Of a stretch of DNA of 64,000 nucleotides, positions 1 through 64,000 are shown in pieces. The position numbers were made by a program, and so were the translations under genes. How positions within the stretch are numbered: position 1 is the stretch's first letter; each line of letters starts with the position of its first letter. The notes under the pieces were generated by a model that made no database searches, was not told the origin of the DNA, and saw only the letters and a program-made list of their open reading frames with translations. The stretch is taken from contig JAUYCZ010000028.1 of the NCBI GenBank assembly GCA_030704795.1, positions 19,202 to 83,201 on the forward strand, given 5' to 3'. This DNA is from a bacterium (GTDB taxonomy: Bacteria > Patescibacteriota > Minisyncoccia > Minisyncoccales > GWA2-46-15).

Positions 1-2
1 CG

Positions 3-350
3 CGCCAATACGCCATGCTTCAAACCTTTCCCTTGACCCGACCCGAAGAGTTCGGCTACACCCCGTCTCTGCTTTACACCAAGGCAGAGCGCAACGCCAA
101 GAGCCTGGCCAACCTAAAGGTTATTTCCGGGCAATGCCAACTCGGTGACATGTTCCTCGTCATCAGCGATGCCCTCGCTGCCTGGCTCATGAACATCGTC
201 GCTTCGGGTGATCCGAAGAAGGCTCAGAGATTTCTGGAAATGCTGGCGGGCTTGAACCAGAAGCGGTTTCACCGCCTAATCAAGTCCTTGCTGGCAGCCG
301 GGCTTCTCAAGAACGACGACGTGACCCTGGCTCGAATCTTCGTAGTGTGA
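3..350 (+). CDS. PP2C-like phosphatase family protein, C-terminal fragment (5' end outside window)
   Basis: The frame is open from base 3. The tail GDMFLVISDALAAW...NDDVTLARIFVV resembles the C-terminal Asp-containing strands of PP2C_2-type phosphatases. GC-rich, with its own terminator. Confidence 0.45.
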   Translation, partial: RQYAMLQTFPLTRPEEFGYTPSLLYTKAERNAKSLANLKVISGQCQLGDMFLVISDALAAWLMNIVASGDPKKAQRFLEMLAGLNQKRFHRLIKSLLAAGLLKNDDVTLARIFVV

Positions 351-354
351 AGGC

Positions 355-392
355 AAAACCCCCGGTCCAATGGATTGGGGGTTCGTCTTTTT
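355..392 (+). terminator. Rho-independent terminator
   Basis: Stem AACCCCC (357-363) / GGGGGTT (377-383), then a T-run. Confidence 0.7.
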
Positions 393-410
393 ATCCGCCG
401 CTCCTTAGTA

Positions 411-439
411 TTGACGAAATTAAACATTTATGCTATAAT
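411..439 (+). promoter_or_regulatory. Near-consensus sigma70-type promoter (cassette copy 1)
   Basis: TTGACG (411-416), 17-nt spacer, TGCTATAAT (TATAAT 434-439). Confidence 0.7.
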
Positions 440-456
440 AGTCGTATCGAAGAGTG

Positions 457-498
457 AGAAAAGGATAGGGTTTTGTCCGTATCTTTTTCTGGCTCTTT
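457..498 (+). promoter_or_regulatory. Conserved 5' leader hairpin plus GGCTCTTT box (copy 1)
   Basis: AGAAAAGGATAGGG pairs with TCCGTATCTTTTTCT. A homologous hairpin with compensatory changes lies at 1864-1902. Confidence 0.5.
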
Positions 499-544
499 GG
501 CAAAATAATAATCTGTATCGACACATTCCGATAAGGAGGATGAT

Positions 545-1750
545 ATGTCTGGTTGGCCTTCGGCCGTCGAGTACGTTTCCGCGGTCCAGAACCCCCCGAT
601 CTGCTTCGACGACTCAGACCTGAAAGGTGGGCAGCCCAAGCTCACTTCCCTCGGTCTGCCGGTGTGTGCCTCGGGCAATTTCGCCACCGTCTTCCGCATG
701 GAGAACGGTGCCGCGACTTTTGCTGCGCGGTGCTTCACCCGGCCCGTCGTCGCAGACCAACAACAACGATACGCCGAGATCAGCAAGTATTTCTCGGGCG
801 TGTCCCTCGGCGCCTTGGTGGCGTTCGAGTACCTCATCAAGGGGATCCAGATCGCTGGACAATGGTATCCCCTCCTCAAGATGCAATGGGTAAAAGGCAA
901 GCGTCTCGACACCGAAGTCGAAAGTCGAGTCGGCAATCCCAAAGGACTTGAAGACTTGGCAACGGAGTGGCGCAGCTTGATGAAAGATCTGCGCGCCAAT
1001 CACATCAGCCACTGCGACCTGTCGCATGGCAACGTGATGTACAACGGCGGTTATCTGTTGATAGATTATGATGGAAGTTGGGTGTCTGCTTTAGCCGGAA
1101 CAAACTCTGGCGAGAATGGTCATCCTAACTTTCAACATCCGGAAAGGGTCAGCGCGGGCTATTACGAGGAGAACACCGATTCCTTTGCCGCGTTGGTAAT
1201 CTATCTGTCGCTGTTGGCACTGAGGTCCGACTCGTCCCTGTGGCCGACGTACAGCAACGGCGACAATCTGATCTTTACCGCCGCCGACTTCAAGGCCCCA
1301 GGAACGACGCCGATCTGGGCGCGTCTGAAAGTGAGCCCGGATGCCGAGGTTGTTCGGTTAACCGAAGAGCTGCAAAAGTTCTGCGGTTGGCCGGTAAGTT
1401 CCGTCCCGGATCTCGAGACGATCCTGACTCAACAACCTTATCCGCAGCCGGCAACGCCGTACACTCCGAGTACGCCTCGTCCCCGGGCCGCTCCGCCTCC
1501 TCGCCCCAGAACTCCTACAATGCCGATACCCGTGGCTCCAGCACCACGGCCGGTCACCACGCCATTGCCGCCGCCACTCCGGCCGGCGATGGCTCAACTC
1601 GCGACCTGTCCCAATTGCGGTACAGCCAGTCGGGCGGGCAGCAAGTTCTGCGCCAAATGCGGTTACTCCGTTGTGACAACAACGTGTCCGCATTGCGCTC
1701 AGACGACCGCTGTCCGCACCTTCTGTGCCCATTGTGGTCAGAGGTTGTGA
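545..1750 (+). CDS. Atypical protein-kinase-like protein with Pro-rich linker and C-terminal double zinc ribbon
   Basis: AAGGAGG RBS at 533-539. Gly-loop-like ASGNFATVF, catalytic loop HCDLSHGN and DFG-equivalent IDYDG. C-terminal CPNCG..CAKCG and CPHC..CAHCG pairs. Confidence 0.7.
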   Translation: MSGWPSAVEYVSAVQNPPICFDDSDLKGGQPKLTSLGLPVCASGNFATVFRMENGAATFAARCFTRPVVADQQQRYAEISKYFSGVSLGALVAFEYLIKGIQIAGQWYPLLKMQWVKGKRLDTEVESRVGNPKGLEDLATEWRSLMKDLRANHISHCDLSHGNVMYNGGYLLIDYDGSWVSALAGTNSGENGHPNFQHPERVSAGYYEENTDSFAALVIYLSLLALRSDSSLWPTYSNGDNLIFTAADFKAPGTTPIWARLKVSPDAEVVRLTEELQKFCGWPVSSVPDLETILTQQPYPQPATPYTPSTPRPRAAPPPRPRTPTMPIPVAPAPRPVTTPLPPPLRPAMAQLATCPNCGTASRAGSKFCAKCGYSVVTTTCPHCAQTTAVRTFCAHCGQRL

Positions 1751-1753
1751 GAG

Positions 1754-1797
1754 AAAACCCCCGATTCGTCGCCAGATGGACCGGGGGTTTGATTTTT
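1754..1797 (+). terminator. Rho-independent terminator
   Basis: Stem AAACCCCCG (1755-1763) / CGGGGGTTT (1782-1790), then GATTTTT. Confidence 0.7.
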
Positions 1798-1815
1798 AGA
1801 GTGGGCCATTTGATA

Positions 1816-1844
1816 TTGACAAAATAAAAAATGTATGCTATAAT
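1816..1844 (+). promoter_or_regulatory. Consensus sigma70-type promoter (cassette copy 2)
   Basis: TTGACA (1816-1821), 17-nt spacer, TGCTATAAT (TATAAT 1839-1844). Closely matches the promoter at 411-439. Confidence 0.7.
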
Positions 1845-1863
1845 TTTGGCATTAGGAAGAGTA

Positions 1864-1902
1864 AGAAAAGGAGAGAATGTTTCTCTATTTTTCTGGCTCT
1901 TT
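1864..1902 (+). promoter_or_regulatory. Conserved 5' leader hairpin plus GGCTCTTT box (copy 2)
   Basis: AGAAAAGGAGAGAA pairs with TTTCTCTATTTTTCT, followed by GGCTCTTT. Confidence 0.5.
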
Positions 1903-1960
1903 CTCAACTCAATACTCAATCGGAATCGAAACCAGAATATTCAAGAAAGGATGGTGGACC

Positions 1961-2764
1961 ATGAACTGCCCGAACTGCAACGCCCCAGTTTTACCCACAG
2001 ACCAATTCTGCACGGCCTGTGCCCAAACCCTTCAGCCGCAACCTCCCCCGCAACCCCAACCCCAAGCACAGCCACAACCTCAGGCGCAACCCCAACCGCA
2101 ACAACGCCGTTTCGTCTTCGGCAATCTGACTCTCGTTGCCATCTTCGGCGGCCTGATCGGATTGTGCATTCTGATCTCGGTCGTTCTGTTCCTTCTCGTG
2201 GGACAGAGCGGAACGAGTACGGCATCTCCGGCGCCGGTTGGGCCCTCGCCTACGCCCCGGATCGTTGTTCTGCCTCCGGCTGGCGCTACCCTGGCTCCAA
2301 CGGCAGTCGCGCCCCTGGCGCCTTCGCCAGCAATCTCGGGCGATCACCCGATCATCATGACTGGCGGGGCGAGCAACCCGGTCGGACAGATGCGGTACAC
2401 GACCGCTCTGCCCAACAGCGTCTGTTCGGGAGGCTGCGGGACGTTCGCAGGCACCGTTGTGCTCCGGCAAGTCCGGGTCACGGGCGCCAACGAATTCGTC
2501 GTTGATGTGGAAATCACTATCACCGACGTTAGCGGCGACCCATGGCTCTTCAACAACGGGCAAGGCGACATCGTCTTTGAGGTAGCGGGGACCAAGTTCA
2601 CCCCGACGGGAAACCGGAATCTGCCCACGCAGGTCACGGCCAAAGGAACTTTCAGTGGCTATCTGACCTTCGCGGGTCGAATACCGTTGGGTTCTGGGTC
2701 GTATCCTGTGAAATTGAGCATTCCGTCGCGACTTTCCCAGCCATTAGAAGGATGGCTAAAATAG
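1961..2764 (+). CDS. Zinc-ribbon / PQ-rich linker / single-TM protein with extracytoplasmic beta-rich domain (DUF4352-like)
   Basis: The ATG at 1961 gives MNCPNCNAPV..CTAC. A (PQ)n linker and the TM segment LTLVAIFGGLIGLCILISVVLFLL follow. The 1877 start would read through the leader hairpin, so I reject it. Confidence 0.6.
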   Translation: MNCPNCNAPVLPTDQFCTACAQTLQPQPPPQPQPQAQPQPQAQPQPQQRRFVFGNLTLVAIFGGLIGLCILISVVLFLLVGQSGTSTASPAPVGPSPTPRIVVLPPAGATLAPTAVAPLAPSPAISGDHPIIMTGGASNPVGQMRYTTALPNSVCSGGCGTFAGTVVLRQVRVTGANEFVVDVEITITDVSGDPWLFNNGQGDIVFEVAGTKFTPTGNRNLPTQVTAKGTFSGYLTFAGRIPLGSGSYPVKLSIPSRLSQPLEGWLK

Positions 2765-2778
2765 TCGCAAAAATAAAA

Positions 2779-2815
2779 GGGCGCGTTCGAAGTACGAACG
2801 CGCTCTTATATTTTC
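2779..2815. terminator. Bidirectional hairpin terminator at the island boundary
   Basis: GGGCGCGTTCG / CGAACGCGCTC stem with T-rich tracts on both strands, between convergent genes. Confidence 0.7.
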
Positions 2816-3216
2816 TATTGAACCGGTAGGTTCGGCGGTGGCTTAGGTTCGGACAATTCCGGCTCTTTCAATTCTTCGGCGATCTCGGCCATTCTTTGGC
2901 GAAAAGGATTCGGGGTTTCAGGAACCGGCGGAGGCGCTGGCGGCATTATTGGTCTGAATGGAGGGGGCATTAAAGGCCTGGGCACGGGTGGCATGGGTGG
3001 CGGCGGGACGATAACTGGCTGAGGTAAAACTGGAGACGCTTGAGCCGGTTCTGGCGCGACCGACGCTGGCGCGGGCGGAGCAATGGGTTTTTGCGGCTCG
3101 GGCGGTGTCGTCACGGGCAGCGACGGCTTGATAAGGGGTTTCTTGTCTTTTCGTGAGCGTTGATAGAAAAAAATGCCGAGCGAAACTCCCAAAAGAATTA
3201 AGAAAAAAAGTGTCAT
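2815..3216 (-). CDS. Proline-rich membrane-anchored hypothetical protein
   Basis: N-terminal TM segment MTLFFLILLGVSLGIFFY, then long PPxP tracts. Confidence 0.5.
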   Translation of the reverse strand: MTLFFLILLGVSLGIFFYQRSRKDKKPLIKPSLPVTTPPEPQKPIAPPAPASVAPEPAQASPVLPQPVIVPPPPMPPVPRPLMPPPFRPIMPPAPPPVPETPNPFRQRMAEIAEELKEPELSEPKPPPNLPVQ

Positions 3217-3226
3217 GGTTAAGTTT

Positions 3227-4678
3227 TTAGCTATTGTTCATTTTCCCTTTTAGATTCGGGCTTGTCAATAAAAGCGGCAGCTGGTAGATGTCGCCGGCAC
3301 CCATCACTACGAGGACTTCTTCACTCCGGAGATTTTTTTTGAGGTATGGCGCTGTTTCTTTGAGCGTGGGGATATACAATGTCTTTATATCTTGTATCTT
3401 GTATTTTGTATTTTGTATTTTTGAGATGGCTAAGGCCAGTTTTTTGGAGCTGACTTTCTTTTTGATGGTTGGACTTTCGCGGCCGGCAACGCTATAGATA
3501 TCAATCAGAATTAATTTGTCGATTGGCGCTTGACTCAAGACTCTGACAAAGTCTTTGAAGAGGTGGTAAGTTCTCTGATATTGATGGGGCTGGAAAACGC
3601 AGCTAATCTTTTTTCGGGGATATTTTTCCCGAACGGCTTTGAGCGTCACCTCAATTTCGGTCGGATGATGAGCGTAATCACTAACAATTATTATCTTCCG
3701 CGTTGTTCCGCGTAGTTCAGCGGTCGTGATTTCGAATCGGCGCCAGGCGCCGCGATATTCTCCCAAAGCCCTAAAGCTGATTTTGTCAGGAATTTTTAAG
3801 ATTCTGGCCGTGGCCAGCGCCGCCAAAGCATCTGCCAAAATGTGTTCCCCGGGAATTTTGAGAATCTTTTTTAGTTTTTTGGAGTCGCGCGATTTTGATA
3901 ATTGAAAATTTATAATTGAAAATTGATTGGAAATTGCCCCTCGGTCCTGAGCTCGGGGTCGAAGGAGTAATTGAAAATTGGAAATTAACTTCCGGGTATT
4001 TTCATCGTTTTTATTGATAACTAAATACCCTTTTTTCGGCAAATGTCTAATAAATTTCTTGAAGACTTTGATGATGTTGCTAAGGTTTTTAAAGTAGTCC
4101 AGGTGATCTCTGTCGATCGTGGTCAAAACAATTATCTGGGGCCAATAATTCAAAAAAGAACTTTTGTATTCATCCGCCTCAATGACCAGGTACTGGGATT
4201 TTCCCGGCCGATAGTTGCTGTCACCGAATTCTTTGAGCTTGGTGCCGACAATGACGGTTGGATCCAGCCCCGCCTTAATCAAAATCAAAGAAATTATGGC
4301 GGTAGTCGTGCCCTTGCCGTGGGTGCCGCAGACGGCAATGGTGAAATAGTTCTTAGTCAGCTTACCCAAGGCCTGAGGATAACTTTGGCATTTAATCTTT
4401 AATTGTTTTGCCCTTTTTAATTCCGCGTTCTGGTTTTGAATGGCCGGGCTGTAAATCACCAAATCTGGCCTCTTTGCCCTATCTTTTGCTTTGAGGTTTG
4501 GGTTGACCACTCTTTTGTCATTGGGCCCGAAGAAAATCTTGGCACCGGCCTTTTCCAGTCCCCGGCTGATTTCCGAAGGCTCCAAATCCGAGCCCGTCAC
4601 CTGATGATTTTGAGACAAATAATGTCGGGCGAGAGCCGAAACGCCAATACCGTTGATACCGATAAAATGGAGGCGCAT
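3227..4678 (-). CDS. murC: UDP-N-acetylmuramate--L-alanine ligase
   Basis: N-terminal HFIGINGIGVSALA and the Mur-ligase P-loop GTHGKGTTT. Length 483 aa. Confidence 0.9.
   Translation of the reverse strand: MRLHFIGINGIGVSALARHYLSQNHQVTGSDLEPSEISRGLEKAGAKIFFGPNDKRVVNPNLKAKDRAKRPDLVIYSPAIQNQNAELKRAKQLKIKCQSYPQALGKLTKNYFTIAVCGTHGKGTTTAIISLILIKAGLDPTVIVGTKLKEFGDSNYRPGKSQYLVIEADEYKSSFLNYWPQIIVLTTIDRDHLDYFKNLSNIIKVFKKFIRHLPKKGYLVINKNDENTRKLISNFQLLLRPRAQDRGAISNQFSIINFQLSKSRDSKKLKKILKIPGEHILADALAALATARILKIPDKISFRALGEYRGAWRRFEITTAELRGTTRKIIIVSDYAHHPTEIEVTLKAVREKYPRKKISCVFQPHQYQRTYHLFKDFVRVLSQAPIDKLILIDIYSVAGRESPTIKKKVSSKKLALAISKIQNTKYKIQDIKTLYIPTLKETAPYLKKNLRSEEVLVVMGAGDIYQLPLLLTSPNLKGKMNNS
3936..3968. 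repeat. GC-rich mini-insert (repeat family 1) inside murC, in frame
   Basis: Core CCCCTCGGTCCTGAGCTCGGGGTCGAAGG encodes LRPRAQDRGA. It is flanked by the direct duplication AATTGAAAATTG..TTGGAAATT (3914-3935 and 3969-3986). Confidence 0.6.
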
Positions 4679-4681
4679 AAA

Positions 4682-5251
4682 TTAAGTTGAAAGCGGGATG
4701 CTTTCTAAAACATGGTATTCTGGACCCTCTTTTTTTAATTCGCTTTCCATGACTTCGATTGACTCAACCAAGAAAGTAAAAGAGATTTCTTTGTCAATCT
4801 CGGGAATTTCCTCCGGTTCTAATTGATGCCATTGCCACTGTTTGATTCGGGCTAAGGTGATATGGGGACTAAAGCCATGAGTTTCTTGGTCGGGATCTTC
4901 TTTTACATTCTCAAAAAGGGAGCTTTCTAGGTCCTGTTGCAATCGAGTTAGTTCTTTTGAGGCCCGGCCTTCGACCCAGATCAGGCGGGGCGGTTTTTTC
5001 TTGGGGGGGCCAAAAACAATTCTCTTTAAACTCAAAGAGAAAGGGGTGTGTCGGCGGCCGACTCCTTTGACGAGGTCGCAGACATCGAGCAGTTCATCGT
5101 CGTTGACATAACCCAAGAATAAAAGCGTCAGGTGCAGATTTTCCTTTTTGGTCCAGCGGAGGGGTAAGTCGGGATAGTTGTCCCGAAAAGAATAAAGCTC
5201 TTTCCTGATCTTTTCGGGCACATTGATGGCGATAAAGATTCGTCGAGGCAT
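4682..5251 (-). CDS. thpR: RNA 2',3'-cyclic phosphodiesterase / 2'-5' RNA ligase family
   Basis: Two HxTx motifs (HLTLLF and HITLAR). Length 189 aa. Confidence 0.8.
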   Translation of the reverse strand: MPRRIFIAINVPEKIRKELYSFRDNYPDLPLRWTKKENLHLTLLFLGYVNDDELLDVCDLVKGVGRRHTPFSLSLKRIVFGPPKKKPPRLIWVEGRASKELTRLQQDLESSLFENVKEDPDQETHGFSPHITLARIKQWQWHQLEPEEIPEIDKEISFTFLVESIEVMESELKKEGPEYHVLESIPLST

Positions 5252-5288
5252 TTCAAAATCATACCATAAAGTGATATATTACGGGTAT

Positions 5289-5744
5289 ATGAAAAAAACT
5301 AAGAAAGAGAAGGCAAAAAAGAATCTCCAGGAGGAAACAGAAATTCAGCAGGTGGTTAACCACTATTTCTATACCAAGGGTTTGGTTTTGGACGAGATCA
5401 AAAAAAATGCCAGGAAAAGAAAGATTATCTATTCCCGCTTTACCCGGCCGGCCAAGCAACTTTTGGTCTTAGCCGGTTCCGTCGAGAAGGCTAAAAGCGC
5501 CATCACCCGAGTGGCCGAATGGGCCAAGTCCCGGAACTTAGACTATGCCATTGAAACCGTCTTTAAAAAATGGCTGGAATTGGACCGGTTAAAGCCAAAA
5601 GAAATCGTCAAAAAACCCTATTTTCAGGGCGATCCTCTCGTCTGGTCCGGCGCCAAAAGAAAATGGTACGTCATTTCCAAGGATGGCGATTGGCTGGAGT
5701 TTGCCGGCCGGGAAGAAGAAGTCGAATGGCGCATCATAAAATAA
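5289..5744 (+). CDS. Hypothetical protein
   Basis: Start taken at the ATG at 5289 (MKKTKKEK). No motif recognised. Confidence 0.45.
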   Translation: MKKTKKEKAKKNLQEETEIQQVVNHYFYTKGLVLDEIKKNARKRKIIYSRFTRPAKQLLVLAGSVEKAKSAITRVAEWAKSRNLDYAIETVFKKWLELDRLKPKEIVKKPYFQGDPLVWSGAKRKWYVISKDGDWLEFAGREEEVEWRIIK

Positions 5745-5745
5745 T

Positions 5746-6681
5746 ATGAAAATCATTTTCTTTGGCACGCCCGAGTTTGCCGCGACAATCCTAGAAGAGC
5801 TGATCAAGAGCAATCTCAAGCCCATTTTGGTTGTCACCTCTCCTGATAAACCTGTGGGCCGAAAACAAGTGATCACTTCCCCGCCCGTCAAGGTTTTGGC
5901 GGAAAAATATTCCATCCCGGCGCTGCAGCCAGAGATTTTAGAGATACCGGACTTTCGCCTGATTTTTTCCAATTCTCAACCAGACCTGGTGGTTTTGGCC
6001 GCTTATGGTCCGCCCTTTTTAACCAAGGAGTTTTTGGCCATTCCTAAATACGGCTGCTTAAACGTTCACCCCTCGCTCTTGCCCAAATACCGTGGCGCTT
6101 CCCCCATTCCTCACACTATTCTCAACGGCGAAAAGGAAACCGGCGTCACCATCATCCGGATGTCAGAAAAAGTTGACCGGGGAGATATTCTGGCCCAGGA
6201 GAAAACCGAAGTTTCTTCAGATGAGACGACCCCGACTTTAACGGCTAAATTGGCCAGCTTGGGCGCTAAGCTTTTGGTTAAAACCATTCCGCTTTTGCTC
6301 CAAGGCAGAATCGCTCCTCTCGCCCAGACCGATTCCCCCACTCCATACTGTTATCAGTTAAAAAAAGAACAGGGGCGGATTAACTGGCAAAAGTCTGCCG
6401 ACGATTTAGAGAGACAAATACGGGCCTTTGACCCTTGGCCGGGCACTTACGCTCTTTTTGCGGGCAAGATCTTGAAAATTTTGCGGGCTTGTGTTATTAC
6501 AGAGATGAAACCTCAAAGCCCACCAGGTTTCGTTTTTTTGACCCCGGACAGGAGAGTGGCCGTTCAAACCGGCCAAGGCTCTCTGGTGATAGAAATGGTT
6601 CAGCTCGAAGGCAAAAAGGCTCTGCCTGCGCCAGAGTTCTTGAGAGGCCACAAAGAAATTATCGGTCAAATATTAAAATAA
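5746..6681 (+). CDS. fmt: Methionyl-tRNA formyltransferase
   Basis: MKIIFFGTPEFA N-terminus, HPSLLPKYRG motif and the C-terminal Fmt domain. Confidence 0.9.
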   Translation: MKIIFFGTPEFAATILEELIKSNLKPILVVTSPDKPVGRKQVITSPPVKVLAEKYSIPALQPEILEIPDFRLIFSNSQPDLVVLAAYGPPFLTKEFLAIPKYGCLNVHPSLLPKYRGASPIPHTILNGEKETGVTIIRMSEKVDRGDILAQEKTEVSSDETTPTLTAKLASLGAKLLVKTIPLLLQGRIAPLAQTDSPTPYCYQLKKEQGRINWQKSADDLERQIRAFDPWPGTYALFAGKILKILRACVITEMKPQSPPGFVFLTPDRRVAVQTGQGSLVIEMVQLEGKKALPAPEFLRGHKEIIGQILK

Positions 6682-6700
6682 TACTCACTCCGTGTAAGCT

Positions 6701-7264
6701 ATGCTCGGTTATTTTGATCTAAGAAGAGGCGTTCGCTTTATCTACGAGGGAGAACCTTGGGAGGTTCTAGATTTCAGTCAGATGAAAAAAGCTCAGCGAG
6801 AGGGCATCGCCCAGGTCAAGATGAGAAGTATGGTTTCGGGCAAGGTCATTGAATGCGGTTTTCATTCCAGCGATAGCTTTAAGGAAGCGGATTTGCAAAA
6901 GCTCAAGGCGAAATATCTTTACCGCCATAACGGCAAATTCTTCTTTTGCCAAGAGGATAATCCCAAGAATCGTTTTGAGCTGACCGAGGAACAAATCGGT
7001 TCCGCCGCCCGTTTTTTAAAACAAGGCGTGGTCAGCGAAGCTTTAATATTCGAAGAAAAGATTATCAGCGTTTCTTCGCCGGTTAAGATTCAATTAAAAG
7101 TGACGGAAGCGCCTCCGGGAATAAGGGGCGATCGCGCCCAGGGCGGAGTTAAAGCCGTGGTCCTCGAAACCGGCGCTCAAATTAACGTTCCCCTATTCGT
7201 GGAAACCGACGACATTATTGAAATAAATACGGAAACCGGGGAATACACCCGAAGAGTTGAATAG
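6701..7264 (+). CDS. efp: Elongation factor P
   Basis: 187 aa with the three-domain EF-P pattern (FIYEGEPWEVLDF..., KVTEAPPGIRGD). Confidence 0.9.
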   Translation: MLGYFDLRRGVRFIYEGEPWEVLDFSQMKKAQREGIAQVKMRSMVSGKVIECGFHSSDSFKEADLQKLKAKYLYRHNGKFFFCQEDNPKNRFELTEEQIGSAARFLKQGVVSEALIFEEKIISVSSPVKIQLKVTEAPPGIRGDRAQGGVKAVVLETGAQINVPLFVETDDIIEINTETGEYTRRVE

Positions 7265-7266
7265 CT

Positions 7267-8454
7267 ATGGATCAATCTTTAGGTTTTTACCGCCTCGGCA
7301 TCGCCCCGAATATATTACAGATACTCGATAGACTTAATTTTAAAGTTCCCACGCCCATTCAGGAAAAATCGATTCCTCCGGCGATCGAGGGAAAGGATAT
7401 GATCGGCATCGCCCAGACCGGCACCGGCAAGACGCTGGCTTTCGGCGTGCCCATGATTCAGGCCGCGCTCCAAGGAAAACAGGGGCTCGTCGTCTTGCCG
7501 ACAAGAGAGCTCGCCCTCCAAATAAATGAAGTTTTCCGCAAGATCGGATCTTCCCTCGGCGTGCGGACGGCGGTTTTAATTGGCGGTGAGTCCATTGGCC
7601 GCCAAATTCAAGCGCTCCGGCGGAATCCCCAAATTGTCATTGGCACCCCGGGAAGGATCATTGATCACCTGGAACAAAAGACAGTCTCGTTCAAAACCAT
7701 GGCCGTTCTCGTTCTCGATGAGGCGGATCGGATGCTGGATATGGGCTTTGCGCCACAGTTGAAGCGAATACTCCAGGCACTGCCTCGCGATCGGCAAACG
7801 ATGCTTTTCTCGGCGACCATGCCGCAAGACATTATTAATATGGCGCGGGCCTATATGAGACTGCCCGTCCGCGTTGAAGTGGCTCCATCGGGTACTCCGC
7901 CCGAGAAGATTACGCAAGAACTTTTCTTTGTGGAGAAACAGGACAAGCCGCGGCTTCTGGAAAAAATCCTAACCGAGTATCGCGGATCCGTGCTTTTATT
8001 TTCCCGCACGAAATTCGGCGCGAAAAGAATTACCACAAACATCCGCGCTTTTGGCTATACCGTGGCCGAAATTCACTCCAACCGATCACTCAATCAGCGC
8101 CGGGAAGCGCTCGAAGGATTTCGAAACGGCACTTATCGAATTCTCGTGGCCACCGACATCGCCGCCCGCGGCATCGACGTGAGGGGCATCGAGCTGGTGC
8201 TAAACTACGATCTTCCCCATAGTCCGGAGGACTACGTTCATCGCATTGGACGGACGGGACGAGTGGGTGACGCCGGTCATGCCATCTCCTTTGCCATGCC
8301 GGAGGAGAAAGGCGATGTCCGGGGGATTGAGCGGCTGATCCGGGAAACCCTACCCCTCTCGAAACTTCCCCAACTTCCGCCCGCCCGCACGGCCATATTT
8401 GTGCCCAGATTTTCCAGGCCGGGACGGCTCAGCCGGCACCGACGACAAAGATAG
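7267..8454 (+). CDS. DEAD-box ATP-dependent RNA helicase
   Basis: Motifs AQTGTGKT, PTRELA, DEAD, SAT and HRIGRTGR. Confidence 0.9.
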   Translation: MDQSLGFYRLGIAPNILQILDRLNFKVPTPIQEKSIPPAIEGKDMIGIAQTGTGKTLAFGVPMIQAALQGKQGLVVLPTRELALQINEVFRKIGSSLGVRTAVLIGGESIGRQIQALRRNPQIVIGTPGRIIDHLEQKTVSFKTMAVLVLDEADRMLDMGFAPQLKRILQALPRDRQTMLFSATMPQDIINMARAYMRLPVRVEVAPSGTPPEKITQELFFVEKQDKPRLLEKILTEYRGSVLLFSRTKFGAKRITTNIRAFGYTVAEIHSNRSLNQRREALEGFRNGTYRILVATDIAARGIDVRGIELVLNYDLPHSPEDYVHRIGRTGRVGDAGHAISFAMPEEKGDVRGIERLIRETLPLSKLPQLPPARTAIFVPRFSRPGRLSRHRRQR

Positions 8455-8460
8455 TTCCCG

Positions 8461-8525
8461 TCATTATTCATTTTTAATATTGTCATTACTCATTTTAATA
8501 TTGTCATTATTCATTTTTAATATTG
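8461..8525. repeat. Tandem repeat of 22, 21 and 22 bp
   Basis: TCATTATTCATTTTTAATATTG at 8461-8482, 8483-8503 (1-nt deletion, 1 substitution) and 8504-8525. The third unit encodes the last obg codons and its stop. Confidence 0.9.
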
Positions 8526-9466
8526 TTCAAGATTTTTTCTACCTTTTTCAGACTTTTCGGATCATTGACGGAGATGGCCATGACCCGGGGATCTATTTTT
8601 TTGAGTGCTGATAATTTTTTATTGAGCTCGGCTGGCGTAACCAGGTCGCTTTTTGTCAGAAAAAGACGCTCGGGCTTTTCAAGAAGCGCCATGTTCCACG
8701 CGCCTAGTTCTTTACGGATAGTCTCATAGTCTTTCAAAGGATCGGAAGATTCCGCGGAAATGAGGTGGAAAAGAATATGCGTCCGCTCAATGTGGCGGAG
8801 GAATTTGATACCCAACCCCCGGCCGCTTGATGACCCCTCGATAAGCCCGGGAATATCGGCGAGAATGAGTTCGTAGTAGGCGCCCAGGTTGGGTTCAAGC
8901 GTGGTAAACAGATAATTGGCGACTTTGCTTTTGGCATTGGTGAGCTCGTTGAGCAAGCTTGATTTGCCGACATTCGGTAATCCCACCAAGCCGATATCGG
9001 CAATAAACTTGAGTTCGAGCCGGAAGGCAAAATTCTCTCCGGGCAGACCCGGCTGCGCAAACCGCGGCGTCGTGTTGGTTGAAGAACGAAATTGGAAATT
9101 ACCTTTTCCGCCCAGACCGCCTTTGGCGAGGAGGATCCGCTCGCCGGTCTTTTCAAAATTAATTTCGCGGCCGCTGATAAGATTGTGGGCGACAGTTCCA
9201 ATAGGAAGTTTTAGGATGAGATCACCGGCGTTGTAACCATCGCGGAACTGGCCGCGGCCGTCCCGGCCGTCCTCCGCCGAAAACACCTTTTTAAAGCGGA
9301 ACTGCCGGAGGGCGGTAAGATCGGAGACGCCTTCGGCATAGACGCTGCCGCCTCGGCCGCCCGACCCGCCGACCGGCCCGAGGCTTTTCATGTTTTTATT
9401 AAAGGCCACCGCGCCCTTGCCGCCGTGGCCCGCCCTTATTTCTATTTCGACGTCGTCAATCAACAT
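8507..9466 (-). CDS. obg: GTPase Obg
   Basis: Gly-rich Obg fold (AGHGGKGAVAF, GGSGGRGGSV) and G1 motif GLPNVGKSS. Confidence 0.9.
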   Translation of the reverse strand: MLIDDVEIEIRAGHGGKGAVAFNKNMKSLGPVGGSGGRGGSVYAEGVSDLTALRQFRFKKVFSAEDGRDGRGQFRDGYNAGDLILKLPIGTVAHNLISGREINFEKTGERILLAKGGLGGKGNFQFRSSTNTTPRFAQPGLPGENFAFRLELKFIADIGLVGLPNVGKSSLLNELTNAKSKVANYLFTTLEPNLGAYYELILADIPGLIEGSSSGRGLGIKFLRHIERTHILFHLISAESSDPLKDYETIRKELGAWNMALLEKPERLFLTKSDLVTPAELNKKLSALKKIDPRVMAISVNDPKSLKKVEKILNNIKNE

Positions 9467-9486
9467 TGTTTTTTAAAAGGTTAAAA

Positions 9487-9565
9487 GGTGACTGTCACCT
9501 TGATCGTTACGAACAAATTTGTTCCTAAATTTCGCATTTGGCGCGATTTTGAAAGATTCGATTTT
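9487..9565. repeat. Dispersed intergenic element (family 5), copy A, with palindrome GGTGACTGTCACC
   Basis: Shares blocks GGTGACTGTCACCTT, GAACAAATTT, AAATTyCGCATTTGGCGCGATTTT and AGATTCGATTTT with 59993-60086. Confidence 0.75.
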
Positions 9566-9611
9566 GAGCGAAAGGATTTTGGAGATGTTGTCTCCATCCG
9601 TCTTAATAATA

Positions 9612-9641
9612 GAAAATTCGCACGACACCATGCGAATTTTC
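9612..9641 (-). terminator. Hairpin terminator after hicA
   Basis: 11-bp stem GAAAATTCGCA / TGCGAATTTTC overlapping the stop codon, with a T-rich tail on the minus strand. Confidence 0.5.
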
Positions 9642-9877
9642 TAACCAGCGTTAAACCATTTTTCTTTTGGGATGCCGGATTGATTTATAATTCCCTTCAT
9701 TGTTTTGGGATCAAGCGCTTTCACGCCGTGGAAAGGGACGCATACCTGTCTAAATTTTTTATTGTAATTTCCGACGTAAAAATAATGGCTTCCTTCGACA
9801 TGATTCAATGAAAAATGATTATCTTTCAAAAGCCTTACTACATCGCTGAACGTCCAGTTAAAAATTTGACGCGGCAT
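9641..9877 (-). CDS. hicA: HicA-family mRNA interferase toxin
   Basis: 78 aa with the EGSHYFYV catalytic-His context typical of HicA/YcfA. A HicB-like gene lies directly upstream. Confidence 0.6.
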   Translation of the reverse strand: MPRQIFNWTFSDVVRLLKDNHFSLNHVEGSHYFYVGNYNKKFRQVCVPFHGVKALDPKTMKGIINQSGIPKEKWFNAG

Positions 9878-9882
9878 ACTTT

Positions 9883-10209
9883 TTACACAACCGCAAGAGT
9901 TCTCTCTCCAAAAGTGTACACCGGTGGCAAATATTTTGAAAGAGGAACTCCTTTCTTTTCTTGCAGTCTATCCCATAATTTTTCGTATTCCTCATCTGCC
10001 CTTTGGTTTAAAACTTGCGGACGCGCCTTAATTTTAATTACCGATTTTACATAGCCGCGAATAGCTTCAAATAAATACAGTAAAACTTCGCGAGGATCAT
10101 CGCCCGCTTCTATAATATTAAATTCGAGCGCTACCGCATACCATTTATCCCCTTCTTTAAAAACAATGTAGCGCACTCTTCCTTTTTGCAAGGTGTTTTT
10201 GTATTTCAT
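9883..10209 (-). CDS. hicB: HicB-like antitoxin
   Basis: 108 aa. YIVFKEGDKWYAVALEFNIIEAGDDPREV matches the HicB N-terminal fold pattern. There is a 5-nt gap to hicA. Confidence 0.55.
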   Translation of the reverse strand: MKYKNTLQKGRVRYIVFKEGDKWYAVALEFNIIEAGDDPREVLLYLFEAIRGYVKSVIKIKARPQVLNQRADEEYEKLWDRLQEKKGVPLSKYLPPVYTFGERTLAVV

Positions 10210-10340
10210 ATTTTTATGATAACAGATTAGACAGTAGTTTGCAACAATCGCAAATAATGAATATTTTAGTTGAAGTAGAGACTTTAAGGGGAAATTAAGC
10301 GATTTTTGACTTCCAGAACGGCGCGTCTCGATCGGGGCTA

Positions 10341-10985
10341 TTATTTCTTCTTTTTGTCCGAGTAATTCTTCCCGAGCAGATGTTCTTTCGTCTTTGCCTT
10401 GCCGTCTTTCGTCACAAATTCATCCCACCACCACTCGTTTGGGTTACTCTTTTTCATGGCAAAAGCCAGTTGTTTAGCTGATTTTGTGTGAAAATATGGA
10501 ACACGCGCGATGAAATCTCCCTCAAACCATTTCTCTGCGAGCTTGTTTCCCCTCCAGGTCAGAACCCACTCGTGATACATCTGTGCCAAGGAATCAGCGT
10601 CTTTCGCGCATTGAGAGACTAATGTTTTCCTCTCATTGTATTCTTTAAGCAGTTTTTTCAGGTCGGCTCCGAAATCTATATTTTTAAACTGGTCTTTGAT
10701 CGCCCGCTCCTCGTCGTCTTGGGTGTAATTCTTGGAAACAAAATCCAGGTCCCCTGTCCGCCCTTCGGCTAGGTCGTGGAAAGCGGCCATGCTCAACGCC
10801 TTCATCGCTTCTGCGTGATTGAGTTCTTCCATTCGCGCCAGGCAATAAGCAATGATTGAGGCATGGTTGCTATGGGAAGCAACGGTATCAAACGCATTGC
10901 CTAAACTGCGCACATGTGATCGGGGTGTTTGCAACAACGATCCCGCTTGCTGTATTAAAAAGAGGATTTTTTTATTGAATTGCAT
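10341..10985 (-). CDS. HD-domain phosphohydrolase (YfbR-like)
   Basis: H...HD signature (HSNHAS ... FHDLAEGRTGD). I prefer the ATG at 10985 because it avoids overlap with the upstream gene. Confidence 0.7.
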   Translation of the reverse strand: MQFNKKILFLIQQAGSLLQTPRSHVRSLGNAFDTVASHSNHASIIAYCLARMEELNHAEAMKALSMAAFHDLAEGRTGDLDFVSKNYTQDDEERAIKDQFKNIDFGADLKKLLKEYNERKTLVSQCAKDADSLAQMYHEWVLTWRGNKLAEKWFEGDFIARVPYFHTKSAKQLAFAMKKSNPNEWWWDEFVTKDGKAKTKEHLLGKNYSDKKKK

Positions 10986-11007
10986 AGTATTTACTGATTT
11001 TAAGAAT

Positions 11008-11280
11008 TTATAGCGAAACGAGTTTCGATATATCAAATTTTCTGTTTGCTATTAAAATCAGTTTCTTTTCGCGGCGCCAGCCCTTAATTTCGGCTTCGCG
11101 CTTCAAGGCACCACTTCGGTCTTTATGTTTCTCGGTATACAATACTTTCTTCACTTTTTTTGATTGGGTATACGCCCCTCCCTTGCCTAAACTATGTTCT
11201 TTGAATCTACGTCGTATATCGGTGGTAATACCGGTATAAATTGTTCCATCTCCGCATTCGATTAAATATACAAAATACAT
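11008..11280 (-). CDS. GIY-YIG nuclease superfamily protein (UPF0213/YhbQ-like)
   Basis: YFVYLIECGDGTIYTGIT ... RFKEH ... REAEIKGW. Confidence 0.8.
   Translation of the reverse strand: MYFVYLIECGDGTIYTGITTDIRRRFKEHSLGKGGAYTQSKKVKKVLYTEKHKDRSGALKREAEIKGWRREKKLILIANRKFDISKLVSL
11009..11034. repeat. TATAGCG-hairpin-CGATATATC motif (family 4 copy)
   Basis: TATAGCGAAACGAGTTTCGATATATC, 24 nt upstream of the HD-gene ATG. Confidence 0.6.
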
Positions 11281-11284
11281 GATA

Positions 11285-11413
11285 TAAATTATGGAGCGTA
11301 CATTTGCGCTGGTGCGCTCAGTACCTCTCCCTCACATTTGTTCGGGACTTTGCTCGCCTGCGTTCTTGCCCCTCGTCGTAAAGCTCCTCGGGACTGCGTC
11401 GCTACGCTCCTTG
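11285..11413 (-). other. GC-rich non-coding spacer 3' of tRNA-Gln containing family-1 repeat cores
   Basis: Contains TTCGGGACTTTG (11341-11352) and CCCCTCGTCGTAAAGCTCCTCGGGACTGCGTC (11369-11400). No ORF. Confidence 0.5.
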
Positions 11414-11484
11414 CTGCGGGACTAGGATTCGAACCTAGATAAGCAGATCCAAAATCTGCTGTCCTACCATTAGACGATCCCGCA
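11414..11484 (-). tRNA. tRNA-Gln (UUG)
   Basis: Cloverleaf read by eye: acceptor UGCGGGA/UCCCGCA, anticodon loop UUUUGGA, T-arm GGTTCGAATCC. No encoded CCA. Confidence 0.85.
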
Positions 11485-11518
11485 TCATAAATTCAAATTT
11501 CAAAGCACAAATTCCAAA

Positions 11519-12631
11519 CTACTCGACGCCGCAAAATTCGGCGATGGCCAATTCCAGGGGCAGCTGGAGAATCGGCGAAGATTTCATGCGGTTTTGCGCC
11601 TCGAGCAAGAGGTTGATCAGGCGGCGCAGCTCTTCTTCCTTAAACTTGGTTGCCTGCCCTTTTAATTTCTGGAATTCTTCATCGGTCAGGCCATCGGTTA
11701 AGGGATTGTGGAGTTCCGGGCCGCCGATCTTGAACATCAGGGTGGCGTGGAGATAGCCGATCAGCTCGATGGCCAGCTGTTGCAAATCCGCCCCTTGGTC
11801 AAAGGCTTCGTTCAGGGCGCTAATGGCCTGGGCCGTATTCTTGTCGGACAATAAATCAACCAATCGGCTGATCTTTCCCATTTCCACCACGCCCAACAGC
11901 TCTCTTAAATCCTCAACCGAAATGGTCGTTTCTTTCTTTCCCATCTGGGAAGAAAAAGTGGCGGCTTGGTCGAGAATACTTTCGGCGTCCCGGAAAGATC
12001 CCCCCGAATTTAAAGCAATCAATTCGAGGGCAGGTTTTTCGATCTTAATCCCCTCTTTTTCTGAAATTATCCCCAGGCGCTTGATAATCTCGGGCGATTT
12101 CAGCCGCCTGAAATCAAAATGTTGGCAGCGGGAAATAATGGTCGGAATCATCTTATGGATTTCGGTCGTGGCCAAGATAAAAATGGCATGACGGGGCGGT
12201 TCTTCCAAAGTTTTCAAAAGAGCGTTGGCCGCGTCTTTAGAAAGCTGATGGGCTTCGTCGAGAATAAAAACCTTGTATTTAGACTTAGTCGGAGAAAATA
12301 TAATCCCCTCTTTCAATTCCCGGATATCATCGATGCCCCGGTGAGAAGCGGCATCAATCTCGATTAAATCAATCGCCCGGCCTTCATTAATTTCAACGCA
12401 GCTGTCGCACTTATTACACGGTTCAAATTCTTTTAGGTCCAAGCAATTGACGGCCTTAGCCAAAAGACGGGCCATGGTAGTTTTGCCCGACCCGCGCGGC
12501 CCGGAAAATAAATAGCCATGGGAGATGGCCCCGGATTTTAAAGCATTGGTCAGGGTTTTGACGACGTGTTCCTGGCCGATGACTTCCGAAAAGCTTTTGG
12601 GGCGATATTTGCGGTAAAAAACTTGTGACAT
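11519..12631 (-). CDS. dnaX: DNA polymerase III subunit gamma/tau
   Basis: YRPKSF, Walker A GPRGSGKTT, Zn module CxxC..C..C and DEAH. Start taken at the ATG at 12631. Confidence 0.9.
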   Translation of the reverse strand: MSQVFYRKYRPKSFSEVIGQEHVVKTLTNALKSGAISHGYLFSGPRGSGKTTMARLLAKAVNCLDLKEFEPCNKCDSCVEINEGRAIDLIEIDAASHRGIDDIRELKEGIIFSPTKSKYKVFILDEAHQLSKDAANALLKTLEEPPRHAIFILATTEIHKMIPTIISRCQHFDFRRLKSPEIIKRLGIISEKEGIKIEKPALELIALNSGGSFRDAESILDQAATFSSQMGKKETTISVEDLRELLGVVEMGKISRLVDLLSDKNTAQAISALNEAFDQGADLQQLAIELIGYLHATLMFKIGGPELHNPLTDGLTDEEFQKLKGQATKFKEEELRRLINLLLEAQNRMKSSPILQLPLELAIAEFCGVE

Positions 12632-12635
12632 ATGG

Positions 12636-13229
12636 TTATTTGAACACCACAAACTTATATCCTGCGAAGTTCCACATTAATCCTACTACGCTGCCCAGCA
12701 AAGCGCCGACGTTGGCCCAGGTCTTGAGAGCTAATCCGAATTGGGGGCCAATGAGGTTAACCACCAGAGAAGCGACGCCGACATTGATGAGAAAACCAAT
12801 GGCGCTGACAACGAGAAACTGGCCGAATTTGCTCTGGCGGGAGCCGAAAGTCCAATTCTTGTTCCAAAAGTAGGAATTGGTGGTGGCGACCAAAAAGGAA
12901 ATCCCCTTAAAGACGGAGTACCAGAGACCGGCACTGGTGGCGGAAATAATGATCAAGAGGTTTAAGACGCCCAGGTCCACCAGCACGTTCAGGCCACCAA
13001 CCAAAAAGAACTTGGCGAACTGGTAAAGAATAGACAGCCTTTTCTTGAAAAACAGGGCGACGACCATTCCTCCCGCGCAGAGTAGCGGAAAAACGATCGG
13101 CAGGAGCCACCCATTTGTGGTGAGCTTGTCGAATCCAAAAGGCAGCGCCCCAATATTTTTAAAAATCAGCAGCATCAGCCAGGCGCTGATTTCACCGATG
13201 ACTAATGAGACCAAAATGTCTTTTCTCAT
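12636..13229 (-). CDS. GtrA-family membrane protein
   Basis: Four TM segments. The pattern FFLVGGLNVLVDLGVLNLL and a C-terminal KFVVFK are typical of GtrA. Confidence 0.65.
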   Translation of the reverse strand: MRKDILVSLVIGEISAWLMLLIFKNIGALPFGFDKLTTNGWLLPIVFPLLCAGGMVVALFFKKRLSILYQFAKFFLVGGLNVLVDLGVLNLLIIISATSAGLWYSVFKGISFLVATTNSYFWNKNWTFGSRQSKFGQFLVVSAIGFLINVGVASLVVNLIGPQFGLALKTWANVGALLGSVVGLMWNFAGYKFVVFK

Positions 13230-13288
13230 AGTGTTGTTTCAATTTACCACGGCCTGGGAAAAATGTAAAAAAGTGTTAAAATGGTCAT

Positions 13289-14740
13289 ATGACGACTCTT
13301 CGTTTGTACAACACGCTGACAAGAAAACTGGAGGGGCTTAGACCCATCAAGCCGGGCCGGGTTGGCATTTACTCTTGCGGGCCGACGGTTTATTGGAACC
13401 AGCACATCGGCCATATGTACTGCTATGTTCAATGGGATGTTTTAGTCAGGTTTTTAAGATATTTGGGATTTAAGGTCAAATGGGTAATGAACCTGACCGA
13501 TGTCGGGCATTTGGTTTCTGACGCAGATGAAGGTGAAGATAAGATGGAAAAAGGCGCCAAAAGAGAGGGCTTGACCGTCTGGCAGATAGCCGATAAATAC
13601 ATCCAGCAATTTAAAGAGAGCGTGGCCCTGCTCAACATCCAGGAACCCGACGTTTTCTGTCGGGCCACCGAGCACATCAAAGAACAAATAGAGCTAATTA
13701 AGAAGATCGAGAAAAAAGGCTTTACCTACAAGACCAAGACCGGATTGGTTTTTGATACTTCCAAGTTTCCTGAATATGCCAAATTCGCCAGACTTAATTT
13801 AAAAAAACAGACGGCCGGCTCAAGGGTAGAGGTTGACCCGGAAAAGAAAAAGCCTTGGGATTTTCTTCTTTGGGTGACCAACCAGCCGAATCACATTATG
13901 CAGTGGGATAGCCCTTGGGGCAAAGGTTTTCCTGGCTGGCACATCGAGTGCACGGCCATGTCCACCAAGTACCTGGGAAAACGGTTTGACATTCACACTG
14001 GCGGCAAAGAGCATATCCCGGTTCACCACACCAACGAGGTGGCCCAGGCTTTTGGCGCTTTCGGCCAGCAGACGGCCAATTACTGGCTGCATAACGGCTG
14101 GCTGGTGATTGAAAGTGAGAAAATGTCAAAGAGCTTGGGAAACAATGTTTTGGCGACTAACTTGATTGATAAGGGATTTAATCCCCTGGCCTTGCGTTAT
14201 CTGATTCTGACCTCTCATTATCGTCAGGGGCTGAACTTTACTTGGAAAGGATTGGGGGCGGCGCAAAGAGCTCTGGATAATCTTTACGAAAAAGTCGTCG
14301 AGTTAAAAGAGCAAAGTTCTCGAACTAAACCGAAGTCTCAAACCTTGGTCCCGAATCTGAGTCGAGGGAGCCGGAGCTTCAAGGAGTACCAAAAGAAGTT
14401 TATTGAGAGATTAGCTCAGGACCTCGGCGTTGCCTCGGCTCTGGCTCTGACTTGGCAGATGCTGAAAGACAAGGCCTTGAAGCCAGAAGAAAAATATAGG
14501 CTCCTGATCGATTTTGACCAAGTTTTCGGCCTAAAATTGTGGGAGGTCCGACCTCCCACAATCTTTGAGTTGCCGGCGGCGATGAAAAGGCTAGTTGAAC
14601 GGCGGGAAAAACTGCGTCAGGCCAAGAAATGGCAGGAAGCAGATGAGGTTAGAAAAAAGATTGAGAAGCTGGGCTGGCAGATTGAAGACACGTCCGAAGG
14701 ACCAAAGACTAGAAAAATGAGCTTAAATAATTTGTTTTAG
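13289..14740 (+). CDS. cysS: Cysteine--tRNA ligase
   Basis: HIGH (HIGHMY), KMSKS, and CGPTVY near the N-terminus. Confidence 0.9.
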
Positions 14741-14828
14741 AAACAACGCCGTTTTCTACTACCGGGTGTGCATTACCAGGGGATTTTTATTTATTGCCAA
14801 GGCTCCTGCCTTTTGTTAGATTAGAGAC

Positions 14829-16190
14829 ATGCCCGAGCCAATTTCAGAAAAACTTCCTCCGCAGAATTTGGAGGCCGAACAATCGGTCTTGGGTTGTCTT
14901 TTGATTGACCAAAACGCCATCATCAAAGTCGTTGATTTCCTCAAGCCCCGGGATTTCTACAGAGCCATCCATCATGAAGTTTATCAGGCCATGATGGATC
15001 TCTTTGAACGGAACGAGCCGATCGATCTGCTTTCGGTTTCCAGTCGCCTCAAGGAAAAAGAAAAGCTCGAAGAGATCGGCGGGACTTCTTATCTGACGCA
15101 GCTGGTCAATACCGTACCCACGGCCGCTCATACCTTAAATTACGCCCAGATCGTCCAGCGCAAAAGAATCTTGAGAGACCTGATTGACGCCAGCCACGAA
15201 ATTAATCAGATGGGTTACGACGAATCAGAAGACGTCGAGGTTTTACTTGATCAGGCCGAGAGAAAAATCTTTTCCATCACCCAGAAATCATTAAGCCAGA
15301 AGTTTTTGTCGATCAAAGAAAGCCTGGAAGAGGCTTTTGAAAGAATTGATCGGCTTTCCCGCCACGAAGGCGGCCCCCGGGGCGTGCCCACCGGCTTTAT
15401 TGATCTGGATAATATGCTTTCCGGATTGCAGAAATCAGATCTGATCATTCTCGCCTCTCGTCCCTCAATGGGAAAATCTTCTCTCGCCCTTGATTTTGCC
15501 CTCCACGTAGCGGTTCATGAAAATCTGCCCGTCGGGATTTTCAGCCTGGAAATGTCCATGGATCAGGTGGTGGATCGTTTGATTGCTTCCCAATCCGGCG
15601 TTGATCTTTGGAAGATTAGAACCGGCACCCTTTCTTCCCGGGGCGAGGATAATGACTTCTCTAAGATTCAAACGGCTCTAGGCGTTCTAGCCGAAACGCC
15701 AATCTATATCGATGACGCGGCCACTTCCAATGTTTTGCAGATGAGGGCGATGGCTCGTCGGCTTCAGGCGGACAAAGGACTGGGCTTGCTTATCATTGAC
15801 TATCTTCAGTTGGCTGAACCCCGAACTGGTACCGATAGCATGGTTCAGCAGATCACCGAGGTCTCCCGTTCTTTAAAGGGTCTGGCCCGTGAATTGAGTG
15901 TGCCGGTCTTGGCCATTTCCCAGCTGTCGAGAGCGGTCGAACAGCGCTCGCCCCAGATACCCCGGTTGGCCGATTTGCGCGAAAGCGGGAGTTTAGAGCA
16001 AGATGCCGACGTGGTTTTGTTTATTTATCGCGAAGACAGGTATCGTCAGGATTCAGAGAAAAAAAATATTGCCGACATCATCATTGCCAAACACCGCAAC
16101 GGCCCGGTGGGCAAAGTTGAACTCTACTTCAACGAACAAATCGTCAGCTTTAGAAATCTAGCCAAGGAAGAGCGTGAATTCATTGCCTAA
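14829..16190 (+). CDS. dnaB: Replicative DNA helicase
   Basis: PPQNLEAEQSVLG N-terminus and Walker A SRPSMGKSS. Confidence 0.9.
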   Translation: MPEPISEKLPPQNLEAEQSVLGCLLIDQNAIIKVVDFLKPRDFYRAIHHEVYQAMMDLFERNEPIDLLSVSSRLKEKEKLEEIGGTSYLTQLVNTVPTAAHTLNYAQIVQRKRILRDLIDASHEINQMGYDESEDVEVLLDQAERKIFSITQKSLSQKFLSIKESLEEAFERIDRLSRHEGGPRGVPTGFIDLDNMLSGLQKSDLIILASRPSMGKSSLALDFALHVAVHENLPVGIFSLEMSMDQVVDRLIASQSGVDLWKIRTGTLSSRGEDNDFSKIQTALGVLAETPIYIDDAATSNVLQMRAMARRLQADKGLGLLIIDYLQLAEPRTGTDSMVQQITEVSRSLKGLARELSVPVLAISQLSRAVEQRSPQIPRLADLRESGSLEQDADVVLFIYREDRYRQDSEKKNIADIIIAKHRNGPVGKVELYFNEQIVSFRNLAKEEREFIA

Positions 16191-16820
16191 ATGTATTCAC
16201 CCGCAATCCAGAAGTTAATTGATATTTTCTCTCGATTTCCCGGCGTGGGACCGAGAACGGCCTCGCGCTTTGTTTTCTATCTTTTGCGAAAATCTCAATC
16301 AGAAGCGGAAGAACTTCTAAACTCGATTATAAACGTGAGAAAAGCCGTCCAAGTTTGTATCTTTTGCCTGAACCTCTTTGAGCCCAAAAACGAGGAAACT
16401 CTTTGTCCTATTTGTCGTGACCCGAGACGGGATAAAACCCTGCTTTGCGTCGTGGAAAAGGAGGCGGACCTGGCCTTACTGGAAAAGACCAAGAAATATA
16501 AAGGCCTTTACTTTGTTTTGGGCGGGTTGCTCTCTCCTTTAAGGAAGAAAGAAACCGAACGGCTGATGATCGAAAGCTTCTTAAAAAGAGTCAAGAGCCC
16601 GGAACAATTCGGCCTGATCGAATCTAGTTTCAAAGAAGTGATCGTGGCCATCAGCTACACGACGGAAGGCGAAGCGACCAGCCTTTATCTGGAAAGGGCC
16701 CTAAAGCCGTTCAATAAAAAAATTACCCGCTTAGGACAGGGCTTGCCTTTGGGGGCAGAGATTGAATACGCTGACGAGGAAACTCTGTCGTCGGCTCTGG
16801 CGGGCCGGAAAGAAGTCTAG
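16191..16820 (+). CDS. recR: Recombination protein RecR
   Basis: HhH segment FPGVGPRTASR, a C4 zinc finger and a Toprim segment. Confidence 0.9.
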   Translation: MYSPAIQKLIDIFSRFPGVGPRTASRFVFYLLRKSQSEAEELLNSIINVRKAVQVCIFCLNLFEPKNEETLCPICRDPRRDKTLLCVVEKEADLALLEKTKKYKGLYFVLGGLLSPLRKKETERLMIESFLKRVKSPEQFGLIESSFKEVIVAISYTTEGEATSLYLERALKPFNKKITRLGQGLPLGAEIEYADEETLSSALAGRKEV

Positions 16821-17155
16821 GCGATTTGGGTGATCTCAACTTCGGTGTAGAGCTGGCGGTGGCCAGCTTTTTTATGGTAGCGGACTTTGGGTTTGAATTT
16901 TTGGATGATTATCTTTTTACCTTTTCCCTGCGAAAGAACTTTTCCCACAACTTTAACATTTTTAACTACGGGTCGGCCGATTTCCACTTTTTTATCCTTT
17001 TCCACCAGGAAAACCTGGTCGAAAACGACTTCGCTGCCGACCGGCAATTCAAGTTTTTCGATTCTCAACTTTTGTCCGGGCGAAACCAAATACTGCTTAC
17101 CGCCCGTTTTTATGACCGCTAATTGGACATTTGGATTTAGGATTTGATTTGGCAT
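16817..17155 (-). CDS. rplU: 50S ribosomal protein L21
   Basis: VIKTGGKQYLVSPGQKLRIEKL. Confidence 0.85.
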   Translation of the reverse strand: MPNQILNPNVQLAVIKTGGKQYLVSPGQKLRIEKLELPVGSEVVFDQVFLVEKDKKVEIGRPVVKNVKVVGKVLSQGKGKKIIIQKFKPKVRYHKKAGHRQLYTEVEITQIA

Positions 17156-17204
17156 TTTGGTTTAGGAATTTGAAATTCAATTTTTAATCCTACCACATCT
17201 TTCT

Positions 17205-18257
17205 CTAATCTTCAAGCGGCTTGTCTAATTGCTTGACGTCGGCTTGCGGCTTGCCGTCGGTGATTTTGGCGATATCTTTGTCGATCTTGCCGAATTCTTT
17301 ATAGGCGTTGTTATAGGCGGAGACCGTTGTTCCTAAATTGTTTCCCAGTTTTTTCATATATTCCTCGTAACTACCCAGATGTTTTGAAAGCAGTTCCACT
17401 TTTTCTTTGATTTCCTGGGCGAATTTTTCAATCTTAAAACCGCGTAAGCCCTGCAAAATTGTCATCAAAATCGCGTAAAAAGTCGTTGGCGAAACAATCG
17501 TCACTCGTTTTTCATGAGCGTAATCAATTAAGTCGCGGCCGCTGGATTTTAAAGCGCCGCCGACGCGGCCATCTAAAAGGTCGGAATAAACGCCGTCCGC
17601 CGGAATGAACATCAGGGCGAAATCCATCGTCCCCTTTTGGGGCTGGACGTATTTGGAGGTTTCGTCAATGCGGTTTTTCAGGTCTTGGGAGAAGCTTTTT
17701 TCCAGTTCTTCTCGTCGTTCCGGACTCTGCTCCTGAGCCAAGCGGTTATAGTTTTCCAGGGAAAATTTTGAATCAATGGGAATAATTTTTTTGTCGGCAA
17801 AAATGACGGCGTCAACGATCAGTTCTTTGCCCGTGGCTTCATCCGTTCCCAGATTATATTGCTTCTGATATTGGCCGGCCGGCAGAATATTTTTGAGCAG
17901 ATTTTCCAAAAGAAATTCGCCCAAAATGCCCCGCTGTTTTGGATTTTTTAAGATATTTTCCAGCGTCAGGATTTTCTCGGTGTGGCCGATGACCTGTTTG
18001 GTTGCCTGATCAACTTGGCCGAGCTTTTCGTATACCTCGCTGATGATTTTGGCCGACTGGTTGAATTGGTTTTGGATCGTCTGATTTGACTCAGCCAGCC
18101 GGGTGTCCAAGGTTTGGCTCAATTGCCCCATTTGCTGCTGAAGCAAGGTTAAGGCTTCGTTTTTTTCCACAGGTTTTTTTCTCAATAGCAAAACAATTGT
18201 TCCAACCAAAGCCAGGACAATTAAGACCAAAACGAATAAAATTATTTCAGACATCAA
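17205..18257 (-). CDS. rmuC: DNA recombination protein RmuC
   Basis: N-terminal TM segment, coiled coil, and RmuC nuclease-like C-terminus (DFALMFIPADGVYS). Confidence 0.8.
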   Translation of the reverse strand: MMSEIILFVLVLIVLALVGTIVLLLRKKPVEKNEALTLLQQQMGQLSQTLDTRLAESNQTIQNQFNQSAKIISEVYEKLGQVDQATKQVIGHTEKILTLENILKNPKQRGILGEFLLENLLKNILPAGQYQKQYNLGTDEATGKELIVDAVIFADKKIIPIDSKFSLENYNRLAQEQSPERREELEKSFSQDLKNRIDETSKYVQPQKGTMDFALMFIPADGVYSDLLDGRVGGALKSSGRDLIDYAHEKRVTIVSPTTFYAILMTILQGLRGFKIEKFAQEIKEKVELLSKHLGSYEEYMKKLGNNLGTTVSAYNNAYKEFGKIDKDIAKITDGKPQADVKQLDKPLED

Positions 18258-18282
18258 TCGCTATTCTAGAACAATTATCTTT

Positions 18283-19227
18283 CTAGCGCAAGAAGATTTC
18301 CGAAAGGAGGAAAGCGATATAAAGACCGAGTAGAAATAAGCCTTCTTTTTTAGTTAATTTTTTATCGCTGCGTAAGAATATGAGAAAGAAAACAGCCGAG
18401 ATAATAAGAAAAGCCCGAGCGATAAGATAGGGAGAAAAATCATCGATTTTAATCGGTGAAATCAGAGCGACAATGCCCAAGACCAGGGTGGCGGGGATAA
18501 TGACCGAGCCCATCAGGTCTCCCAAAATCAGCCAGCCTTGTTTTTTTCTAGCCAAGAGAATAGTAAAATAGAGTTCCGGTAAACAGTTTCCCAATCCGAC
18601 AATCAAGATCCCGACGAGGCCTAGGGGAATCGCCAATTCTTTAGCGAAAAATGAGGCCGAACCGACAATGCCCTGGGAAGCTAAAAGGAGCAAGGTAATG
18701 CCCGCCATGAGGCTGACGATGTTTTTGAGAAACGCTTTGCCGTCATTGTTGGGGTGGTCGTGATAGATCTTGGAGAATCTTTCCTCTTTAGCAAAAAGCC
18801 AGAGTCCATAGAACAAAAAGGCAAAAATTAGAATCAGGCCGTCGAACCGGGAGATTTCTTTGTCAGCCGCTAAAATTAAGGGCAGGACAGCGATTCCCAG
18901 AGTGAAAACCGAACTCGTTTGCACCATTCGGCTTTCAGTTCGAATCCCCCGGCTTAAAAGAATGCCAATAGCCATCACTAAAGTTAAATCAATGACATTG
19001 CCGCCGAGAACATCGCCAAAAGACAGTTCCGGAATCCCCCTTAGAGCCGAGCTGATGCCGACAAAAAGATTAGGCAGAGAGCTGGCTAGGGACATTATTA
19101 TAAAACCGACAACAAACTCCCGCCATTTTAAAAACTTGGCCACTCGAATTAAGCCGTTAACGATCAGTCGGCCGGAAAAGATAAAAGAAAGGGAGGAGAG
19201 GAGAAAGATGATGATATGAAAAACCAT
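18283..19227 (-). CDS. Ca2+/Na+ antiporter (CaCA/YrbG family)
   Basis: Two alpha-repeats (GDVLGGNVIDL and GLGNCLPELY) and about 10 TM segments. Confidence 0.75.
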   Translation of the reverse strand: MVFHIIIFLLSSLSFIFSGRLIVNGLIRVAKFLKWREFVVGFIIMSLASSLPNLFVGISSALRGIPELSFGDVLGGNVIDLTLVMAIGILLSRGIRTESRMVQTSSVFTLGIAVLPLILAADKEISRFDGLILIFAFLFYGLWLFAKEERFSKIYHDHPNNDGKAFLKNIVSLMAGITLLLLASQGIVGSASFFAKELAIPLGLVGILIVGLGNCLPELYFTILLARKKQGWLILGDLMGSVIIPATLVLGIVALISPIKIDDFSPYLIARAFLIISAVFFLIFLRSDKKLTKKEGLFLLGLYIAFLLSEIFLR

Positions 19228-19233
19228 GGATTA

Positions 19234-20346
19234 TTATTTTAATGAGTAGATTATCCCATACCCCATTCCCAGCACGAAAACCAGAATTAAAGGATAAGCC
19301 AGCCACCATTTCTCCGGCTTGATTTTCTTATACATCAGCAAAATCAGAATTCCCTCCAGGCCCATGGCCACCCCGCCAACCAGGCTGATGACGGAAAGAA
19401 AATCTTGGAAACCCCAGAGAAACAGTAAAAGCGGGACAGCCGCCGTCAGCCAGAAAGAAACCGAGGAGTTAATCTTAAAATCAAAAGTAAAAACTTTTCT
19501 TATGGTCAGGCCGAGGGCAATAAAAGAGGTAAAGGTAGTCAGAATGCCCAAGACGTAACCCAGATTGATAATCCCCTCTCCCAGAAAGGGCTTTAAGCCA
19601 GAAATGGCGTCTGGGGAAGTTGCTTGGCCGGAAATGCCGGTAATGGTGATAACAAAAAAAAGATAAACCAGAATCGGAATGAGAATGCCGGCAAGAATCG
19701 TTTTTCCCAAAAGCCGTTTGTCCCGTCCCAGCATCTCTTCGATCTCCGGAATCATCGTCGCTCCCCAAAGAGCGAAAAGAATCGGGCCGTAAGGCAGGAA
19801 AAAGTTATCGAGACTCGGGCGGCTCGCGGCGAGAAGATTCGAGAATTTAAAAAACGGCAAACCGCTTAAAGAAATGACAAAAAGGATTAAAAACAGGACG
19901 GCGAGGAAGAGAACGTCGAGTTTGGCGATCGATTTGATGCCAAAATAAATAAAAATGATGCCCAATCCAAAATAAATCAGGCTATAGAGAAATTCGCTTC
20001 CGCCCAAGGCCGGTTCTAAAAGACCGTTGAGAAACTTTCCGCCAATAAGCATGTAGACCAAAAGGGCGCCGAAGGTGCCCAGGATCATTGATAGGCCGGC
20101 CAGCTTTTTCCAGCCGGAACCCAGGTGTCTCTCAACATAACCCGGCAACCTCAAAAAATCCGGAGTTTCTAAAGCGACCTGGCCGAAAATCCAATGGATT
20201 AAAATGACGATTCCGCCCAGAACCGAGAAATACGCCAACATCGTCCAGATGCCGACTTGGGTGGCGACATAAGGCAGGACAAAAAAACCAACGCCAATAA
20301 TGGTGCCGGCCAGAGTTGAGATAGCAAAAATAAAGTTTTTAATCAC
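19234..20346 (-). CDS. Amino-acid permease-like transporter
   Basis: 370 aa, polytopic, with an aromatic/neutral amino-acid permease-like pattern. Substrate unknown. Confidence 0.5.
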   Translation of the reverse strand: MIKNFIFAISTLAGTIIGVGFFVLPYVATQVGIWTMLAYFSVLGGIVILIHWIFGQVALETPDFLRLPGYVERHLGSGWKKLAGLSMILGTFGALLVYMLIGGKFLNGLLEPALGGSEFLYSLIYFGLGIIFIYFGIKSIAKLDVLFLAVLFLILFVISLSGLPFFKFSNLLAASRPSLDNFFLPYGPILFALWGATMIPEIEEMLGRDKRLLGKTILAGILIPILVYLFFVITITGISGQATSPDAISGLKPFLGEGIINLGYVLGILTTFTSFIALGLTIRKVFTFDFKINSSVSFWLTAAVPLLLFLWGFQDFLSVISLVGGVAMGLEGILILLMYKKIKPEKWWLAYPLILVFVLGMGYGIIYSLK

Positions 20347-22939
20347 GTTTGTTTTTAACGATAAAATAATATTTTGCCAATTCGATCAAGAAAACATTAA
20401 GCAGGCCAAGGCCGAGAATGATTTTCCAGCTGGCCAGGGGCAAAGGAACGGTGCCGAGGAGAAGATTCAGGGGTTTAAAGTACAAAGCCGCCAGTAGGGC
20501 AGCCATTCCGAAAAACCACGCCCCGATTAACATTTTATTATCAAAAGGGTTTATTTGCCAGAGGTTTCTTCTTAAGGATTTGCAGGAAAAGACATATAAA
20601 AGCGAACTAATGCCAAGGATGGCGAAGATCATTGTTCTGAGATATTCCAAGGGATAATTCTGCTTTAAGAGCCAGAAAAATACCGCCATCAGGATCAAAT
20701 TAGTAAAGAGGCCGATGATAAAAATTATCGTCTTCATTTCCGGAGTGAGAAGAGGGGCTTGGTGGCCCTTTGGTTTTTGCGACAGGGCGTCCTTTTCCTG
20801 AGGCTCGAAAGCCAAAGCCAAATTGGGCAGACCGTCTTCAATCAGGTTTATCCATAAAATCTGGACTCCAGTAATGGGCAAAGGGACCTTGGCGATAATG
20901 GCGGCCGTCACGAGCAGGATTTCCGTAAAACTATCAGAGAGTAAATAAGTGATTATTTTTCTGATGTTGTCAATGATCGCCCTGCCTTCTTTAACCGCGG
21001 CCGTGATAATGGCAAAACTGTCATTGAGTAAAACTAGATCCGCGGTTTCTTTGGCGACTTCGGTTCCCGAACCCAAAACGATGCCGATATCCGCTTTTTT
21101 TAGAGCCGGCGCGTCATTGACCCCGTCCCCGGTCATGGCCACCACTTCTCCTTTTTTCTGCCAGGCGCTAACAATTTTGAGCTTTTGCTCGGGCTCCATC
21201 CGGTAGTAGATTTTAATATCATCGATGATTTTCTCCAGTTCGGTTTCGGAAAGTTTTTCCAGTTCTTCGCCGGAAAGAATATTTTTTCCCTCAATTTTAA
21301 AACCGAGCTCTTCCGCCACCGCTTTGGCGGTTAATTGGTGGTCACCAGTGGCGAAAATCACTTTAATTCCCCCGGCCTCGCACTCTTTAATTGCCTCTTT
21401 AACCTCTTTTCTGACCGGATCTTTGAGAGCGATCAGGCCGGTAAATGTCAGGTTTTCGGCCATTGCCTCAAGCGGCAAGTTTATGACTTCTTCCGGGGAG
21501 ATTTGGCGGAAAGCCGTGGCCAGAACCCGCCAGCCTTTTGAGGTCATTTCTTCTAGTTTTTTGCGCTTCTCCGGCGCATTCGCCGACGAATCAGAAGATT
21601 TTTCAAAAATTATTTCCGGCGCGCCCAAAAAGTAAATAATATTACCTTCCGGAGTTTGTCTCAAACTGGCCGAATATTTGTAGAGCGGGCTAAACAAAGC
21701 CTCTCTGATTTCCGGCTCTTTTTTCTCAAGCTCTTTTTTGTCCAAGCCGGCTTTGGCGGCCGCTAAAACAAGAGCTTTTTCTGTCGCTTCTCCTCTGACG
21801 ATCCATTGATCTTCAGGGTCTTGCGGATTTTCGAGAAAAGCCCGGCTGCAGGCCAGGCCGATTTTTAAAGGCAAAAGAAAGTTTTCCGGTCCTTCGACTC
21901 GGCTCAGGACAGGCCAGATTTCGGCCACCGCCATTTTTGCTTCTGTCAGGGTGCCGGTTTTGTCGGTAATGATGACAGTCGTGCTGCCCAAGGTCTCGGC
22001 CGAGACCAGTTTTTTTACCAACCCTTGTTTCTTTAAGATTCTTTGCATGCCCAGGGCCAGCACAACGGTCATGGCGATGGGCAGGCCTTCGGGAATGGCG
22101 GCGATCGCCACGGCCAGGCTGACGGTAAACATTTCAATAAATTCTTTGCCGGCGAGAATTCCTTGAAGAAAAACACCAGCGCAAATTAAGCTAATAAAAA
22201 TAGCGACAATTTTTGAAAAACGCGCCAGTTTTTTTTGGTAAGGCGTTTTTTCCTCTTTGATTTCTTTGATTAAGCCGGCAATTTTCCCTAATTGGGTGTG
22301 GCGGCCGGTCTCGATCACCACCGCCTGGCCGCTTCCTTCTTCAACAACGGTGCCGGCAAAAACCAGATTTTTCCTTTCGGCCAGGGGTGTTTGGCTGGGC
22401 AGAGCGTCCGTGTTTTTTCTTGAAGGCAGCCATTCTCCGGTCAGGATTGATTCATTGAGGCTTAAATCGCGACCGTCAATCACTCGGGCGTCGGCAGAAA
22501 CCTTATCCCCCGGATTTAAAATAATAATGTCTCCGGGTACCAAGTCTTGAGCATCGATCAGTTTAAAACTCCCCTTTCTTAAGACCTGGGCCTCAAGTTT
22601 TATTATTTTTCTTAATTCTGCCAGAGTTTTCGTGGCTTTTCTTTCCTGAAAAAAACCGACAACGGTGTTTAAAAAAACCGCGGCAAAAATGATGGCGGCG
22701 TCGGTCAACGCTCTAAAAAACAAGGTCACGACTCCTCCGATCGCCAGGATATAAATTAAGGGGCTGCGAAACTGCTCGAGAAAAATTCTTAAATCAGAAA
22801 ACAGCTTTTCTTGGGGCAGCTGGTTCCGGCCGAATTTTTCCTGCCTTATTTTTACTTCTTCTTGAGTCAGGCCGGTTTCTGGATTAGTTTCTAGCTTTTC
22901 CAGCGTCTCTTCGATTGTCAGACTGTGCCACATTTCCAT
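20339..22939 (-). CDS. P-type cation-transporting ATPase (type IIA, Ca2+-ATPase-like)
   Basis: Motifs DKTGTLT, TGDGVNDAPALK and IPEGLP in M4. Confidence 0.85.
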   Translation of the reverse strand: MEMWHSLTIEETLEKLETNPETGLTQEEVKIRQEKFGRNQLPQEKLFSDLRIFLEQFRSPLIYILAIGGVVTLFFRALTDAAIIFAAVFLNTVVGFFQERKATKTLAELRKIIKLEAQVLRKGSFKLIDAQDLVPGDIIILNPGDKVSADARVIDGRDLSLNESILTGEWLPSRKNTDALPSQTPLAERKNLVFAGTVVEEGSGQAVVIETGRHTQLGKIAGLIKEIKEEKTPYQKKLARFSKIVAIFISLICAGVFLQGILAGKEFIEMFTVSLAVAIAAIPEGLPIAMTVVLALGMQRILKKQGLVKKLVSAETLGSTTVIITDKTGTLTEAKMAVAEIWPVLSRVEGPENFLLPLKIGLACSRAFLENPQDPEDQWIVRGEATEKALVLAAAKAGLDKKELEKKEPEIREALFSPLYKYSASLRQTPEGNIIYFLGAPEIIFEKSSDSSANAPEKRKKLEEMTSKGWRVLATAFRQISPEEVINLPLEAMAENLTFTGLIALKDPVRKEVKEAIKECEAGGIKVIFATGDHQLTAKAVAEELGFKIEGKNILSGEELEKLSETELEKIIDDIKIYYRMEPEQKLKIVSAWQKKGEVVAMTGDGVNDAPALKKADIGIVLGSGTEVAKETADLVLLNDSFAIITAAVKEGRAIIDNIRKIITYLLSDSFTEILLVTAAIIAKVPLPITGVQILWINLIEDGLPNLALAFEPQEKDALSQKPKGHQAPLLTPEMKTIIFIIGLFTNLILMAVFFWLLKQNYPLEYLRTMIFAILGISSLLYVFSCKSLRRNLWQINPFDNKMLIGAWFFGMAALLAALYFKPLNLLLGTVPLPLASWKIILGLGLLNVFLIELAKYYFIVKNKRD

Positions 22940-23750
22940 ACTTAGTGTTTAAGCTCGGAGTTTGACAGGACGGGCAGAAAAAGGTGCCTCGGCCGCCGAG
23001 ATTAATTCTTTTGATAATTGTCCCGCACTTTTGGCATTTCTCGCCATCTTTTTGATAAACCCGGAAATGTTTTTGATATGAGCCGGGGCTGGTATCGGGT
23101 TTAATATAGGCTCCGTCAGCCGCCGAAGAGCCTTCGTAAAGAATTCCTTCTTTGAGAACCAAAATAATTGCTTCGCGAAGTTTTTTTATTTCCATTGGCC
23201 TCAGATTTTTTGCCGGCCTTTCGGGATAAATTTCTGCCTCCCAAAGAGCGTCGTTAGCGTAGATATTGCCGATGCCGGCAATTTTCTCCTGATCCAGTAA
23301 GACCAACTTTATTGGTTTGGTCGTTTTGGAAAAAACTTGTTTTAGATATTCATTGGTAAAATCCGGCCAAAACGGCTCCGGTCCCAGTTTTGTCAGTTCC
23401 AACTCTGAGCTCTTAACTATCTTCATCCAGCCGAATTTCCTTAAATCGTTAAAAAACAACTTTCCTTGGTTAAACGAGACGATCACGCGAGTTGCCCGGT
23501 CAGGATTTTTTTGCGTTACTACAAGCTGACCAGTCAGTTTTAAATGAATCAAAAGACTTTTGTTATTAGAGAGATTGATAATTAAATTTTTTCCCCGCCT
23601 TGCAATGCTAATAATTTTAACCCCAATCACCTCTTTGGGATTGTCGGGAAACTGCTTTTTTGACAAAATCTCAACACCAATGATTGTCTTCCCCACAATC
23701 GCCCTCTGTAAGTAACGTTTAATTGTTTCCACTTCCGGTAGCTCGGGCAT
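22884..23750 (-). CDS. mutM: Formamidopyrimidine-DNA glycosylase
   Basis: MPELPEVE N-terminus and zinc finger CQKCG...CPSCQ. The 3' tail overlaps the ATPase start by 56 nt. Confidence 0.85.
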   Translation of the reverse strand: MPELPEVETIKRYLQRAIVGKTIIGVEILSKKQFPDNPKEVIGVKIISIARRGKNLIINLSNNKSLLIHLKLTGQLVVTQKNPDRATRVIVSFNQGKLFFNDLRKFGWMKIVKSSELELTKLGPEPFWPDFTNEYLKQVFSKTTKPIKLVLLDQEKIAGIGNIYANDALWEAEIYPERPAKNLRPMEIKKLREAIILVLKEGILYEGSSAADGAYIKPDTSPGSYQKHFRVYQKDGEKCQKCGTIIKRINLGGRGTFFCPSCQTPSLNTKYGNVAQSDNRRDAGKARN

Positions 23751-23816
23751 ATATTAACTTTACACGATTAACGGCGAAAGTTGAAGCAATGGAAAAAATG
23801 TTGTATAACAGGCTTG

Positions 23817-24851
23817 ATGAATAATAACGATAAGAAACTCCAGATGTACTTTTTTGCCGTCCTGTTTTTAGGCGTTTTGTTTTTGGCGGTTTTTGTCTTT
23901 CTGCCATTTTTTATTCCGCTTTCGGTTGCCGCGGCGCTGGCGATTCTCTGCCGACCGTTCTACGAGCGGGTTGTCCGCTTAACCTACGGTCGCGAAGGTC
24001 TGTCAGCGTTTTTGACGGTTGTCGCGATGGTTCTTATTCTCTTGGCGCCGCTGACGCTCATCGGTATGATGGTGTTTCAAGAGGCGCGGGAACTTTCCCT
24101 GCAAATCAGTCCCTCGGGCGGAACGCTCGGGACCTTCGGCCTGCCGGCATTCATCGAAGAACAAGCGGCCCGCTTCTTTCCCGAGTTTTCATTGAATTTT
24201 AATGCCTATGCCCGTCAGGTCGTCAATTGGCTGGTGCAAAATCTCGGGATGATTTTTGCGGGAATCGTCCAGGTTTTGCTCAGCCTCTTTTTGGGCCTTA
24301 TGGCGTTTTACTACTTTCTTAAAGACGGCAGGAAACTGATCCATGCCGTTATGGCGCTTAGCCCTTTGCCGGACGAGCATGATCGGGAAATTTTAACTAA
24401 ACTCACAAACGCCATCAATTCTGTTATCAGGGGTTCGCTGGTTGTCGCCGCCATTCAGGGAATTTTATCAGGCGTTGGCTTGGCTATTTTTGGAGTTCCT
24501 AATCCCGCACTTTTCGGCAGTATCGCGGCCGTGGCGGCATTGATTCCGGGCATCGGGACCAGCTTGGTGCTTCTGCCCGCCATCGCCTATCTTTTTATCG
24601 CCGGTTCAATCGCTCCCGCCGTCGGCCTTCTCGTCTGGGCGGTTGTCATTGTCGGGCTGGTTGACAATATCCTGGGGCCGAAACTGATGGGACAAGGAAT
24701 TCCCGTTCACCCCTTTTTAATTCTTCTTTCGGTCATTGGCGGCTTGGGATTTTTTGGCCCGATCGGCTTTTTGCTCGGCCCCCTTGTTATTAGCCTGCTT
24801 TTTGCTTTAATTGAAATATATCGCCTGTATAATGCAAAGAAAACATTTTGA
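23817..24851 (+). CDS. AI-2E family transporter (PerM/UPF0118)
   Basis: Polytopic with a typical AI-2E C-terminal core. 23817 is the first ATG; the track start at 23781 is TTG. Confidence 0.7.
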   Translation: MNNNDKKLQMYFFAVLFLGVLFLAVFVFLPFFIPLSVAAALAILCRPFYERVVRLTYGREGLSAFLTVVAMVLILLAPLTLIGMMVFQEARELSLQISPSGGTLGTFGLPAFIEEQAARFFPEFSLNFNAYARQVVNWLVQNLGMIFAGIVQVLLSLFLGLMAFYYFLKDGRKLIHAVMALSPLPDEHDREILTKLTNAINSVIRGSLVVAAIQGILSGVGLAIFGVPNPALFGSIAAVAALIPGIGTSLVLLPAIAYLFIAGSIAPAVGLLVWAVVIVGLVDNILGPKLMGQGIPVHPFLILLSVIGGLGFFGPIGFLLGPLVISLLFALIEIYRLYNAKKTF

Positions 24852-24950
24852 GCGATTCATTCGCGACTCGATCCGATCACTGCCTCCCCTATTTTTCTAT
24901 ATAGTATAATAGAAATAGTAAGGTCGAAGAATAAGTTATATCGTAATCGC

Positions 24951-24976
24951 TATAGCGGGCAGAATGCCCGATATGC
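24951..24976. repeat. TATAGCG-hairpin-CGATAT motif (family 4 copy)
   Basis: TATAGCGGGCAGAATGCCCGATATGC, flanked by direct CGTAATCGC, 10 nt before the ATG at 24986. Confidence 0.6.
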
Positions 24977-24985
24977 GTAATCGCC

Positions 24986-25405
24986 ATGAAAACAAAATTA
25001 TTATTACTCTTTTTTCTGCTGGTCGTCTTGGCCGGGGCTTTTTTGGTCGTTAAAAACAGCCAATTTTTCTTAAAACTTCTTCCGGGCAGCACCCAAAGTC
25101 CTTCGGGCGGCGGGATTTGGTCCGGTCAAGGGGTAAGATTGTCTTTCACCGATCTCCAGACCGGCCAGGTCAAAAAGACGCTTCTGGCTTCAGAGAGTTC
25201 TTTGCCCGTCGAGATTTCGGGCTTGGACGTCAAAGTCAAAGACAGCGATTATAAAACCTATGTTTTGATGGTTGTCGGGAAAAGGGACGGGAGCAAGGAA
25301 GGCGAATTCATCCTTCGCTCCGGCGAATCCGCTATTTTCGAAGGCGTCAAGATCGAAACCGACGAGTTCATCAACTCGCCTTGTCCTCCGGGAGCCAAGT
25401 GTTAG
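24986..25405 (+). CDS. Hypothetical exported/membrane-anchored protein
   Basis: N-terminal hydrophobic segment KLLLLFFLLVVLAGAFLV. Confidence 0.5.
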   Translation: MKTKLLLLFFLLVVLAGAFLVVKNSQFFLKLLPGSTQSPSGGGIWSGQGVRLSFTDLQTGQVKKTLLASESSLPVEISGLDVKVKDSDYKTYVLMVVGKRDGSKEGEFILRSGESAIFEGVKIETDEFINSPCPPGAKC

Positions 25406-25419
25406 CATCAAAAGAAAAA

Positions 25420-25446
25420 GTCGGACATCGCATGTCCGACTTTTTA
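25420..25446. terminator. Bidirectional hairpin terminator (sequence recurs at 55010)
   Basis: GTCGGACAT-CGC-ATGTCCGAC plus TTTTT, between convergent genes. Confidence 0.75.
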
Positions 25447-26988
25447 TGATTTGAACTTCTCCAGAGCTTGCCGGCAGAATTCCTCATGGCCGGGATAGAC
25501 ATTTCTGGTTTTCATTTCGTCTAGTTTCAAGAATTCCATCTTCTGGCCTTCAAAGCATTCTGTTTTTTGTTGCCCGTCGTAGACGGTCCAGAAAATGTGG
25601 CGCGTGATCTTCTGGCCGCCCGGCAGAGAATAAACTTCTTCGGCCAAAAGACTTAAAGAATCAGCCTCGTAGCCCGTTTCTTCTTTTAACTCGCGGCGCG
25701 CGGCGGTTTCGGGTTCTTCACCCACCTCGACTTTGCCGCCGGGCAGGCACCAGCAATTCGGAAAAACGATATTAACTTTATTATCCCGGTGTTGCATCAG
25801 GACGGCGCCGTCTTCTCTGATCAAAATCACGCCGGCTGATTTCAACCCTTCTTCTTTGGCAAAACCCAGTTGTCCGAGCAACAAGAGGCCTAAAGCCCCC
25901 CAGACAAAGGCTAAAATCCAATCAGGGCGGGAAAGATTCATCAAAGGAATTAGGGTTAAAGCGGCCAAAAAAGACCCCGAATGAAGAGCGATTTCTCGGG
26001 CCAGGAAAAACTCCAGACGCTTGGTCTGGACCGCCGTATAATAGCTCAGACGGTCTAAAGGGATCCAGATGAAAATTCCGACTAATTCATAAATCAAATT
26101 AACCGAGAAAAGGAAAAACGGTCCGCCGAAAAACGGGCGGACCAGCCAGTTGATAAAGTTCAAAGGAACGCTCCAGCGGAAAACTTTGTTGCCAAAACGG
26201 TCCGTTAGCTTGCCGGCCGCCATCAATAAAATAAATGAAGCCAGGAGCGAGACCGAGGTGATGGCGCCGAGGAATTGGTAAGAACCGATGAGAAGGAAAA
26301 CATAGAGCGGCCAGATAATGTCATAGACCTGGGTGGTGATACCCGCGCCGAAATAGCCCAGAAAGAGACGAGGCATCTGTTTAAAAGGCAGGTTTTCTTT
26401 CAGGGTTTTTAAAGAAATATCCGGAAACTTGAATTCATACTTATCGAAGAAAAGAGGGAAACCCGAAATGATAATCAGGAAAAGACCCAATAAATAAAGA
26501 GGGGTAAAACCGGCCGTTTGAATGATTAAGCCGCCGATGATCGGTCCGGCAATAACGGCGAGTTTGGCCACGAGGCTGATTCGGGCCGCGTCCTGGCCAA
26601 AGTTCATTTTGTGATCCGAGCCAACAACGCTCAGATGAAACGGCAACCAATAAAGGGGCACCGCCAATCCCCAGAAGATGGCCGCCCAAAGGAAAAAGAC
26701 AGGATTTCTTTCGGCCAGAATTAAAAAAATAATGAAGAGGGCGCGGGGAATGGTTCCGGAAAAAGCAATCCAGTCTGAGCCGAACTTGGCCACCAAGCGG
26801 GCAATCGGCAAGGTAAAAACCACGATGGTCAGATTGAAAACCAAATAGAAGGCCAGAACCCAGCCCAATCCCTGGGTAATCTTAAAGATGTAGAGCGGGA
26901 TGAAGATTCCCACCAGAGAAAAGCCGAATTGCAGCAGAAAGTTGCTGGCATATAGACCGCCCAAACCAGGCAAGAAGATCCTTTTCAT
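25444..26988 (-). CDS. MFS-type transporter fused to a C-terminal NUDIX hydrolase domain
   Basis: About 12 TM segments, then the Nudix box GGKVEVGEEPETAARRELKEETGY. I prefer the ATG at 26988; the track start at 27069 is GTG. Confidence 0.7.
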   Translation of the reverse strand: MKRIFLPGLGGLYASNFLLQFGFSLVGIFIPLYIFKITQGLGWVLAFYLVFNLTIVVFTLPIARLVAKFGSDWIAFSGTIPRALFIIFLILAERNPVFFLWAAIFWGLAVPLYWLPFHLSVVGSDHKMNFGQDAARISLVAKLAVIAGPIIGGLIIQTAGFTPLYLLGLFLIIISGFPLFFDKYEFKFPDISLKTLKENLPFKQMPRLFLGYFGAGITTQVYDIIWPLYVFLLIGSYQFLGAITSVSLLASFILLMAAGKLTDRFGNKVFRWSVPLNFINWLVRPFFGGPFFLFSVNLIYELVGIFIWIPLDRLSYYTAVQTKRLEFFLAREIALHSGSFLAALTLIPLMNLSRPDWILAFVWGALGLLLLGQLGFAKEEGLKSAGVILIREDGAVLMQHRDNKVNIVFPNCWCLPGGKVEVGEEPETAARRELKEETGYEADSLSLLAEEVYSLPGGQKITRHIFWTVYDGQQKTECFEGQKMEFLKLDEMKTRNVYPGHEEFCRQALEKFKS

Positions 26989-27056
26989 ATTATCTATAAC
27001 AAAATAAAATTTTGATATGTCTACTGACCATCTTAACACAAACTGAAATTCGGAGT

Positions 27057-27566
27057 TTAAATTAGCCACAGCATCAGCAGGGCCGTCAGCGAGAGAATTA
27101 TTTCTAAAAAGACATTGGCTTTGGCTTTTTGGAAATAGTCTTTGAAGAATGAAAGCTTAAAGGCCCCCGGGTCTTTGCGCCGGGGGAATTTTACCCGAGG
27201 ATACAGCCAGGTAATCTGCGGCTCCCGGCTGATGCCTTGAAGTTTTAATCGATAAAGCCAAAAACCAGCTTCGTCTAAAAGCAAATGGAGAAGCAGGCTT
27301 AATAAAATTAGAATCTGGCCCGTCGGCGAGAGGTTGCCCCCGACGATAAAAATAAAAATTAACCAAAGGATGAAAGCGCCCAAAGGCGTATGGCTGATTA
27401 GGTCATGATGGCTCCTTTTCAAAAAGTTAGCCGACAGCAAGTCAAAATCAAGAACAATACTGGCGGCCAAAACCACCAAGGTTTCTGCCCCGGAAATATT
27501 AAAACCGGCCAGTTCAACCGACTTGACCAAAATATAAGAAGCGGCAATGTGTCCCGGCGGCAGCAT
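27057..27566 (-). CDS. Membrane-bound metal-dependent hydrolase (YdjM/DUF457-like)
   Basis: MLPPGHIAASY and HHDLISHTPLG His clusters between TM segments. Confidence 0.5.
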   Translation of the reverse strand: MLPPGHIAASYILVKSVELAGFNISGAETLVVLAASIVLDFDLLSANFLKRSHHDLISHTPLGAFILWLIFIFIVGGNLSPTGQILILLSLLLHLLLDEAGFWLYRLKLQGISREPQITWLYPRVKFPRRKDPGAFKLSFFKDYFQKAKANVFLEIILSLTALLMLWLI

Positions 27567-27568
27567 AG

Positions 27569-28423
27569 CTAGTTTTTCTTTGCCGCGTGTCCCCTCTCAA
27601 AATAGATAGTGACGGGCAAATGATATTTTTTTGATAATTCTTCAATTTTCTTTTCTGCCTGGTTGTAAAACTCGAAAAACTTTCTAGGATTAAACATCGT
27701 TTCCTTAAACTCTGGCAAAAGTTTCGGGTAATATTTTTTGAGAACCTTTTCCACGCCGGTCCAGTTGCCACCAATCGTATTAAAACTTTCGGTAAAAACG
27801 CGGCTGATACCGGCCTTTTTAAATTTTTTAAAAAGCTTTTCCGGGTCGGTAAAAATCGGCCAGTATGGACCCATCATAGCAAAAACCTTAATGCCGGCCC
27901 TGGTTAATTTCTGGGCGGCTTCAAATCTTTGTTGGATTGTCGGCGAGAAGGGTTCGGTCAACCTTTTCCATTTTTCGTCCAGAGTATTAATAGTGAAATT
28001 AACGTCAACTTTTTTAAACTGCTTTAAAATATCAAGGTCTCTGATAACCATTGATGATTTGGTCAGAAGGCTGACGGGATTGTCGTAACCATTAAGGACT
28101 TCCAAGATTTGCCTGGTTAGTTTATATTTGCCCTCCATCGGCTGGTAAGGGTCGGTGACCGTGCCGATATAAATCTGCTGGCCGCGGAACTTTAAAGATT
28201 TTATCTGCCTTGCCAAAACCTCGGCGATATTGATTCTGGCGTCAACAAAGCTGCCCCATTCTTCCTGGTGTCCGGTGAACCTTTTCATAAAGCGAGCATA
28301 GCAGTAAGCGCAGGCGTGCGAGCAGCCGACATAAGGATTGACGGCCAAGCCGCCGCCGGGAAAGCCGCATTTGCCCAAGGCGGATTTACATTGAATTTCT
28401 CTGATCTCTAATTTTAGGGTCAT
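27569..28423 (-). CDS. Radical SAM protein (SplB/DNA-repair-photolyase-like family)
   Basis: CSHACAYC CxxxCxxC cluster. ATG at 28423. Confidence 0.65.
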   Translation of the reverse strand: MTLKLEIREIQCKSALGKCGFPGGGLAVNPYVGCSHACAYCYARFMKRFTGHQEEWGSFVDARINIAEVLARQIKSLKFRGQQIYIGTVTDPYQPMEGKYKLTRQILEVLNGYDNPVSLLTKSSMVIRDLDILKQFKKVDVNFTINTLDEKWKRLTEPFSPTIQQRFEAAQKLTRAGIKVFAMMGPYWPIFTDPEKLFKKFKKAGISRVFTESFNTIGGNWTGVEKVLKKYYPKLLPEFKETMFNPRKFFEFYNQAEKKIEELSKKYHLPVTIYFERGHAAKKN

Positions 28424-28484
28424 CTTTAAGAACAAAACTAATTGGTTCGTCCACGATCGTAGCTGAACCTGATATTTAAATATT

Positions 28485-29228
28485 TTAAGAGAAAATGGTC
28501 AATGAGGCCATAATGCCGACGCCCAAAAGCATCAGAAGCATTTGCCAAAGAGAGGTTGAGGGTTTTGATTCTTGGTGCAGCTGCGGCAGAAGATCCGAGC
28601 CGGCCAGATAAAGAAAGCCGCCGGCGGTAATGGGCAACAATATCAAAGAAAAGCCCTCGAGGCGGGAACCGACGGCTAAAGTAATAACGGCGCCCAGAAT
28701 GGCGGTCAGAGCCGTTAGGAAATTAAAGAGAAGAGCCTTTTTGGCCGTCAGGCCCGAATGGATCAGGATGCCAAAATTGCCCAATTCCTGAGGGATTTCA
28801 TGGAAAATGACGGCCAGAGTCGTCGCCAAGCCCACCGGCAGGCTGACCATGAAACTGGCGGCCACCAGCATGCCGTCAATGAGGTTGTGGATGGCGTCGC
28901 CAATCAGGCTCATAGCGGCAAAAGACCGGACGTGTTCTTGGCAATCGATTTCGTGACAGTGCTGCCATCTCAAGAATTTTTCCAAGACGAAAAAAAGAAG
29001 AATTCCAAAGATGACCAGAAGCGATGTTCCCAGGTTGAGCCCCAACTTCTCAAAAGACTCGGGCAATAAGTGAATCAGGGCGTCGCCGAAGAGACCGCCC
29101 ACGGCAAAACTGACCAAGAAAAGAGAAATTTTTTTTATCTTTTCCTCCTTCAGGGCTAGGGCGAAAACGCCGATCAAGGAAATCAGGCTGATAATGGCGA
29201 CGCTGACGAGTGAATAAATCCAGATCAT
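28485..29228 (-). CDS. ZIP-family metal transporter
   Basis: HEIPQELGNFGIL signature and a His-rich loop HCHEIDCQEH. Confidence 0.8.
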   Translation of the reverse strand: MIWIYSLVSVAIISLISLIGVFALALKEEKIKKISLFLVSFAVGGLFGDALIHLLPESFEKLGLNLGTSLLVIFGILLFFVLEKFLRWQHCHEIDCQEHVRSFAAMSLIGDAIHNLIDGMLVAASFMVSLPVGLATTLAVIFHEIPQELGNFGILIHSGLTAKKALLFNFLTALTAILGAVITLAVGSRLEGFSLILLPITAGGFLYLAGSDLLPQLHQESKPSTSLWQMLLMLLGVGIMASLTIFS

Positions 29229-30347
29229 TTATTTTTCTGTACCTCGGGCTTCTCGGATATTATGAAAGCCGTCTCTTTTCAAAAATTGCACCAAACCGCG
29301 ATTAATTTCGCCGATGAGTTGCGGGCCCTCAAAAATCATTCCGGTAATGAGCTGCAAAAGTGAAGCGCCGGCTTTAATTTTTGTATAGGCGTCGGCGGCG
29401 GAAAAAATACCGCCGCAGCCAATAATAATATATTTAGCGCCGGTTTTTCGATAAATGAAGCGGATTTGAGCGTTGGATAACTCTTCTGTTGGCTTTCCGC
29501 TCAGGCCGCCTTTTTCCGGCACCATCTTGTCATATATCTTTGGAGCACCTCTTTTTTTAGTAAGATTGCCGCAGATAAATCCATGAATACGGTGGTTCTC
29601 ACATACTTGGAGGATAGCGTCAATCTGTTTTTCACTTAGATCAGGGGACATTTTTAAAAAGATGGGTTTTTTTGTAGAAATGGCGTCGATGGCTGAAAGA
29701 AGACGATCAAGTCGGTCTGGTTCGGTGAAAGGTTCGCCGCCAAAAGCATTCGGGCAACTGATGTTGATGGTAAAATAGTCTCCGATATCAACAAGTTGGC
29801 AAAACGCCCTTAGATAGTCGTTAATTCCGGCCTCGGTCTCAACCGTGACCGGACTATTAGTTTTAGCGATACTTGTTCCCAAAGGAATTTTGAATTTTTT
29901 TGAGCGTAATCGGTCAGCTATTTTTTCGCATCCCTCATTCTTTAATCCGTAATAGACAACCAGGGCGCGCGATTCTTTCAGGCGCCACAACCGTGGTTTT
30001 GGATTACCCGGGCACGGTTCACCGGTAATGGATCCTACTTCCGCAAATCCAAACCCAACGCAAGGAAGAATATCGGTGAGGAGGGCATCTTTATCAAACC
30101 CGGCGGCCAACCCGACCGGATTAGGAAAATATATTCCGAGGAGATTTTGTTCTAGCGTCGGATGGGTAAAAGAGAATGACAGCGATGTTATTTTTCTTGT
30201 AATCGCAAAGCGTCCAAGAAACTCGCCTACCCGTGTCATGGTATTATGAACTTCTTCCGGATCGCGGCGAAAATAAATAGGTCTTAATATATTGGCGTAA
30301 AAAAGGTGAAATAATTTGTTTCGCGCCGCTATCGTCAAATTATTCAT
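29229..30347 (-). CDS. pyrD: Dihydroorotate dehydrogenase
   Basis: FPNPVGLAAGFDKD, active-site loop NISCPN, and GGLSGKP. ATG at 30347. Confidence 0.85.
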   Translation of the reverse strand: MNNLTIAARNKLFHLFYANILRPIYFRRDPEEVHNTMTRVGEFLGRFAITRKITSLSFSFTHPTLEQNLLGIYFPNPVGLAAGFDKDALLTDILPCVGFGFAEVGSITGEPCPGNPKPRLWRLKESRALVVYYGLKNEGCEKIADRLRSKKFKIPLGTSIAKTNSPVTVETEAGINDYLRAFCQLVDIGDYFTINISCPNAFGGEPFTEPDRLDRLLSAIDAISTKKPIFLKMSPDLSEKQIDAILQVCENHRIHGFICGNLTKKRGAPKIYDKMVPEKGGLSGKPTEELSNAQIRFIYRKTGAKYIIIGCGGIFSAADAYTKIKAGASLLQLITGMIFEGPQLIGEINRGLVQFLKRDGFHNIREARGTEK

Positions 30348-30357
30348 AGCGAGTACG

Positions 30358-30930
30358 TTATAATCCAGATTGACTGTCTTCAATTGGATTTTCTTTCATT
30401 TTTTGGAGGATAAGGTTTTTTAATTCCTCTGCATTTTGTTTTTTGAGACCAGGAAGACTTACTTTATTCCCCGAAGATCCTAAGCTCTCTCCTTGCCCAT
30501 AAGCATTGGATTTAGAACCGTAGCTTTTATTCCACCAATGCGCCTTATTATCACCACCCGCCTGTGAGGCATTTTCAATTCTCAAAGAAGCCAGTCCAAA
30601 AATACGATCAAATAAATCCTGCTTCACAAAAACATTTTGTATCACGCCATAAGGTAAATTTCTTTGCTTTTTTGATATGACGCCTTGTTTGACGTGAAAG
30701 TATTTATCATCCAATGAATAGTGAAAATTTGCCCGAATCAAGGAATTTGCAATTAACATTATGGGTAAAGCCAAAACGAGGTATGGGAAATAATATCCAA
30801 AAAATAATGCCACCACGTTTATCAAAATTATAATGATAGGAGCTTTAAAAACCCAAAGTTTTGTTATTGGATAATTTTTTTCCGTAATAACATTACTATT
30901 TACTGTCATTGTTTGTGGTAAATTTTCCAT
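30358..30930 (-). CDS. Bacterial PH-domain (bPH_2, YdbS/YdbT-like) membrane protein
   Basis: Two TM segments, then GVIQNVFVKQDLFDRIFGLASLRIE. Confidence 0.65.
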   Translation of the reverse strand: MENLPQTMTVNSNVITEKNYPITKLWVFKAPIIIILINVVALFFGYYFPYLVLALPIMLIANSLIRANFHYSLDDKYFHVKQGVISKKQRNLPYGVIQNVFVKQDLFDRIFGLASLRIENASQAGGDNKAHWWNKSYGSKSNAYGQGESLGSSGNKVSLPGLKKQNAEELKNLILQKMKENPIEDSQSGL

Positions 30931-30935
30931 ATTTT

Positions 30936-31493
30936 TTATTGATTAATTTGGCTATTAGTATTTAAATTTTGACCTCTGTTTTTACTAATTTTTTGTTGTA
31001 TTGTTTCGAGCAACATTTTTCTCAAACCATCTGCTGCTGGTTTTTCAACGCCGTCTATGTGGGCTTCCATTCCAGAAGAAATTGTTGCACTAGACAGATG
31101 AACATCATAAAGACCAAAAATTCTATCGAGCAAGTCCTGATCAACATAAATATCTTGCACCCTCTCATAGGGAATTGTAATTTCCATCGGAGTTATCGGA
31201 CCCTTTTTTATGATTATGAAATCATTTGTTAAATCATAAAAATAAACTGCGTAATACCAGCGCTGGTAAAGATAGACCACTAAAATTATGATAAACATTA
31301 AACCAAAAATCCCAACCGTTGCTATTCCTAAATAACCACTCGCTTCAGTTTCTGAGCTTAAGGCAAAAGCAAGAACTCCCCAAATAGTGAGTAATAAAAT
31401 CGCCCAAACTAACGTACCCATGACTGTTTTCTTCAACACCTTTTTTGTGCTTAATGGGAATTTATCCCTTGTTTCACTTTGTGCTATTTTCAT
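30936..31493 (-). CDS. Bacterial PH-domain (bPH_2, YdbS/YdbT-like) membrane protein
   Basis: Two TM segments, then ERVQDIYVDQDLLDRIFGLYDVHL. Paralog of the neighbouring gene. Confidence 0.65.
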   Translation of the reverse strand: MKIAQSETRDKFPLSTKKVLKKTVMGTLVWAILLLTIWGVLAFALSSETEASGYLGIATVGIFGLMFIIILVVYLYQRWYYAVYFYDLTNDFIIIKKGPITPMEITIPYERVQDIYVDQDLLDRIFGLYDVHLSSATISSGMEAHIDGVEKPAADGLRKMLLETIQQKISKNRGQNLNTNSQINQ

Positions 31494-31617
31494 ATTTTTA
31501 TCTTTGAAAATTAGTTAAATTAATTTTTATTAACGACTTTACTTGCAATTTACTCCCCCTCCCCGGCACTTTTGCAATAATTATATGACATTACACCAAA
31601 ATTTCAAATAAATCAAG

Positions 31618-31644
31618 ATTCGGCGGCGCGTCGCGCCGCCGAAT
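31618..31644 (-). terminator. GC-rich hairpin 3' of tRNA-Glu
   Basis: ATTCGGCGGCGCG/CGCGCCGCCGAAT stem, followed on the minus strand by CTTGATTTATTT. Confidence 0.6.
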
Positions 31645-31677
31645 TGGTCGGGGAAAAATCTGAAAGTTTGATATTAA

Positions 31678-31749
31678 TGCCGCTAACCGGAGTCGAACCG
31701 GTGTTCTCAGCTTGAGAAGCTGATGTCCTGACCACTAGACGATAGCGGC
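31678..31749 (-). tRNA. tRNA-Glu (CUC)
   Basis: Acceptor GCCGCTA/TAGCGGC, anticodon loop TTCTCAA, T-arm ACCGGTTCGACTCCGGT. 72 nt. Confidence 0.85.
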
Positions 31750-31801
31750 AGAAGAGCTGCCCGGTCATTTCTGTCCGGGCAGTCTATCGGATTTAGCGGG
31801 G

Positions 31802-32029
31802 CTAGGCGGTGACGACGGCGCCGGCGGGCAGGTCGTGAATTTGCCAGCGATAGCGAATATTGTCAATGTCGGCGTGTTGAATGCCGATATCCATGACGAC
31901 GTCGGTTTTCCGCATGTTGATTGTCGCGTCGTTGTCGGCATAGCGGCAGCCGGAGAACATTCTCCAAACGCCGATCCGTGCGCCCAAGACGACGATACCC
32001 CACCATTTTTCGAGCCAGATAACCTTCAT
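31802..32029 (-). CDS. GC-rich orphan protein (75 aa)
   Basis: GGAGGTG RBS (32035-41) 5 nt before the ATG. Hairpin CTGCCCGG/CCGGGCAG (31757-31782) lies after the stop. No motif recognised. Confidence 0.5.
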   Translation of the reverse strand: MKVIWLEKWWGIVVLGARIGVWRMFSGCRYADNDATINMRKTDVVMDIGIQHADIDNIRYRWQIHDLPAGAVVTA

Positions 32030-32103
32030 GGTTACACCTCCTTTCCTTGTGATGGCTCTAATAAGATTCTTCTTGTTATCCCACCCTTAAAGGCAAAAGT
32101 CAA

Positions 32104-33789
32104 CTATTGGTAATCCGGGGGTATTTGCCAGATGTCAATAATGTATTTGGCCAAATCGTGGAAGATCGGCAGGGCGGAATATTCTGCCGTTTTGGCTTGA
32201 GGATTATCCAGCTTGACCAGGATCAAGAATTTGGGATTAAAGGCGGGAGCAAAACCAATAAATGACTGGATGGTTTTGTCCGAGTAGCCGGGCTTAGTCA
32301 CGCCCAGAGCCCCCCAGGAAACCTGGGCGGTGCCGGTTTTGCCGGCGACAAAATAACCGGGAATCTTCGCCTTTTTACCAAAGCCGTTTTCGACGACGCT
32401 CGTCATCATGGAAACAATCTGGGAACTGGTTCTCGGAGAAATAATATTCTCGGTGACCCCAGAAGAGGTCGCGGGAGAGATTTTCTGGCCGTTTCTGTCA
32501 ATGATTTCTTTGACGAGATGGGGCTTAACCAGCCGGCCGCCGTTGGCCAGGGCCGAAAAGGCGCGGATCAGCTGGATGGGAGTGATTTCTATTCCTTGGC
32601 CAAAAGCGGCCGTGGCAAAGTTTATCTCATATCCCTTTTTAAATTCTTTGTTCTGGGAAAAAACCTCGCCCTGAAGCTCAATATCGGTTTTAGTAAAGAA
32701 GCCGAATTTCTCGAGATATTTTAAAAACAGTTCGGATCCCAGCTGCTGCTCGGCAAAAACGGCTCCGGTATTAATTGATTTTTCCAGGACCTCGGTCATC
32801 GTTCTTTTGCCCCAGGTTCTCCGGTCATAGTTATAAATTGGCGTCTGGCCGATCCGGACGACGCCCTCATCGACATAGGTTGTTTGAGGCGTGATTTTCT
32901 CTTCTTCAATGGCCGCGGCCATGGTCAGGGGCTTGAAGACCGAGCCCGGTTCAAAGATCTTTTGGATCGCCGGGTTTTGGAAGATCTGCAAATCTTTTTC
33001 CTGTCCGTAGTTGTTAGGATCAAAATTAGGATAGCTGGCTAGGGCCAATATCTCTCCCGAATCGGGCCGGACCGCAATAATGGTCCCGCTTTCAAACTCT
33101 AGATTTTCTTTGGCCTTGGCCAGCAACTTTTCTGCCTCAAATTGAATTTGGTAATCCAGGGTTAAGACCAGATCGCTCCCCTTTTCCATTTCGTTGGGAG
33201 AGGAAAAAGAAATTAAGAACCCTTGAGCGCCTCTTTCTCCTTCTAAGGTGCCCTCTTTTCCTACCAGGACATCCTGATAAAAGCCCTCTAATCCATATTG
33301 GCCCTGTTTTTCTGAATCAACAAAGCCAACGGTTTGCGAAGCTATCGTACTTTGAGGAAAAACTCTGACTCTTTCTTCGCCGATGTAGATTCCGGCTATC
33401 TTTAGCCTTTGCAGTTTTTCCACTTCGGCGTCGGTCGCCTTATTTTTAACAAATTCGTAAGGGCTGTCTTGGCTCAATTTTTCTTCGACTAGAATTTCGT
33501 CCAGATTCAAGATTTGGCTCAAAGCCTTTTTGGCTTTATCCGGTTCTTTGATTTCCCGGGGCGAGACGTAGATAGATTTACGAACAGAGCTTGTGGCCAG
33601 AACTTGGCCGCCGGCGAAAAAGATCTCACCCCTTTCTCCGGCGCTGGCTGAGAAAAACTTTTGCTGGCCCTGGGCCAGGGCCCGATAATAACTGCCTCGC
33701 CAGACCTGAAGATAAAATAAACGACCGATGACGGTCGTTCCAAGCAAGATTAAGAAAATCAGAATGAGGCTGATTCGGTAACCTTTCAT
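32104..33789 (-). CDS. ftsI: Penicillin-binding transpeptidase (FtsI/PBP2-like)
   Basis: SVFKP (SxxK), SIN (SxN) and KTGT motifs. The start at 33789 (MKGYRISLILIF) overlaps the ftsL stop as ATGA. Confidence 0.85.
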   Translation of the reverse strand: MKGYRISLILIFLILLGTTVIGRLFYLQVWRGSYYRALAQGQQKFFSASAGERGEIFFAGGQVLATSSVRKSIYVSPREIKEPDKAKKALSQILNLDEILVEEKLSQDSPYEFVKNKATDAEVEKLQRLKIAGIYIGEERVRVFPQSTIASQTVGFVDSEKQGQYGLEGFYQDVLVGKEGTLEGERGAQGFLISFSSPNEMEKGSDLVLTLDYQIQFEAEKLLAKAKENLEFESGTIIAVRPDSGEILALASYPNFDPNNYGQEKDLQIFQNPAIQKIFEPGSVFKPLTMAAAIEEEKITPQTTYVDEGVVRIGQTPIYNYDRRTWGKRTMTEVLEKSINTGAVFAEQQLGSELFLKYLEKFGFFTKTDIELQGEVFSQNKEFKKGYEINFATAAFGQGIEITPIQLIRAFSALANGGRLVKPHLVKEIIDRNGQKISPATSSGVTENIISPRTSSQIVSMMTSVVENGFGKKAKIPGYFVAGKTGTAQVSWGALGVTKPGYSDKTIQSFIGFAPAFNPKFLILVKLDNPQAKTAEYSALPIFHDLAKYIIDIWQIPPDYQ

Positions 33790-34130
33790 CTGGTTACCAC
33801 CGTTGTTCCGGGCGATTGGATAAAGCTGACCATTTCTACCTTCTCGAGGTTTAAACTCTGGATCTGTTTTTCCAGATTGAAGAGAGTGTTTTCTTTCAGA
33901 TCCAGGATGGTCAGTCGTTCGTTCTCTTTTTTGAGGTTCGTTGACCTGTTCTGCAAATGTTGAAGTTGATAGGTTTGAGCGACAACTTGGCCGTTTTGCC
34001 AAAGCCAGGAAAAAATCATTAAAACGATGGCGGTAATACCGACCGACAAGATAAGGCCCGCCGATATTTTGAGAGAAATTCGTGGAAAAGAAAGGATTTT
34101 TATCTCGTCGGGAAAGGTTGAAACATTCAT
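33786..34130 (-). CDS. ftsL: Cell-division protein FtsL-like
   Basis: Single TM segment plus coiled coil, positioned between rsmH and ftsI. Confidence 0.55.
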   Translation of the reverse strand: MNVSTFPDEIKILSFPRISLKISAGLILSVGITAIVLMIFSWLWQNGQVVAQTYQLQHLQNRSTNLKKENERLTILDLKENTLFNLEKQIQSLNLEKVEMVSFIQSPGTTVVTR

Positions 34131-35008
34131 ATTTTTATTCCGGCTCTTAATTTAGCTGATCTTGAGCGCGGATTATTTTTTATCTCTTCGACGCCGGCCA
34201 TGACCGGTTTTTTGGTTAAAATTTTTAATCTTCCCGGCTGAGCCTTACTTTCCTGAGCTAAAAAGCTTTTAACGATTCGATCTTCTAAAGAGTTGAAAGT
34301 GATGACGCAGATTTTTCCTCCTTTATTCAAAACTTCCAGAATTTGAGGCAAGGTCCTTTCTAAATTCTCTAATTCGCGGTTGACGGCTATTCTCAAAGCC
34401 AGAAAGATTCTGGTGGCCGGGTGGATCCGTCCTCCTTCATAGCTTGGGGGCAATATTCTTTTAATGATCTCGGCTAATTGCCAGGTCGTTTCAATCGGTT
34501 TTCTATTCCTAAGGGAACAAATGGCGGCGGCCATCTTCGAGGCAAATCTTTCTTCTCCGTACTCTCGGAAAATCCTTTCTAGCTCGGCCGCCGGCCAGTC
34601 GTTGATGATATTCGCCGCCGTTAATTTGCTTTTGTCGCCGTCGAGGCGCATCATCAAAGGTTCATTCCGGAGAAAGGAGAATCCTTTTTGGGATTCTTCC
34701 AGATGCCAGCTGGAAATCCCTAAATCCAGAAGAACTCCCGAGATCGGCCCGAACTTTTTCTCTTTAACTATCTCTTTTAAATTGACAAAATTATCATTGA
34801 CGACGATCAGTCTTTGGGTTTTCCTCGCCAGCAATCTTTGATAAAGATCATTGTCTGCTTCCAGTCCCAAGATTTTTCCCCGCGGGGCGATTTTCTCCAG
34901 AATAGCAAGACTGTGTCCGCCTTCGCCGAAGGTGCCGTCAATGAAGTTTTCATTCGGCTGAGGGTCGAGGTAACTCATTACTTCTTTTAAAAGGACAGGA
35001 ATGTGCAC
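34127..35008 (-). CDS. rsmH: 16S rRNA (cytosine1402-N4)-methyltransferase
   Basis: HIPVLLKEV, DGTFGEGGHS and DLGISS motifs. Confidence 0.9.
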   Translation of the reverse strand: MHIPVLLKEVMSYLDPQPNENFIDGTFGEGGHSLAILEKIAPRGKILGLEADNDLYQRLLARKTQRLIVVNDNFVNLKEIVKEKKFGPISGVLLDLGISSWHLEESQKGFSFLRNEPLMMRLDGDKSKLTAANIINDWPAAELERIFREYGEERFASKMAAAICSLRNRKPIETTWQLAEIIKRILPPSYEGGRIHPATRIFLALRIAVNRELENLERTLPQILEVLNKGGKICVITFNSLEDRIVKSFLAQESKAQPGRLKILTKKPVMAGVEEIKNNPRSRSAKLRAGIKI

Positions 35009-35012
35009 GGCT

Positions 35013-35444
35013 CTAAATACCTAATTCTTTCAATCTCTCGGCAATGTCGCCACCGGCTTCTTCGGTCTTGTCTTTGTATTCCTTCCATTTCGCTTCGTCC
35101 CAGACCTCTAAACGATCGTTGACGCCGGCAATGACGACTTTTTTATTAAGACCGGCGTATTCCTTGAGAAAGTCCGGTACCAGAATCCGTCCCAGATTGT
35201 CCAGGGTAACTTCCATGGCGCCGGTGAGCATCAGCCGAGTAAAGCCTCTGGCATCGGCTCCGGACAAGGGTAATTTACTGATCTTTTCCACCAGTGTTTC
35301 CCAGGCCTTAACCGGATAAACGGACAAGCAGTTGTCTAGGCCCCGGGTGATGACGGCCTTTTTGCCCAAAGACTCGCGCATTTTTACGGGAATGGCCAAT
35401 CTTTTCTTTTCGTCAATTGAATAGGTGTATTCGCCGATGAACAT
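35013..35444 (-). CDS. mraZ: Transcriptional regulator MraZ
   Basis: The MFIGEY start and two SpoVT-AbrB halves with DEKKRLAIP / DNLGRILVP. Confidence 0.9.
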   Translation of the reverse strand: MFIGEYTYSIDEKKRLAIPVKMRESLGKKAVITRGLDNCLSVYPVKAWETLVEKISKLPLSGADARGFTRLMLTGAMEVTLDNLGRILVPDFLKEYAGLNKKVVIAGVNDRLEVWDEAKWKEYKDKTEEAGGDIAERLKELGI

Positions 35445-35449
35445 CTTAG

Positions 35450-35477
35450 TTATCCACTGTTTACCACACTTATCCAC
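35450..35477 (-). promoter_or_regulatory. Putative MraZ operator: three direct GTGGWWAA boxes with a 10-bp period
   Basis: The minus strand reads GTGGATAA-gt-GTGGTAAA-ca-GTGGATAA (35477-70, 35467-60, 35457-50), between the promoter and the mraZ ATG. Confidence 0.55.
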
Positions 35478-35496
35478 AGGCTATCCTCTATTCCCC

Positions 35497-35525
35497 ACTA
35501 TAAGCCATTGAAACACCCTCGTCAA
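35497..35525 (-). promoter_or_regulatory. Putative Pmra promoter
   Basis: Minus strand TTGACG (35525-20), 17 nt, TATAGT (35502-497). Confidence 0.55.
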
Positions 35526-35582
35526 TCACGAGGGAATAAGGAATTTTTCCACAGATTGTTAACACCCGGTAATGCAACTTAA

Positions 35583-35615
35583 AGACCCGACCTTGTATCC
35601 GTTAAGGTCGGGTCT
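35583..35615 (-). terminator. Hairpin downstream of the Clp-like gene
   Basis: Perfect 12-bp stem AGACCCGACCTT/AAGGTCGGGTCT. The T tract is short. Confidence 0.5.
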
Positions 35616-35636
35616 TGAGTTTAAGGGTCGGGTTTA

Positions 35637-35682
35637 AGAACCTCGCTTCGCAAGAACCTTAATTCTCGCTGAAGCTCGAATT
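35637..35682. repeat. Family-3 repeat copy (intergenic)
   Basis: Its reverse complement AATTCGAGCTTCAGCGAGAATTAAGGTTCTTGCGAAGCGAGGTTCT aligns with 56969-57016 at roughly 80% by eye. Confidence 0.55.
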
Positions 35683-38215
35683 AGAAAATTACGAGTTTAA
35701 AATCCGGCGTTTCCAGGCTGATTCTTTGCCCTCTTTTTATTTGTCCGGACAGCAAAGCCTGAGCTAAAACGTTTTCTATCTTGTCCTGGATGACTCGGCG
35801 CATTTGACGGGCGCCGAAAACGGGATCATAGCCGAGCCGGGCCACTTCACTGGCCAGCTCGTGGCTGACGATAAATTCTATTCCCTTTTCCGCCAGATTT
35901 TTTTTGAGTTTGTTTAGCATTAATTCAGCAATTTTAAAAAGGTTTTCTTCGGTCAGGCCCTTGAAGACGACGACGGCGTCAAAACGGTTAATGAATTCTG
36001 GCCGGAAGATGCCTTCGTTGAAAACGTGGGCGAGCAGTTTTTCCTTAATGGAAGGCATTTCCAGTTTTTCTTCAATGGCCCGGAGAATGATTTGGTAACC
36101 GGCGTTGGAAGTGGCGATGATGATAGTGTTGAGGAAGTTCACTTTCCGGCCCAGGCCGTCTCTCATCGAGCCTTCGTCGAGCACCGCCAGAAAGAGGTTG
36201 AGGATATTGGGATGGGCTTTCTCTATTTCGTCCAAAAGCACCAGAGAAAAAGGATTCTCTCTGACCTGGGTGACAAAGAAACTTTCTTCTTCGGTTGAAC
36301 CAATCAGTCTTTTTAGGTCCGTAGGATTCTGGAACTCAGAAAGATCGAGGCGGATCATCCGTTCTTCCGAGCGAAAGTAAGTGGCGGCTAAAGCTTTGGC
36401 CGTTTCGGTTTTGCCCACGCCGGTCGGGCCCAGAAACAAGAAAGTTCCCATCGGTCCTTTTCTGATAGTGATGTCGGCCCGGGCGCGCCTCAAGGCCGAG
36501 GAAACTTCTCTGACCGCCTCGTTCTGATTAATAATCCTTTCGTGCAAAAGATTTTCTAGATTGAGCAGATTTTGTTTTTCCTCAATGGAGATTTGGCCAA
36601 CCGGAATTTCGCTTTTTTCTGAAACGATTTGGGCCACGTGCCGGGGCAGAACCAAGGGGTCTTTACTCCTCGAGAGTTCGACCAAGAGTTCGGCCATCAA
36701 GTCCGTCGCTTTCTTGGGAAAAGGAATGGCGGGCAGATAGCGATCGGCTTCAATCACCAGTTCTTTCAGAGCCGGATAGCTGATGAACTTCTTGTATTTT
36801 ACTTCCCAGCCCGGGACGAATAATTGCAGCAACCTAATGGTTTCATCGATAGAAACCTCAGAAACCTCCACCTTTTCAAAAGAGGAAACGATGAGATTAG
36901 GCTCGATGAACCGATGGAAGCTGGCAAAGTCGCTGACGGCGATTAACCGGAACTGGGGAATCCTAAGATAGGCGGCCAGGGTGCCGGAAATATCCACCGT
37001 GCCGGGCCGGAGATGGCCGCCAATGAAGTTATGAAAGTCCTGGATGATTAAAATAATATTAGTGGCCTGAAGGACTTCTTGGAAGATTTGTTCTAAGACG
37101 GCTCCAGCTTCTTCTTGGCTTTCTTTGCGGTTAATGAGCAGGGAAAGATCGAGCTCCACCACTCTTTTGTAATTCAGCTCGGGCAAACTCTCGCCAAAAA
37201 GAATCTTTTGAGTTAGGGCCTGAAGCATCGCTCCTCGGCCAGAGCCTATTTCTCCCACCACCAAGACGTTATTGACCTCTTGTCGGGCCAGGACCCTTTC
37301 TATTTGTCCGATTTCTTTTTCGTGACCAACAATTTCCTCAAACCCCTTTCTCTCAACCATTTCTGTCCAGTCAATGGCGTATTGATCAAGGGTAATGGTG
37401 TAGCCGGCCGCCCAGCTTTTGGCCAGGCCGCCAATCTTAATCAGATTTTTGTATTCCCAGAATCTTTTTTTCTCTTTGATCTTCTTTTGACTACCTTCCC
37501 ACCACCAGGTCAGATTATCGATGTCTTCGGCCTTAAGGCTCGCCTCCACCAGGATTCTTTTGAATAGGGGGCCTTGTTTCGCCAGGCCGGTCAAGAGATT
37601 ACCCTGGCTGATTGAGTCATTGCCCCTTTTCTGAGCATTCCTTAACGACTCGAGTAATAGATCAGAAAAATTTTGTTCTCCGTCGGGTGACGGGAGCGTC
37701 AGGCTTTCTTCGACGATCTTTTGTATTTCTTTCCGATTCATCAATAACCTGGAAAGGACAAAAGAGATCAAGGGTGAGTCGCTGGAAATCAAGGAATAAA
37801 GAATAAGGGTCGTGTTAAGAGGAACTTTGCTTTTTTGGCTGAAACTGATGGCTTTTTCTACCACCTGGGCGGTTTCAAACTCCAGAAAATCCGCTAAATT
37901 GAAATTATCGGGATTAGCCAAAGCTTTTTGCAGGCCGACTTTCAACTTCGGTTTTTTGAGTTTCAATTCAAAAAACAAATTGAGTTGCCACAAAATTGCG
38001 GCCAGAGAAAAAGAAATAATCCCGGCGCCCAAAAGCCGTGAAAGAGACTCGGTTCCCAGGGCATTGGTTAGAAAGCCGTAGAGAAAGATCGAGAAAGAAA
38101 AAAGAAAAAGCAGGCGGAAAACTTTCTGGAAAAGAGATATCAATTGAAAACCAGAACTGCCAATCAGCCGGACGGCTTGAAAGATGGCGCTTTTTCTTAA
38201 GTCAAAATTCTCCAT
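35681..38215 (-). CDS. ClpA/ClpB-family AAA+ ATPase with N-terminal transmembrane region
   Basis: The second AAA module has GPTGVGKTE. The first module's P-loop is degenerate (GEIGSGRGA). The first ~90 aa are hydrophobic. Confidence 0.7.
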   Translation of the reverse strand: MENFDLRKSAIFQAVRLIGSSGFQLISLFQKVFRLLFLFSFSIFLYGFLTNALGTESLSRLLGAGIISFSLAAILWQLNLFFELKLKKPKLKVGLQKALANPDNFNLADFLEFETAQVVEKAISFSQKSKVPLNTTLILYSLISSDSPLISFVLSRLLMNRKEIQKIVEESLTLPSPDGEQNFSDLLLESLRNAQKRGNDSISQGNLLTGLAKQGPLFKRILVEASLKAEDIDNLTWWWEGSQKKIKEKKRFWEYKNLIKIGGLAKSWAAGYTITLDQYAIDWTEMVERKGFEEIVGHEKEIGQIERVLARQEVNNVLVVGEIGSGRGAMLQALTQKILFGESLPELNYKRVVELDLSLLINRKESQEEAGAVLEQIFQEVLQATNIILIIQDFHNFIGGHLRPGTVDISGTLAAYLRIPQFRLIAVSDFASFHRFIEPNLIVSSFEKVEVSEVSIDETIRLLQLFVPGWEVKYKKFISYPALKELVIEADRYLPAIPFPKKATDLMAELLVELSRSKDPLVLPRHVAQIVSEKSEIPVGQISIEEKQNLLNLENLLHERIINQNEAVREVSSALRRARADITIRKGPMGTFLFLGPTGVGKTETAKALAATYFRSEERMIRLDLSEFQNPTDLKRLIGSTEEESFFVTQVRENPFSLVLLDEIEKAHPNILNLFLAVLDEGSMRDGLGRKVNFLNTIIIATSNAGYQIILRAIEEKLEMPSIKEKLLAHVFNEGIFRPEFINRFDAVVVFKGLTEENLFKIAELMLNKLKKNLAEKGIEFIVSHELASEVARLGYDPVFGARQMRRVIQDKIENVLAQALLSGQIKRGQRISLETPDFKLVIF

Positions 38216-38221
38216 TGGGGT

Positions 38222-38620
38222 TTAAAAGAAGAGTCTTATTCCCTGCCAGAGGCTAAAGAAGATCAGAGCGGGCAGAAGAATCCAGACAAGGAAGACCAGA
38301 GCTCCGACCAAGAAGATGATTATCTCCACCAGGATGCCCATGACAATCATGACGCTGCGGACGATGGCGCCCAAGACGCGAGAAATTATATTTGAGAAAA
38401 TTACCTCGGCGTATTTTCCGACGTCAAAACCCCGAGGATAATACCACCGGTACTGCCGCCAATAGGCAAAGAAGGTTTTAAAAAGCAAGGGAATGGAGAA
38501 GTATTCAAAATTAAAAACCAGGATATTTCTCCAGCCTCTTAAAATCCCTCGGGGCGTTTCGACAAACTGCCAGGAAAGCCATTGACTTAAGAGGTTCTTT
38601 TTTTCCGCCGCCTCGATCAT
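38222..38620 (-). CDS. Hypothetical membrane protein
   Basis: 132 aa with two or three TM segments. Confidence 0.45.
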   Translation of the reverse strand: MIEAAEKKNLLSQWLSWQFVETPRGILRGWRNILVFNFEYFSIPLLFKTFFAYWRQYRWYYPRGFDVGKYAEVIFSNIISRVLGAIVRSVMIVMGILVEIIIFLVGALVFLVWILLPALIFFSLWQGIRLFF

Positions 38621-38654
38621 TGATCTATCTTATATCATTTTCCATAAATCAAAA

Positions 38655-38677
38655 AGAGGGGTGGGTAGTCCCCCTCT
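38655..38677 (-). terminator. Rho-independent terminator
   Basis: AGAGGGG/CCCCTCT stem, followed on the minus strand by TTTTTGATTT. Confidence 0.65.
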
Positions 38678-38685
38678 TTGTTTTG

Positions 38686-39006
38686 TCACGCGGGCGTCAA
38701 TTCGGTTCTGGCCCAGTTTTCGATTTCCTGCCATTGGGCGCGATCGCCGGTGGCGCGGATTCTGGATAGGGCTGTGCCGACTTTGTCATCGGTCATGTTA
38801 AATACCCTGGCCTCGAATACCTCGGCGCGGATTCCGGTGAGTATATTCCGGCCGAGGTGCCAGCGGATTGATTGAACCTGATCCTCGTTTAGCGTAGCGG
38901 TTCCTCCGAGCCCCAGGGCTACTTGACCGTGGATGGCTTGAAGAAGTTCCTCTGCGCTGCCCCCATTAACGGCTAGGGCGTTGAGCGCATCAGCTATTCC
39001 GTTCAT
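38686..39006 (-). CDS. GC-rich orphan protein (106 aa)
   Basis: ATG at 39006 preceded by AAGGAG. Lies immediately 3' of tRNA-Val. No motif recognised. Confidence 0.5.
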   Translation of the reverse strand: MNGIADALNALAVNGGSAEELLQAIHGQVALGLGGTATLNEDQVQSIRWHLGRNILTGIRAEVFEARVFNMTDDKVGTALSRIRATGDRAQWQEIENWARTELTPA

Positions 39007-39071
39007 GGATTTCTCCTTTCTCCCGCTACCCTCGGGGATGTGTGAAGGTTCTGTTCCTCCTTTTTGACCAG

Positions 39072-39143
39072 TGGGCACTACAGGGATCGGACCTGTGACC
39101 TCTGCAATGTGAGTGCAGCGCTCTGCCGCTGAGCTAAGTGCCC
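39072..39143 (-). tRNA. tRNA-Val (CAC)
   Basis: Acceptor GGGCACT/AGTGCCC and anticodon loop CTCACAT. The T-loop reads TCCGATC, with C where the near-universal U55 is expected. Confidence 0.75.
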
Positions 39144-39224
39144 GGGCTACTACTTTCTCATTTAAACCTATTTGTTTTTGCCTGTAAAGAGGTATAATAT
39201 TTCAATAGGTTTAAATGAGAAAAG

Positions 39225-39266
39225 ATGAAAATATTTGAATTTCATTTTAATCCCCACCTTCGCTAA
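39225..39266 (+). other. Duplicated gene-start remnant / 13-codon uORF
   Basis: ATGAAAATATTTGAATTTCATTTTAATCCC (MKIFEFHFNP) closely matches the true start at 39315 (MKVFEFIFNP). It stops at the TAA at 39264-66. Confidence 0.5.
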
Positions 39267-39314
39267 ACCTGCCTGCCGGTCAGGCAGGGCTACGGCGGGC
39301 AGGCCGATAATTAT
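39255..39314. repeat. GC-rich palindromic insert (family 2)
   Basis: Contains CCTGCCTGCCGGTCAGGCAGGG (39268-39289). The related perfect palindrome lies at 57746-57765. Confidence 0.65.
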
Positions 39315-41288
39315 ATGAAAGTCTTTGAATTCATTTTTAACCCTGGCGATAAACAAGACTTATTATTTGACAGCTTTTGCTATGAGCCCGGTAGCTCCCA
39401 AGAGCAAAAACTCGGGAGTCTTTATATTATCGGCGAGCTCAAGAATGCCCTGCCTCAGGATTCGAGACTTATCAATAATCTCGCCTTTCTTCTCAAGAGA
39501 GAATATTACTCCGGCTCTTCAGCCGAAGCGACTTTGAAAAAGGCTTTGAAAAAGGCTAATGATTTTCTTTCGGAAAAGACCAAGCTGGGCAATGTCAGCT
39601 GGCTGGGTAATTTATCCTTGACGGTTATTAGTTTGCACGATCTCGACCTGATCTTTAGCAAGGACGGAAAAACTAAAGTTCTTTTATTGAGACCCGGTCA
39701 CATTACTGATATCGGCAAAACCCTGGAAATCGAGGAATTTGAGCCTTATCCTCTGAAAATCTTTACCAATATTGTTGGCGGTAAATTTTTAGAAAACGAT
39801 AAGATTATCGTTCTCACCGAAGAGGTTTTTGAGTTTTTTTCCAAAACCGCTCTTCTGGAAAAAATCTCTCTGGCGCCGGACCAGAAAGCTCTGAAAGAAT
39901 TATTTCAAGACAAGGAAAAGGAATTTTCCCACCTTCGGGGTATTTGTTTTTTGCTTTTCTTGACCAAAGAAATCTCCCCCAAAAGCGAATTAATCTTCAA
40001 AAAAATGGCCACTCCCCTTTCTTTGAAAGATGTTTTTTCTCCCACTCAACGATTCTTTTCCGCCTTCAATCAATCGCTAAGGAGAATTTTCTCGAAACTC
40101 GATTTTTCTAAATTAAAATTAAAACTATTAAACGGAGTAAGTCTGCCCAAGATAAACTGGCCACAATTAAAGGTTTCAGACTTTAAGTTATCTCTTGAGT
40201 GGGAAAACAAAGAAGCGAGAAGAAATCTCCTTTTGATCTTTATCTTGGTTTCTTTTTTGATTCTGGGCTTTCTTTTTGCCCAGAAAGAAGAAGAGATAAA
40301 GGCCCGGAGTTTTCGCGATCGCTTGATCAGCCTTCAGGAAAAAGTTGTTAAAGCCCAAGGCTATTTGGCCTTAAGCCAAAACGAAAAGGCCAACAATCTT
40401 TTTAAGGAGGCTTTCGAAGACACCTTGCCCTTGAGCAGCGAAAATAGCTCGGTTAGCAAAGAAGCACTCGTCTTGAAGGCCCTGGTTGAGAAAAACCTCG
40501 TTGGCCTGAGCCAACTAGAAGAGTTGCCGGATCCCAGGCTCTTATTCTCTTTTGCCAATCAGAATTTTGTTCCTCAGCACTTGGTTGTTTTGGATAAGAC
40601 ACTTTACTTTTTCAGTCCTTACGAAAGAGAAATCGTCAAACTGGTTTCCGACCACGAATTGGAAAGAATCGGGGTCGATGAGGGTTTCAGCTTTGCCGTT
40701 CCCGGCAACAGAGAAATAATCCTGTTTACTAAGCCCAATAAAATCTCTTTCCTGACCGACGATAAGATTGAACTAGCCTTTTCTTTGAAGCTGCCCGATG
40801 CCGAAACGAGCTTTGCCGGCCTCTCCTCTTTTAAAGGAAGCTTGTATTTTCTCGAGAAGGGCACGGGCAAAATTTTTAAATATCAATATCCTTTAGCCAT
40901 CAACCGAGAAGAGCCCCAGTCATGGATTCAGGCCGGAGAAAGAAAGCCCTTAGGGGCGAGGTCGATCGGCGTCACGGGTTCTGTTTTTATTCTTAGCGAA
41001 GACAATTCCATTTGGGAATACCAGGCGGGCCAACTAAAAAAAATTATGAATTTATCGGTTTTTCCCTTTCCCAAAAGGCTGATAAAGCTGGTCATTTGGC
41101 CGCCTTTTTCCAGGTTTGCCATTTTAGAACCTTCAGAGAAGAGGGTTATTCTGATTAATCGATCCGGGTCACTGATCAAACAATTCCGGAGCGAGAAGTT
41201 TCTCGGCCTAAAAGATGCGGCTTTTTCTTCGGACGGTAAGTTCTTGTATCTTCTCAGCGGCCTGGAGGTTTACCAATTGGAGCTGTAG
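39315..41288 (+). CDS. Hypothetical membrane protein (657 aa)
   Basis: Central TM segment LLLIFILVSFLILGFLFA and a C-terminal beta-rich region. Function not recognised. Confidence 0.5.
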   Translation: MKVFEFIFNPGDKQDLLFDSFCYEPGSSQEQKLGSLYIIGELKNALPQDSRLINNLAFLLKREYYSGSSAEATLKKALKKANDFLSEKTKLGNVSWLGNLSLTVISLHDLDLIFSKDGKTKVLLLRPGHITDIGKTLEIEEFEPYPLKIFTNIVGGKFLENDKIIVLTEEVFEFFSKTALLEKISLAPDQKALKELFQDKEKEFSHLRGICFLLFLTKEISPKSELIFKKMATPLSLKDVFSPTQRFFSAFNQSLRRIFSKLDFSKLKLKLLNGVSLPKINWPQLKVSDFKLSLEWENKEARRNLLLIFILVSFLILGFLFAQKEEEIKARSFRDRLISLQEKVVKAQGYLALSQNEKANNLFKEAFEDTLPLSSENSSVSKEALVLKALVEKNLVGLSQLEELPDPRLLFSFANQNFVPQHLVVLDKTLYFFSPYEREIVKLVSDHELERIGVDEGFSFAVPGNREIILFTKPNKISFLTDDKIELAFSLKLPDAETSFAGLSSFKGSLYFLEKGTGKIFKYQYPLAINREEPQSWIQAGERKPLGARSIGVTGSVFILSEDNSIWEYQAGQLKKIMNLSVFPFPKRLIKLVIWPPFSRFAILEPSEKRVILINRSGSLIKQFRSEKFLGLKDAAFSSDGKFLYLLSGLEVYQLEL

Positions 41289-41312
41289 GCCTTTAATCTT
41301 TTCGGACAAAAG

Positions 41313-41342
41313 AAAACACCCTCTTTTTTCGAGGGGTGTTTT
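41313..41342. terminator. Bidirectional terminator
   Basis: AAAACACCCTC-TTTTTT-GAGGGGTGTTTT, between convergent genes. Confidence 0.75.
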
Positions 41343-41352
41343 CAGTTGATGG

Positions 41353-41769
41353 TTATTTTAGTTCTACCTGGGCGCCGGCGGCTTCGAATTTCTTCTTCAT
41401 CTCCTGGGCCTCTTCTTTTTTGACATTCTCTTTGACCATTTGGGGCGCCAGCATCGCCGCTTCAACCAGGTCTTTGGCTTCTTTTAAGCCCTTTTCGGTG
41501 ATATCTCTGACCGCCTTGATGACTTCGATCTTTTTATCGCCGACGGATTTCAGTTCGATATTATAGGTGCTCTTTTCTTCGACGGCTTCGGCAACGACGC
41601 CGGCGGCTTGAGGCATGGCCATCATCGGAGCTGAGGCCGAGACGCCAAACTTCTTTTCCAGAACCTTAACCAGTTCAGAGAGATCAAGCACCGAAAGCTT
41701 CTCGATTTTCTCAACGAGATCTTTGAACTTCGTCGGAACTTCACTTTTCTCTTTGATTTCTTCTGCCAT
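41353..41769 (-). CDS. rplL: 50S ribosomal protein L7/L12
   Basis: KIEVIKAVRDITEKGLKEAKDLVE and the ending AGAQVELK. Confidence 0.9.
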   Translation of the reverse strand: MAEEIKEKSEVPTKFKDLVEKIEKLSVLDLSELVKVLEKKFGVSASAPMMAMPQAAGVVAEAVEEKSTYNIELKSVGDKKIEVIKAVRDITEKGLKEAKDLVEAAMLAPQMVKENVKKEEAQEMKKKFEAAGAQVELK

Positions 41770-41774
41770 AATAT

Positions 41775-42299
41775 TTAGGATTTTATTTTACTTAAAACGA
41801 TAATTAGACCTTTAATGTTTCCTTGGAAAGTATTGATCAAACCGGAGATGGGACTAGCCAGGCTTCCCACGAGTTTAGCCAGTAATGCCTCTTTCGGCGG
41901 TAATTGGGCCAGGGCTAGGAGTTCGTCTTTGCCGACTAAAAGGCCGTCAAAAATCCCGGAAATGAACTTCAGGCTTTCGTGTGTCTGGGAAAACTCATAA
42001 AGTGATTTTAGGGCCCGGATCGAATCTTCAAAGGCAAAAAGAACCGCTACTTCCCCATTCATTTCTTTAACTTTGAGCGATTTCTCCTTCCCTTGATCAG
42101 TTTCCTTAAGGGCTAAATCGATTAAGGTTTTTTTGGCCACTTTCAGATTACCCTGGGCCTCTTTTATTTTACGACGCAAAGCCACCAGGTCTTTTGCTTT
42201 GACGCCCTGAATGTCAGTAAAAACAACTGATTTGGCTTTTTTAAGACTCTCCTTCAGTTCTTCAACGGTCTTTTGTTTTTGTTCTTTGGACTTGGGCAT
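41775..42299 (-). CDS. rplJ: 50S ribosomal protein L10
   Basis: 174 aa, sits upstream of rplL, with the L10 pattern VVFTDIQGVKAKDLVALRRK. Confidence 0.9.
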   Translation of the reverse strand: MPKSKEQKQKTVEELKESLKKAKSVVFTDIQGVKAKDLVALRRKIKEAQGNLKVAKKTLIDLALKETDQGKEKSLKVKEMNGEVAVLFAFEDSIRALKSLYEFSQTHESLKFISGIFDGLLVGKDELLALAQLPPKEALLAKLVGSLASPISGLINTFQGNIKGLIIVLSKIKS

Positions 42300-42339
42300 A
42301 GAAACTTGGGAACTTAGTTTCTAACTTAATAGCGAGTAC

Positions 42340-42365
42340 GATATATCGGGCTACTGCCCGCTATA
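42340..42365. repeat. TATAGCG-hairpin-CGATATATC motif (family 4 copy)
   Basis: GATATATCGGGCTACTGCCCGCTATA, in the rplJ 5' region. Confidence 0.6.
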
Positions 42366-42470
42366 AAAAACTGCGGGTTTTGCCGCAGACAAGAGAAAAT
42401 AACCTTTTTCACCTAAGCAGGGAATTAAGCCTTACGGCACCCGCTGTCTACGGCGACTGAAATCATCCTA
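42365..42470 (-). promoter_or_regulatory. Possible ribosomal protein L10 leader with attenuator hairpin
   Basis: The minus strand reads GCCGTAGACAGCGGGTGCCGTAAGGCTTAATTCCCTGCTTAGG, then CTGCGG-CAAAAC-CCGCAG plus TTTTTT (42388-42365). The position upstream of rplJ fits. Confidence 0.45.
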
Positions 42471-42476
42471 ACAGAA

Positions 42477-43019
42477 TCACTTTAACTTGTCAACAACGGC
42501 TTGGGCAAAAGCCGTCGCCGCCTCGGGGCCATTGGCAGTGATGATTAATCCGTCAACGACAACGGCGGAAGGGACTGAGTAATCGGCCCCTTCTTTTTTT
42601 AGTATCTCGACAAAGCTTTTATCCATATTCGAAGACCAAACCGTTGCCTTTTTATTTTTTAGAACCCCGGCTAAGGCGAGAATGGTCGGGGCAATGCAGA
42701 TGGCTCCCAAAACCTTATTCTCGAGAACGGTTTCCAGGACAATACGTCGGGCGGACTTGTCTTCAAAATAGCGAGAAGCCCCCGAGCCGCCGACAAAAAC
42801 GACGGCGTCAAAATCATGAACCTTGAGTTCAGAGAGAAGAAGGTTAATTTCGGCCTCGCCGCCGTAAACGCCCATGGCCGACCCCATCTTTTCGCTGACC
42901 GTCGTTATCTCAAAACCCGCTTTCTCCAGAACCTCTTTCGGCTCAAAATACTCTTCGTCGCGGAAGTCGCGGAAAGCAATAATTAAAGCGATCTTCTTTT
43001 TCTTTGAGGTTTGAGTCAT
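42477..43019 (-). CDS. DJ-1/PfpI family protein
   Basis: Nucleophile elbow GAICIAP. Length 180 aa. Confidence 0.8.
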   Translation of the reverse strand: MTQTSKKKKIALIIAFRDFRDEEYFEPKEVLEKAGFEITTVSEKMGSAMGVYGGEAEINLLLSELKVHDFDAVVFVGGSGASRYFEDKSARRIVLETVLENKVLGAICIAPTILALAGVLKNKKATVWSSNMDKSFVEILKKEGADYSVPSAVVVDGLIITANGPEAATAFAQAVVDKLK

Positions 43020-43028
43020 GCTTTGTAG

Positions 43029-43057
43029 TATAGCGAGCGGGACACCGCTCGATATAT
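43029..43057. repeat. TATAGCG-hairpin-CGATATAT motif (family 4 copy)
   Basis: TATAGCGAGCGGGACACCGCTCGATATAT, 10 nt upstream of the DJ-1 ATG. A TGCTATAAT box (43070-78) follows for pbpC. Confidence 0.6.
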
Positions 43058-43109
43058 CAGTTTACTAACTGCTATAATAAAGTGAATAAGCCAATAATTC
43101 AAGGAGGAA

Positions 43110-45335
43110 ATGAAATTAAGTTTGAATAAGAAAAAATGGCTGAGTCTGGTCTTGGCCGCCCTCTTTCTGACATTCCTGGCCAGTTTTTATCTGCAGCATC
43201 AGCTCGTCTCGCTTTATCGCCAGCAAGCCTCCTCTTTGGTCGAAGACCGGGAAGGTCGTGTTATTGCCATCCGGCCCAATCGCCAGGGATATTTTAACCG
43301 TCCAGTTGTTAATCTGCCCGCTAGGATGGCCGATCTTTTAGTTAAAAAGGAAGACCGATTTTTTTACTACCATAACGGCGTCAACCCGATTAGTATTATC
43401 AAAGCCTCTTTTGGCTATTTAGGGTTGGGCCAGAGAAAGGCCTCAAGCACCATTAGCCAACAGTTGGCCAAAATTCTTTTAGGCAACGAGCTGCGGCGAA
43501 CCGGGCAGAATAAACTCAAGGAAACCCTCTACGCTTTGAGTCTGGAGATTTTCCAGCCCAAGCGAGAAATCTTGAAAATGTATGCCAACTCCATTTATTT
43601 TGGCTATCAGGCCCAAGGGATCTTTGAGGCCAGCCGTCTTTACTTTGGGACCGATCCCGAAATGCTCACCGAGGGGCAGGTCTTACAACTTTTAGCCACG
43701 ATTTCTGAACCGGCCGAAAACAATCCCGCCAGCGAGAATAATGAGAAAATCAGTTTAGCCATGGCTAAAAAATTCATTTTTTCTGAAGAAGGCTTGAGTT
43801 TCAGTCAAGCTGGCCAAGTCAGAGAGCAGATGAAAAAGGTTTCGCATGCGGACGATCTTTTCTTCGAATTAAAATCGTTTTTGACGGAGCCGAAAACAAT
43901 TTGCCAAACGACCTTAGACCGAGATCTGACCAGAAAAATCAGAGAAATAGTCCAACGGAACATCGAAAGCTTAAAGATAGAGAATGCCCGGAACGCGGCC
44001 GTGGTAGTTTTAAAGCTGCCCGAAAATGAGATTTTGAGTCTCATCGGTTCGCCCGATCCCAATTCCTTTGAGTCGGGTTATCAGATTAATATGCTGATGG
44101 AATTGCGACCCATTGGCTCTACCATTAAGCCTTTTATCTATCTCAAGGCCTTTGAAAAAGGGTTGAGGCCCTATACCCTGGTTGAGGATAGAGAGTACAA
44201 ATATATTACCGCCTTAGGTTTCCCTCTTTATCCTAAGAATTTTGACTATCAATACCGCGGCCGGGTCAAACTTAACTACGCCCTCTCCAATAGCCTGAAC
44301 GTGCCGGCGGTCAAAGTCCTGGAATACGTCGGTTTGGAGGATTTCTATCAATTCTGGGGAAAGGAAATGGGCTTTAAACCGAAGCAGCCCTGGAACAGCT
44401 ACCAGCTAGGTATTGCCTTGGGGGGTTTGGAAATGAGCCTCTGGGACCTGGCCAGATACTTTACCATCTTTCCCAACCAGGGCTGGCTGAAAGACGTTAA
44501 GGTTTTTCAGTCGGGAGACTGTTTTCAGCCAAAGCCAGAAACAACCAAAGAGATTGCCCAACCCGGTTTCATCCAGCTGGTCAACAAGATTCTCAATGAC
44601 CGCCAGACCGGCGTGGAACAGTTCGGCATGAAGAGCGAGCTCAATCTCTTTCAGGAAAACTATGCCCTAAAGACCGGCACTTCGCGCGATTTCAGGGACA
44701 GTTGGATTATTGGTTATACCCCCGACTTCCTGGTCGGTGTCTGGGTAGGCAATGCCGACAACTCTCCCACCGACAAGATTTCTGGCCAACAAGGCGCGGG
44801 CCTGATCTTTTCCAATATTATGGAGCTGCTCTTGAATTCCCGATACAACTCATCGAGCCTGAAGGCTCCTCAGAGCCTGAACGGCAAAAAAACTCCTTTT
44901 GACTTCAGTCTCGTCAAAGATTTCCCATCCCTCGAGGGTACTCGGGACTTTCAGTCCCTCGACTCGGCTCGGGACTTTCAGTCTGATCAGGGCCTTGATT
45001 GGGGTCTCCAGGGTGACGATTATAAGAAAACCCAAAATCTTTTATTGGCGCAAGATACTGCTTTGATATTATTGCCGCACGACGGAGATTCTTTTCTGCT
45101 CGAGCCCAATACTAAAATCATCCTGCGCGCCCGCCAGGCCGTCGACTGGTTTGTTAACAACGAGTTTATCGGTCACGGCCAGGAGCAGATTTTCATTCCC
45201 CCGACTCCCGGCAACTATCAAGTCAAAGCCCAATCCCCCACTAGTCAGGCTGAAAGTCCCGAGTATCCACGAGGGGCTGGAAGCCCCGAGCGCTCCCGAG
45301 GGGAGGAAGTTTCCATTTCTGTCCTGGGCGAGTAG
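43110..45335 (+). CDS. pbpC: Bifunctional class A penicillin-binding protein, PBP1C-type
   Basis: GT51 motifs EDRFFYYHNG and STISQQLAK. Transpeptidase motifs STIKPF, SNS and KTGTS. C-terminal BiPBP_C-like segment W.VNNEFIG...PGNYQVKA. AAGGAGG RBS. Confidence 0.85.
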   Translation: MKLSLNKKKWLSLVLAALFLTFLASFYLQHQLVSLYRQQASSLVEDREGRVIAIRPNRQGYFNRPVVNLPARMADLLVKKEDRFFYYHNGVNPISIIKASFGYLGLGQRKASSTISQQLAKILLGNELRRTGQNKLKETLYALSLEIFQPKREILKMYANSIYFGYQAQGIFEASRLYFGTDPEMLTEGQVLQLLATISEPAENNPASENNEKISLAMAKKFIFSEEGLSFSQAGQVREQMKKVSHADDLFFELKSFLTEPKTICQTTLDRDLTRKIREIVQRNIESLKIENARNAAVVVLKLPENEILSLIGSPDPNSFESGYQINMLMELRPIGSTIKPFIYLKAFEKGLRPYTLVEDREYKYITALGFPLYPKNFDYQYRGRVKLNYALSNSLNVPAVKVLEYVGLEDFYQFWGKEMGFKPKQPWNSYQLGIALGGLEMSLWDLARYFTIFPNQGWLKDVKVFQSGDCFQPKPETTKEIAQPGFIQLVNKILNDRQTGVEQFGMKSELNLFQENYALKTGTSRDFRDSWIIGYTPDFLVGVWVGNADNSPTDKISGQQGAGLIFSNIMELLLNSRYNSSSLKAPQSLNGKKTPFDFSLVKDFPSLEGTRDFQSLDSARDFQSDQGLDWGLQGDDYKKTQNLLLAQDTALILLPHDGDSFLLEPNTKIILRARQAVDWFVNNEFIGHGQEQIFIPPTPGNYQVKAQSPTSQAESPEYPRGAGSPERSRGEEVSISVLGE
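44929..44982 (+). repeat. Family-1 repeat, 2 x 27 bp tandem, in frame in pbpC
   Basis: CCCTCGAGGGTACTCGGGACTTTCAGT followed by CCCTCGACTCGGCTCGGGACTTTCAGT. These encode SLEGTRDFQ and SLDSARDFQ. Confidence 0.85.
45250..45303 (-). repeat. Family-1 repeat, 2 x 27 bp, inverted orientation, in frame in pbpC
   Basis: CTGAAAGTCCCGAGTATCCACGAGGGG matches the reverse complement of 44929-44955 at 24 of 26 positions. The second unit is more diverged. Confidence 0.85.
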
Positions 45336-45338
45336 TTT

Positions 45339-45359
45339 GTGCGAAGCTTAGCTTCGCAC
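45339..45359 (+). terminator. Hairpin after pbpC (part of the left island end)
   Basis: GTGCGAAGC-TTA-GCTTCGCAC. No T-run, followed by TTGACA (45365-70). Confidence 0.45.
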
Positions 45360-45532
45360 GATCCTTGACATTTCAATGACTTTATGAAAAACTATCGTAT
45401 CTCTCCTTGTTGGCTTTCTGGTAATAAATCTTGTTGCTAGAAAGCCGGCAAGGATGACTGGCCCGTTGGTTCCGCAAGGCGGAATACGGTCAAAAGCGAT
45501 CTTTCCCAGCCCAAGGGGCAAGGAGTAGAAAA

Positions 45533-46096
45533 ATGGGAAAAAGTAGCTTGAAAGGGAATGAACTGACTTCCCTAGTGGAACGAGCGTCAGCGCTCCAAAA
45601 AGCCAGTAGAGGGTACCGAGACGGCGCTGCTGAAAGCGCCCGGTTGGCCCTCGACGAGTTAGTCCTTCAGATTCTGCGAGACCACCTCGAACAGGTAGTC
45701 TTGCGTCTGGATCCCAGGAAGTCACAGGCTTGGGATGACTTCTACGCAGTTCTAGAAGTCGAGGCGAACTCGGTGGTTCTGCGGATGCCAGTTCCTAAAC
45801 TCAAGTCGAAAGACTCAGAGCTGGCAAACAGGATTCGGACGAAGATCGTCCGGGAGGAAGAAATGGAAGCAACAATCATTGCGGTGATACTCGTCGTAGG
45901 AGGGATTGGGTTCATCGTAAAGATGCTTCGTCAAAGAGACGACGGAAATGGGTACGACTACATCGGTTACCTTGGCGCTGATGGCAAACCTTGCGACGCA
46001 ATTGGGTTAGCACGGTTTTGTCCCACCAAGAAAGAAGCCGAGGCCGTTGCTCGAGCGTTCGGCTACAAAGTAGAACGCGAGGAGATGAAACGATGA
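45533..46096 (+). CDS. GC-rich hypothetical protein with one central TM segment (187 aa)
   Basis: AAGGAG RBS 7 nt upstream. TM segment ATIIAVILVVGGIGFIV. No motif recognised. Confidence 0.55.
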   Translation: MGKSSLKGNELTSLVERASALQKASRGYRDGAAESARLALDELVLQILRDHLEQVVLRLDPRKSQAWDDFYAVLEVEANSVVLRMPVPKLKSKDSELANRIRTKIVREEEMEATIIAVILVVGGIGFIVKMLRQRDDGNGYDYIGYLGADGKPCDAIGLARFCPTKKEAEAVARAFGYKVEREEMKR

Positions 46097-46350
46097 AGAT
46101 CATCTTAAACGGTTTGAACGTCACTCTCGCTGAAGTTTTGACTAGACTTCAGGAAGAGGGCGCGCCTCGCTTCGCGGTAGCCCTATCGCGAAGTGATTAC
46201 GCCAAGAATCCCAACGAAAGAAAGCCAGGTAACGCCGTGATCGTTATGACCGCTGCTGAATTCCAGAAGTTAGAAGAAGAGCAACGACATACGGTCGAAA
46301 TGGTATTGGCAGCTCAACAGTTGGGTGCCCAAGTTGTTTTCCGTAGCTAG
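46093..46350 (+). CDS. GC-rich hypothetical protein (85 aa)
   Basis: ATGA start/stop overlap with the upstream ORF, and GAGGAG upstream. A terminator follows. Confidence 0.55.
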   Translation: MKIILNGLNVTLAEVLTRLQEEGAPRFAVALSRSDYAKNPNERKPGNAVIVMTAAEFQKLEEEQRHTVEMVLAAQQLGAQVVFRS

Positions 46351-46362
46351 TAGAGCTTAAAG

Positions 46363-46405
46363 GAGACTCAACGCCTTAGAAAAAGGAGTTGAGTCTTTTT
46401 ATTTT
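46363..46405 (+). terminator. Rho-independent terminator
   Basis: GACTCAAC (46365-72) / GTTGAGTC (46388-95), then TTTTTATTTT. Confidence 0.65.
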
Positions 46406-46430
46406 GGCGAGTCGCCAAGGACTGCGGCAT

Positions 46431-46544
46431 AAGCTGATTAAACAGCTATTGTTTTACGACAAAATAGCTCCCGGCCAATATCAAATCAAAGCCCAATCCC
46501 CCACCGCCCAGTCGGAAGAAATCACGATTTTTCTCAACCAGTAA
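46431..46544 (+). pseudogene. Orphan remnant of an alternative/ancestral pbpC 3' end
   Basis: Translates to KLIKQLLFYDKIAPGQYQIKAQSPTAQSEEITIFLNQ*. Shares the identical 19-nt TCAAAGCCCAATCCCCCAC with 45223-45241. No start codon or upstream ORF. Confidence 0.75.
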
Positions 46545-46552
46545 ATAAATCA

Positions 46553-46574
46553 GCACCCGAGATTTCTCGAGTGC
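46553..46574. terminator. Hairpin terminator (presumed original pbpC terminator, also serves the minus-strand small-ORF operon)
   Basis: GCACCCGAG-ATTT-CTCGAGTGC. A T-rich tract follows on the minus strand. Confidence 0.55.
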
Positions 46575-46598
46575 CGATTCGATTTGGCGTCGGTTGCG

Positions 46599-46739
46599 TT
46601 ATTCTTCGATGAAAAAGAGCGACGTGAAACCGGCGGCGAGCAACCCTTCGGTGGGGACGACATGAAAGATGCCGTTGATGATGAGCCCCAGCGCGAGCGC
46701 TCCGTACACGATCTTGCGCAACTGTCGATTGGTCAACAT
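46599..46739 (-). CDS. Small hydrophobic protein (46 aa), not in the ORF track
   Basis: GGAGGTG RBS 7 nt before the ATG. Sequence MLTNRQLRKIVYGALALGLIINGIFHVVPTEGLLAAGFTSLFFIEE. A terminator follows. Confidence 0.5.
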   Translation of the reverse strand: MLTNRQLRKIVYGALALGLIINGIFHVVPTEGLLAAGFTSLFFIEE

Positions 46740-46781
46740 GGCCAATCACCTCCTTTGAAACTCAGATTGTCGTTCGTTCGG

Positions 46782-46946
46782 CTAGCGAGTCGGCGGCGCG
46801 CCCGGTCGACAATGGGCGCAACGAAAAAGGTGCTTGTGTCGGCGTCCGGGCTTTGCCAGACAAGTAAACCCATGTTTACACATCACGCTACACTTTCCAT
46901 TGTCTCGGGACCGCCGCGGCCGATTCTTCCGCAGAAAATCGAACAT
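46782..46946 (-). CDS. Small basic Cys-rich (zinc-ribbon-like) protein (54 aa), not in the ORF track
   Basis: AAGGAGG 5 nt before the ATG. Sequence MFDFLRKNRPRRSRDNGKCSVMCKHGFTCLAKPGRRHKHLFRCAHCRPGAPPTR. Consensus promoter upstream. Confidence 0.45.
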   Translation of the reverse strand: MFDFLRKNRPRRSRDNGKCSVMCKHGFTCLAKPGRRHKHLFRCAHCRPGAPPTR

Positions 46947-46981
46947 CCATACCTCCTTGGTCTGGGATACGTACTGGATAA

Positions 46982-47009
46982 ATTATAGCACTAATAATAT
47001 AAATGTCAA
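46982..47009 (-). promoter_or_regulatory. Consensus sigma70-type promoter
   Basis: Minus strand TTGACA (47009-04), 16 nt, TGCTATAAT (TATAAT 46987-82). Confidence 0.65.
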
Positions 47010-47047
47010 GAGTTTGTGCGAAGCGAAATTTCGCCTAGCACAAATCA
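47001..47047. repeat. Right island end, an imperfect inverted copy of 45334-45373
   Basis: Shares AAATGTCAAG, GTGCGAAGC and GCACAAA blocks with the reverse complement of the left end. AGTTTGTGCGAAGC (47011-24) is also a direct repeat of 45334-47. Confidence 0.6.
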
Positions 47048-47049
47048 AT

Positions 47050-47081
47050 CAAAAAGCACACATCATGGATCGATGTGTGCT
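47050..47081 (-). terminator. Rho-independent terminator
   Basis: AGCACACATC/GATGTGTGCT stem, followed on the minus strand by TTTTTGATT. Confidence 0.7.
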
Positions 47082-47096
47082 CTGTTTGAAGGGCGA

Positions 47097-47381
47097 TCAC
47101 TTCACTGGGAGGAACGTGATTACCACGAGGAGGGTGCCACCGATCAAGCAGGCGCCCGCCAGGAAGTACCAGACGAGTGACGTCTGATGGTAAGCGGTAG
47201 CATAATTTGGCGCCGCTTTTGGCGTCCCTCGTCCACTTGCCTCTGATGCGCCACGCTGATACTCATCTGGTCCATAGCGGTGGATGTCCGTTTCCGCTTT
47301 TCGGCTTTCTTTGCGCCCTTCGCGCCAAAAGAAAACGCCTACCAGAAAAAGGATCGCCCCGATAATTTGCAATGTTAGCAT
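47097..47381 (-). CDS. GC-rich two-TM small protein (94 aa)
   Basis: ATG at 47381 preceded by AAGGAG. TM segments LQIIGAILFLVGVFFW and LVWYFLAGACLIGGTLLVVITFL. Confidence 0.55.
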   Translation of the reverse strand: MLTLQIIGAILFLVGVFFWREGRKESRKAETDIHRYGPDEYQRGASEASGRGTPKAAPNYATAYHQTSLVWYFLAGACLIGGTLLVVITFLPVK

Positions 47382-47420
47382 TGCACACTCCTTTCCTTTC
47401 TGCGGTTTATCCGCATAAAA

Positions 47421-47449
47421 ATTATACAATACTTAATTAAATTAGTCAA
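47421..47449 (-). promoter_or_regulatory. Near-consensus sigma70-type promoter
   Basis: Minus strand TTGACT (47449-44), 17 nt, TGTATAAT (TATAAT 47426-21), then leader hairpin TGCGG-ATAAA-CCGCA. Confidence 0.65.
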
Positions 47450-47506
47450 TACATCATCAAAAATCTCCGATTAGTATCGGGAATATTAGGCTCAGAGAAT
47501 AATTGA

Positions 47507-50500
47507 TTATCTCACGACAAAGTAGCTCCCGGCGGTGCGGCCGAAGTTCTCCGGGAAATACATTTCATAAGCCCGGGCGGGCAGATGAATGAAGTTGCCT
47601 TTGGCCATGGCTCGGACGTAGTAATCGAACTCGTAAACGCCGGGTTCCAGGTTTTCGGTAAAGAGGAAAGCCTGATCATCCCTTAATTCCTTAAAGCTGG
47701 GCTGGAATTCAGAATTGGTTAATTCTTTTTCTTGAAGCCGAAGCGATTTCTGTTCCGTGGCCAAGTCCAGATTGACGATTTCCAGGCCGGCCGGGATATA
47801 ATCTTCCACGGCGACAAAATGCCGGGATTTGGGAACCGTGATTTGAAGATTGACCCTCAGAACGTCGCCCGTTTTGGCTTCCACAACGGGTTTTTCATTC
47901 TTGGCGTCGTCCAGCCGGTAGAACGAGCGGGTAATGGAGAAGCCTTCGTCCCGCGGCGCGATCTGGTCGGCGGGCAGATAGTATTTCAGAACCAAGTCAT
48001 AGTAGAAGCCATTGTTAGAACTATTTAAGTCTTCCTTGATAAATTTGACCAGATTATTCTCATTGAATTTCAGTTCTTTTAAAGGAATCAATTTTTTGAA
48101 CTGATCAAGAATGGTGCGGGGTTCAAAGCGAAAGTTATCGGCCGGATTATCATTGACCTGGAGGCTCAGGGAAAAGTCTGATTCGGTTTCCTTTTTCCAG
48201 TTAAGATAATCGGTAAAGGCATCCACGACCTGCAGAGTATTATTGGTCGAGCCCCAGGCGCCATCTTTTTCGCGGGAATTCAATATCCAGCGGACCACTT
48301 TGTCGAGGAAAGGATTTTCGCTTTGATCTTTGCTCAAGGCTTTAAGATAGAGGGCGGTGTCCTTGATTGGTGTTTCGTAATAATACCAAAGCCGGTTTTG
48401 GTTGGGTTCCAGAAAAGCGCCCCGGGAATCGATATCGACCCGATTGTTCAGAGTTTCAAAAATTTTCTGTTTCAAGGCGACGGGAAAATCACCGCTTCTT
48501 TCGGACATTAAGATGGCCAGATAAGCCAAGGAAGTATTGCTGCTTCTTTCCTTAATAAAGAGATCGTTCCTGGCTATTTCCGTGACTTTCTGCTTCAAGA
48601 CTGTTCGGGAAGGCCAGTCTGGCAGTTGAGACAAGGCCGAAGCGGCTAGAATGACGTTATTTTCATCGCGGTAGAGGTAGTCCTGGCTGGTGATTTCTTG
48701 ATTAAGATAGTTGGCGGCCCTCTCCAGGCTATTTTGATTAATCCGGAAGCCGGCCAGAGAAAGATTCTGGAGCGCTTCCACGGCTGACAAGGTGGCGTAG
48801 AAGCTAGAGCCGCCGCCTCTCCAGAAAGCAAAGCCGCCATCATCTCTCTGGTTGTTGTAAAGCTGAGCCAGGCCAATCTCCACCAATTCATCAATCGAGT
48901 ATTCCCGACCGTCGTATTTAACTTTCTCCAGCTGGAATTTGTCGCCCAGATTAGGCAGGTTCAATCCTTTTTTGACAATGGCAATAGCTTTGAGCCGGGC
49001 AGCAATCTGTTCTGAACCCGCATAAGGATATTGGATGAGATAGTTTAAGGCGTCCGAGAGAAAGACGGCCAGGGTGGCCGAGCTATTGACCCTCAAGTCC
49101 CCTTTTTCTTTAACAACGTTTTCCGGCAAAAAAACATATTCTTTGATAACCTTGTCCGTGGCGTAACTGGCGGTCGAGGTCGTCTCATAGGTATTATTGG
49201 GCGTAATCTTGATATATTGAATGACGGTGTCTTCAAGGTCTCCATTCTTGGCCGAAAGGACAAAACGATGTTCCCCGCTCTCCATCTGTTCTGGGGCCTG
49301 CGCCTCAAAGTAAACCGTTTGGGTTTCGTTCTTGTCGATTCTGATTTGTTTTTTGGCGTTGTCGCCTTTCAGTAAAAGAGTCGGACTCTCAAAAGAAACC
49401 TCGAGTTTTTGATTCTCTGAGCTTTGGTTGAAGATTTTGGCGCCGACGAAGAATTGATCACCCGGCACAATAAAACGGGGTTTGAGAGGCACGATCATCA
49501 ATTCCTTTTTCGTCATGAATTCTTGATAGTTGATGCCCAATTTAGTGTCTTTGGTGACTCCCAATGTTTCGGCCTGCCAGGTGGTTAAGTTATCCGGTAA
49601 GGCAAAACGAATCTGGGCTCGACCATCCTCGCCCGTCTTTAGTGATCCTTCCCAGAGAGCTGTTTCCCGGAAGACGCCCCGAGCCCTTTTACTTAAAGCC
49701 TCGTCGGATCGGCCGCTGCCACCCTTGGTTTTAGAGATTTCCGTTTCCACCAAGATATTTTTCAGGTTTGAAGAGGCGGAAACGGTTAAAGGAAAACCGC
49801 CATAGAAAAAAACTAAGGGATTTTTTTGGGGATTACCCTTGAGGGCCAGGACGCTTAAGTCAACCACCGCCACGGAGAGTTCGCTGGAAACCCCTTTTCC
49901 CTGGGCGTCTTTAGCCTCAATATCCAGGATTACTTCTTCTCCGGGCAGGAAAGAGGTTTTATTGGGCTTGACCGAGATCTCTAATTCCTTGGTTTTGGTG
50001 TTGATTTTGAACTCCGCTTTTCCGAACTTAATCTCCGGTGACGAAGATTGCAGCAAGACCGAGACAAAGACATTGGGGACATATTCTTCCTTAATCTCAA
50101 AATTAAACTTGTAAAGACTGCCTTCGATCTCTTTGATCTGGTAGTCAAAGATCCGACCTCGTTCAATGGAAATCAAGGCCTTGGCATTTTTAAAGGGGGA
50201 TTTAATAATCAAACTGCCCTGCTGGCCTACTTCTAGATCGGTTTTCTCCGGTTTGACCTCGAGATTGGTTCCTTCCGTGGGTCGGACAGAAACCTGGCCT
50301 TCGCCCCAGACATAAAGACCGTAGGTTGAGGTGACCAGGTTTTCTTTTGAGTCTCGGGCAAAAACCTCGGCCTCATACTCCCCCTCCCGAGGCATTTTTA
50401 GAGGTTGAATGTATTCGCCCTGAGAATTGGTGGCAAAACTATATTGATTTACTTCTTCCCTTCTTTTCTCCCATTTATAGGAGTAGCCGCCCGTCGCCTC

Positions 50501-53500
50501 TTGTCTTTTGGCATAGACCCAATTAACTTTGTAAAGTCGCAGATTAACATTACTAACTTTCTGGGGTTGGCCCTGGAGATCCAGAGACTTAATCTTGAGA
50601 TTGACTTCCTCGTTTTTTCCGACAAAATATTTGTCCGAGTTGATTCCAAGGTAAAACTCTCCGGCGTGCAAGATAAAAGATTTCTGGGCGGAAACGCTTT
50701 GTCCTTGGGGATTGGTAATGGTAACATCAACGACAACGATTTTACTTTGCGGGCTTTCATTGGCACTCGAAACCTTGGCGATATCGAGGGGTTGGGAGAT
50801 TCTCGCTTGGCCCCGAACTAACTCTGCTTTTCCCCGGAACAAGAATCGGTCACCGTAATAGTAGGGTTGCCAGTAATCTCTTTCCGGGCCAAATCTCAAA
50901 TATTCATCTGAGTAACGATCAAAATAATAGTTCTGGCTGCTAAAGGAATAACTAATCTCGCCTCCCTCCAGGGGTACGCCAAAGTAATAATTGGCATCGA
51001 CCGTCAGATTAACCACGTCTTTAGAAACATATTCTCCCTTGTCGCTGCTTAATTTGACTTCAAAAGGAGAAGGTTGGTATTCTTGAACGTCAACAAAAGT
51101 ACAATTAGAGTCGTCCGCGCAAATCCGGTATTCTCCGAGAGGGGCGTTCTTGTCAAGTAAGAGCTTGGCGTTGAAGGTACCGAATTCGTTCACCGCTAAA
51201 CTCTGGTTCAGCATTTCCTCACTCCGTGAGTTATAAGCTTTGAGATTGATGTTTTTGTCCCGGTAGATTTCATAATTTCCATCGTAGCCCAGACGGAAAA
51301 CCCCTTTAATAAAGACTTCTTGGGCCGGCCGATAGATGGGCTTGTCCGTGTAGAGATAAATCTTTTTGGCGGTCGCGGCACTGCTTACCCAATCCAGCTG
51401 GTTTTCCCAGGGCGGGATAACCGTGCTGTCTTCGCCGTGGCTGACGATCGCCCCCTGCAGATTATCCACGACCTTAGTTAAAGCCACTCCTTCTTCATTG
51501 CTGAAGAAGGTGCCGACGGAATTAAGATTTTTTCCCTGAAAAAGTCTGACTTTGGCTTGATTAATCGGAGCCAGGCTGCTCAAGTCCGTAATCCAATAGA
51601 GATTGCGCAATTCCGCCAGACTCTCTTCGGTCAGGGGCTGGGCCGAGCCATAGAAAGCTGTTTCGGGCCGAATCTTCTTTTCGGCCACCGCTAAATTGGT
51701 GACGTTGAGATAGGTTCTTTCAAAGACCGGTCTTTGGCTTTGATAACCACTCTCGCTCCAGTGAGTGGTTTTGTAATCGGGGTGAGAGAAAGTTAGAACA
51801 TAATAACCCAGAGGATTTTCAAAATAATCCTTAATGTCGACTCTAAAGTAGTTTTTTCCCCAGAACTTATGCGGCAACTCAATGGTTTTGGTCGTTCGTT
51901 CTTGGCAACCGCCCATGGTTTGGGGTGGATCAAATAAATTGGGTTTTTGTCCGAGATAATAGAGGAAGCCGAGAGAGTCGAGTTTGCAAATATCCATCTG
52001 GACATATGCCATGTTTTGGGCCGCATAGGCCAGCTTAGTTTTTGTCGGAGAAGTGACATTATAGGTTTTCTGAAAATGATAGAAATTCAGATCTTCCGGA
52101 GGTATTGGCCCCGTTGTGAAGTTCAATGACGGCTCGGTTTTCTGGCCAAAGAGATCCTCGGCTTTAAGTTGGAGCTGATAGTGAGATCGGGGCATTAAGC
52201 CATAGCCAATATTGGTATGGAATTCATTCAGCCCGCATTTTTCTCCAGAGTAAAAATAGTTGACCCGATAAGAAGGCCACCAATAGTTTAGGGTGTAATC
52301 TAGATCAGCCTTCAGGTATTCTTTTAAGTCTTTTGTCTCGGGAGCCAAGAGCGGCGAATTAGAACAGATAACCAACTCTTTGACGCTGGCTTCCTCGGCG
52401 TTGTTGGCCGGAGAGGTGCTTAAGATTTTGAGCTGAGGATAGGCGACAACGTTCTGCCGGATCGGCTCCCGGTTAATAGTTAGGCCCCGGGAGTTGACGA
52501 TTCTTTCAAAAACAATTTCGAAAGTTTCGCCCAAACCGATCTGGTCCGCTTTAAAGGAAATGATCAAGGCCTTCCGGTTAATTATTTTTTCACAATCGTA
52601 CTCGCTATAAATGGCTTCTTCCTCGTCCCGACACTTTTCTCCATAGACGATGTTTTCTAATTTAGGAACGTTGATGCGCGATTGGTCCAAATTAACCTCT
52701 TCATAGAAGCTGACCACCAGTTTGCCCTGGGGATCAAAAAAACCAGGGTCAGCATAACTCGTTCTCTCTGAACTGGCGGAGACGCTCTGGACAATATTGG
52801 GGATTGAGACATCGGTCTGCCCGCCTTCTTCCAGGGCGATGTCCCCTTCCAGCGGATAAGCCCTGTTGATTCTCAAAGAATAACTTTGGTTAAAGTTCCA
52901 GAACCTTTCTCGGCCAAAACGATCTTTCTGGTTATAAACCAAAATAGTCGAGAGGTTTTCTTCCTTTTGGTCTTTGGCCGAAGAGGGTTTTGTCCGGGCA
53001 AAAGGCCTTAAGAGAAAATTGCCCCAGTCTTTTAAAGTCTTGAGGACGGCTTTCTGGCCGGCGCCGTTTTCGTTCTGGTATTCGGCAATAAAAGAAATGG
53101 GTCGGCCCGTCGCGTTATCGATTAAGGAAATCTCTCCTCGGGTTTTGTCCAGGTTAACCGGCTGATTAAAGCGAATGGCCACGGCTTGGTCATAAAGAAT
53201 CTGTTCTCGGGAAATATCAACGTACCTTAGTCTTCTGGTAATAAAATCATTAGTGACGGGTTTGACCTCTAGGCCATCCAGAGAGACAAAGCCCGCTTTG
53301 ATCCTGACTTGGTAGTTTGAAGCTCTTAAAAGTCTCTCCTGGGGAATAAACTGAAGATTTCGAGTGGTAATCCATTTAAAACGGCCCGGGGTTTGGGGAC
53401 TGATTTCTACGGGTACGTTTTTTTCTTCTAAATAGCCCAGTGTTGTCAAGGGAACCATCGGTCGGTTGAAGACAATGGTAATCTCAGAGTTTTCCGGCGT

Positions 53501-53980
53501 TTCTGATCCTTGGCTCGGAAAGACGCCGATAATCTCGGGGTTCTCAACGGCCAAAAAGTCTTGGCGGATCTTTCCTTCGCCTCCGGCCAGGGCCAATTCC
53601 ACCTCATAGTGTCGGTTTAAGTTTAGTTCCGACTTTGGCTTAAAATAGACTATGTTTTCATTCTCTGGACTCACCGCCGACAAAAGCGAGGCCAAGACAT
53701 TCGCCCTTTTGCTTTCCTGTCCGAGCCACTTTCCTTCGATTTCCGGCTGAAAGCGAATATTTTTTTGAGCCGAGCTTCTATCTACATTCGGCGGCAAGAA
53801 GACCGGAATGGCCGCCGATTGAGAAACTTTTTCCGGAACCAAGCGATAACTCTCCTGATAGGTTTGGGGCAGCTTTTTTGGCGCCAAATAGAAATAAAAA
53901 ATAATAGTTCCTATAACTAAAACCGCTAAAAGAATGGTTTTTTTCTGTTGTCTCAGAAATTCTTGAATTTGGGACGCCAT
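47507..53980 (-). CDS. Bacterial alpha-2-macroglobulin family protein (2157 aa), thioester Cys absent
   Basis: N-terminal TM anchor and long MG-domain-like repeats. LIQYPYAGSEQ sits where the family has YPYGCxEQ (49007-49021), about 500 aa from the C-terminus, as in characterised homologs. Confidence 0.8.
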   Translation of the reverse strand: MASQIQEFLRQQKKTILLAVLVIGTIIFYFYLAPKKLPQTYQESYRLVPEKVSQSAAIPVFLPPNVDRSSAQKNIRFQPEIEGKWLGQESKRANVLASLLSAVSPENENIVYFKPKSELNLNRHYEVELALAGGEGKIRQDFLAVENPEIIGVFPSQGSETPENSEITIVFNRPMVPLTTLGYLEEKNVPVEISPQTPGRFKWITTRNLQFIPQERLLRASNYQVRIKAGFVSLDGLEVKPVTNDFITRRLRYVDISREQILYDQAVAIRFNQPVNLDKTRGEISLIDNATGRPISFIAEYQNENGAGQKAVLKTLKDWGNFLLRPFARTKPSSAKDQKEENLSTILVYNQKDRFGRERFWNFNQSYSLRINRAYPLEGDIALEEGGQTDVSIPNIVQSVSASSERTSYADPGFFDPQGKLVVSFYEEVNLDQSRINVPKLENIVYGEKCRDEEEAIYSEYDCEKIINRKALIISFKADQIGLGETFEIVFERIVNSRGLTINREPIRQNVVAYPQLKILSTSPANNAEEASVKELVICSNSPLLAPETKDLKEYLKADLDYTLNYWWPSYRVNYFYSGEKCGLNEFHTNIGYGLMPRSHYQLQLKAEDLFGQKTEPSLNFTTGPIPPEDLNFYHFQKTYNVTSPTKTKLAYAAQNMAYVQMDICKLDSLGFLYYLGQKPNLFDPPQTMGGCQERTTKTIELPHKFWGKNYFRVDIKDYFENPLGYYVLTFSHPDYKTTHWSESGYQSQRPVFERTYLNVTNLAVAEKKIRPETAFYGSAQPLTEESLAELRNLYWITDLSSLAPINQAKVRLFQGKNLNSVGTFFSNEEGVALTKVVDNLQGAIVSHGEDSTVIPPWENQLDWVSSAATAKKIYLYTDKPIYRPAQEVFIKGVFRLGYDGNYEIYRDKNINLKAYNSRSEEMLNQSLAVNEFGTFNAKLLLDKNAPLGEYRICADDSNCTFVDVQEYQPSPFEVKLSSDKGEYVSKDVVNLTVDANYYFGVPLEGGEISYSFSSQNYYFDRYSDEYLRFGPERDYWQPYYYGDRFLFRGKAELVRGQARISQPLDIAKVSSANESPQSKIVVVDVTITNPQGQSVSAQKSFILHAGEFYLGINSDKYFVGKNEEVNLKIKSLDLQGQPQKVSNVNLRLYKVNWVYAKRQEATGGYSYKWEKRREEVNQYSFATNSQGEYIQPLKMPREGEYEAEVFARDSKENLVTSTYGLYVWGEGQVSVRPTEGTNLEVKPEKTDLEVGQQGSLIIKSPFKNAKALISIERGRIFDYQIKEIEGSLYKFNFEIKEEYVPNVFVSVLLQSSSPEIKFGKAEFKINTKTKELEISVKPNKTSFLPGEEVILDIEAKDAQGKGVSSELSVAVVDLSVLALKGNPQKNPLVFFYGGFPLTVSASSNLKNILVETEISKTKGGSGRSDEALSKRARGVFRETALWEGSLKTGEDGRAQIRFALPDNLTTWQAETLGVTKDTKLGINYQEFMTKKELMIVPLKPRFIVPGDQFFVGAKIFNQSSENQKLEVSFESPTLLLKGDNAKKQIRIDKNETQTVYFEAQAPEQMESGEHRFVLSAKNGDLEDTVIQYIKITPNNTYETTSTASYATDKVIKEYVFLPENVVKEKGDLRVNSSATLAVFLSDALNYLIQYPYAGSEQIAARLKAIAIVKKGLNLPNLGDKFQLEKVKYDGREYSIDELVEIGLAQLYNNQRDDGGFAFWRGGGSSFYATLSAVEALQNLSLAGFRINQNSLERAANYLNQEITSQDYLYRDENNVILAASALSQLPDWPSRTVLKQKVTEIARNDLFIKERSSNTSLAYLAILMSERSGDFPVALKQKIFETLNNRVDIDSRGAFLEPNQNRLWYYYETPIKDTALYLKALSKDQSENPFLDKVVRWILNSREKDGAWGSTNNTLQVVDAFTDYLNWKKETESDFSLSLQVNDNPADNFRFEPRTILDQFKKLIPLKELKFNENNLVKFIKEDLNSSNNGFYYDLVLKYYLPADQIAPRDEGFSITRSFYRLDDAKNEKPVVEAKTGDVLRVNLQITVPKSRHFVAVEDYIPAGLEIVNLDLATEQKSLRLQEKELTNSEFQPSFKELRDDQAFLFTENLEPGVYEFDYYVRAMAKGNFIHLPARAYEMYFPENFGRTAGSYFVVR

Positions 53981-53999
53981 AATTTTTAAAAATTGAAAA

Positions 54000-55004
54000 T
54001 TATAGATTAAGGTATTTTACCTTTTTAATGTTGTGTTCTTCAAGGGTCCGGCTGAAAAGAGTCTGACCCGCGGGGGTTGAAAGATAGTACCAGTAGAGGC
54101 TGTCGGTCGGGTAAATGGCGGCGACAATACTGTCGAGGCCGGGATTGGCAATCGGTCCCGGCGGCAGGCCGGCATATCTATAAGTATTGTACGGCGAATC
54201 AATTTTGGTTTGTTCGTAGGTGACTCGGTCCGGCTTTGTCCCCAAAGCATAGATGATCGTCGCGTCCACTTGGAGCCGCATGCCGACTCTTAATCTTTTC
54301 CAGAGAATACCGGAAACCAATTTTTTCTCTTCCAGGGTTTTCACTTCTTCTTCTATGAGAGAGGCCATGGTAATAATCTCAAAAATAGTTTTTTTCTGTT
54401 TTTCGATTTCCGTTCGCAGTTCGGGCGTCAACTTATCGCCAAGATTTTTCAGCATATTGGCGATCAGATCTTCGGCCGTTCCCCCATTTTCCAGCTCGTA
54501 GGTGTCCGGAAAGAGATAGCCTTCCAGGCCGGCTCTGGCCGGCTTGTCTTTCAGAAAGCCGAATTCCGCCGAGTAGTCGCGACTGGCGGCGGTCAAAAAC
54601 TGCTGCCTCTTGAACAAGCCCCGGACATTTAAGTAAGAATCGATTTCTTTCAGGTTCCAGCCCTCGGGAATGGTAACGGTTTGTTTGACGACATCGCCCC
54701 GAATCAACTTCTTCGCGATTCCCAGCGGCGTCATTTCCGAAGAAAGATAATAATCGCCGGCCTGAAGGTGCTTGACGCTGTTCAAAAAAATAACGGCGGC
54801 GTCGAAAAAAAGCTGGTTCTTCACTAGTTTCTCTTTTTCTAAATTAGCAGCGATTTCAAAAGCTCCTTCACCCCTTCTTACCGAAAAAAGCTTTTCTTGG
54901 CTGTCGCCGATTTTGGCCGGAGAGTTAACCTCGTTAACAACTATCCCGACAGCGCTTCCGATCGCAACGCCGACAATTAAAATTTCTAGGATTCTTTTTT
55001 TCAT
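54000..55004 (-). CDS. mltG: Endolytic murein transglycosylase MltG (YceG-like)
   Basis: N-terminal TM segment, LASLIEEE and SPYNTYRYAGLPPGPIANPG. Confidence 0.85.
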   Translation of the reverse strand: MKKRILEILIVGVAIGSAVGIVVNEVNSPAKIGDSQEKLFSVRRGEGAFEIAANLEKEKLVKNQLFFDAAVIFLNSVKHLQAGDYYLSSEMTPLGIAKKLIRGDVVKQTVTIPEGWNLKEIDSYLNVRGLFKRQQFLTAASRDYSAEFGFLKDKPARAGLEGYLFPDTYELENGGTAEDLIANMLKNLGDKLTPELRTEIEKQKKTIFEIITMASLIEEEVKTLEEKKLVSGILWKRLRVGMRLQVDATIIYALGTKPDRVTYEQTKIDSPYNTYRYAGLPPGPIANPGLDSIVAAIYPTDSLYWYYLSTPAGQTLFSRTLEEHNIKKVKYLNL

Positions 55005-55009
55005 AATAA

Positions 55010-55029
55010 GTCGGACATCGCATGTCCGA
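55010..55029. repeat. Second copy of hairpin GTCGGACATCGCATGTCCGA
   Basis: 20 of 20 nt identical to 25420-25439. Lies between the pcm stop and the mltG start. Confidence 0.85.
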
Positions 55030-55656
55030 TCATTTATTTATTAAAGGTACAAAAATGAATCCTGGATATTCGCGTTTTTCGAATTCGTTTTCGCTCTTTT
55101 TGGTGAATAACCAAATTGAGTTTTGGATCGGCGTCACGATCCGGCCGCCGATTTTCAGTTGCTTTTTCCAAGCCCGGGGCAGTTTTTCAGTCTCATCTTG
55201 AAAGCTAGCCGAAACAAGAATCTTGTCGTACGGCGCTTCTTTCTCGTACCCCTTTGATCCGTCAGCACAAATAATATTGACTATCCCCTTTTGGACAAAG
55301 CCATATTTATCGACATTTTTTATGCCGAATTGGGCTAACTCCGGCACGATTTCCATTCCGATAACTTTGCCCTTTAGCCCGACAATCTCGGCTAGTAATG
55401 CTGTCGTATAGCCGGACCCCGAGCCGATGTCCAATATTTTTTGGCCCGGCTCCGGTTGCAGCAATTCCAGCATAAAAACCACCACCAAGGGTTGCGAAAT
55501 AGTTTGTTCGTGTCCGATGGTCAGAGCTTCGTCGAGCTCGGCCAAGTCCTTGAGATCTTCCGGAAGGAAATCAACCCGTTTGATTTTGCGGAAAGCTTCA
55601 ATTATCCGCGGCGTTTTAAGCCAGTCCTGGGAAATAAGCGAGTCAATTAAATCCAT
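55030..55656 (-). CDS. pcm: Protein-L-isoaspartate O-methyltransferase
   Basis: TISQPLVV and the SAM motif ILDIGSGSGYTTALLA. Confidence 0.85.
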   Translation of the reverse strand: MDLIDSLISQDWLKTPRIIEAFRKIKRVDFLPEDLKDLAELDEALTIGHEQTISQPLVVVFMLELLQPEPGQKILDIGSGSGYTTALLAEIVGLKGKVIGMEIVPELAQFGIKNVDKYGFVQKGIVNIICADGSKGYEKEAPYDKILVSASFQDETEKLPRAWKKQLKIGGRIVTPIQNSIWLFTKKSENEFEKREYPGFIFVPLINK

Positions 55657-55664
55657 TAGTCGTT

Positions 55665-55690
55665 GGTATGCTGCTACGTAGCAGCATACC
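55665..55690. repeat. Perfect 26-nt palindrome spanning the def stop codon
   Basis: GGTATGCTGCTAC/GTAGCAGCATACC. It encodes the def tail RYAAT*. Confidence 0.8.
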
Positions 55691-56207
55691 GGGAGTTAAG
55701 TTTTCTTTTTACTCTTAATTTTTCAAAAAAGCCTAATCTCTCAAAAAACAATATGCCATCAAGGTGGTCGATTTCGTGCTGGAAGATACGGGCCAGAAAT
55801 CCCTCCGCTTTAAATTCGATTTCCTGACCCTCTTCATTAATGGCTTTTACCTCAACCCATGTCGGCCTTTTTATCTCTAACCAAAGCCCGGGCAGGCTCA
55901 GGCAGCCTTCTTTGCCAATCTCCTTTTCCTTGCTCAATTTCAAAATCCTGGGGTTGATAAATCCCTTAAGACCTTTTTTAGTCAAAACAACAATTACTCT
56001 TTTTAAAATTCCGACCTGATTGCCTGCCAACCCTACTCCCTTGACTTTGCCTTCTCCATTCGCCCGCTGGCTCAGGACAGGTTTTTCTTCCGTCATAGTT
56101 TCTTTCATTTGCAGAATCAATTCTTTGATTTCCGGAGTCATCTTTTCAATCTCCTCGGCTTTTTGCTTTAAAATCGAGTCGGGATAGATTCTAATTTCCA
56201 GTTTCAT
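55674..56207 (-). CDS. def: Peptide deformylase
   Basis: Motifs GVGLAGNQVG, EGCLSLPG and HEIDHLDG. ATG at 56207. Confidence 0.9.
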   Translation of the reverse strand: MKLEIRIYPDSILKQKAEEIEKMTPEIKELILQMKETMTEEKPVLSQRANGEGKVKGVGLAGNQVGILKRVIVVLTKKGLKGFINPRILKLSKEKEIGKEGCLSLPGLWLEIKRPTWVEVKAINEEGQEIEFKAEGFLARIFQHEIDHLDGILFFERLGFFEKLRVKRKLNSRYAAT

Positions 56208-56242
56208 TTTACTTTTTTGCAAAGCGAAAAAGCTAAGCTTGC

Positions 56243-57061
56243 TTATTTAATAAATTGTCTTCCCCACCAGAAGGTAACTATATAAATAGCCGGCAGGGCA
56301 ACAACACTTATATACCATACTGCGCGCCCAAATCTTGGACCGCCGAATTCGGCTAGGCGCACGAGAAGCACGAAAGACAAAAACCAGCCGACGAGGAGCC
56401 CGGCGCCGGGCCACTCCGGATGTACAAGTTCTCTGCCTCCGCCGACTTTATACCATTTTACCCACCCGCCCCACTTCATAATAAAAACGTGGAGAAGGAT
56501 GAGAATAAAGGCAAGGCGTACGCCCCAGTATTGCCACTGCCACCACCTTTCTCTACCGATGGCCGCCATGGCACGGTCATTAGAGATGAAAAAAATAACA
56601 ACCAGAACGATGGTAGCCGCGAGACCAAAAACAAAAGGCCAATTAAGCGTTCCTAAAGATCCCGATAAGGGAAATTTTGACGGCAGAAAAAAAAGAGAGA
56701 CAATTCCATGGGTAAGAGCAAGAAAAAAAGCGGCGATTCCCAGTTCTTTTCGGTATTGAACATAGCGATCAGGGAAAGAAAAAAAGCGGCTTAATGGGCC
56801 GATGAGAAGAACAATGCCCAGAAGCACTGCGGCGACACCGGCAAAAACTTTGTTGGCGATATAAAGATCGTAATAGCCGCGGCGGAAAAAAAGATATACT
56901 GATAAGATCGCAAACAGAACCGCGGCCGCCACCAATGCCGCGCCGTACTGCTGAAATTGATATTTCCAATTTCGAGCGAAGCGAGAAACAAGGTTCTCGC
57001 CGAAGGCAAGGTTCTTATTTCGAGCGAAGCGAGAAACAAAGTTCTTATTTCGTAGATTCAC
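56243..57061 (-). CDS. Ferric-reductase-like / MsrQ (YedZ)-like heme-binding membrane protein, start uncertain
   Basis: Six TM segments with conserved His (LALTHGIVSLFF, ILLHVFIM). There is no internal ATG. GTG at about 57061 or the track start at 57130 are the options. Confidence 0.45.
   Translation of the reverse strand: MNLRNKNFVSRFARNKNLAFGENLVSRFARNWKYQFQQYGAALVAAAVLFAILSVYLFFRRGYYDLYIANKVFAGVAAVLLGIVLLIGPLSRFFSFPDRYVQYRKELGIAAFFLALTHGIVSLFFLPSKFPLSGSLGTLNWPFVFGLAATIVLVVIFFISNDRAMAAIGRERWWQWQYWGVRLAFILILLHVFIMKWGGWVKWYKVGGGRELVHPEWPGAGLLVGWFLSFVLLVRLAEFGGPRFGRAVWYISVVALPAIYIVTFWWGRQFIK
56969..57045. repeat. Family-3 repeat, two 29-bp copies with a 48-bp period, in frame in the CDS
   Basis: ATTTCGAGCGAAGCGAGAAACAAGGTTCT (56969-97) and ATTTCGAGCGAAGCGAGAAACAAAGTTCT (57017-45). 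They encode VSRFARN twice. Confidence 0.85.
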
Positions 57062-57068
57062 GAAAACA

Positions 57069-59885
57069 TTATTGTTTAAGAATATCCCCCAGTCGTCTGA
57101 TGGCCTCGCCGTAGGTTGCCCAGTCGCCATCCCTTTGCGCTCGGAGCGCTTCCTCGTACGCCCCCAACGCTCTGCGTCTGCGCTCCTCCATATCCCTCGG
57201 GGCTGAGTCCTCGGGACGAACGCCTTGAGAGGGCTTTACTCCTGCTTCACGGCCAGCCGGCCGAGGCAGGCCAAAGATTTTCGCCAGCCCCTCTTCGAGC
57301 GTCTCTTCCATGGCAATTTTATTTTCATAGGCCACCACCACCCGTTTTAACTCGGGAATTTTTCCGGCTTGGGCCTTGAGATAGAGCGGACGCACATACA
57401 AAAGCGATTCTTCAATCGGAATGACCAAAAGCGGACCTTGGATTACTTGCGACCCGCCTTGGCTCCAGAGCGTAATCTGCTGACTAATCTCGGAGTCCTG
57501 ATTAATCCTACCGATGATTTGTTTGGGTCCGAAGACGAGCTTGTCTTTAGGAAAACGATAGACCGATAACTTGCCGTAATTTTCCCCATCGTTGCGGGCG
57601 ACCATCCAAGCGGATAAGTTGTCTTTTGCCCGGGGAGTAAAGGGCAGCATTAAAATATATTCCTCTTTCTTCTCGCCCGGCAATTTCATAATGATGTGCC
57701 GTGGTTGCATCGGCGGGATGCCGCCCGCGGATGTTCCTGCCTCCGCCTGCCTGCCGGCAGGCAGGGCAAGCGGGCCTTCTCCTTCTGAGGCAATAGTGGG
57801 GATTTCCCACTGGTCCTCTTTGTTGTAAAAAATCTGAGGATCGTCCATATGATAGACAGAATAAACGGCCGTCTGCAGGGTAAAGATATCCTCGGGATAG
57901 CGCAGATGGGGAACCAGGCTCTCGGGCATCTCTGACATCGGCCGGAATGTTCCGGGAAAAATCTTGCCATAAGTTTTGATAATCGGATCCTCTGTATCCG
58001 CCTGATAGAAGACAACGCTGCCGTTATAGGCGTCAACCACCGCTTTGACCGAGTTTCTGATGTAGTTTATATTTCCGCCGTTTAACCGCATCGGCTGCGA
58101 ATAAGGATAACGGTCGCTGGTGGTGTAGGCATCAACAATCCAGTAGACCTTGCCATCAGCGATGACAATATATGGATCTCGGTCAAAGGTTAAAAACGGC
58201 GCGATCTTGGCCACCCTATCGGCAATGGTGCGGTAGTAGAGAATGCGGCTCTCTTGGATTATGTCGTTGGACAAAAGCAGTTTAAGCGACTGGAATTTCA
58301 CCGCGTAAAAAACGCGTCTTAAAAAAGAGCTTATCTCCACCCCGCCCTTACCTTCATATGTCGCATAGACATTTTCTTCGCCCTTGGGGTAGTCAAACTC
58401 GCGGGATTTTGTTTTGGTAATGACATAGTCGTTTGAAAGCTCGCCGAAATAGATTTCCGGGCGCGAAATTTCAAGCTCTTTCACGTCTGATTTGGGCGGC
58501 AAATCTTTAACGAACAAAACCGGCAGTCCTTCCGGGGTAACTTGATTGACCGGTCCGGCGGCCACGCCGTAGCCGTGCGTAAATGTCAGCCGCTCGTTAA
58601 TCCAATTTCTATTCGGCAGGCTGGCCGAAGCGAGCTCCCGGGGGGAAAGCATAATCTGGCGAATTTCTCCGTCGATGATATAACGATCATTATCAACTTC
58701 GGCAAACTCGTAATAGGTTCTGATTTCTTGTATCTGGGAAAAAGTTGATAAAAGGGGTTTTCTGTCCCAAAGCCGTACATTTTTGACCGTGAGATTATTG
58801 TTCGCGATATCAGACACGGTGATCGGTTTATCTCCCGAGATTTCCCGTTCCTCAATTTTATCAAGCGCAAACCCCTGACGGGTAGCGGCGATATTGTGCT
58901 CAATAAACGGCGTTTCTTTTACGAGCTCGTTGGGGGCGACAATCAATTTTTGGACAAGAAACGGAATCATTGCTCCGGCGAACCCAACGACAACAGATAA
59001 AGAAACGGCTCCGATCAGCGGCGCTAACCTTCCTTTCCACGCCCAAAGAGCCGCCGAGACGGCCGCGAGCACGACCGTCGCCATTGAAATCCAAAGCATG
59101 AATATTCTCACGGTTGCGTCCGTATATGTCGCGCCGAAGACTAAACCGCTTTGGCTCGTGAGCAGCGCAAAACGGGAAAGATAGATTTCGGCGGCAATGG
59201 TTGAAAGAAAAATGGCTAGTAAGATGCCAAGATGGATTCTTGCCCCGCGGTCTATTTGTATATCATTAAGTGATCGTGCGTTTGCGATATAAAGCATGCC
59301 TCGCAAAAAATAGATGATCGCGCAACCGGCGAGCGATAAGAGAATGAGGAATTTTATCAACCCCAATCCTATTTGAAAGACCGGGAGAGAGAACAGGTAA
59401 AAACTGATATCCTGGCCAAAGACGGGATCGGCCGCGCCGAAAGCCGTGCTGGAAATGTATTTCAGCATCTCCGGCCAACTGAGAGCGGCCACTAGTCCGA
59501 AAAAAAGCGCGACGATCACGCTCAAGACAACGGCCGATTTTTTAATCAGGCGACCGTCTACCTCCATCGGCCGGTCGGAGGTCCCGAGTATCCCCGAGGG
59601 ACCGATCAACGCCGCCGGTAAAACCGCCGTCCACCCTGAGCTCTTCGAATGGGTTGAACGAAGCGCTAAAAAGAAGTTGGCGAGCAAAAAAACTGCGGCA
59701 AAAATTCCCGCTGACGAAAATAAGGCTATTTTAGCGAGGAGAGATTTAATAAAGATTTGCGTGTGGCCAACCTCGGAAAACCACCACCAATCAGTAACAA
59801 AGTCAACAATGCCTGGAAGAAAAACAGAAACAGCGAAAAACGCGATGATGACGAAAAGCTTTGTTGTTTTAAATCTGTTCATCAT
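57069..59885 (-). CDS. UPF0182 family membrane protein
   Basis: 938 aa. N-terminal TDWWWFSEVGH and several TM segments, then a large soluble region typical of UPF0182 (COG1615). Confidence 0.65.
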   Translation of the reverse strand: MMNRFKTTKLFVIIAFFAVSVFLPGIVDFVTDWWWFSEVGHTQIFIKSLLAKIALFSSAGIFAAVFLLANFFLALRSTHSKSSGWTAVLPAALIGPSGILGTSDRPMEVDGRLIKKSAVVLSVIVALFFGLVAALSWPEMLKYISSTAFGAADPVFGQDISFYLFSLPVFQIGLGLIKFLILLSLAGCAIIYFLRGMLYIANARSLNDIQIDRGARIHLGILLAIFLSTIAAEIYLSRFALLTSQSGLVFGATYTDATVRIFMLWISMATVVLAAVSAALWAWKGRLAPLIGAVSLSVVVGFAGAMIPFLVQKLIVAPNELVKETPFIEHNIAATRQGFALDKIEEREISGDKPITVSDIANNNLTVKNVRLWDRKPLLSTFSQIQEIRTYYEFAEVDNDRYIIDGEIRQIMLSPRELASASLPNRNWINERLTFTHGYGVAAGPVNQVTPEGLPVLFVKDLPPKSDVKELEISRPEIYFGELSNDYVITKTKSREFDYPKGEENVYATYEGKGGVEISSFLRRVFYAVKFQSLKLLLSNDIIQESRILYYRTIADRVAKIAPFLTFDRDPYIVIADGKVYWIVDAYTTSDRYPYSQPMRLNGGNINYIRNSVKAVVDAYNGSVVFYQADTEDPIIKTYGKIFPGTFRPMSEMPESLVPHLRYPEDIFTLQTAVYSVYHMDDPQIFYNKEDQWEIPTIASEGEGPLALPAGRQAEAGTSAGGIPPMQPRHIIMKLPGEKKEEYILMLPFTPRAKDNLSAWMVARNDGENYGKLSVYRFPKDKLVFGPKQIIGRINQDSEISQQITLWSQGGSQVIQGPLLVIPIEESLLYVRPLYLKAQAGKIPELKRVVVAYENKIAMEETLEEGLAKIFGLPRPAGREAGVKPSQGVRPEDSAPRDMEERRRRALGAYEEALRAQRDGDWATYGEAIRRLGDILKQ
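57194..57217. repeat. Family-1 repeat core in the UPF0182 CDS
   Basis: CCCTCGGGGCTGAGTCCTCGGGAC, encoding part of VRPEDSAPRD. Confidence 0.55.
57746..57765. repeat. Family-2 perfect 20-nt palindrome in the UPF0182 CDS
   Basis: CCTGCCTGCCGGCAGGCAGG, within the segment LALPAGRQAEAG. Confidence 0.8.
59581..59600. repeat. Family-1 repeat core in the UPF0182 CDS
   Basis: GTCCCGAGTATCCCCGAGGG matches 45257-45276 at 19 of 20 positions. It encodes GPSGILGT. Confidence 0.8.
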
Positions 59886-59992
59886 AATATCGACCTGATT
59901 ATAGCAAATTTAATATCCCAGCGCCAGCGGCAGAACAAAAAAATCAGGACCAGGATTACGACGATTTTGTCAGGCGTCATGTTCTTTTGACT

Positions 59993-60086
59993 GGTGACTG
60001 TCACCTTTTTTCGCCGAACAAATTTAAGCTCAAATTCCGCATTTGGCGCGATTTTTGCGAATTTTTAATGTTTGAGATTCGATTTT
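59993..60086. repeat. Dispersed intergenic element (family 5), copy B
   Basis: Has the same four blocks as 9487-9565, including GGTGACTGTCACC (59993-60005). Confidence 0.75.
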
Positions 60087-60200
60087 AAATATTTAGAAAA
60101 CAGCCGGCGAAACGTAAGAACGTTTAATTTGCTTCACAAATTATTACGTTCAACGTTCCAGCAACGTTTAAATTTTTCTAAAAGAAAATTTATTACGTTG

Positions 60201-60271
60201 CGGGGGTACTCCGACTCGAACGGAGATCAATGCTTTTGGAGAGCATCATTCTGCCATTGAACTATACCCCC
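60201..60271 (-). tRNA. tRNA-Trp (CCA)
   Basis: Acceptor GGGGGTA/TACCCCC, anticodon loop CTCCAAA, T-arm CTCCGTTCGAGTCGGAG. Confidence 0.85.
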
Positions 60272-60277
60272 GAAGGA

Positions 60278-60442
60278 TTATTTTTTCCCTTCTTTGTGAA
60301 TCGTGTGTTTCCGGCACCACTTGCAGTATTTTTTCAATTCCAACTTCTTCTCCGCCGCTTTCTTGGACTTGTGGGTAAAGTAGTTAATCCTTTTACAAGA
60401 GGAGCACTGCAGTTTGACGTATGGTTGTTTTTTGGTGGCCAT
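60278..60442 (-). CDS. rpmG: 50S ribosomal protein L33 (54 aa), not in the ORF track
   Basis: MATKKQPYVKLQCSSCKRINYFTHKSKKAAEKKLELKKYCKWCRKHTIHKEGKK, with the CxxC...CxxC L33 pattern. Confidence 0.85.
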   Translation of the reverse strand: MATKKQPYVKLQCSSCKRINYFTHKSKKAAEKKLELKKYCKWCRKHTIHKEGKK

Positions 60443-60490
60443 TTTTTAAATACTGATTAATGCTGATTAAACTGATTAATGCGGATACTG

Positions 60491-60563
60491 AGCCGATGGT
60501 CGGAATCGAACCGACGACCTACTCCTTACCATGGAGTCGCTCTGCCGTCTGAGCTACATCGGC
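60491..60563 (-). tRNA. tRNA-Thr (GGU)
   Basis: Acceptor GCCGATG/CATCGGC, anticodon loop ATGGTAA, T-arm GTCGGTTCGATTCCGAC. Confidence 0.85.
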
Positions 60564-60630
60564 GAATTTCTCTGTTATCCTATCAGAAAAACGAAAAAAT
60601 GGCAAAATTCTGCAAGACCAACTCTTTTTC

Positions 60631-60685
60631 TTGACAGGATGTTTTATGCTTGTTAATCTGTTGAAATCAGACTAAATTAGTCTGA
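60631..60685 (+). promoter_or_regulatory. Putative suf promoter and Rrf2 operator
   Basis: TTGACA (60631-36), 17 nt, TAATCT. The perfect inverted repeat TCAGACTAA-A-TTAGTCTGA (60667-60685) ends 12 nt before the ATG. Confidence 0.5.
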
Positions 60686-60696
60686 CTACCTATACT

Positions 60697-61092
60697 ATGA
60701 AGCTGTCAACTAAATCATATTACGGCTTAAGGGGGTTGGCTCATCTGGCAAAAGAGGATGGGCCTTGTTCGGTCAGAAAAATAAGCCGGGAAGAAGGCAT
60801 CCCTCAAAAATATCTGGAAAAAATCCTTCAAGAATTAAAAAAGGCCGGTTTGCTCTATTCCAAAAAAGGCGCTGACGGAGGCTATGGGTTATCCCAAAAA
60901 CCAAAAACAATCAGCGTCGCTAAAGTTGTCAATGTTCTCGAAGGCGGGATCAGCACCGCTCCTTGCCTGGGCAAAAACCGAATTTTTTGTCGCCAAATAA
61001 ATCTTTGCCAAGAAAAAGGTTTCTGGGAAAAACTTGCCAAAAACCTTGATCAAGCTTTAGAAAAAATAACCTTAGACCAACTAACTAGGTAA
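60697..61092 (+). CDS. Rrf2-family transcriptional regulator (IscR/SufR-like)
   Basis: MKLSTKSYYGLRGLAHLA wHTH N-terminus and three Cys residues near the C-terminus. Confidence 0.8.
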   Translation: MKLSTKSYYGLRGLAHLAKEDGPCSVRKISREEGIPQKYLEKILQELKKAGLLYSKKGADGGYGLSQKPKTISVAKVVNVLEGGISTAPCLGKNRIFCRQINLCQEKGFWEKLAKNLDQALEKITLDQLTR

Positions 61093-61094
61093 AA

Positions 61095-61808
61095 ATGCTT
61101 AGCTTAAAAAACCTAACGATTTTCGTGGATAAAAAAAAGATCATTGAAAATCTTGATTTTAATTTTGAACGGGGGAAAATCTACGCCTTAATGGGGCCCA
61201 ATGGTTCAGGCAAATCAACCTTGGCCCTGGCCATCGTTGGCCATCCGGGTTACCGGGTCTCCAGAAATTCTAAAATCATTTTTGAAAAAAAGCCGATCAA
61301 AAACCTGGCTCCGGAAAAAAGAGCCGAACTGGGCCTATTTCTGTCTTTCCAGCACCCGTTTTCTCTTTCCGGAGTCAATATTTTTCAGCTTTTAAGGAAA
61401 GCTCTGGAAGGAAAAATTGATCCCGGCCTTCTCTATCAACAAACCCGGAAACTGGCCAAGCTTTTGAAAATAAAAGAAGAACTGCTTGAGCGGTCTTTAA
61501 ATGAAGGATTTTCCGGCGGCGAGAAAAAGAAAATGGAGGTTTTGCAGGCCAGCTTGCTTAACCCTAAGTTTCTCATTTTTGACGAGATTGATACCGGCGT
61601 TGACGTTGACAGCTTAAGGCTGATGGCCGGCTTTCTAAAAAAGTTCAGAAAGCAGAAAAAAACCATTCTCTTAATTACTCATTATAACCGGATTTTAAAA
61701 TATACTAAGCCCGACAGGGTTTTGGTCATTAAAGACGGCCAGTTAGCTAAGGTCGGAAATTTTAAATTAGCTCAATTAATTGAAAAATATGGCTACCGAA
61801 AAATTTAA
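61095..61808 (+). CDS. sufC: Fe-S cluster assembly ATPase SufC
   Basis: Walker A GPNGSGKST, ABC signature FSGGEKKK and Walker B FDEIDTG. Confidence 0.9.
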   Translation: MLSLKNLTIFVDKKKIIENLDFNFERGKIYALMGPNGSGKSTLALAIVGHPGYRVSRNSKIIFEKKPIKNLAPEKRAELGLFLSFQHPFSLSGVNIFQLLRKALEGKIDPGLLYQQTRKLAKLLKIKEELLERSLNEGFSGGEKKKMEVLQASLLNPKFLIFDEIDTGVDVDSLRLMAGFLKKFRKQKKTILLITHYNRILKYTKPDRVLVIKDGQLAKVGNFKLAQLIEKYGYRKI

Positions 61809-63186
61809 TTTAGAGTATAAATATGGGTTTTCGATGCCCGAAAAATCAATTTTCAAGGCCAAAAAAGGCCTATCCAAAAATGGTGTTTTGGAAATTTCCG
61901 GCCTCAAGGACGAACCCGATTGGATGAGAGATTTTAGGTTAAAAAGCTATAAAACATTTAAGCAAAAAAAGATGCCTCGGTGGGGTGGCGAGTTGTCAAA
62001 AATCAAATTTGAAGAAATTATCTATTTTGCCAGAGCGATTAACAAGCAAGCTCAGTCGTGGGAAGATTTACCCAAAGAAATTAGAGAAACTTATGAGAAA
62101 ATCGGCATTCCCGAGGCGGAAAGGAAAATGCTTTTGGGCGGCGTTTCTTCGCAATACGATTCCGAAGTCGTCTATGAAAGTATTCAGAAAGAATTATCAA
62201 AACAGGGAGTCATCTTTTGCGACACCGACACGGCCGTCAAAAAATATCCGGATATTGCTAGGCAATATTTCGGCACTTTGATCCCGGCCTCAGATAATAA
62301 ATTTGCCGCCCTAAATTCGGCCGTCTGGTCCGGCGGCAGCTTTGTTTACATACCAAAGGGAGTAAAAGTCGCTCTTCCTCTTCAGGCCTATTTTCGCATC
62401 AACGCCAAGAACTTCGGCCAGTTTGAGAGAACCTTAATCATTGCCGAGGAAAATAGCCAGGTACATTACGTTGAAGGCTGTACTGCTCCAATTTACGCTA
62501 GCGACTCTCTGCACGCGGCCGTGGTGGAAATCTTTGTCAAACCGGGTGCCCGAGTTAGATACACCACCATCCAAAACTGGAGTAATAATGTTTATAATCT
62601 GGTGACCAAAAGAGCCAAGGTTGAAGAAAACGGCGTCATGGAATGGATCGACTGCAATTTAGGTAGTCGGCTTACCATGAAATACCCCTCGTGTTATTTA
62701 GTCGGCAAAGGGGCCCGGGGCGAGGTTTTATCAATCGCTTTTGCCGGTAAAGGACAGCACCAGGATGCCGGCGCGAAAATGCTCCATTTTGCCCCGAAAA
62801 CCTCCTCGAGGATTATCTCTAAATCAATTTCTAAGGACGGCGGCCGGACTTCTTACCGGGGCTTGGTTCAGATTTTTCCCGGGGCTAAAGAGGCCTCCAG
62901 TTTTGTTTCTTGCAACGCCCTAATTCTGGACGAGCAATCTCGGTCGGATACTTATCCCGTCATGAGAATCAAAGAAAAAGACGCCTCCTTGGAACACGAA
63001 GCGACGGTTGAAAAGATCGGAGAAGAAAAACTGTTTTACCTGACTTCCCGGGGGATTAAAAAAGAAGACGCCGAAAGCTTATTAGTCAACGGTTTCATTG
63101 AACCGGTCGCCAAAGAAATTCCCCTAGAATACGCGGTTGAATTAAGCCGGTTGATGAATATGGAAATGACCGGAACCGTCGGTTAG
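61789..63186 (+). CDS. sufB: Fe-S cluster assembly protein SufB
   Basis: Typical SufB core (FERTLIIAEENSQVHYVEGCTAP, TTIQNWS). First ATG at 61789. Confidence 0.9.
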   Translation: MATEKFNLEYKYGFSMPEKSIFKAKKGLSKNGVLEISGLKDEPDWMRDFRLKSYKTFKQKKMPRWGGELSKIKFEEIIYFARAINKQAQSWEDLPKEIRETYEKIGIPEAERKMLLGGVSSQYDSEVVYESIQKELSKQGVIFCDTDTAVKKYPDIARQYFGTLIPASDNKFAALNSAVWSGGSFVYIPKGVKVALPLQAYFRINAKNFGQFERTLIIAEENSQVHYVEGCTAPIYASDSLHAAVVEIFVKPGARVRYTTIQNWSNNVYNLVTKRAKVEENGVMEWIDCNLGSRLTMKYPSCYLVGKGARGEVLSIAFAGKGQHQDAGAKMLHFAPKTSSRIISKSISKDGGRTSYRGLVQIFPGAKEASSFVSCNALILDEQSRSDTYPVMRIKEKDASLEHEATVEKIGEEKLFYLTSRGIKKEDAESLLVNGFIEPVAKEIPLEYAVELSRLMNMEMTGTVG

Positions 63187-63190
63187 ATTG

Positions 63191-63796
63191 ATGATTAACT
63201 TTATCGATGTTAAAAAAGACGGAAAAGAGAGTTATCTGGTGGACAAAAAAGGCGTTCACTTGTTTTTTGTTCATAATCTTTCAGCAAAGCTGAAAGTAGA
63301 AATCATCGCCCGGCAAGCAAAGGTTTATATCTTGGGCTTTTTTTGGGGCCGAGGCAAAGATAATTTTAATTTAGAAACCGTCCAGCATCACTTGGCGCCG
63401 GAAACTTTTTCTGACCTTTTGATCAAAGGCGTCTTCTTTGATCAATCCAAATTTCTTTACCGCGGTTTAATAAAAATCGAAAAAAAGGCGCAACTTTCCC
63501 ACGCTTTCCAGAAAAACCAAAATCTGATAATGTCAAAAAATGCTTTTGTCTCCTCCCAGCCGGATTTGGAGATTGAAGCCAATGATGTTTTTTGTACCCA
63601 CGGCTCCACGACCGGCAAGCTGGATAAAGATCAATTATTTTATCTCAAGAGCCGGGGTTTGAGTTCTAAAAATGCCGAGAAACTTTTAATCAGCGGGTTT
63701 TTTGAAGAGATATTTGCTAAGATTAAAGAAGTCGGCTCCGACTCCTTGGCCAGAGACTGCAAAAAAATGTTAAAGTTTTCAACATATGAACCTTAA
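63191..63796 (+). CDS. sufD: SufD-like Fe-S assembly protein (short form)
   Basis: C-terminal SufB/D beta-helix motifs (DLEIEANDVFCTHGSTTGKLD, LFYLKSRGL). Confidence 0.65.
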   Translation: MINFIDVKKDGKESYLVDKKGVHLFFVHNLSAKLKVEIIARQAKVYILGFFWGRGKDNFNLETVQHHLAPETFSDLLIKGVFFDQSKFLYRGLIKIEKKAQLSHAFQKNQNLIMSKNAFVSSQPDLEIEANDVFCTHGSTTGKLDKDQLFYLKSRGLSSKNAEKLLISGFFEEIFAKIKEVGSDSLARDCKKMLKFSTYEP

Positions 63797-64000
63797 GCGC
63801 TATCTAAAAGATTTCCCGCTTTTGGCGAAAGCCAAAACCTTGATCTATCTTGACTCGGCCGCCAGCTCTTTAAAGCCGGCGGTTGTTATTGAAAAAATCA
63901 AAGAATATTACGAGCAATACGGTGTTAATATTTTCCGGGGAATCTACAAAATTTCCGAGAAAGCGACCCAAGAATACGAAAAAACCCGCGAAGCGGTCGC
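63786..64000 (+). CDS. sufS: Cysteine desulfurase SufS-like, N-terminal fragment (runs off window)
   Basis: FPLLAKAKTLIYLDSAASSLKP...YEQYGVNIFRG pattern of class V aminotransferases, following sufD. Confidence 0.75.
   Translation, partial: MNLKRYLKDFPLLAKAKTLIYLDSAASSLKPAVVIEKIKEYYEQYGVNIFRGIYKISEKATQEYEKTREAV

Follow-up and report, generated by a model that had tools for sequence, protein, structure and literature searches.

Intragenic REPs (GTAG- or CGTC-tagged palindromic repeats) are found as singles, dimers and clusters, at times with two dimers in the same gene; they lengthen the protein by roughly 10–30 residues and have been interpreted as tolerated insertions into loops or linkers (Di Nocera et al. 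2013; PMC3733652). The RPEs of Rickettsia are selfish palindromic DNA carried in frame in functional genes, housekeeping genes included, and their copies are compatible with protein function since they encode surface segments (PMC3733652). MITEs are small non-coding repeats of 70–300 bp with terminal inverted repeats and target-site duplications, and IS200/IS605 elements have hairpin-centred ends, make no target-site duplication and prefer single-stranded or hairpin DNA. REP and MITE families are usually high-copy per genome, and classic RPE-1 is about 100–150 bp long.

A repeat comparable to these was analysed in a 64-kb window (the whole stretch of DNA studied here), in the gene for a PBP1C-type penicillin-binding protein with the following features:

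43110–45335, plus strand: gene for a PBP1C-type penicillin-binding protein of 741 aa, host of the inserts (ORF, Pfam).
44851–44886, plus strand: third in-frame lineage-specific insert, 36 nt, SSSLKAPQSLNG (gap in 39/39 homologues and in L001).
44928–44954, plus strand: unit B1, TCCCTCGAGGGTACTCGGGACTTTCAG, read as SLEGTRDFQ (R1 covariance model, 42.2 bits; Tandem Repeats Finder).
44955–44981, plus strand: unit B2, TCCCTCGACTCGGCTCGGGACTTTCAG, read as SLDSARDFQ (R1, 41.6 bits; part of the 54-nt gap against L001).
44982–45249, plus strand: coding sequence of the native BiPBP_C-like C-terminal β-domain, between the blocks (collinear with all homologues; Pfam BiPBP_C; AlphaFold2 β-strands at 629–708).
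45250–45276, minus strand: unit C1, reverse complement CCCCTCGTGGATACTCGGGACTTTCAG, the plus strand being read as (A)ESPEYPRG (R1, 39.8 bits).
45277–45303, minus strand: unit C2, reverse complement CCCCTCGGGAGCGCTCGGGGCTTCCAG, read as AGSPERSRG (R1, 35.1 bits).

Block B (44928–44981, plus strand) and block C (45250–45303, reverse complement) each consist of two head-to-tail copies of a 27-nt unit; the register used begins one base before that of the first-pass annotation, hence the position given for block B. Period-27 arrays were detected with Tandem Repeats Finder at 44928–44983 (2.1 copies, 82% matches) and 45248–45303 (2.1 copies), and a repeat search gave inverted-repeat arms of 58 nt (44929–44986 and 45245–45302), 76% complementary and 258 nt apart. 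The two inverted 54-bp blocks of tandem 27-bp units described in the first-pass annotation are real, and its further observations were reproduced: both blocks are translated in frame within the 741-aa ORF 43110–45335 (block B as SLEGTRDFQ-SLDSARDFQ, block C as ESPEYPRGAGSPERSRG), the 267 nt between them encode a BiPBP_C-like domain (Pfam match at residues 652–707), and C1 agrees with the reverse complement of B1 at 24/26 positions, or 24/27 with the leading pyrimidine counted. Among the units, B1 and C1 resemble each other most, B2 and C1 agreeing at only 20/27, and C2 is the most diverged of the four units; the longest perfect identity shared by the arms is 16 nt. With up to three mismatches allowed, B1 had exactly one further match in the 64 kb, the reverse-strand C1, and none of 100 shuffled sequences gave any match; the inverted blocks are far beyond chance. 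The four canonical units of the window all lie in pbpC, inside 375 bp. An independent Logan assembly of SRR13727536 (L002) was identical to the window over 12,306 nt, so the blocks are not an artefact of a single assembly pipeline.

The PBP1C protein matched the Pfam domains Transgly (66–211), Transpeptidase (297–572) and BiPBP_C (652–707), and its nearest homologues are Nealsonbacteria/Parcubacteria proteins of 658–728 aa. Blocks B and C and the third insert were missing from all 39 aligned PBP1C homologues. Alignment with L001, the closest relative (82% aa identity), leaves a clean gap of 54 nt at each block site, with a boundary ambiguity of only 2–6 nt, and the unit covariance model found no match in the DNA of L001. 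Since the 39 homologues and the DNA of the closest relative lack both blocks, each gap being exactly 54 nt, the alignments show that B and C are insertions. The first-pass annotation had come to the same view of block C from an orphan copy of the gene end (see below); the homologues and L001 provide the stronger evidence.

In the AlphaFold2 model, pLDDT fell below 50 within the C-terminal 160 residues only at 583–593, 609–627 and 712–730. These three segments are the three inserts, and they have no secondary structure and confident strands on either side. Block B sits in the linker ahead of the BiPBP_C domain and block C in the loop ahead of the last β-strand of the domain; all three inserts are predicted to occupy disordered loops. 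The third insert holds GAGCCTGAA twice, 18 nt apart. Its LKAPQSLNG resembles LKVPSTLEG, with a 14/27 nt match, and derivation from a decayed 27-nt unit was considered; the R1 covariance model gave no match over 44851–44886, and such an origin is not claimed.

Downstream of the domain, two further features were distinguished:

45336–47506: 2.17 kb from the pbpC stop codon to a convergent alpha-2-macroglobulin gene (L001 gene table, ORFs).
46466–46544, plus strand: orphan copy of the pbpC 3′ end (…PGQYQIKAQSPTAQSEEITIFLNQ*) (82% direct repeat; three-way alignment).

The segment 44982–45249 has approximately 70% nucleotide identity to L001 versus 90–98% upstream, and the live C-terminal part of pbpC looks like a replaced, more divergent segment. 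Positions 46468–46517 are 82% identical to 45205–45254 (a 50-nt direct repeat), and ORF 46389–46544 terminates in YQIKAQSPTAQSEEITIFLNQ*, without block C. In a three-way alignment, the orphan 3′ end was closer to the 3′ end of L001 than the live 3′ end is. The orphan end had been read as a natural empty site for block C; it exists, lacks the block and behaves accordingly, and judged from the alignment it is the ancestral end of the gene as well as an empty site. In L001 the interval corresponding to the 2.17-kb stretch measures only some 27 nt, from the end of pbpC at 3398 to the start of the following gene at 3425. The stretch contains ORFs 45533–46096 and 46093–46350, neither with a Pfam or PHROG match, and a small membrane ORF at 47097–47429 (minus strand). 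The orphan 3′ end and the extra 2.17 kb make it clear that the region has been rearranged. Two independent events may not account for four units in 375 bp that exactly bracket a single domain, and B and C may have come together from a donor with the replaced C-terminal segment instead of being inserted in this genome.

A census of the 27-bp unit, as proposed in the first-pass annotation, gave many further copies, mostly in other genomes and read in several frames. The consensus in 55 non-redundant instances is Y-CCCTCG-RNNNNR-CTCGGGACTTTCAG, with (C) at the 3′ end. An exact-pattern scan (20 specified bases) gave 15 genome loci and 55 metagenome loci, the chance expectation being, by our own calculation, about 1 match in 596 Gb. 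The hosts are CPR/Patescibacteria, Stahlbacteria, Phycisphaerae and MAGs labelled Gammaproteobacteria, and the GC content of the unit-bearing loci ranges from 32% to 69%; twenty positions are near-invariant over this range, the same 20 being enforced by the search pattern. These positions look more like a constrained functional site than like decaying junk. The B1 27-mer is identical, variable loop included, to a unit at the unrelated locus L040, and identical 27-mers of the GGAATA type were found in L029, L033/L042 and L059. The unit is an interspersed repeat across several phyla.

Housekeeping genes are frequent hosts of the unit in CPR bacteria. In-frame copies were located in LigA, NusB, YebC, PheT, IleRS, RsmI, ABC-F, L3, L31 and RluD, the chief reading frames giving SL..ARDFQ, AESPE..RG and LKVPS..EG; on alignment of LigA and RsmI with solved structures, the extra residues fell exactly at the units. 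What is conserved in the unit is its nucleotide sequence and not a peptide. It comprises 9 codons and, as read from its sequence, is open in 5/6 frames, so that copies in DNA for surface loops would add only a short disordered peptide and survive. Units also occur commonly in non-coding DNA, and are found single, as dimers and in longer arrays; dimers and arrays run head-to-tail at a period of 27, shortened to 26 where the array is non-coding. Some units lie within the loops of different hairpin repeats, and L016 holds an empty hairpin, CCCTCTCCCTTAAAAAGGGAGAGGG, adjoining copies that are filled with the unit. Array copy number changes rapidly between near-identical relatives: between near-identical flanks, the pair L062/L063 carried arrays of 2 versus 4 units, and the pair L027/L041 arrays of 3 versus at least 4, the L041 array running to the contig end.

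The stem of the unit consists of CCC/GGG plus a G–C pair around a conserved 2 × 2 internal mismatch, which on the complementary strand would be tandem G·A. Stem cells were paired in 99.6% of cases, with compensatory changes at 2/4 pairs (e.g. CCT...AGG), a thin support for pairing and covariation since the search pattern itself fixed most stem bases; in the standard energy model, single units were not more stable than shuffled sequence. Rfam 15 gave no family over the unit in the window at E up to 5, in the 15 genome loci at the gathering threshold or in 16 small loci at E up to 1, and a known RNA family was discarded on this ground. A CRISPR array was rejected as well, the units abutting without spacers inside conserved ORFs. 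Phage or plasmid origin was dismissed on a single IMG/VR match, which shares its contig with a match from a soil metagenome, and on BLAST against plasmids and phages, which returned no match under a low-complexity filter that may hide tandem repeats. Literature searches by sequence string or typical peptide strings returned no relevant paper, and no CPR-specific report of intragenic repeats was found.

Elsewhere in the window, two related sequences lie in the UPF0182 gene (57069–59885):

57194–57217, plus strand: related hairpin, CCCTCGGGGCTGAGTCCTCGGGAC, antisense in the UPF0182 gene, read as GVRPEDSAPRD (covariance and pattern scans, alignments).
59575–59601, minus strand: further copy of the hairpin unit, TCCCTCGGGGATACTCGGGACCTCCGA, in frame as PSGILGTSD (R1, 21.7 bits).

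Opposite the copy at 59575–59601, 39 homologues have a 9-aa gap, and the DNA of L074 and L075 is without exactly these 27 nt, with no target-site duplication; insertion without target-site duplication is seen at this one cleanly resolved site. The hairpin at 57194–57217 is common only to P0153/L075 among the homologues examined. The pattern CCCTCG-N4-10-CTCGGG occurs 8 times in the window versus 0.15 expected, and besides the 4 canonical units, which are all in pbpC, the 64 kb contain one diverged but clear unit and approximately 5 related hairpins; the canonical unit with the ACTTTCAG tail is confined to one gene. A hairpin at 3938–3965 in MurC, considered as a candidate insertion, showed no clear gap against solved MurC structures.

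Like a REP, the unit is an imperfect palindrome able to form a stem-loop, its 27 nt lying within the REP range of 20–40 bp, and it is found between genes and inside ORFs, single or as a dimer, with two dimers in pbpC. It differs in that the consensus of the 55 non-redundant instances has no GTAG or CGTC tag at either end, its dimers are head-to-tail whereas REP dimers are predominantly head-to-head or tail-to-tail, its stem has the conserved 2 × 2 internal mismatch, its canonical copy number in the 64-kb window is low, no RAYT gene was found in the window and fetched loci with approximate queries, and near-identical units span very distant phyla. With RPEs it shares in-frame copies that are absent from orthologues (PBP1C, UPF0182, LigA and RsmI, the latter two versus solved structures), but RPE-1 is several times longer and restricted to Rickettsia, while the 27-nt unit forms tandem arrays and occurs in CPR and other phyla. 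It resembles MITEs as a small non-coding repeat with presence/absence polymorphism that is sometimes found in genes; unlike MITEs of 70–300 bp, its ends (YCCCTCG... and ...ACTTTCAG) are not mutual inverted repeats, and the UPF0182 copy is without duplication. Blocks B and C were also considered as the 54-bp terminal repeats of one MITE-like element, which was rejected on the interior being native PBP1C, collinear with all homologues. IS200/IS605 elements serve as a working analogy because the 27-nt insertion is exact and free of duplication and because units nest in the loops of other hairpins; no transposase, separate left and right ends or defined target tetranucleotide was found, and the analogy is one of mechanism, not membership.

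A tblastn search of the window and fetched loci with approximate IS200 TnpA and E. coli RAYT queries returned only a match at E = 0.08. Small GIY-YIG nuclease genes adjoin units in the window and in L035/L056, and were considered as mobilisers; a wider comparison gave a conserved tRNA-Gln–spacer–GIY-YIG arrangement whose spacer hairpins vary, rather than an element with units at its boundaries, and this candidate is at present unsupported.

The first-pass annotation had suggested that the inverted pair could promote inversion or deletion of the domain, and the geometry of inverted repeats flanking a discrete 267-nt module, in a region whose rearrangement is evident from the orphan 3′ end and the additional 2.17 kb, would suit a DNA switch of the phase-variation style with B and C as recombination sites. 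Inversion, however, yields six in-frame stop codons, simple deletion is impossible from inverted repeats, the arms are 76% complementary with perfect identity of at most 16 nt, no recombinase was recognisable with Pfam and PHROG in the two ORFs just downstream, and two independent assemblies show one orientation only. The suggestion is not supported; a switch at this locus is scarcely credible, and an invertible coding segment of the shufflon type was rejected on the stop codons, the short perfect identity of the arms, the lack of a recombinase domain in the neighbouring ORFs and the single orientation. The mRNA stem proposed in the same annotation is predicted on folding: the minimum free energy structure of 44900–45340 pairs B with C (z = −7.0), and the B:C duplex was computed at −101.6 kcal/mol versus −39.9 ± 5.0 kcal/mol for shuffled arms. 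A duplex of about 55 bp could loop out the domain segment and control decay (e.g. by RNase III) or translation of the C-terminal domain, and the UPF0182 gene of the window also bears two related hairpins in opposite orientation. Against such a device, it would be unique to this lineage, with the blocks in none of the homologues; translating ribosomes would be expected to open arm B before arm C exists; and single units are found in both orientations and in various frames, within unrelated genes as well as between genes, so that its sequence is not specific to use in an RNA device. Control through the stem is considered unlikely.

Template switching during replication copies nearby sequence as its reverse complement, and an intramolecular event of this kind (quasi-palindrome mutation) could have derived block C from B, or B from C, in keeping with the confinement of all four canonical units of the 64 kb to 375 bp and with B1 and C1 as the most similar pair (24/27). 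A mirror copy, however, predicts the pairs B1–C2 and B2–C1, whereas the best pair is B1–C1 and B2–C1 reaches only 20/27; these unit-by-unit identities rule out mirror duplication of the whole two-unit block, and template switching explains neither the unit in other genomes nor block B itself, which makes this origin improbable. Selection at the protein level, with the inserts as flexible linker or spacer peptides that position the BiPBP_C domain, would fit the location of all three inserts at domain boundaries or in loops and the likeness of tandem AESPERSxG repeats in RsmI of other CPR bacteria to linker repeats. B and C nevertheless encode unrelated peptides, being reverse complements, and other genes read the unit DNA in three or more frames, with copies also frequent outside coding sequence; selection for a linker is very unlikely.

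Blocks B and C are probably two insertions of a selfish hairpin element resembling REPs and RPEs, tolerated in loops. They would represent separate in-frame events, each of a head-to-tail dimer of the 27-nt hairpin repeat. Against this reading weigh the low canonical copy number in the 64 kb, the apparent constraint on the 20 near-invariant positions, the clustering of the four units, the look of a replaced C-terminal segment, the unremarkable stability of single units and the absence of a convincing enzyme match from the window and fetched loci. The presence of the unit at unrelated sites in several phyla, and its presence or absence between relatives, suggest the behaviour of a small non-autonomous selfish element of the REP/RPE type. 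It would be mobilised in trans, most plausibly by an enzyme that recognises single-strand hairpins or by template switching, and the inserts are presumed neutral for the PBP1C protein. Given the placement of two oppositely oriented dimers, the inverted-repeat geometry and the predicted mRNA stem would be incidental, not a designed device. It is possible, and is put forward tentatively, that the unit belongs to a new phylum-spanning class of mobile hairpins that spreads horizontally, in frame into CPR housekeeping genes, via a putative trans-acting enzyme. Such a class would be defined by the CCC/GGG stem, the conserved 2 × 2 mismatch, the ACTTTCAG tail and the lack of target-site duplication, and the 20 near-invariant positions would reflect the recognition site of the putative enzyme.

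In-frame selfish repeats have so far come mainly from Rickettsia and from a few REP-rich Proteobacteria and Verrucomicrobia. Here the behaviour is seen in the small genomes of CPR/Patescibacteria, and the PBP1C element is shared almost unchanged with Planctomycetota and Stahlbacteria. In PBP1C, the inverted repeat is most likely a by-product and not a switch. Inserts of the unit type explain odd low-complexity segments in CPR protein predictions and some breaks in metagenome assemblies. If truly mobile, the unit would rank with the smallest known elements of its kind; it would supply essential proteins with loops peculiar to a lineage, mark horizontal exchange between uncultured bacteria and offer a handle on the enzyme that moves it.

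Blocks B (units B1 and B2, 44928-44981) and C (units C1 and C2 in reverse complement, 45250-45303) of pbpC were fully confirmed as described in the first-pass annotation. Tandem Repeats Finder returned the tandem pairs as two period-27 arrays (44928-44983 and 45248-45303), and the inverted repeat was recovered with arms of 58 nt, 258 nt apart and 76% complementary. Both blocks lie inside the 741-aa ORF 43110-45335 and are translated as annotated, and the Pfam domains of the protein are Transgly, Transpeptidase and BiPBP_C (652-707), the last lying between the two blocks; the proteins related to it are PBP1Cs from Nealsonbacteria and other Parcubacteria. At up to 3 mismatches, the sole other match to unit B1 in the 64-kb window was the reverse-strand unit C1, and shuffled versions of the window gave zero matches. 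An independent Logan assembly of SRR13727536 was identical to the window across 12.3 kb, so the repeat structure is not peculiar to a single assembler.

The window PBP1C and its 39 best homologues were aligned over the C-terminal 260 residues. Neither block was present in any homologue, and three segments were found in the window protein only: SSSLKAPQSLNG, the 18-residue translation of block B and that of block C. The closest relative's DNA (L001), with the same gene order and a PBP1C of 82% protein identity, aligned to pbpC with clean gaps of 36, 54 and 54 nt, and a covariance model built for the unit found nothing in it. The proposal that block C is an insertion was upheld, both blocks being missing from the homologues and from L001. 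The remaining segment was as follows:

44851-44886, third lineage-specific in-frame pbpC insert (SSSLKAPQSLNG), two GAGCCTGAA copies 18 nt apart, predicted disordered

This insert was unmatched by the covariance model of the 27-nt unit. In an AlphaFold2 model of PBP1C (70-sequence alignment, mean pLDDT 79.7), pLDDT past residue 580 fell below 50 only at 583-593, 609-627 and 712-730; these are the three inserts, modelled with no secondary structure and flanked by confident beta-strands. Block B extends the linker ahead of the BiPBP_C domain, and block C extends the loop ahead of the domain's last strand.

Functional readings of the inverted pair were weighed. A B:C mRNA stem was predicted (fold z = -7.0; duplex -101.6 kcal/mol versus -39.9 for shuffled arms), and would be confined to this lineage. 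The suggestion that the blocks, as inverted repeats bracketing the BiPBP_C domain, act as a switch inverting it was not supported, since inversion between them would yield a truncated PBP1C and perfect identity between the arms extends over only 16 nt. Mirror duplication of one block fitted the unit identities poorly, B1 matching C1 at 24/27 positions but B2 matching C1 at only 20/27.

The surroundings of pbpC are rearranged. From the pbpC stop to the convergent alpha-2-macroglobulin gene there are 2.17 kb in the window (45336-47506) versus approximately 27 nt in L001, and this stretch holds the orphan pbpC 3' end (46466-46544) and two ORFs with no family match in Pfam or PHROG. An inverted repeat with 24-nt arms, 79% complementary, and a 3-nt loop was noted at 45404-45454, approximately 70 nt past the pbpC stop, where the extra DNA starts; it could mark a terminator or the limit of an imported segment. 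The orphan end (YQIKAQSPTAQSEEITIFLNQ-stop) is nearer to the L001 end (YQIKAQSPTGQSEEIKILLNE-stop) than the live pbpC end is. Much of pbpC, 44584-44830 included, is 90-98% identical to L001 in nucleotide sequence, and from block B onward the identity drops to approximately 70%. On the simplest reading of these alignments, the ancestral pbpC end would have been replaced by the live C-terminal part plus approximately 1.1 kb downstream, with its last approximately 80 nt remaining. This suggests a partial gene replacement, the segment probably coming from an unsampled sister lineage; the donor was not found among the 120 best homologues, of which the closest C-terminal-domain match is still the homologous protein P0002 (71%). 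Arrival of blocks B and C with the replaced segment and later insertion are both compatible with the data.

Run on the window without filters, the covariance model gave the four units of pbpC scores of 35-42 bits; the next best match, at 21.7 bits, was 59581-59600 (-). The window has 8 occurrences of the core CCCTCG-N4-10-CTCGGG versus 0.15 expected, and two of the variant CCTTCG...CTCAGG versus 0.12 expected. The unit copy and the related hairpins in other genes were as follows:

59575-59601 (-), unit copy in the UPF0182 gene (57069-59885), 9-residue insert PSGILGTSD missing in 39 homologues
57194-57217 (+), second, related hairpin in the UPF0182 gene, opposite orientation, common to only one homologue among those examined
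24110-24139 (+), related hairpin in AI-2E transporter, read SPSGGTLGTFG, candidate insert
21890-21912 (+), related hairpin in P-type ATPase, read PVLSRVEGP, candidate insert
3938-3965, related hairpin in MurC, read LRPRAQDRG, candidate insert, no clear gap against solved MurC structures

DNA comparison with two relatives showed the UPF0182 copy to be an insertion of exactly 27 nt, with unambiguous boundaries and no target-site duplication. These examples indicate that in-frame hairpin inserts are general in this genome, beyond pbpC. The UPF0182 membrane-protein gene carries two oppositely oriented hairpin inserts, as pbpC does, but across 2.4 kb. Elsewhere in the window, at 11008-11484 (-), tRNA-Gln is immediately followed by a small GIY-YIG nuclease gene (90 aa), and the 130-nt spacer separating them contains hairpin-repeat units; this order was also seen in other CPR contigs (L076, L087/L089, L075), and many homologues of the gene are on very short contigs.

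The pattern CCCTCG-N6-CTCGGGACTTTCAG (20 specified bases) was scanned against one genome per species (596 Gb) and gave 15 loci versus approximately 1 expected by chance by our own calculation. Carriers were Patescibacteria (Saccharibacteria, Nomurabacteria and Parcubacteria included), two Stahlbacteria MAGs (two matches each), one Phycisphaerae MAG (69% GC, two matches) and two MAGs labelled Gammaproteobacteria; 55 more loci came from a metagenome collection and one from a viral collection. After removal of duplicates, 55 unit instances with flanks were compared. The unit centre has six variable bases with a purine at either end, a pyrimidine directly precedes the unit in 54/55 instances and C directly follows it in 38/55. 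The same 27-mers, variable centre too, recur at unrelated loci, B1 itself being also at the unrelated locus L040. No Rfam family matched the unit, and no paper containing its sequence was found in the literature searched.

The stem consists of CCC/GGG and a G-C pair surrounding a conserved 2x2 internal mismatch, which we infer to be tandem G.A on the complementary strand. CCT...AGG variants are compensatory in the G.A register and not in the shifted register favoured by the energy model; evidence for the stem is thin, most stem positions being fixed by the search pattern. Single units were not more stable than shuffled sequence.

Long stop-free stretches contain 35 of the 63 non-redundant instances, a total that counts the four units of the window and a few instances carrying up to 4 mismatches. 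Host genes include those for LigA, NusB, YebC, PheT, IleRS, RsmI (with three units in tandem), an ABC-F ATPase, ribosomal proteins L3 and L31, and RluD, and several reading frames are used, chiefly SL..ARDFQ, AESPE..RG. and LKVPS..EG. Comparison with solved structures placed the extra residues of LigA exactly at LKVPSAAEG, and approximately 30 extra residues of RsmI exactly where its three units are encoded. Stahlbacteria, Phycisphaerae and others carry the unit within the loop of a longer hairpin, the stem of which varies by lineage, and locus L016 has an empty hairpin (CCCTCTCCCTTAAAAAGGGAGAGGG) at the same locus as a filled one. Near-identical relatives differ in array length (2 units against 4, and 3 against at least 4), and the period can be 26 nt in non-coding arrays and is 27 nt in coding copies. 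The RsmI array of a low-GC CPR lineage (L027 546-626, L041 1-128) is read as AESPERSxG repeats; one sample carries 3 units of it, and a near-identical sample at least 4. MAGs labelled Gammaproteobacteria (L062 59-111, L063 509-613, L017/L066/L072) carry non-coding arrays of 2 to 4 units, with 26-nt variant units and CCT...AGG compensatory stems, adjoining a sub-threshold AdoCbl-II riboswitch-like match (approximately 27 bits versus a gathering score of 36.5). Intergenic regions of L005, L013, L015, L016, L029, L043 and L068 are mosaics in which several further families of short hairpin repeats are combined (e.g. CCCTCTCCC...GGGAGAGGG, GTCCTGAG...CGAAGGAC and GTCTTTGCGAGCGAAGCGAAGCAA), several with the stem broken by a GA/AG-type mismatch; together with the 27-nt unit these may form one wider superfamily.

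REPs inside ORFs occur as singles and dimers, at times as two dimers per gene, and have been interpreted as insertions that loops tolerate, in a paper that also points back to the in-frame Rickettsia RPEs (Di Nocera et al., PMC3733652). Blocks B and C behave the same way. The unit has no tag and therefore does not belong to the GTAG or CGTC REP families of those authors; it also differs in that its dimers are head-to-tail and in being near-identical across distant phyla, which is unusual.

The unit is most likely a small non-autonomous selfish element, which would be copied into new sites and afterwards expand or contract locally. This reading is drawn from the exact unit-length insertions without duplication, the nesting in hairpin loops, the fast-changing tandem arrays, the identical subtypes at unrelated loci and the presence/absence differences among relatives. 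The lack of duplication on insertion speaks against a DDE-type MITE, and is compatible either with transposition through recognition of single-strand hairpins, as in IS200/IS605 or REP-RAYT systems, or with template switching into an array already present. A tblastn search of the window and collected loci with IS200 TnpA and E. coli RAYT queries revealed no convincing mobilising enzyme (one hit, E = 0.08), and no RAYT gene is known for the unit. The unit spans 9 codons, five of its six frames are open, and selection would simply keep the copies landing in loops; together these would be sufficient for two dimers to flank a compact domain. The interest of the finding is in the repeat family, not in the geometry of pbpC.

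Follow-up and report, generated by a model that had tools for sequence, protein, structure and literature searches.

The question raised by this locus is whether the small genes lying between the convergent pbpC and alpha-2-macroglobulin (A2M) genes in the genome of an uncultivated, ultrasmall bacterium of the Patescibacteria/CPR form one undescribed system, as the original prediction proposed, or an islet put together from separate parts. The window, i.e., the whole stretch of DNA that was analysed, comprised 64 kb.

The insertion and its five open reading frames

The left flank of the islet is formed by a gene for a pbpC-type class A penicillin-binding protein of 741 aa (43110..45335, + strand; Pfam Transgly, Transpeptidase, and BiPBP_C), and the right flank by an alpha-2-macroglobulin family gene of 2157 aa (47507..53980, − strand), whose Pfam domains (MG2, A2M_BRD, A2M, and bMG10) were read from an identical product. 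The spacer between the two stop codons measured 2171 nt here, and −17 to 22 nt (8 genomes), 122–293 nt (4), or 567–712 nt (3) in 15 related genomes, where each of the three longest spacers contained one unrelated gene. The difference between 2171 nt and the usual −17 to 22 nt of these relatives indicates a real lineage-specific insertion, and none of its five ORFs was encoded at 26 related genome loci.

All five ORFs were present with strong ribosome binding sites as predicted, i.e., with Shine-Dalgarno (SD) sequences at correct spacing (AAGGAG, GAGGAG, AAGGAGGT, AAGGAGGTGA, and AAGGAG), and four of them (A, B, C, and D) were backed as real genes by comparative evidence. Their description as GC-rich was borne out in direction (49–58% GC), but the excess over the flanking genes (47–49%) was modest and GC3 was close to the host mean. 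The two minus-strand promoters proved near-consensus (12/12 with TG, and 11/12), only five sites of at least 11/12 occurring in the whole window, and the plus-strand pair had, as claimed, TTGACA with a weak −10 only. Each of the three terminators consisted of a hairpin (−19.5 to −23.7 kcal/mol) followed by a T-run. Judged by sequence comparison, the islet is probably a patchwork built by recombination from three independent cassettes (A-B, C-D, and E). The comparators were one per cassette, both short contigs: L028 (2.5 kb) for C-D and L029 (614 bp) for A-B.

The A-B cassette

ORF-A (187 aa, 45533..46096, + strand) outscored the other five frames in the codon model and is predicted to consist of a helical N-terminal part, one transmembrane (TM) segment (about residues 110–133), and a C-terminal domain of ~55 aa; in a word-indexed search of 5.8e9 proteins it matched only itself. 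Its stop codon is overlapped by ATGA with the start of ORF-B (85 aa, soluble, 46093..46350, + strand), of which a homologue, P0009, with 85% identity is encoded on L029. This contig was 88% identical to the window over 45908-46376 with both frames conserved, retaining the C-terminal 62 codons of ORF-A as well as the ATGA overlap, and pN/pS of ORF-B was 0.275 in this comparison. The unit is closed by an intrinsic terminator (46364..46406, + strand; 14-bp-arm hairpin, then TTTTTATTTT; −23.4 kcal/mol, z = −5.6). Homology with L029 breaks off within this hairpin, at 46376, and the downstream flank of the L029 copy is different and unrelated.

The leader of the A-B transcript (45374..45532, + strand) is predicted to be structured (MFE −65.8 kcal/mol, z = −6.3), folding into three hairpins, of which the first has 24 bp (45404-45454) and the third pairs with the SD region. 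On the + strand, the 24-bp stem comprises 19 Watson-Crick and 5 G.U pairs, the latter corresponding to 5 A.C mismatches on the − strand; the original prediction did not include this hairpin, which is specific to one RNA strand.

The C-D cassette and its exchange between lineages

The C-D unit is read from the − strand, starting at a consensus sigma-70 promoter (46982..47009; TTGACA, 16 nt, TGnTATAAT; 12/12), of which the −35, TG, and −10 elements are all conserved in L028. ORF-C (46782..46946, − strand; 54 aa, pI 11.5, 5 Cys and 4 His) was uncalled in public annotations and had no match to a Pfam or NCBIfam family; its frame is conserved in L028 with all Cys and His kept and indels in-frame, and its antisense frame showed no conservation as protein. 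Based on pN of 0.074 versus pS of 0.52 in the L028 comparison, ORF-C is under purifying selection, and this basic Cys5His4 protein is probably zinc-binding. ORF-D (46599..46739, − strand; 46 aa) encodes a hydrophobic membrane peptide with a cluster-mate, P0004, on L028, where the frame was kept (pS 0.057, pN 0.03); no antisense promoter was seen over it. The terminator hairpin (46549..46580, − strand; −23.7 kcal/mol on that strand) lies directly after the pbpC stop in L028 as well, and 46545-46598 matched L028 at 53/54 alignment columns.

L028 stems from a different sample and lineage and carries C-D at the same pbpC/A2M junction in the order pbpC tail, hairpin, D, C, promoter, A2M, without A, B, and E. 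Synonymous divergence from L028 was 0.74 for A2M, 0.71 for pbpC, 0.52 for ORF-C, 0.24 for the P' tail described below, and 0.057 for ORF-D, so that the block covering ORF-D, with a divergence well below that of its flanks, points to lateral exchange. A young block of 365 nt (pbpC tail, terminator, ORF-D, and the 3' end of ORF-C) was 92.9% identical to L028, compared with 75.3% for the old block (Fisher p = 2e-8); since the flanks are saturated at synonymous sites, an identity of ~93% indicates an ancestry of this block much more recent than that of the genomes.

A joint of two gene stubs between the cassettes

Between the A-B and C-D units lie remnants of both flanking genes, at a joint (46448-46544) that the original prediction did not contain. 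P' (46468..46544, + strand) is a 77-nt stub of pbpC, i.e., its last ~25 codons, and duplicates part of the resident tail P (45205-45335, ~130 nt, + strand; repeat D1, 45205-45254 versus 46468-46517). M' (46448..46475, − strand; repeat D2) corresponds to the stop position and 8 codons of the A2M 3' end; its evidence comprises 28 nt only, 24/28 being identical to the resident tail M (47506-47533, − strand), and its stop is now mutated. In a shuffle test on the 20-nt stretch to the left of the joint, similarity to the A2M tail was significant (17/2000), and the M' region had no similarity to pbpC upstream sequence. M' and P' overlap at the shared octamer CTCCCGGC (46468-46475), i.e., at a microhomology of 8 nt, and judging from this arrangement the M'|P' fusion is an illegitimate-recombination joint, the mechanism being inferred. 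The presence of gene stubs between the A-B and C-D units indicates that these were brought together by recombination. P' was 87% identical to the pbpC tail of L028, and its final 30 nt matched L028 at 28/30 positions versus roughly 15/30 for the resident pbpC tail (hand count on the alignment), which points to an external donor.

The end modules and ORF-E

The two sequences that had been taken as the ends of the island are present at 45334..45373 and 47001..47047. The left module (+ strand) consists of the 14-mer AGTTTGTGCGAAGC, which begins within the pbpC stop codon, a palindrome (45339-45359; perfect 9-bp stem, hairpin −16.5 kcal/mol), and CTTGACATTT with the −35 TTGACA (45364-45369), which faces ORF-A and is followed at 17-nt spacing by the weak −10 AAAACT. 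The right module (− strand) comprises AAATGTCAAG with the −35 of C-D, the 14-mer, and a palindrome (47013-47044; hairpin −17.1 kcal/mol). The 14-nt direct repeat occurs exactly twice in 64 kb (45334 and 47011), TTGACA faces inward at both ends, and the imperfect inverted repeat holds as well: the left module and the reverse complement of the right one shared 27/34 positions (79%; score 21, versus a best score of 16 among 12,746 other window comparisons). A common terminator/promoter module as the source of this similarity is contradicted by the palindrome motif being found only at these two sites in the window. The AAATGTCAAG half of the right module, part of the C-D promoter, is conserved in L028 and the palindrome half is missing there, homology stopping at 47011, the start of the 14-mer. 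By their sequence, the ends are two diverged inverted copies of a 34-nt module (palindrome plus −35) heading A-B and C-D; the common palindrome may be a shared operator, the two units once having been or still being co-regulated.

The right module does not bound the island, however, since it sits between the C-D and E units. ORF-E (47097..47381, − strand; 94 aa, best of six frames) is predicted to form two TM segments with a hydrophilic loop and has its own near-consensus promoter (47421..47449, − strand; TTGACT, 17 nt, TATAAT; 11/12) and intrinsic terminator (47045..47082, − strand; −19.5 kcal/mol, then UUUUUGAUUGA). It fell into its own cluster only in the word-indexed protein collection, and the searches run yielded no relative. 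A candidate match to DUF3185 was below threshold (17.8 vs 25.3 bits) and was rejected. The reading of the island as mosaic was upheld with three separate cassettes plus the stub joint, and that of a single bounded element was not; overall, the earlier observation was partly confirmed and its interpretation partly supported.

Proposed origin and alternative explanations

We propose that the islet was assembled via recombination with DNA of related strains, the joint arising by illegitimate, microhomology-mediated joining of two alleles of the same locus. This could have occurred by homology-facilitated illegitimate recombination following DNA uptake, natural competence having been demonstrated in Saccharibacteria (PMC10633639), or by unequal crossing-over; either route would have stacked an A-B allele beside a C-D (and E) allele, leaving the gene stubs behind. 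Microhomology joining would need no transposase or integrase, and no recombinase, integrase, or transposase was present among the neighbouring genes scanned or annotated, nor was a phage or plasmid DNA match found. With its own SD sites and intrinsic terminator (and, for C-D and E, consensus-grade promoters), each cassette should be expressible at any site of insertion, as prophage 'morons' are, A-B having only a −35 with a weak −10.

The inverted 34-nt module is beyond what illegitimate joining alone explains, and the same part order would also be expected from integration of a circular intermediate or from tandem duplication with deletions. For the former, 45334-47024 would be a discrete mobile cassette whose circular form of ~1.68 kb recombined within the 14-nt core AGTTTGTGCGAAGC by means of a recombinase acting in trans, resembling att-site, Xer/dif-module, or integron-cassette recombination, into a chromosomal target in which the pbpC stop would have been followed by the palindrome 47013-47044. 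A single such integration would explain both kinds of repeat, direct and inverted, as well as the internal M'|P' joint: exact 14-nt copies lie on both sides of the segment, the left one starting in the pbpC stop codon and the right one exactly where L028 homology ends, and circularising 45348-47010 restores a divergent promoter of symmetric layout (AAATGTCAAG, hairpin, CTTGACATTT) with a perfect 10-nt inverted repeat around the joint. We nevertheless consider it unlikely, given that none of the neighbouring genes scanned or annotated encodes a recombinase, that the motif occurs nowhere else in 64 kb, that an exact 14-nt repeat alone has E of about 1.4 against the whole window, that neither an empty site nor a second integrated copy was present in any collection searched, and that the A-B copy on L029 ends at the terminator and not at an att-like site. 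Very unlikely is a history in which pbpC - D<-C<-[divergent promoter]->A->B - A2M was the original gene order, underwent tandem duplication within the genome, which would have produced the A2M|pbpC joint, and then lost parts by reciprocal deletion at the palindrome. Tandem duplications classically create a new junction of the M|P kind, and the P/P', M/M', and left/right module pairs are all 79–86% identical, yet at least three events are required, L028 has C-D without A-B or the palindrome, and P' is far nearer to L028 than to the resident tail.

That all five genes are one undescribed toxin/immunity or phage-exclusion system delimited by inverted ends appears quite improbable. In its favour, all the genes are small, with products predicted to reside in the membrane or bind metal and with expression signals of their own, a homologous palindrome/−35 module common to A-B and C-D suggests co-regulation, the C-D block spreads laterally as addiction and immunity genes often do, and the ATGA coupling of A and B behind a palindromic operator is like that of type II toxin-antitoxin operons. 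Against it, the set is not conserved (C-D without A, B, and E in L028; A-B followed by unrelated sequence in L029; E alone in its cluster), E lies outside the ends, and gene stubs separate A-B from C-D. A chimeric metagenome assembly of strain variants and/or spurious small ORFs is scarcely credible. The source is a metagenome-assembled genome (MAG), strain variants with other cassettes at the locus evidently exist, ORF-C is uncalled, and ORF-E is without homologues in the searches run; the Logan assembly of the same run, however, was 100% identical to the MAG across the islet and agreed with it at every position over 13,968 nt, though possibly both derive from the same reads (SRR13727536). 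Moreover, other samples preserve the reading frames of ORFs A to D, with pN < pS, SD sites are correctly spaced for all five ORFs, and the 8-nt microhomology at the joint is shorter than the k-mers that assemblers typically use.

Products and possible function

The predicted properties were reproduced, with three small membrane proteins (A with one TM, the hydrophobic D, and E with two TM), the soluble B, and the basic C with five Cys. The products were unrecognised before and had no match in Pfam, NCBIfam, PHROG, PADLOC, or PDB; AlphaFold models built from single sequences were of low quality (pLDDT 39 and 57). No finding singled out a toxin/immunity or phage-exclusion role: there was neither a PADLOC match nor an antisense promoter over ORF-D, and ORF-C matched no Pfam or NCBIfam family. 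The annotated neighbours are housekeeping genes (ClpB-like, L10, L7/L12, DJ-1, peptide deformylase, and YceG), none of which encodes a transporter, and they give no sign of a mobile element. The locus is an interesting accessory islet, and a five-gene system is not demonstrated. In our view, the five genes vary between strains and are accessory or possibly selfish rather than belonging to the pbpC/A2M machinery; the sole, indirect hint at a selfish or beneficial accessory role is that the C-D block has spread laterally.

Genomic context of the islet

The islet fills the junction between pbpC on its left (43110-45335, + strand), which encodes a PbpC-type class A PBP carrying Transgly, Transpeptidase, and BiPBP_C domains, and the alpha-2-macroglobulin (A2M) gene on its right (47507-53980, - strand, 2157 aa). 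The host is a Patescibacteria/CPR metagenome-assembled genome (MAG; 183,621-bp contig, public locus tags Q8N65_02730 onward), and the closest relatives of its pbpC were all found in CPR MAGs, at no more than 59% identity. A Logan assembly of the same run, called independent, was 100% identical over 43030-56997. The two flanking genes converge tail to tail, with 2171 nt between the pbpC stop and the A2M stop. Among 15 CPR relatives with the convergent pair, this distance was -17 to 22 nt in eight, 122-293 nt in four, and 567-712 nt in three, the last each holding one gene unrelated to those of the islet. The tail-to-tail junction seems to be a recurrent landing site. Neither the five small open reading frames (ORF-A to ORF-E) nor islet DNA was detectable in the loci of the 15 relatives, and the small genes were absent from the 26 related genome loci examined; the islet is a genuine lineage-specific insertion. 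The single-gene insertions at the same junction were located at 1834-2400 in L004, 12218-12897 in L015, and 12082-12793 in L017 (all related genome loci), with genes of 149, 214, and 217 aa.

The annotated neighbours encode housekeeping functions (ClpB-like ATPase, L10, L7/L12, DJ-1/PfpI, peptide deformylase, methyltransferase, YceG), hence the islet lies outside any larger mobile element. No tRNA was found near it, and searches of phage and plasmid DNA returned no match to it. The small genes had been described as GC-rich; a slight rise in GC was confirmed, but the shift was modest, and a strongly GC-rich or compositionally foreign island was rejected. A linked pair of bacterial alpha-2-macroglobulin and PbpC has been described for proteobacteria (PMC5764988, PMC3735191). 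The flanking genes are the same pair, with the linkage kept across the CPR relatives examined, but they are convergent in these CPR genomes and not co-directional, and nothing ties the small genes functionally to the pair. Within pbpC, two in-frame insertions were observed (44929-44986 and 45245-45302), which are mutually inverted, 76-85% complementary, and each composed of two tandem 27-nt units with the core CTCGGGACTTTCAGYC. They flank 258 nt of the region coding for the BiPBP_C domain, are both absent from pbpC on L028 (a 2.5-kb Logan contig from another sample), and may represent a MITE-like or hairpin-forming element tolerated within the coding region.

Small genes and expression signals

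All five small ORFs, their Shine-Dalgarno (SD) sites, and their predicted properties were borne out upon checking. ORF-A (45533-46096) and ORF-B (46093-46350) form the plus-strand unit A-B, while ORF-D (46599-46739) and ORF-C (46782-46946) form the minus-strand unit C-D, and ORF-E (47097-47381, - strand) stands by itself. Three intrinsic terminators were confirmed, and the two minus-strand promoters, claimed to be near-consensus, scored 12/12 (with TG) and 11/12; sites with at least 11/12 matches to the consensus numbered just five in the entire window. Transcription would be predicted to start at about 45399-45401, just ahead of the 24-bp leader hairpin, and on the minus strand at about 46975 and about 47414. 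Two further consensus-grade sigma-70 promoters, both with an extended -10 TG, were located near the window start on the + strand (411-440, 11/12; 1816-1845, 12/12).

ORF-A, ORF-D (46 aa, GRAVY 0.89, one hydrophobic segment), and ORF-E were predicted to be membrane proteins and ORF-B to be soluble. ORF-C is a very basic Cys5His4 protein, probably zinc-binding, in which no obvious leader was seen by eye. Public annotations differ from these models in that ORF-C was not called by any of them and ORF-E was given an upstream TTG start (47097-47429, 110 aa), the SD-supported ATG yielding 94 aa.

The 160-nt leader of ORF-A folded at -65.8 kcal/mol (z = -6.3) and contained a 24-bp hairpin (45404-45454) with 19 Watson-Crick and 5 G.U pairs on the + strand. 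Read on the - strand, these five pairs would become A.C, which argues for a transcribed RNA structure, beginning a few nucleotides past the point at which the weak left promoter is predicted to initiate. The hairpin, by implication a selected RNA structure, may act as 5′ stabiliser or as RNase III site. Another hairpin, downstream in the same leader, pairs with the SD region.

Scans of all five products against Pfam, PHROGs, PADLOC, and NCBIfam yielded nothing above threshold, PDB sequence searches with ORF-B and ORF-C gave chance-level matches only, and in an Rfam scan of 44800-47700 no score came close to a gathering threshold. No relatives were found when viral contigs were scanned for A, B, C+D, and E, or in JGI metagenome scans with peptide patterns of ORF-C and ORF-D. 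AlphaFold2 single-sequence models were poor (pLDDT 39 for ORF-A and 57 for ORF-B), and a Foldseek match of the ORF-B model in the PDB (best E 0.7) was set aside. ORF-E scored 17.8 bits against DUF3185 (PF11381; Pfam cut-off 25.3) with its first TM segment alone aligned and, being below the gathering threshold, was not assigned to this family.

A joint of two gene tails in the islet centre

The original prediction had missed a joint in the centre of the islet. A repeat search recovered the pbpC tail (45205-45254) a second time at 46468-46517 as a direct repeat (82%), and likewise the A2M 3′ end (47506-47533) at 46448-46475 (86%). These internal copies share the octamer CTCCCGGC (46468-46475), at which they overlap. 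To the right of it, the pbpC stub P′ (46468-46544) encodes "...PGQYQIKAQSPTAQSEEITIFLNQ*", a pbpC C-terminus. To the left, the sequence matched the A2M tail with a score reached in 17 of 2000 shuffles (20 nt left of the joint) and did not match the sequence upstream in pbpC; the A2M stub M′ (46448-46475) as merely diverged pbpC was ruled out on these 20 nt. In relatives, the A2M and pbpC tails face each other across the spacer. M′/P′ is a novel joint between the 3′ ends of both flanking genes, of the type that arises when two copies or alleles of the locus recombine unequally or illegitimately. Two marks of an illegitimate event were found: tails that are non-adjacent in relatives are joined at a short microhomology, and the block at 46468-46832 is closer to a putative donor lineage, represented by L028, than the genome background is.

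Separate histories of the cassettes

A cluster-mate of ORF-D was found on L028, which carries, in order, the pbpC tail, a hairpin, ORF-D, ORF-C, the promoter, 21 nt, and the A2M stop. C-D thus occupies the same junction there, and ORF-A, ORF-B, ORF-E, and the palindrome are missing. In ORF-C, the reading frame, all five Cys, and all four His were kept between both copies, indels were in frame, and pN (0.074) was far below pS (0.52), so that ORF-C is a real gene under purifying selection. A 134-aa ORF antisense to C and D was rejected as a gene: in L028 its start falls out of frame, and the encoded protein is strongly divergent over the stretch conserved in ORF-C. A2M and pbpC themselves shared about 70% protein identity with L028 and had saturated synonymous sites (pS 0.74 and 0.71), whereas pS was 0.057 for ORF-D and 0.24 for the pbpC stub. 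Positions 46468-46832 were 92.9% identical to L028 and positions 46833-47010 were 75.3% identical (Fisher p = 2e-8), i.e., the islet consists of blocks of different ages. The last 30 nt of the stub agreed with the L028 pbpC tail at 28 positions and with the resident pbpC tail at roughly 15 (hand count). Judged by this divergence pattern, at least the block 46468-46832 is laterally exchanged with an L028-like lineage, which would presumably have been the donor. Both L028 extremities (1-19 and 2508-2526) are the Nextera adapter CTGTCTCTTATACACATCT and its complement and are therefore library artefacts; the interior is unaffected.

For ORF-B, a full HMMER search returned one true homologue, 85% identical, on the 614-bp ENA contig L029. 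The remaining matches (one repetitive protein of 6742 aa and two "proteins" translated from tandem repeats) were recognised as repeat or compositional artefacts upon reading the sequences. On L029, the last 63 or so codons of ORF-A are followed by the ATGA overlap and ORF-B, and the contig is 88% identical to 45908-46376. The pN/pS ratio was 0.275 for ORF-B and 0.59 for the ORF-A fragment. The homology ends within the terminator hairpin, with the second arm of the A-B terminator missing, and is followed by 166 nt of unrelated AT-rich sequence; the break suggests another recombination breakpoint at this hairpin. This AT-rich stretch (449-614 of L029) has a consensus-like promoter of its own (TTGACA, 17 nt, TACAAT).

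ORF-A retrieved only itself in a word-indexed protein search, and ORF-E only its own cluster in a word-indexed search of 5.8e9 proteins. Because C-D alone occurs on L028, A-B occurs with an unrelated flank on L029, and ORF-E matched its own cluster only, the five genes are not a conserved set. From the sequence comparisons it can be said that C-D moved between lineages, and that A-B and C-D are each selected as pairs.

End modules and the possibility of a circular cassette

Both end sequences of the original prediction were verified (45334-45373 and 47001-47047), and so was their imperfect inverted-repeat nature: with the right end reverse-complemented, 27/34 positions agreed with the left end (45341-45373), better than in all 12,746 other comparisons within the window. 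The palindrome they share is GTGCGAAGC-N3-GCTTCGCAC, and the motif GTGCGAAGC...GCNNNGCAC occurs nowhere else in the window. The end similarity is therefore real and not that of a common module. The ends do not delimit the islet as had been thought, since the right copy is internal and the E unit lies beyond it. Instead, each end is a unit of the palindrome and CTTGACATTT (-35), one directly upstream of A-B and one directly upstream of C-D, and this duplicated promoter module may co-regulate both cassettes through the palindrome. The right end is a composite, in which the -35 half belongs to the C-D promoter and is conserved in L028, and the palindrome half begins exactly where L028 homology stops (47011).

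The claimed 14-nt direct repeat is present and exact. It arises because the module is palindromic, and alone it has an E of about 1.4 against the window. An att-like or circular cassette (45348-47010) was kept as a rival, as closing the circle (...TATAAATGTCAAG -> AGTTTGTGCGAAGCTTAGCTTCGCAC...) makes a symmetric divergent promoter. Neither an empty site nor a second copy was found, however, and none of the five products or annotated neighbours is a recombinase, although one might be supplied in trans. It would be a distinctly improbable case that the palindrome/-35 modules and the 14-nt repeat are recombination sites of an unrecognised promoter-carrying Patescibacteria mini-cassette, in which a host recombinase would move a ~1.7-kb circle bearing a symmetric divergent promoter, and C-D as a new addiction/immunity-type cargo pair would drive the lateral spread. 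As to an IS or MITE, the inverted similarity is there, one copy of it is internal to the islet, and the 14-nt repeat overlaps the inverted repeat rather than flanking it. No island protein is transposase-like, and neither the 64-kb window nor the related loci L001-L027 contained a further copy of the ends or of island DNA. Likeness to dif/pdif modules and integron cassettes lies in the small cargo (1-2 kb) without a recombinase and in the short, partly palindromic, inverted or direct repeats at its bounds. In contrast to these, the islet shows no recognisable attC structure or XerC/D-type 11-6-11 site, its sites are known from one occurrence, no integrase is nearby, and its cassettes carry their own promoters.

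Most likely, the islet is a stack of self-expressing accessory cassettes that would have been built by recombination at a permissive tail-to-tail junction, with at least one joining event being illegitimate, at the 8-nt microhomology, and taking place between two alleles of the same locus. Natural competence has been demonstrated in cultivated Saccharibacteria (PMC10633639), and by analogy illegitimate recombination after DNA uptake would be plausible in this phylum. Gain and exchange of accessory genes in the tiny genomes of Patescibacteria are poorly documented. The locus provides a base-level record thereof, preserved in its gene stubs, its microhomology joint, and blocks that differ in age: diverged lineages swapped small self-expressing cassettes at a conserved tail-to-tail junction, with no dedicated mobility genes apparently involved. 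In addition, two pairs of small proteins are defined here, A-B and C-D (the latter with the Cys5His4 protein), without detectable relatives in the libraries searched; both are under purifying selection and are candidates for functional work.

Comparison with known systems

The region had been read as a candidate toxin/immunity or phage-exclusion system. ORF-D resembles type I toxins as a 46-aa hydrophobic peptide (size below 60 aa), but no promoter for an antisense RNA was found opposite it on the + strand over 46545-46800 (consensus scan only, in which a weak promoter could be missed), and no antisense RNA was matched in Rfam. A-B resembles type II toxin-antitoxin operons in being translationally coupled behind a palindrome, the ATGA overlap being kept in L029 and the palindrome lying upstream of the -35; unlike these operons, its first gene encodes a 187-aa membrane protein, and the -10 is weak. 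The C-D block shows lateral spread as toxin-antitoxin modules do. No homology to toxin or antitoxin families was found in Pfam, NCBIfam, and PADLOC, and the AlphaFold2 models were too poor for structural comparison. For a bacteriocin/immunity pair, C-D has the downstream small membrane protein (ORF-D), but ORF-C is without a family match and no transporter is among the annotated neighbours. Against PADLOC-DB, all five proteins matched 0 anti-phage defence families at E <= 1. As it stands, the islet reveals no new defence or toxin system, and any biochemical role of its products would be putative. The underlying observation was largely correct and the region is a mosaic, but as an accessory islet it belongs to a known general kind and is not a demonstrated new system; what is new are the small-protein families it carries.

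Prophage "morons" and the strain-variable ORFan islets of intergenic hot spots are similar in that their units are small and self-contained with a terminator each, inserted between conserved genes with slightly atypical base composition, and encode products that match no family of known function; as in morons, C-D and E have a consensus-grade promoter. In contrast to morons, there is no prophage context, and the exchange of islet cassettes takes place between alleles of one chromosomal locus. Modules of Vibrio T6SS arrays have been proposed to undergo "sequential displacement" through homology-facilitated illegitimate recombination, and the same mechanism has been suggested for orphaned 3′ regions at Rhs loci (PMC5361080). 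As in these, the 3′ stub of a displaced gene copy (P′) is kept beside a small gene downstream of it, both the stub and its cassette are similar to their equivalents in another lineage, a short microhomology marks the joint, and new modules are stacked by old ones at one locus without a dedicated recombinase, with the mechanism at the islet being inferred from a single joint. Unlike in these arrays, the islet genes are not effector/immunity pairs of a known secretion system, the site is the pbpC/A2M tail-to-tail junction of a CPR bacterium, and the stubs of both convergent flanking genes are fused together.
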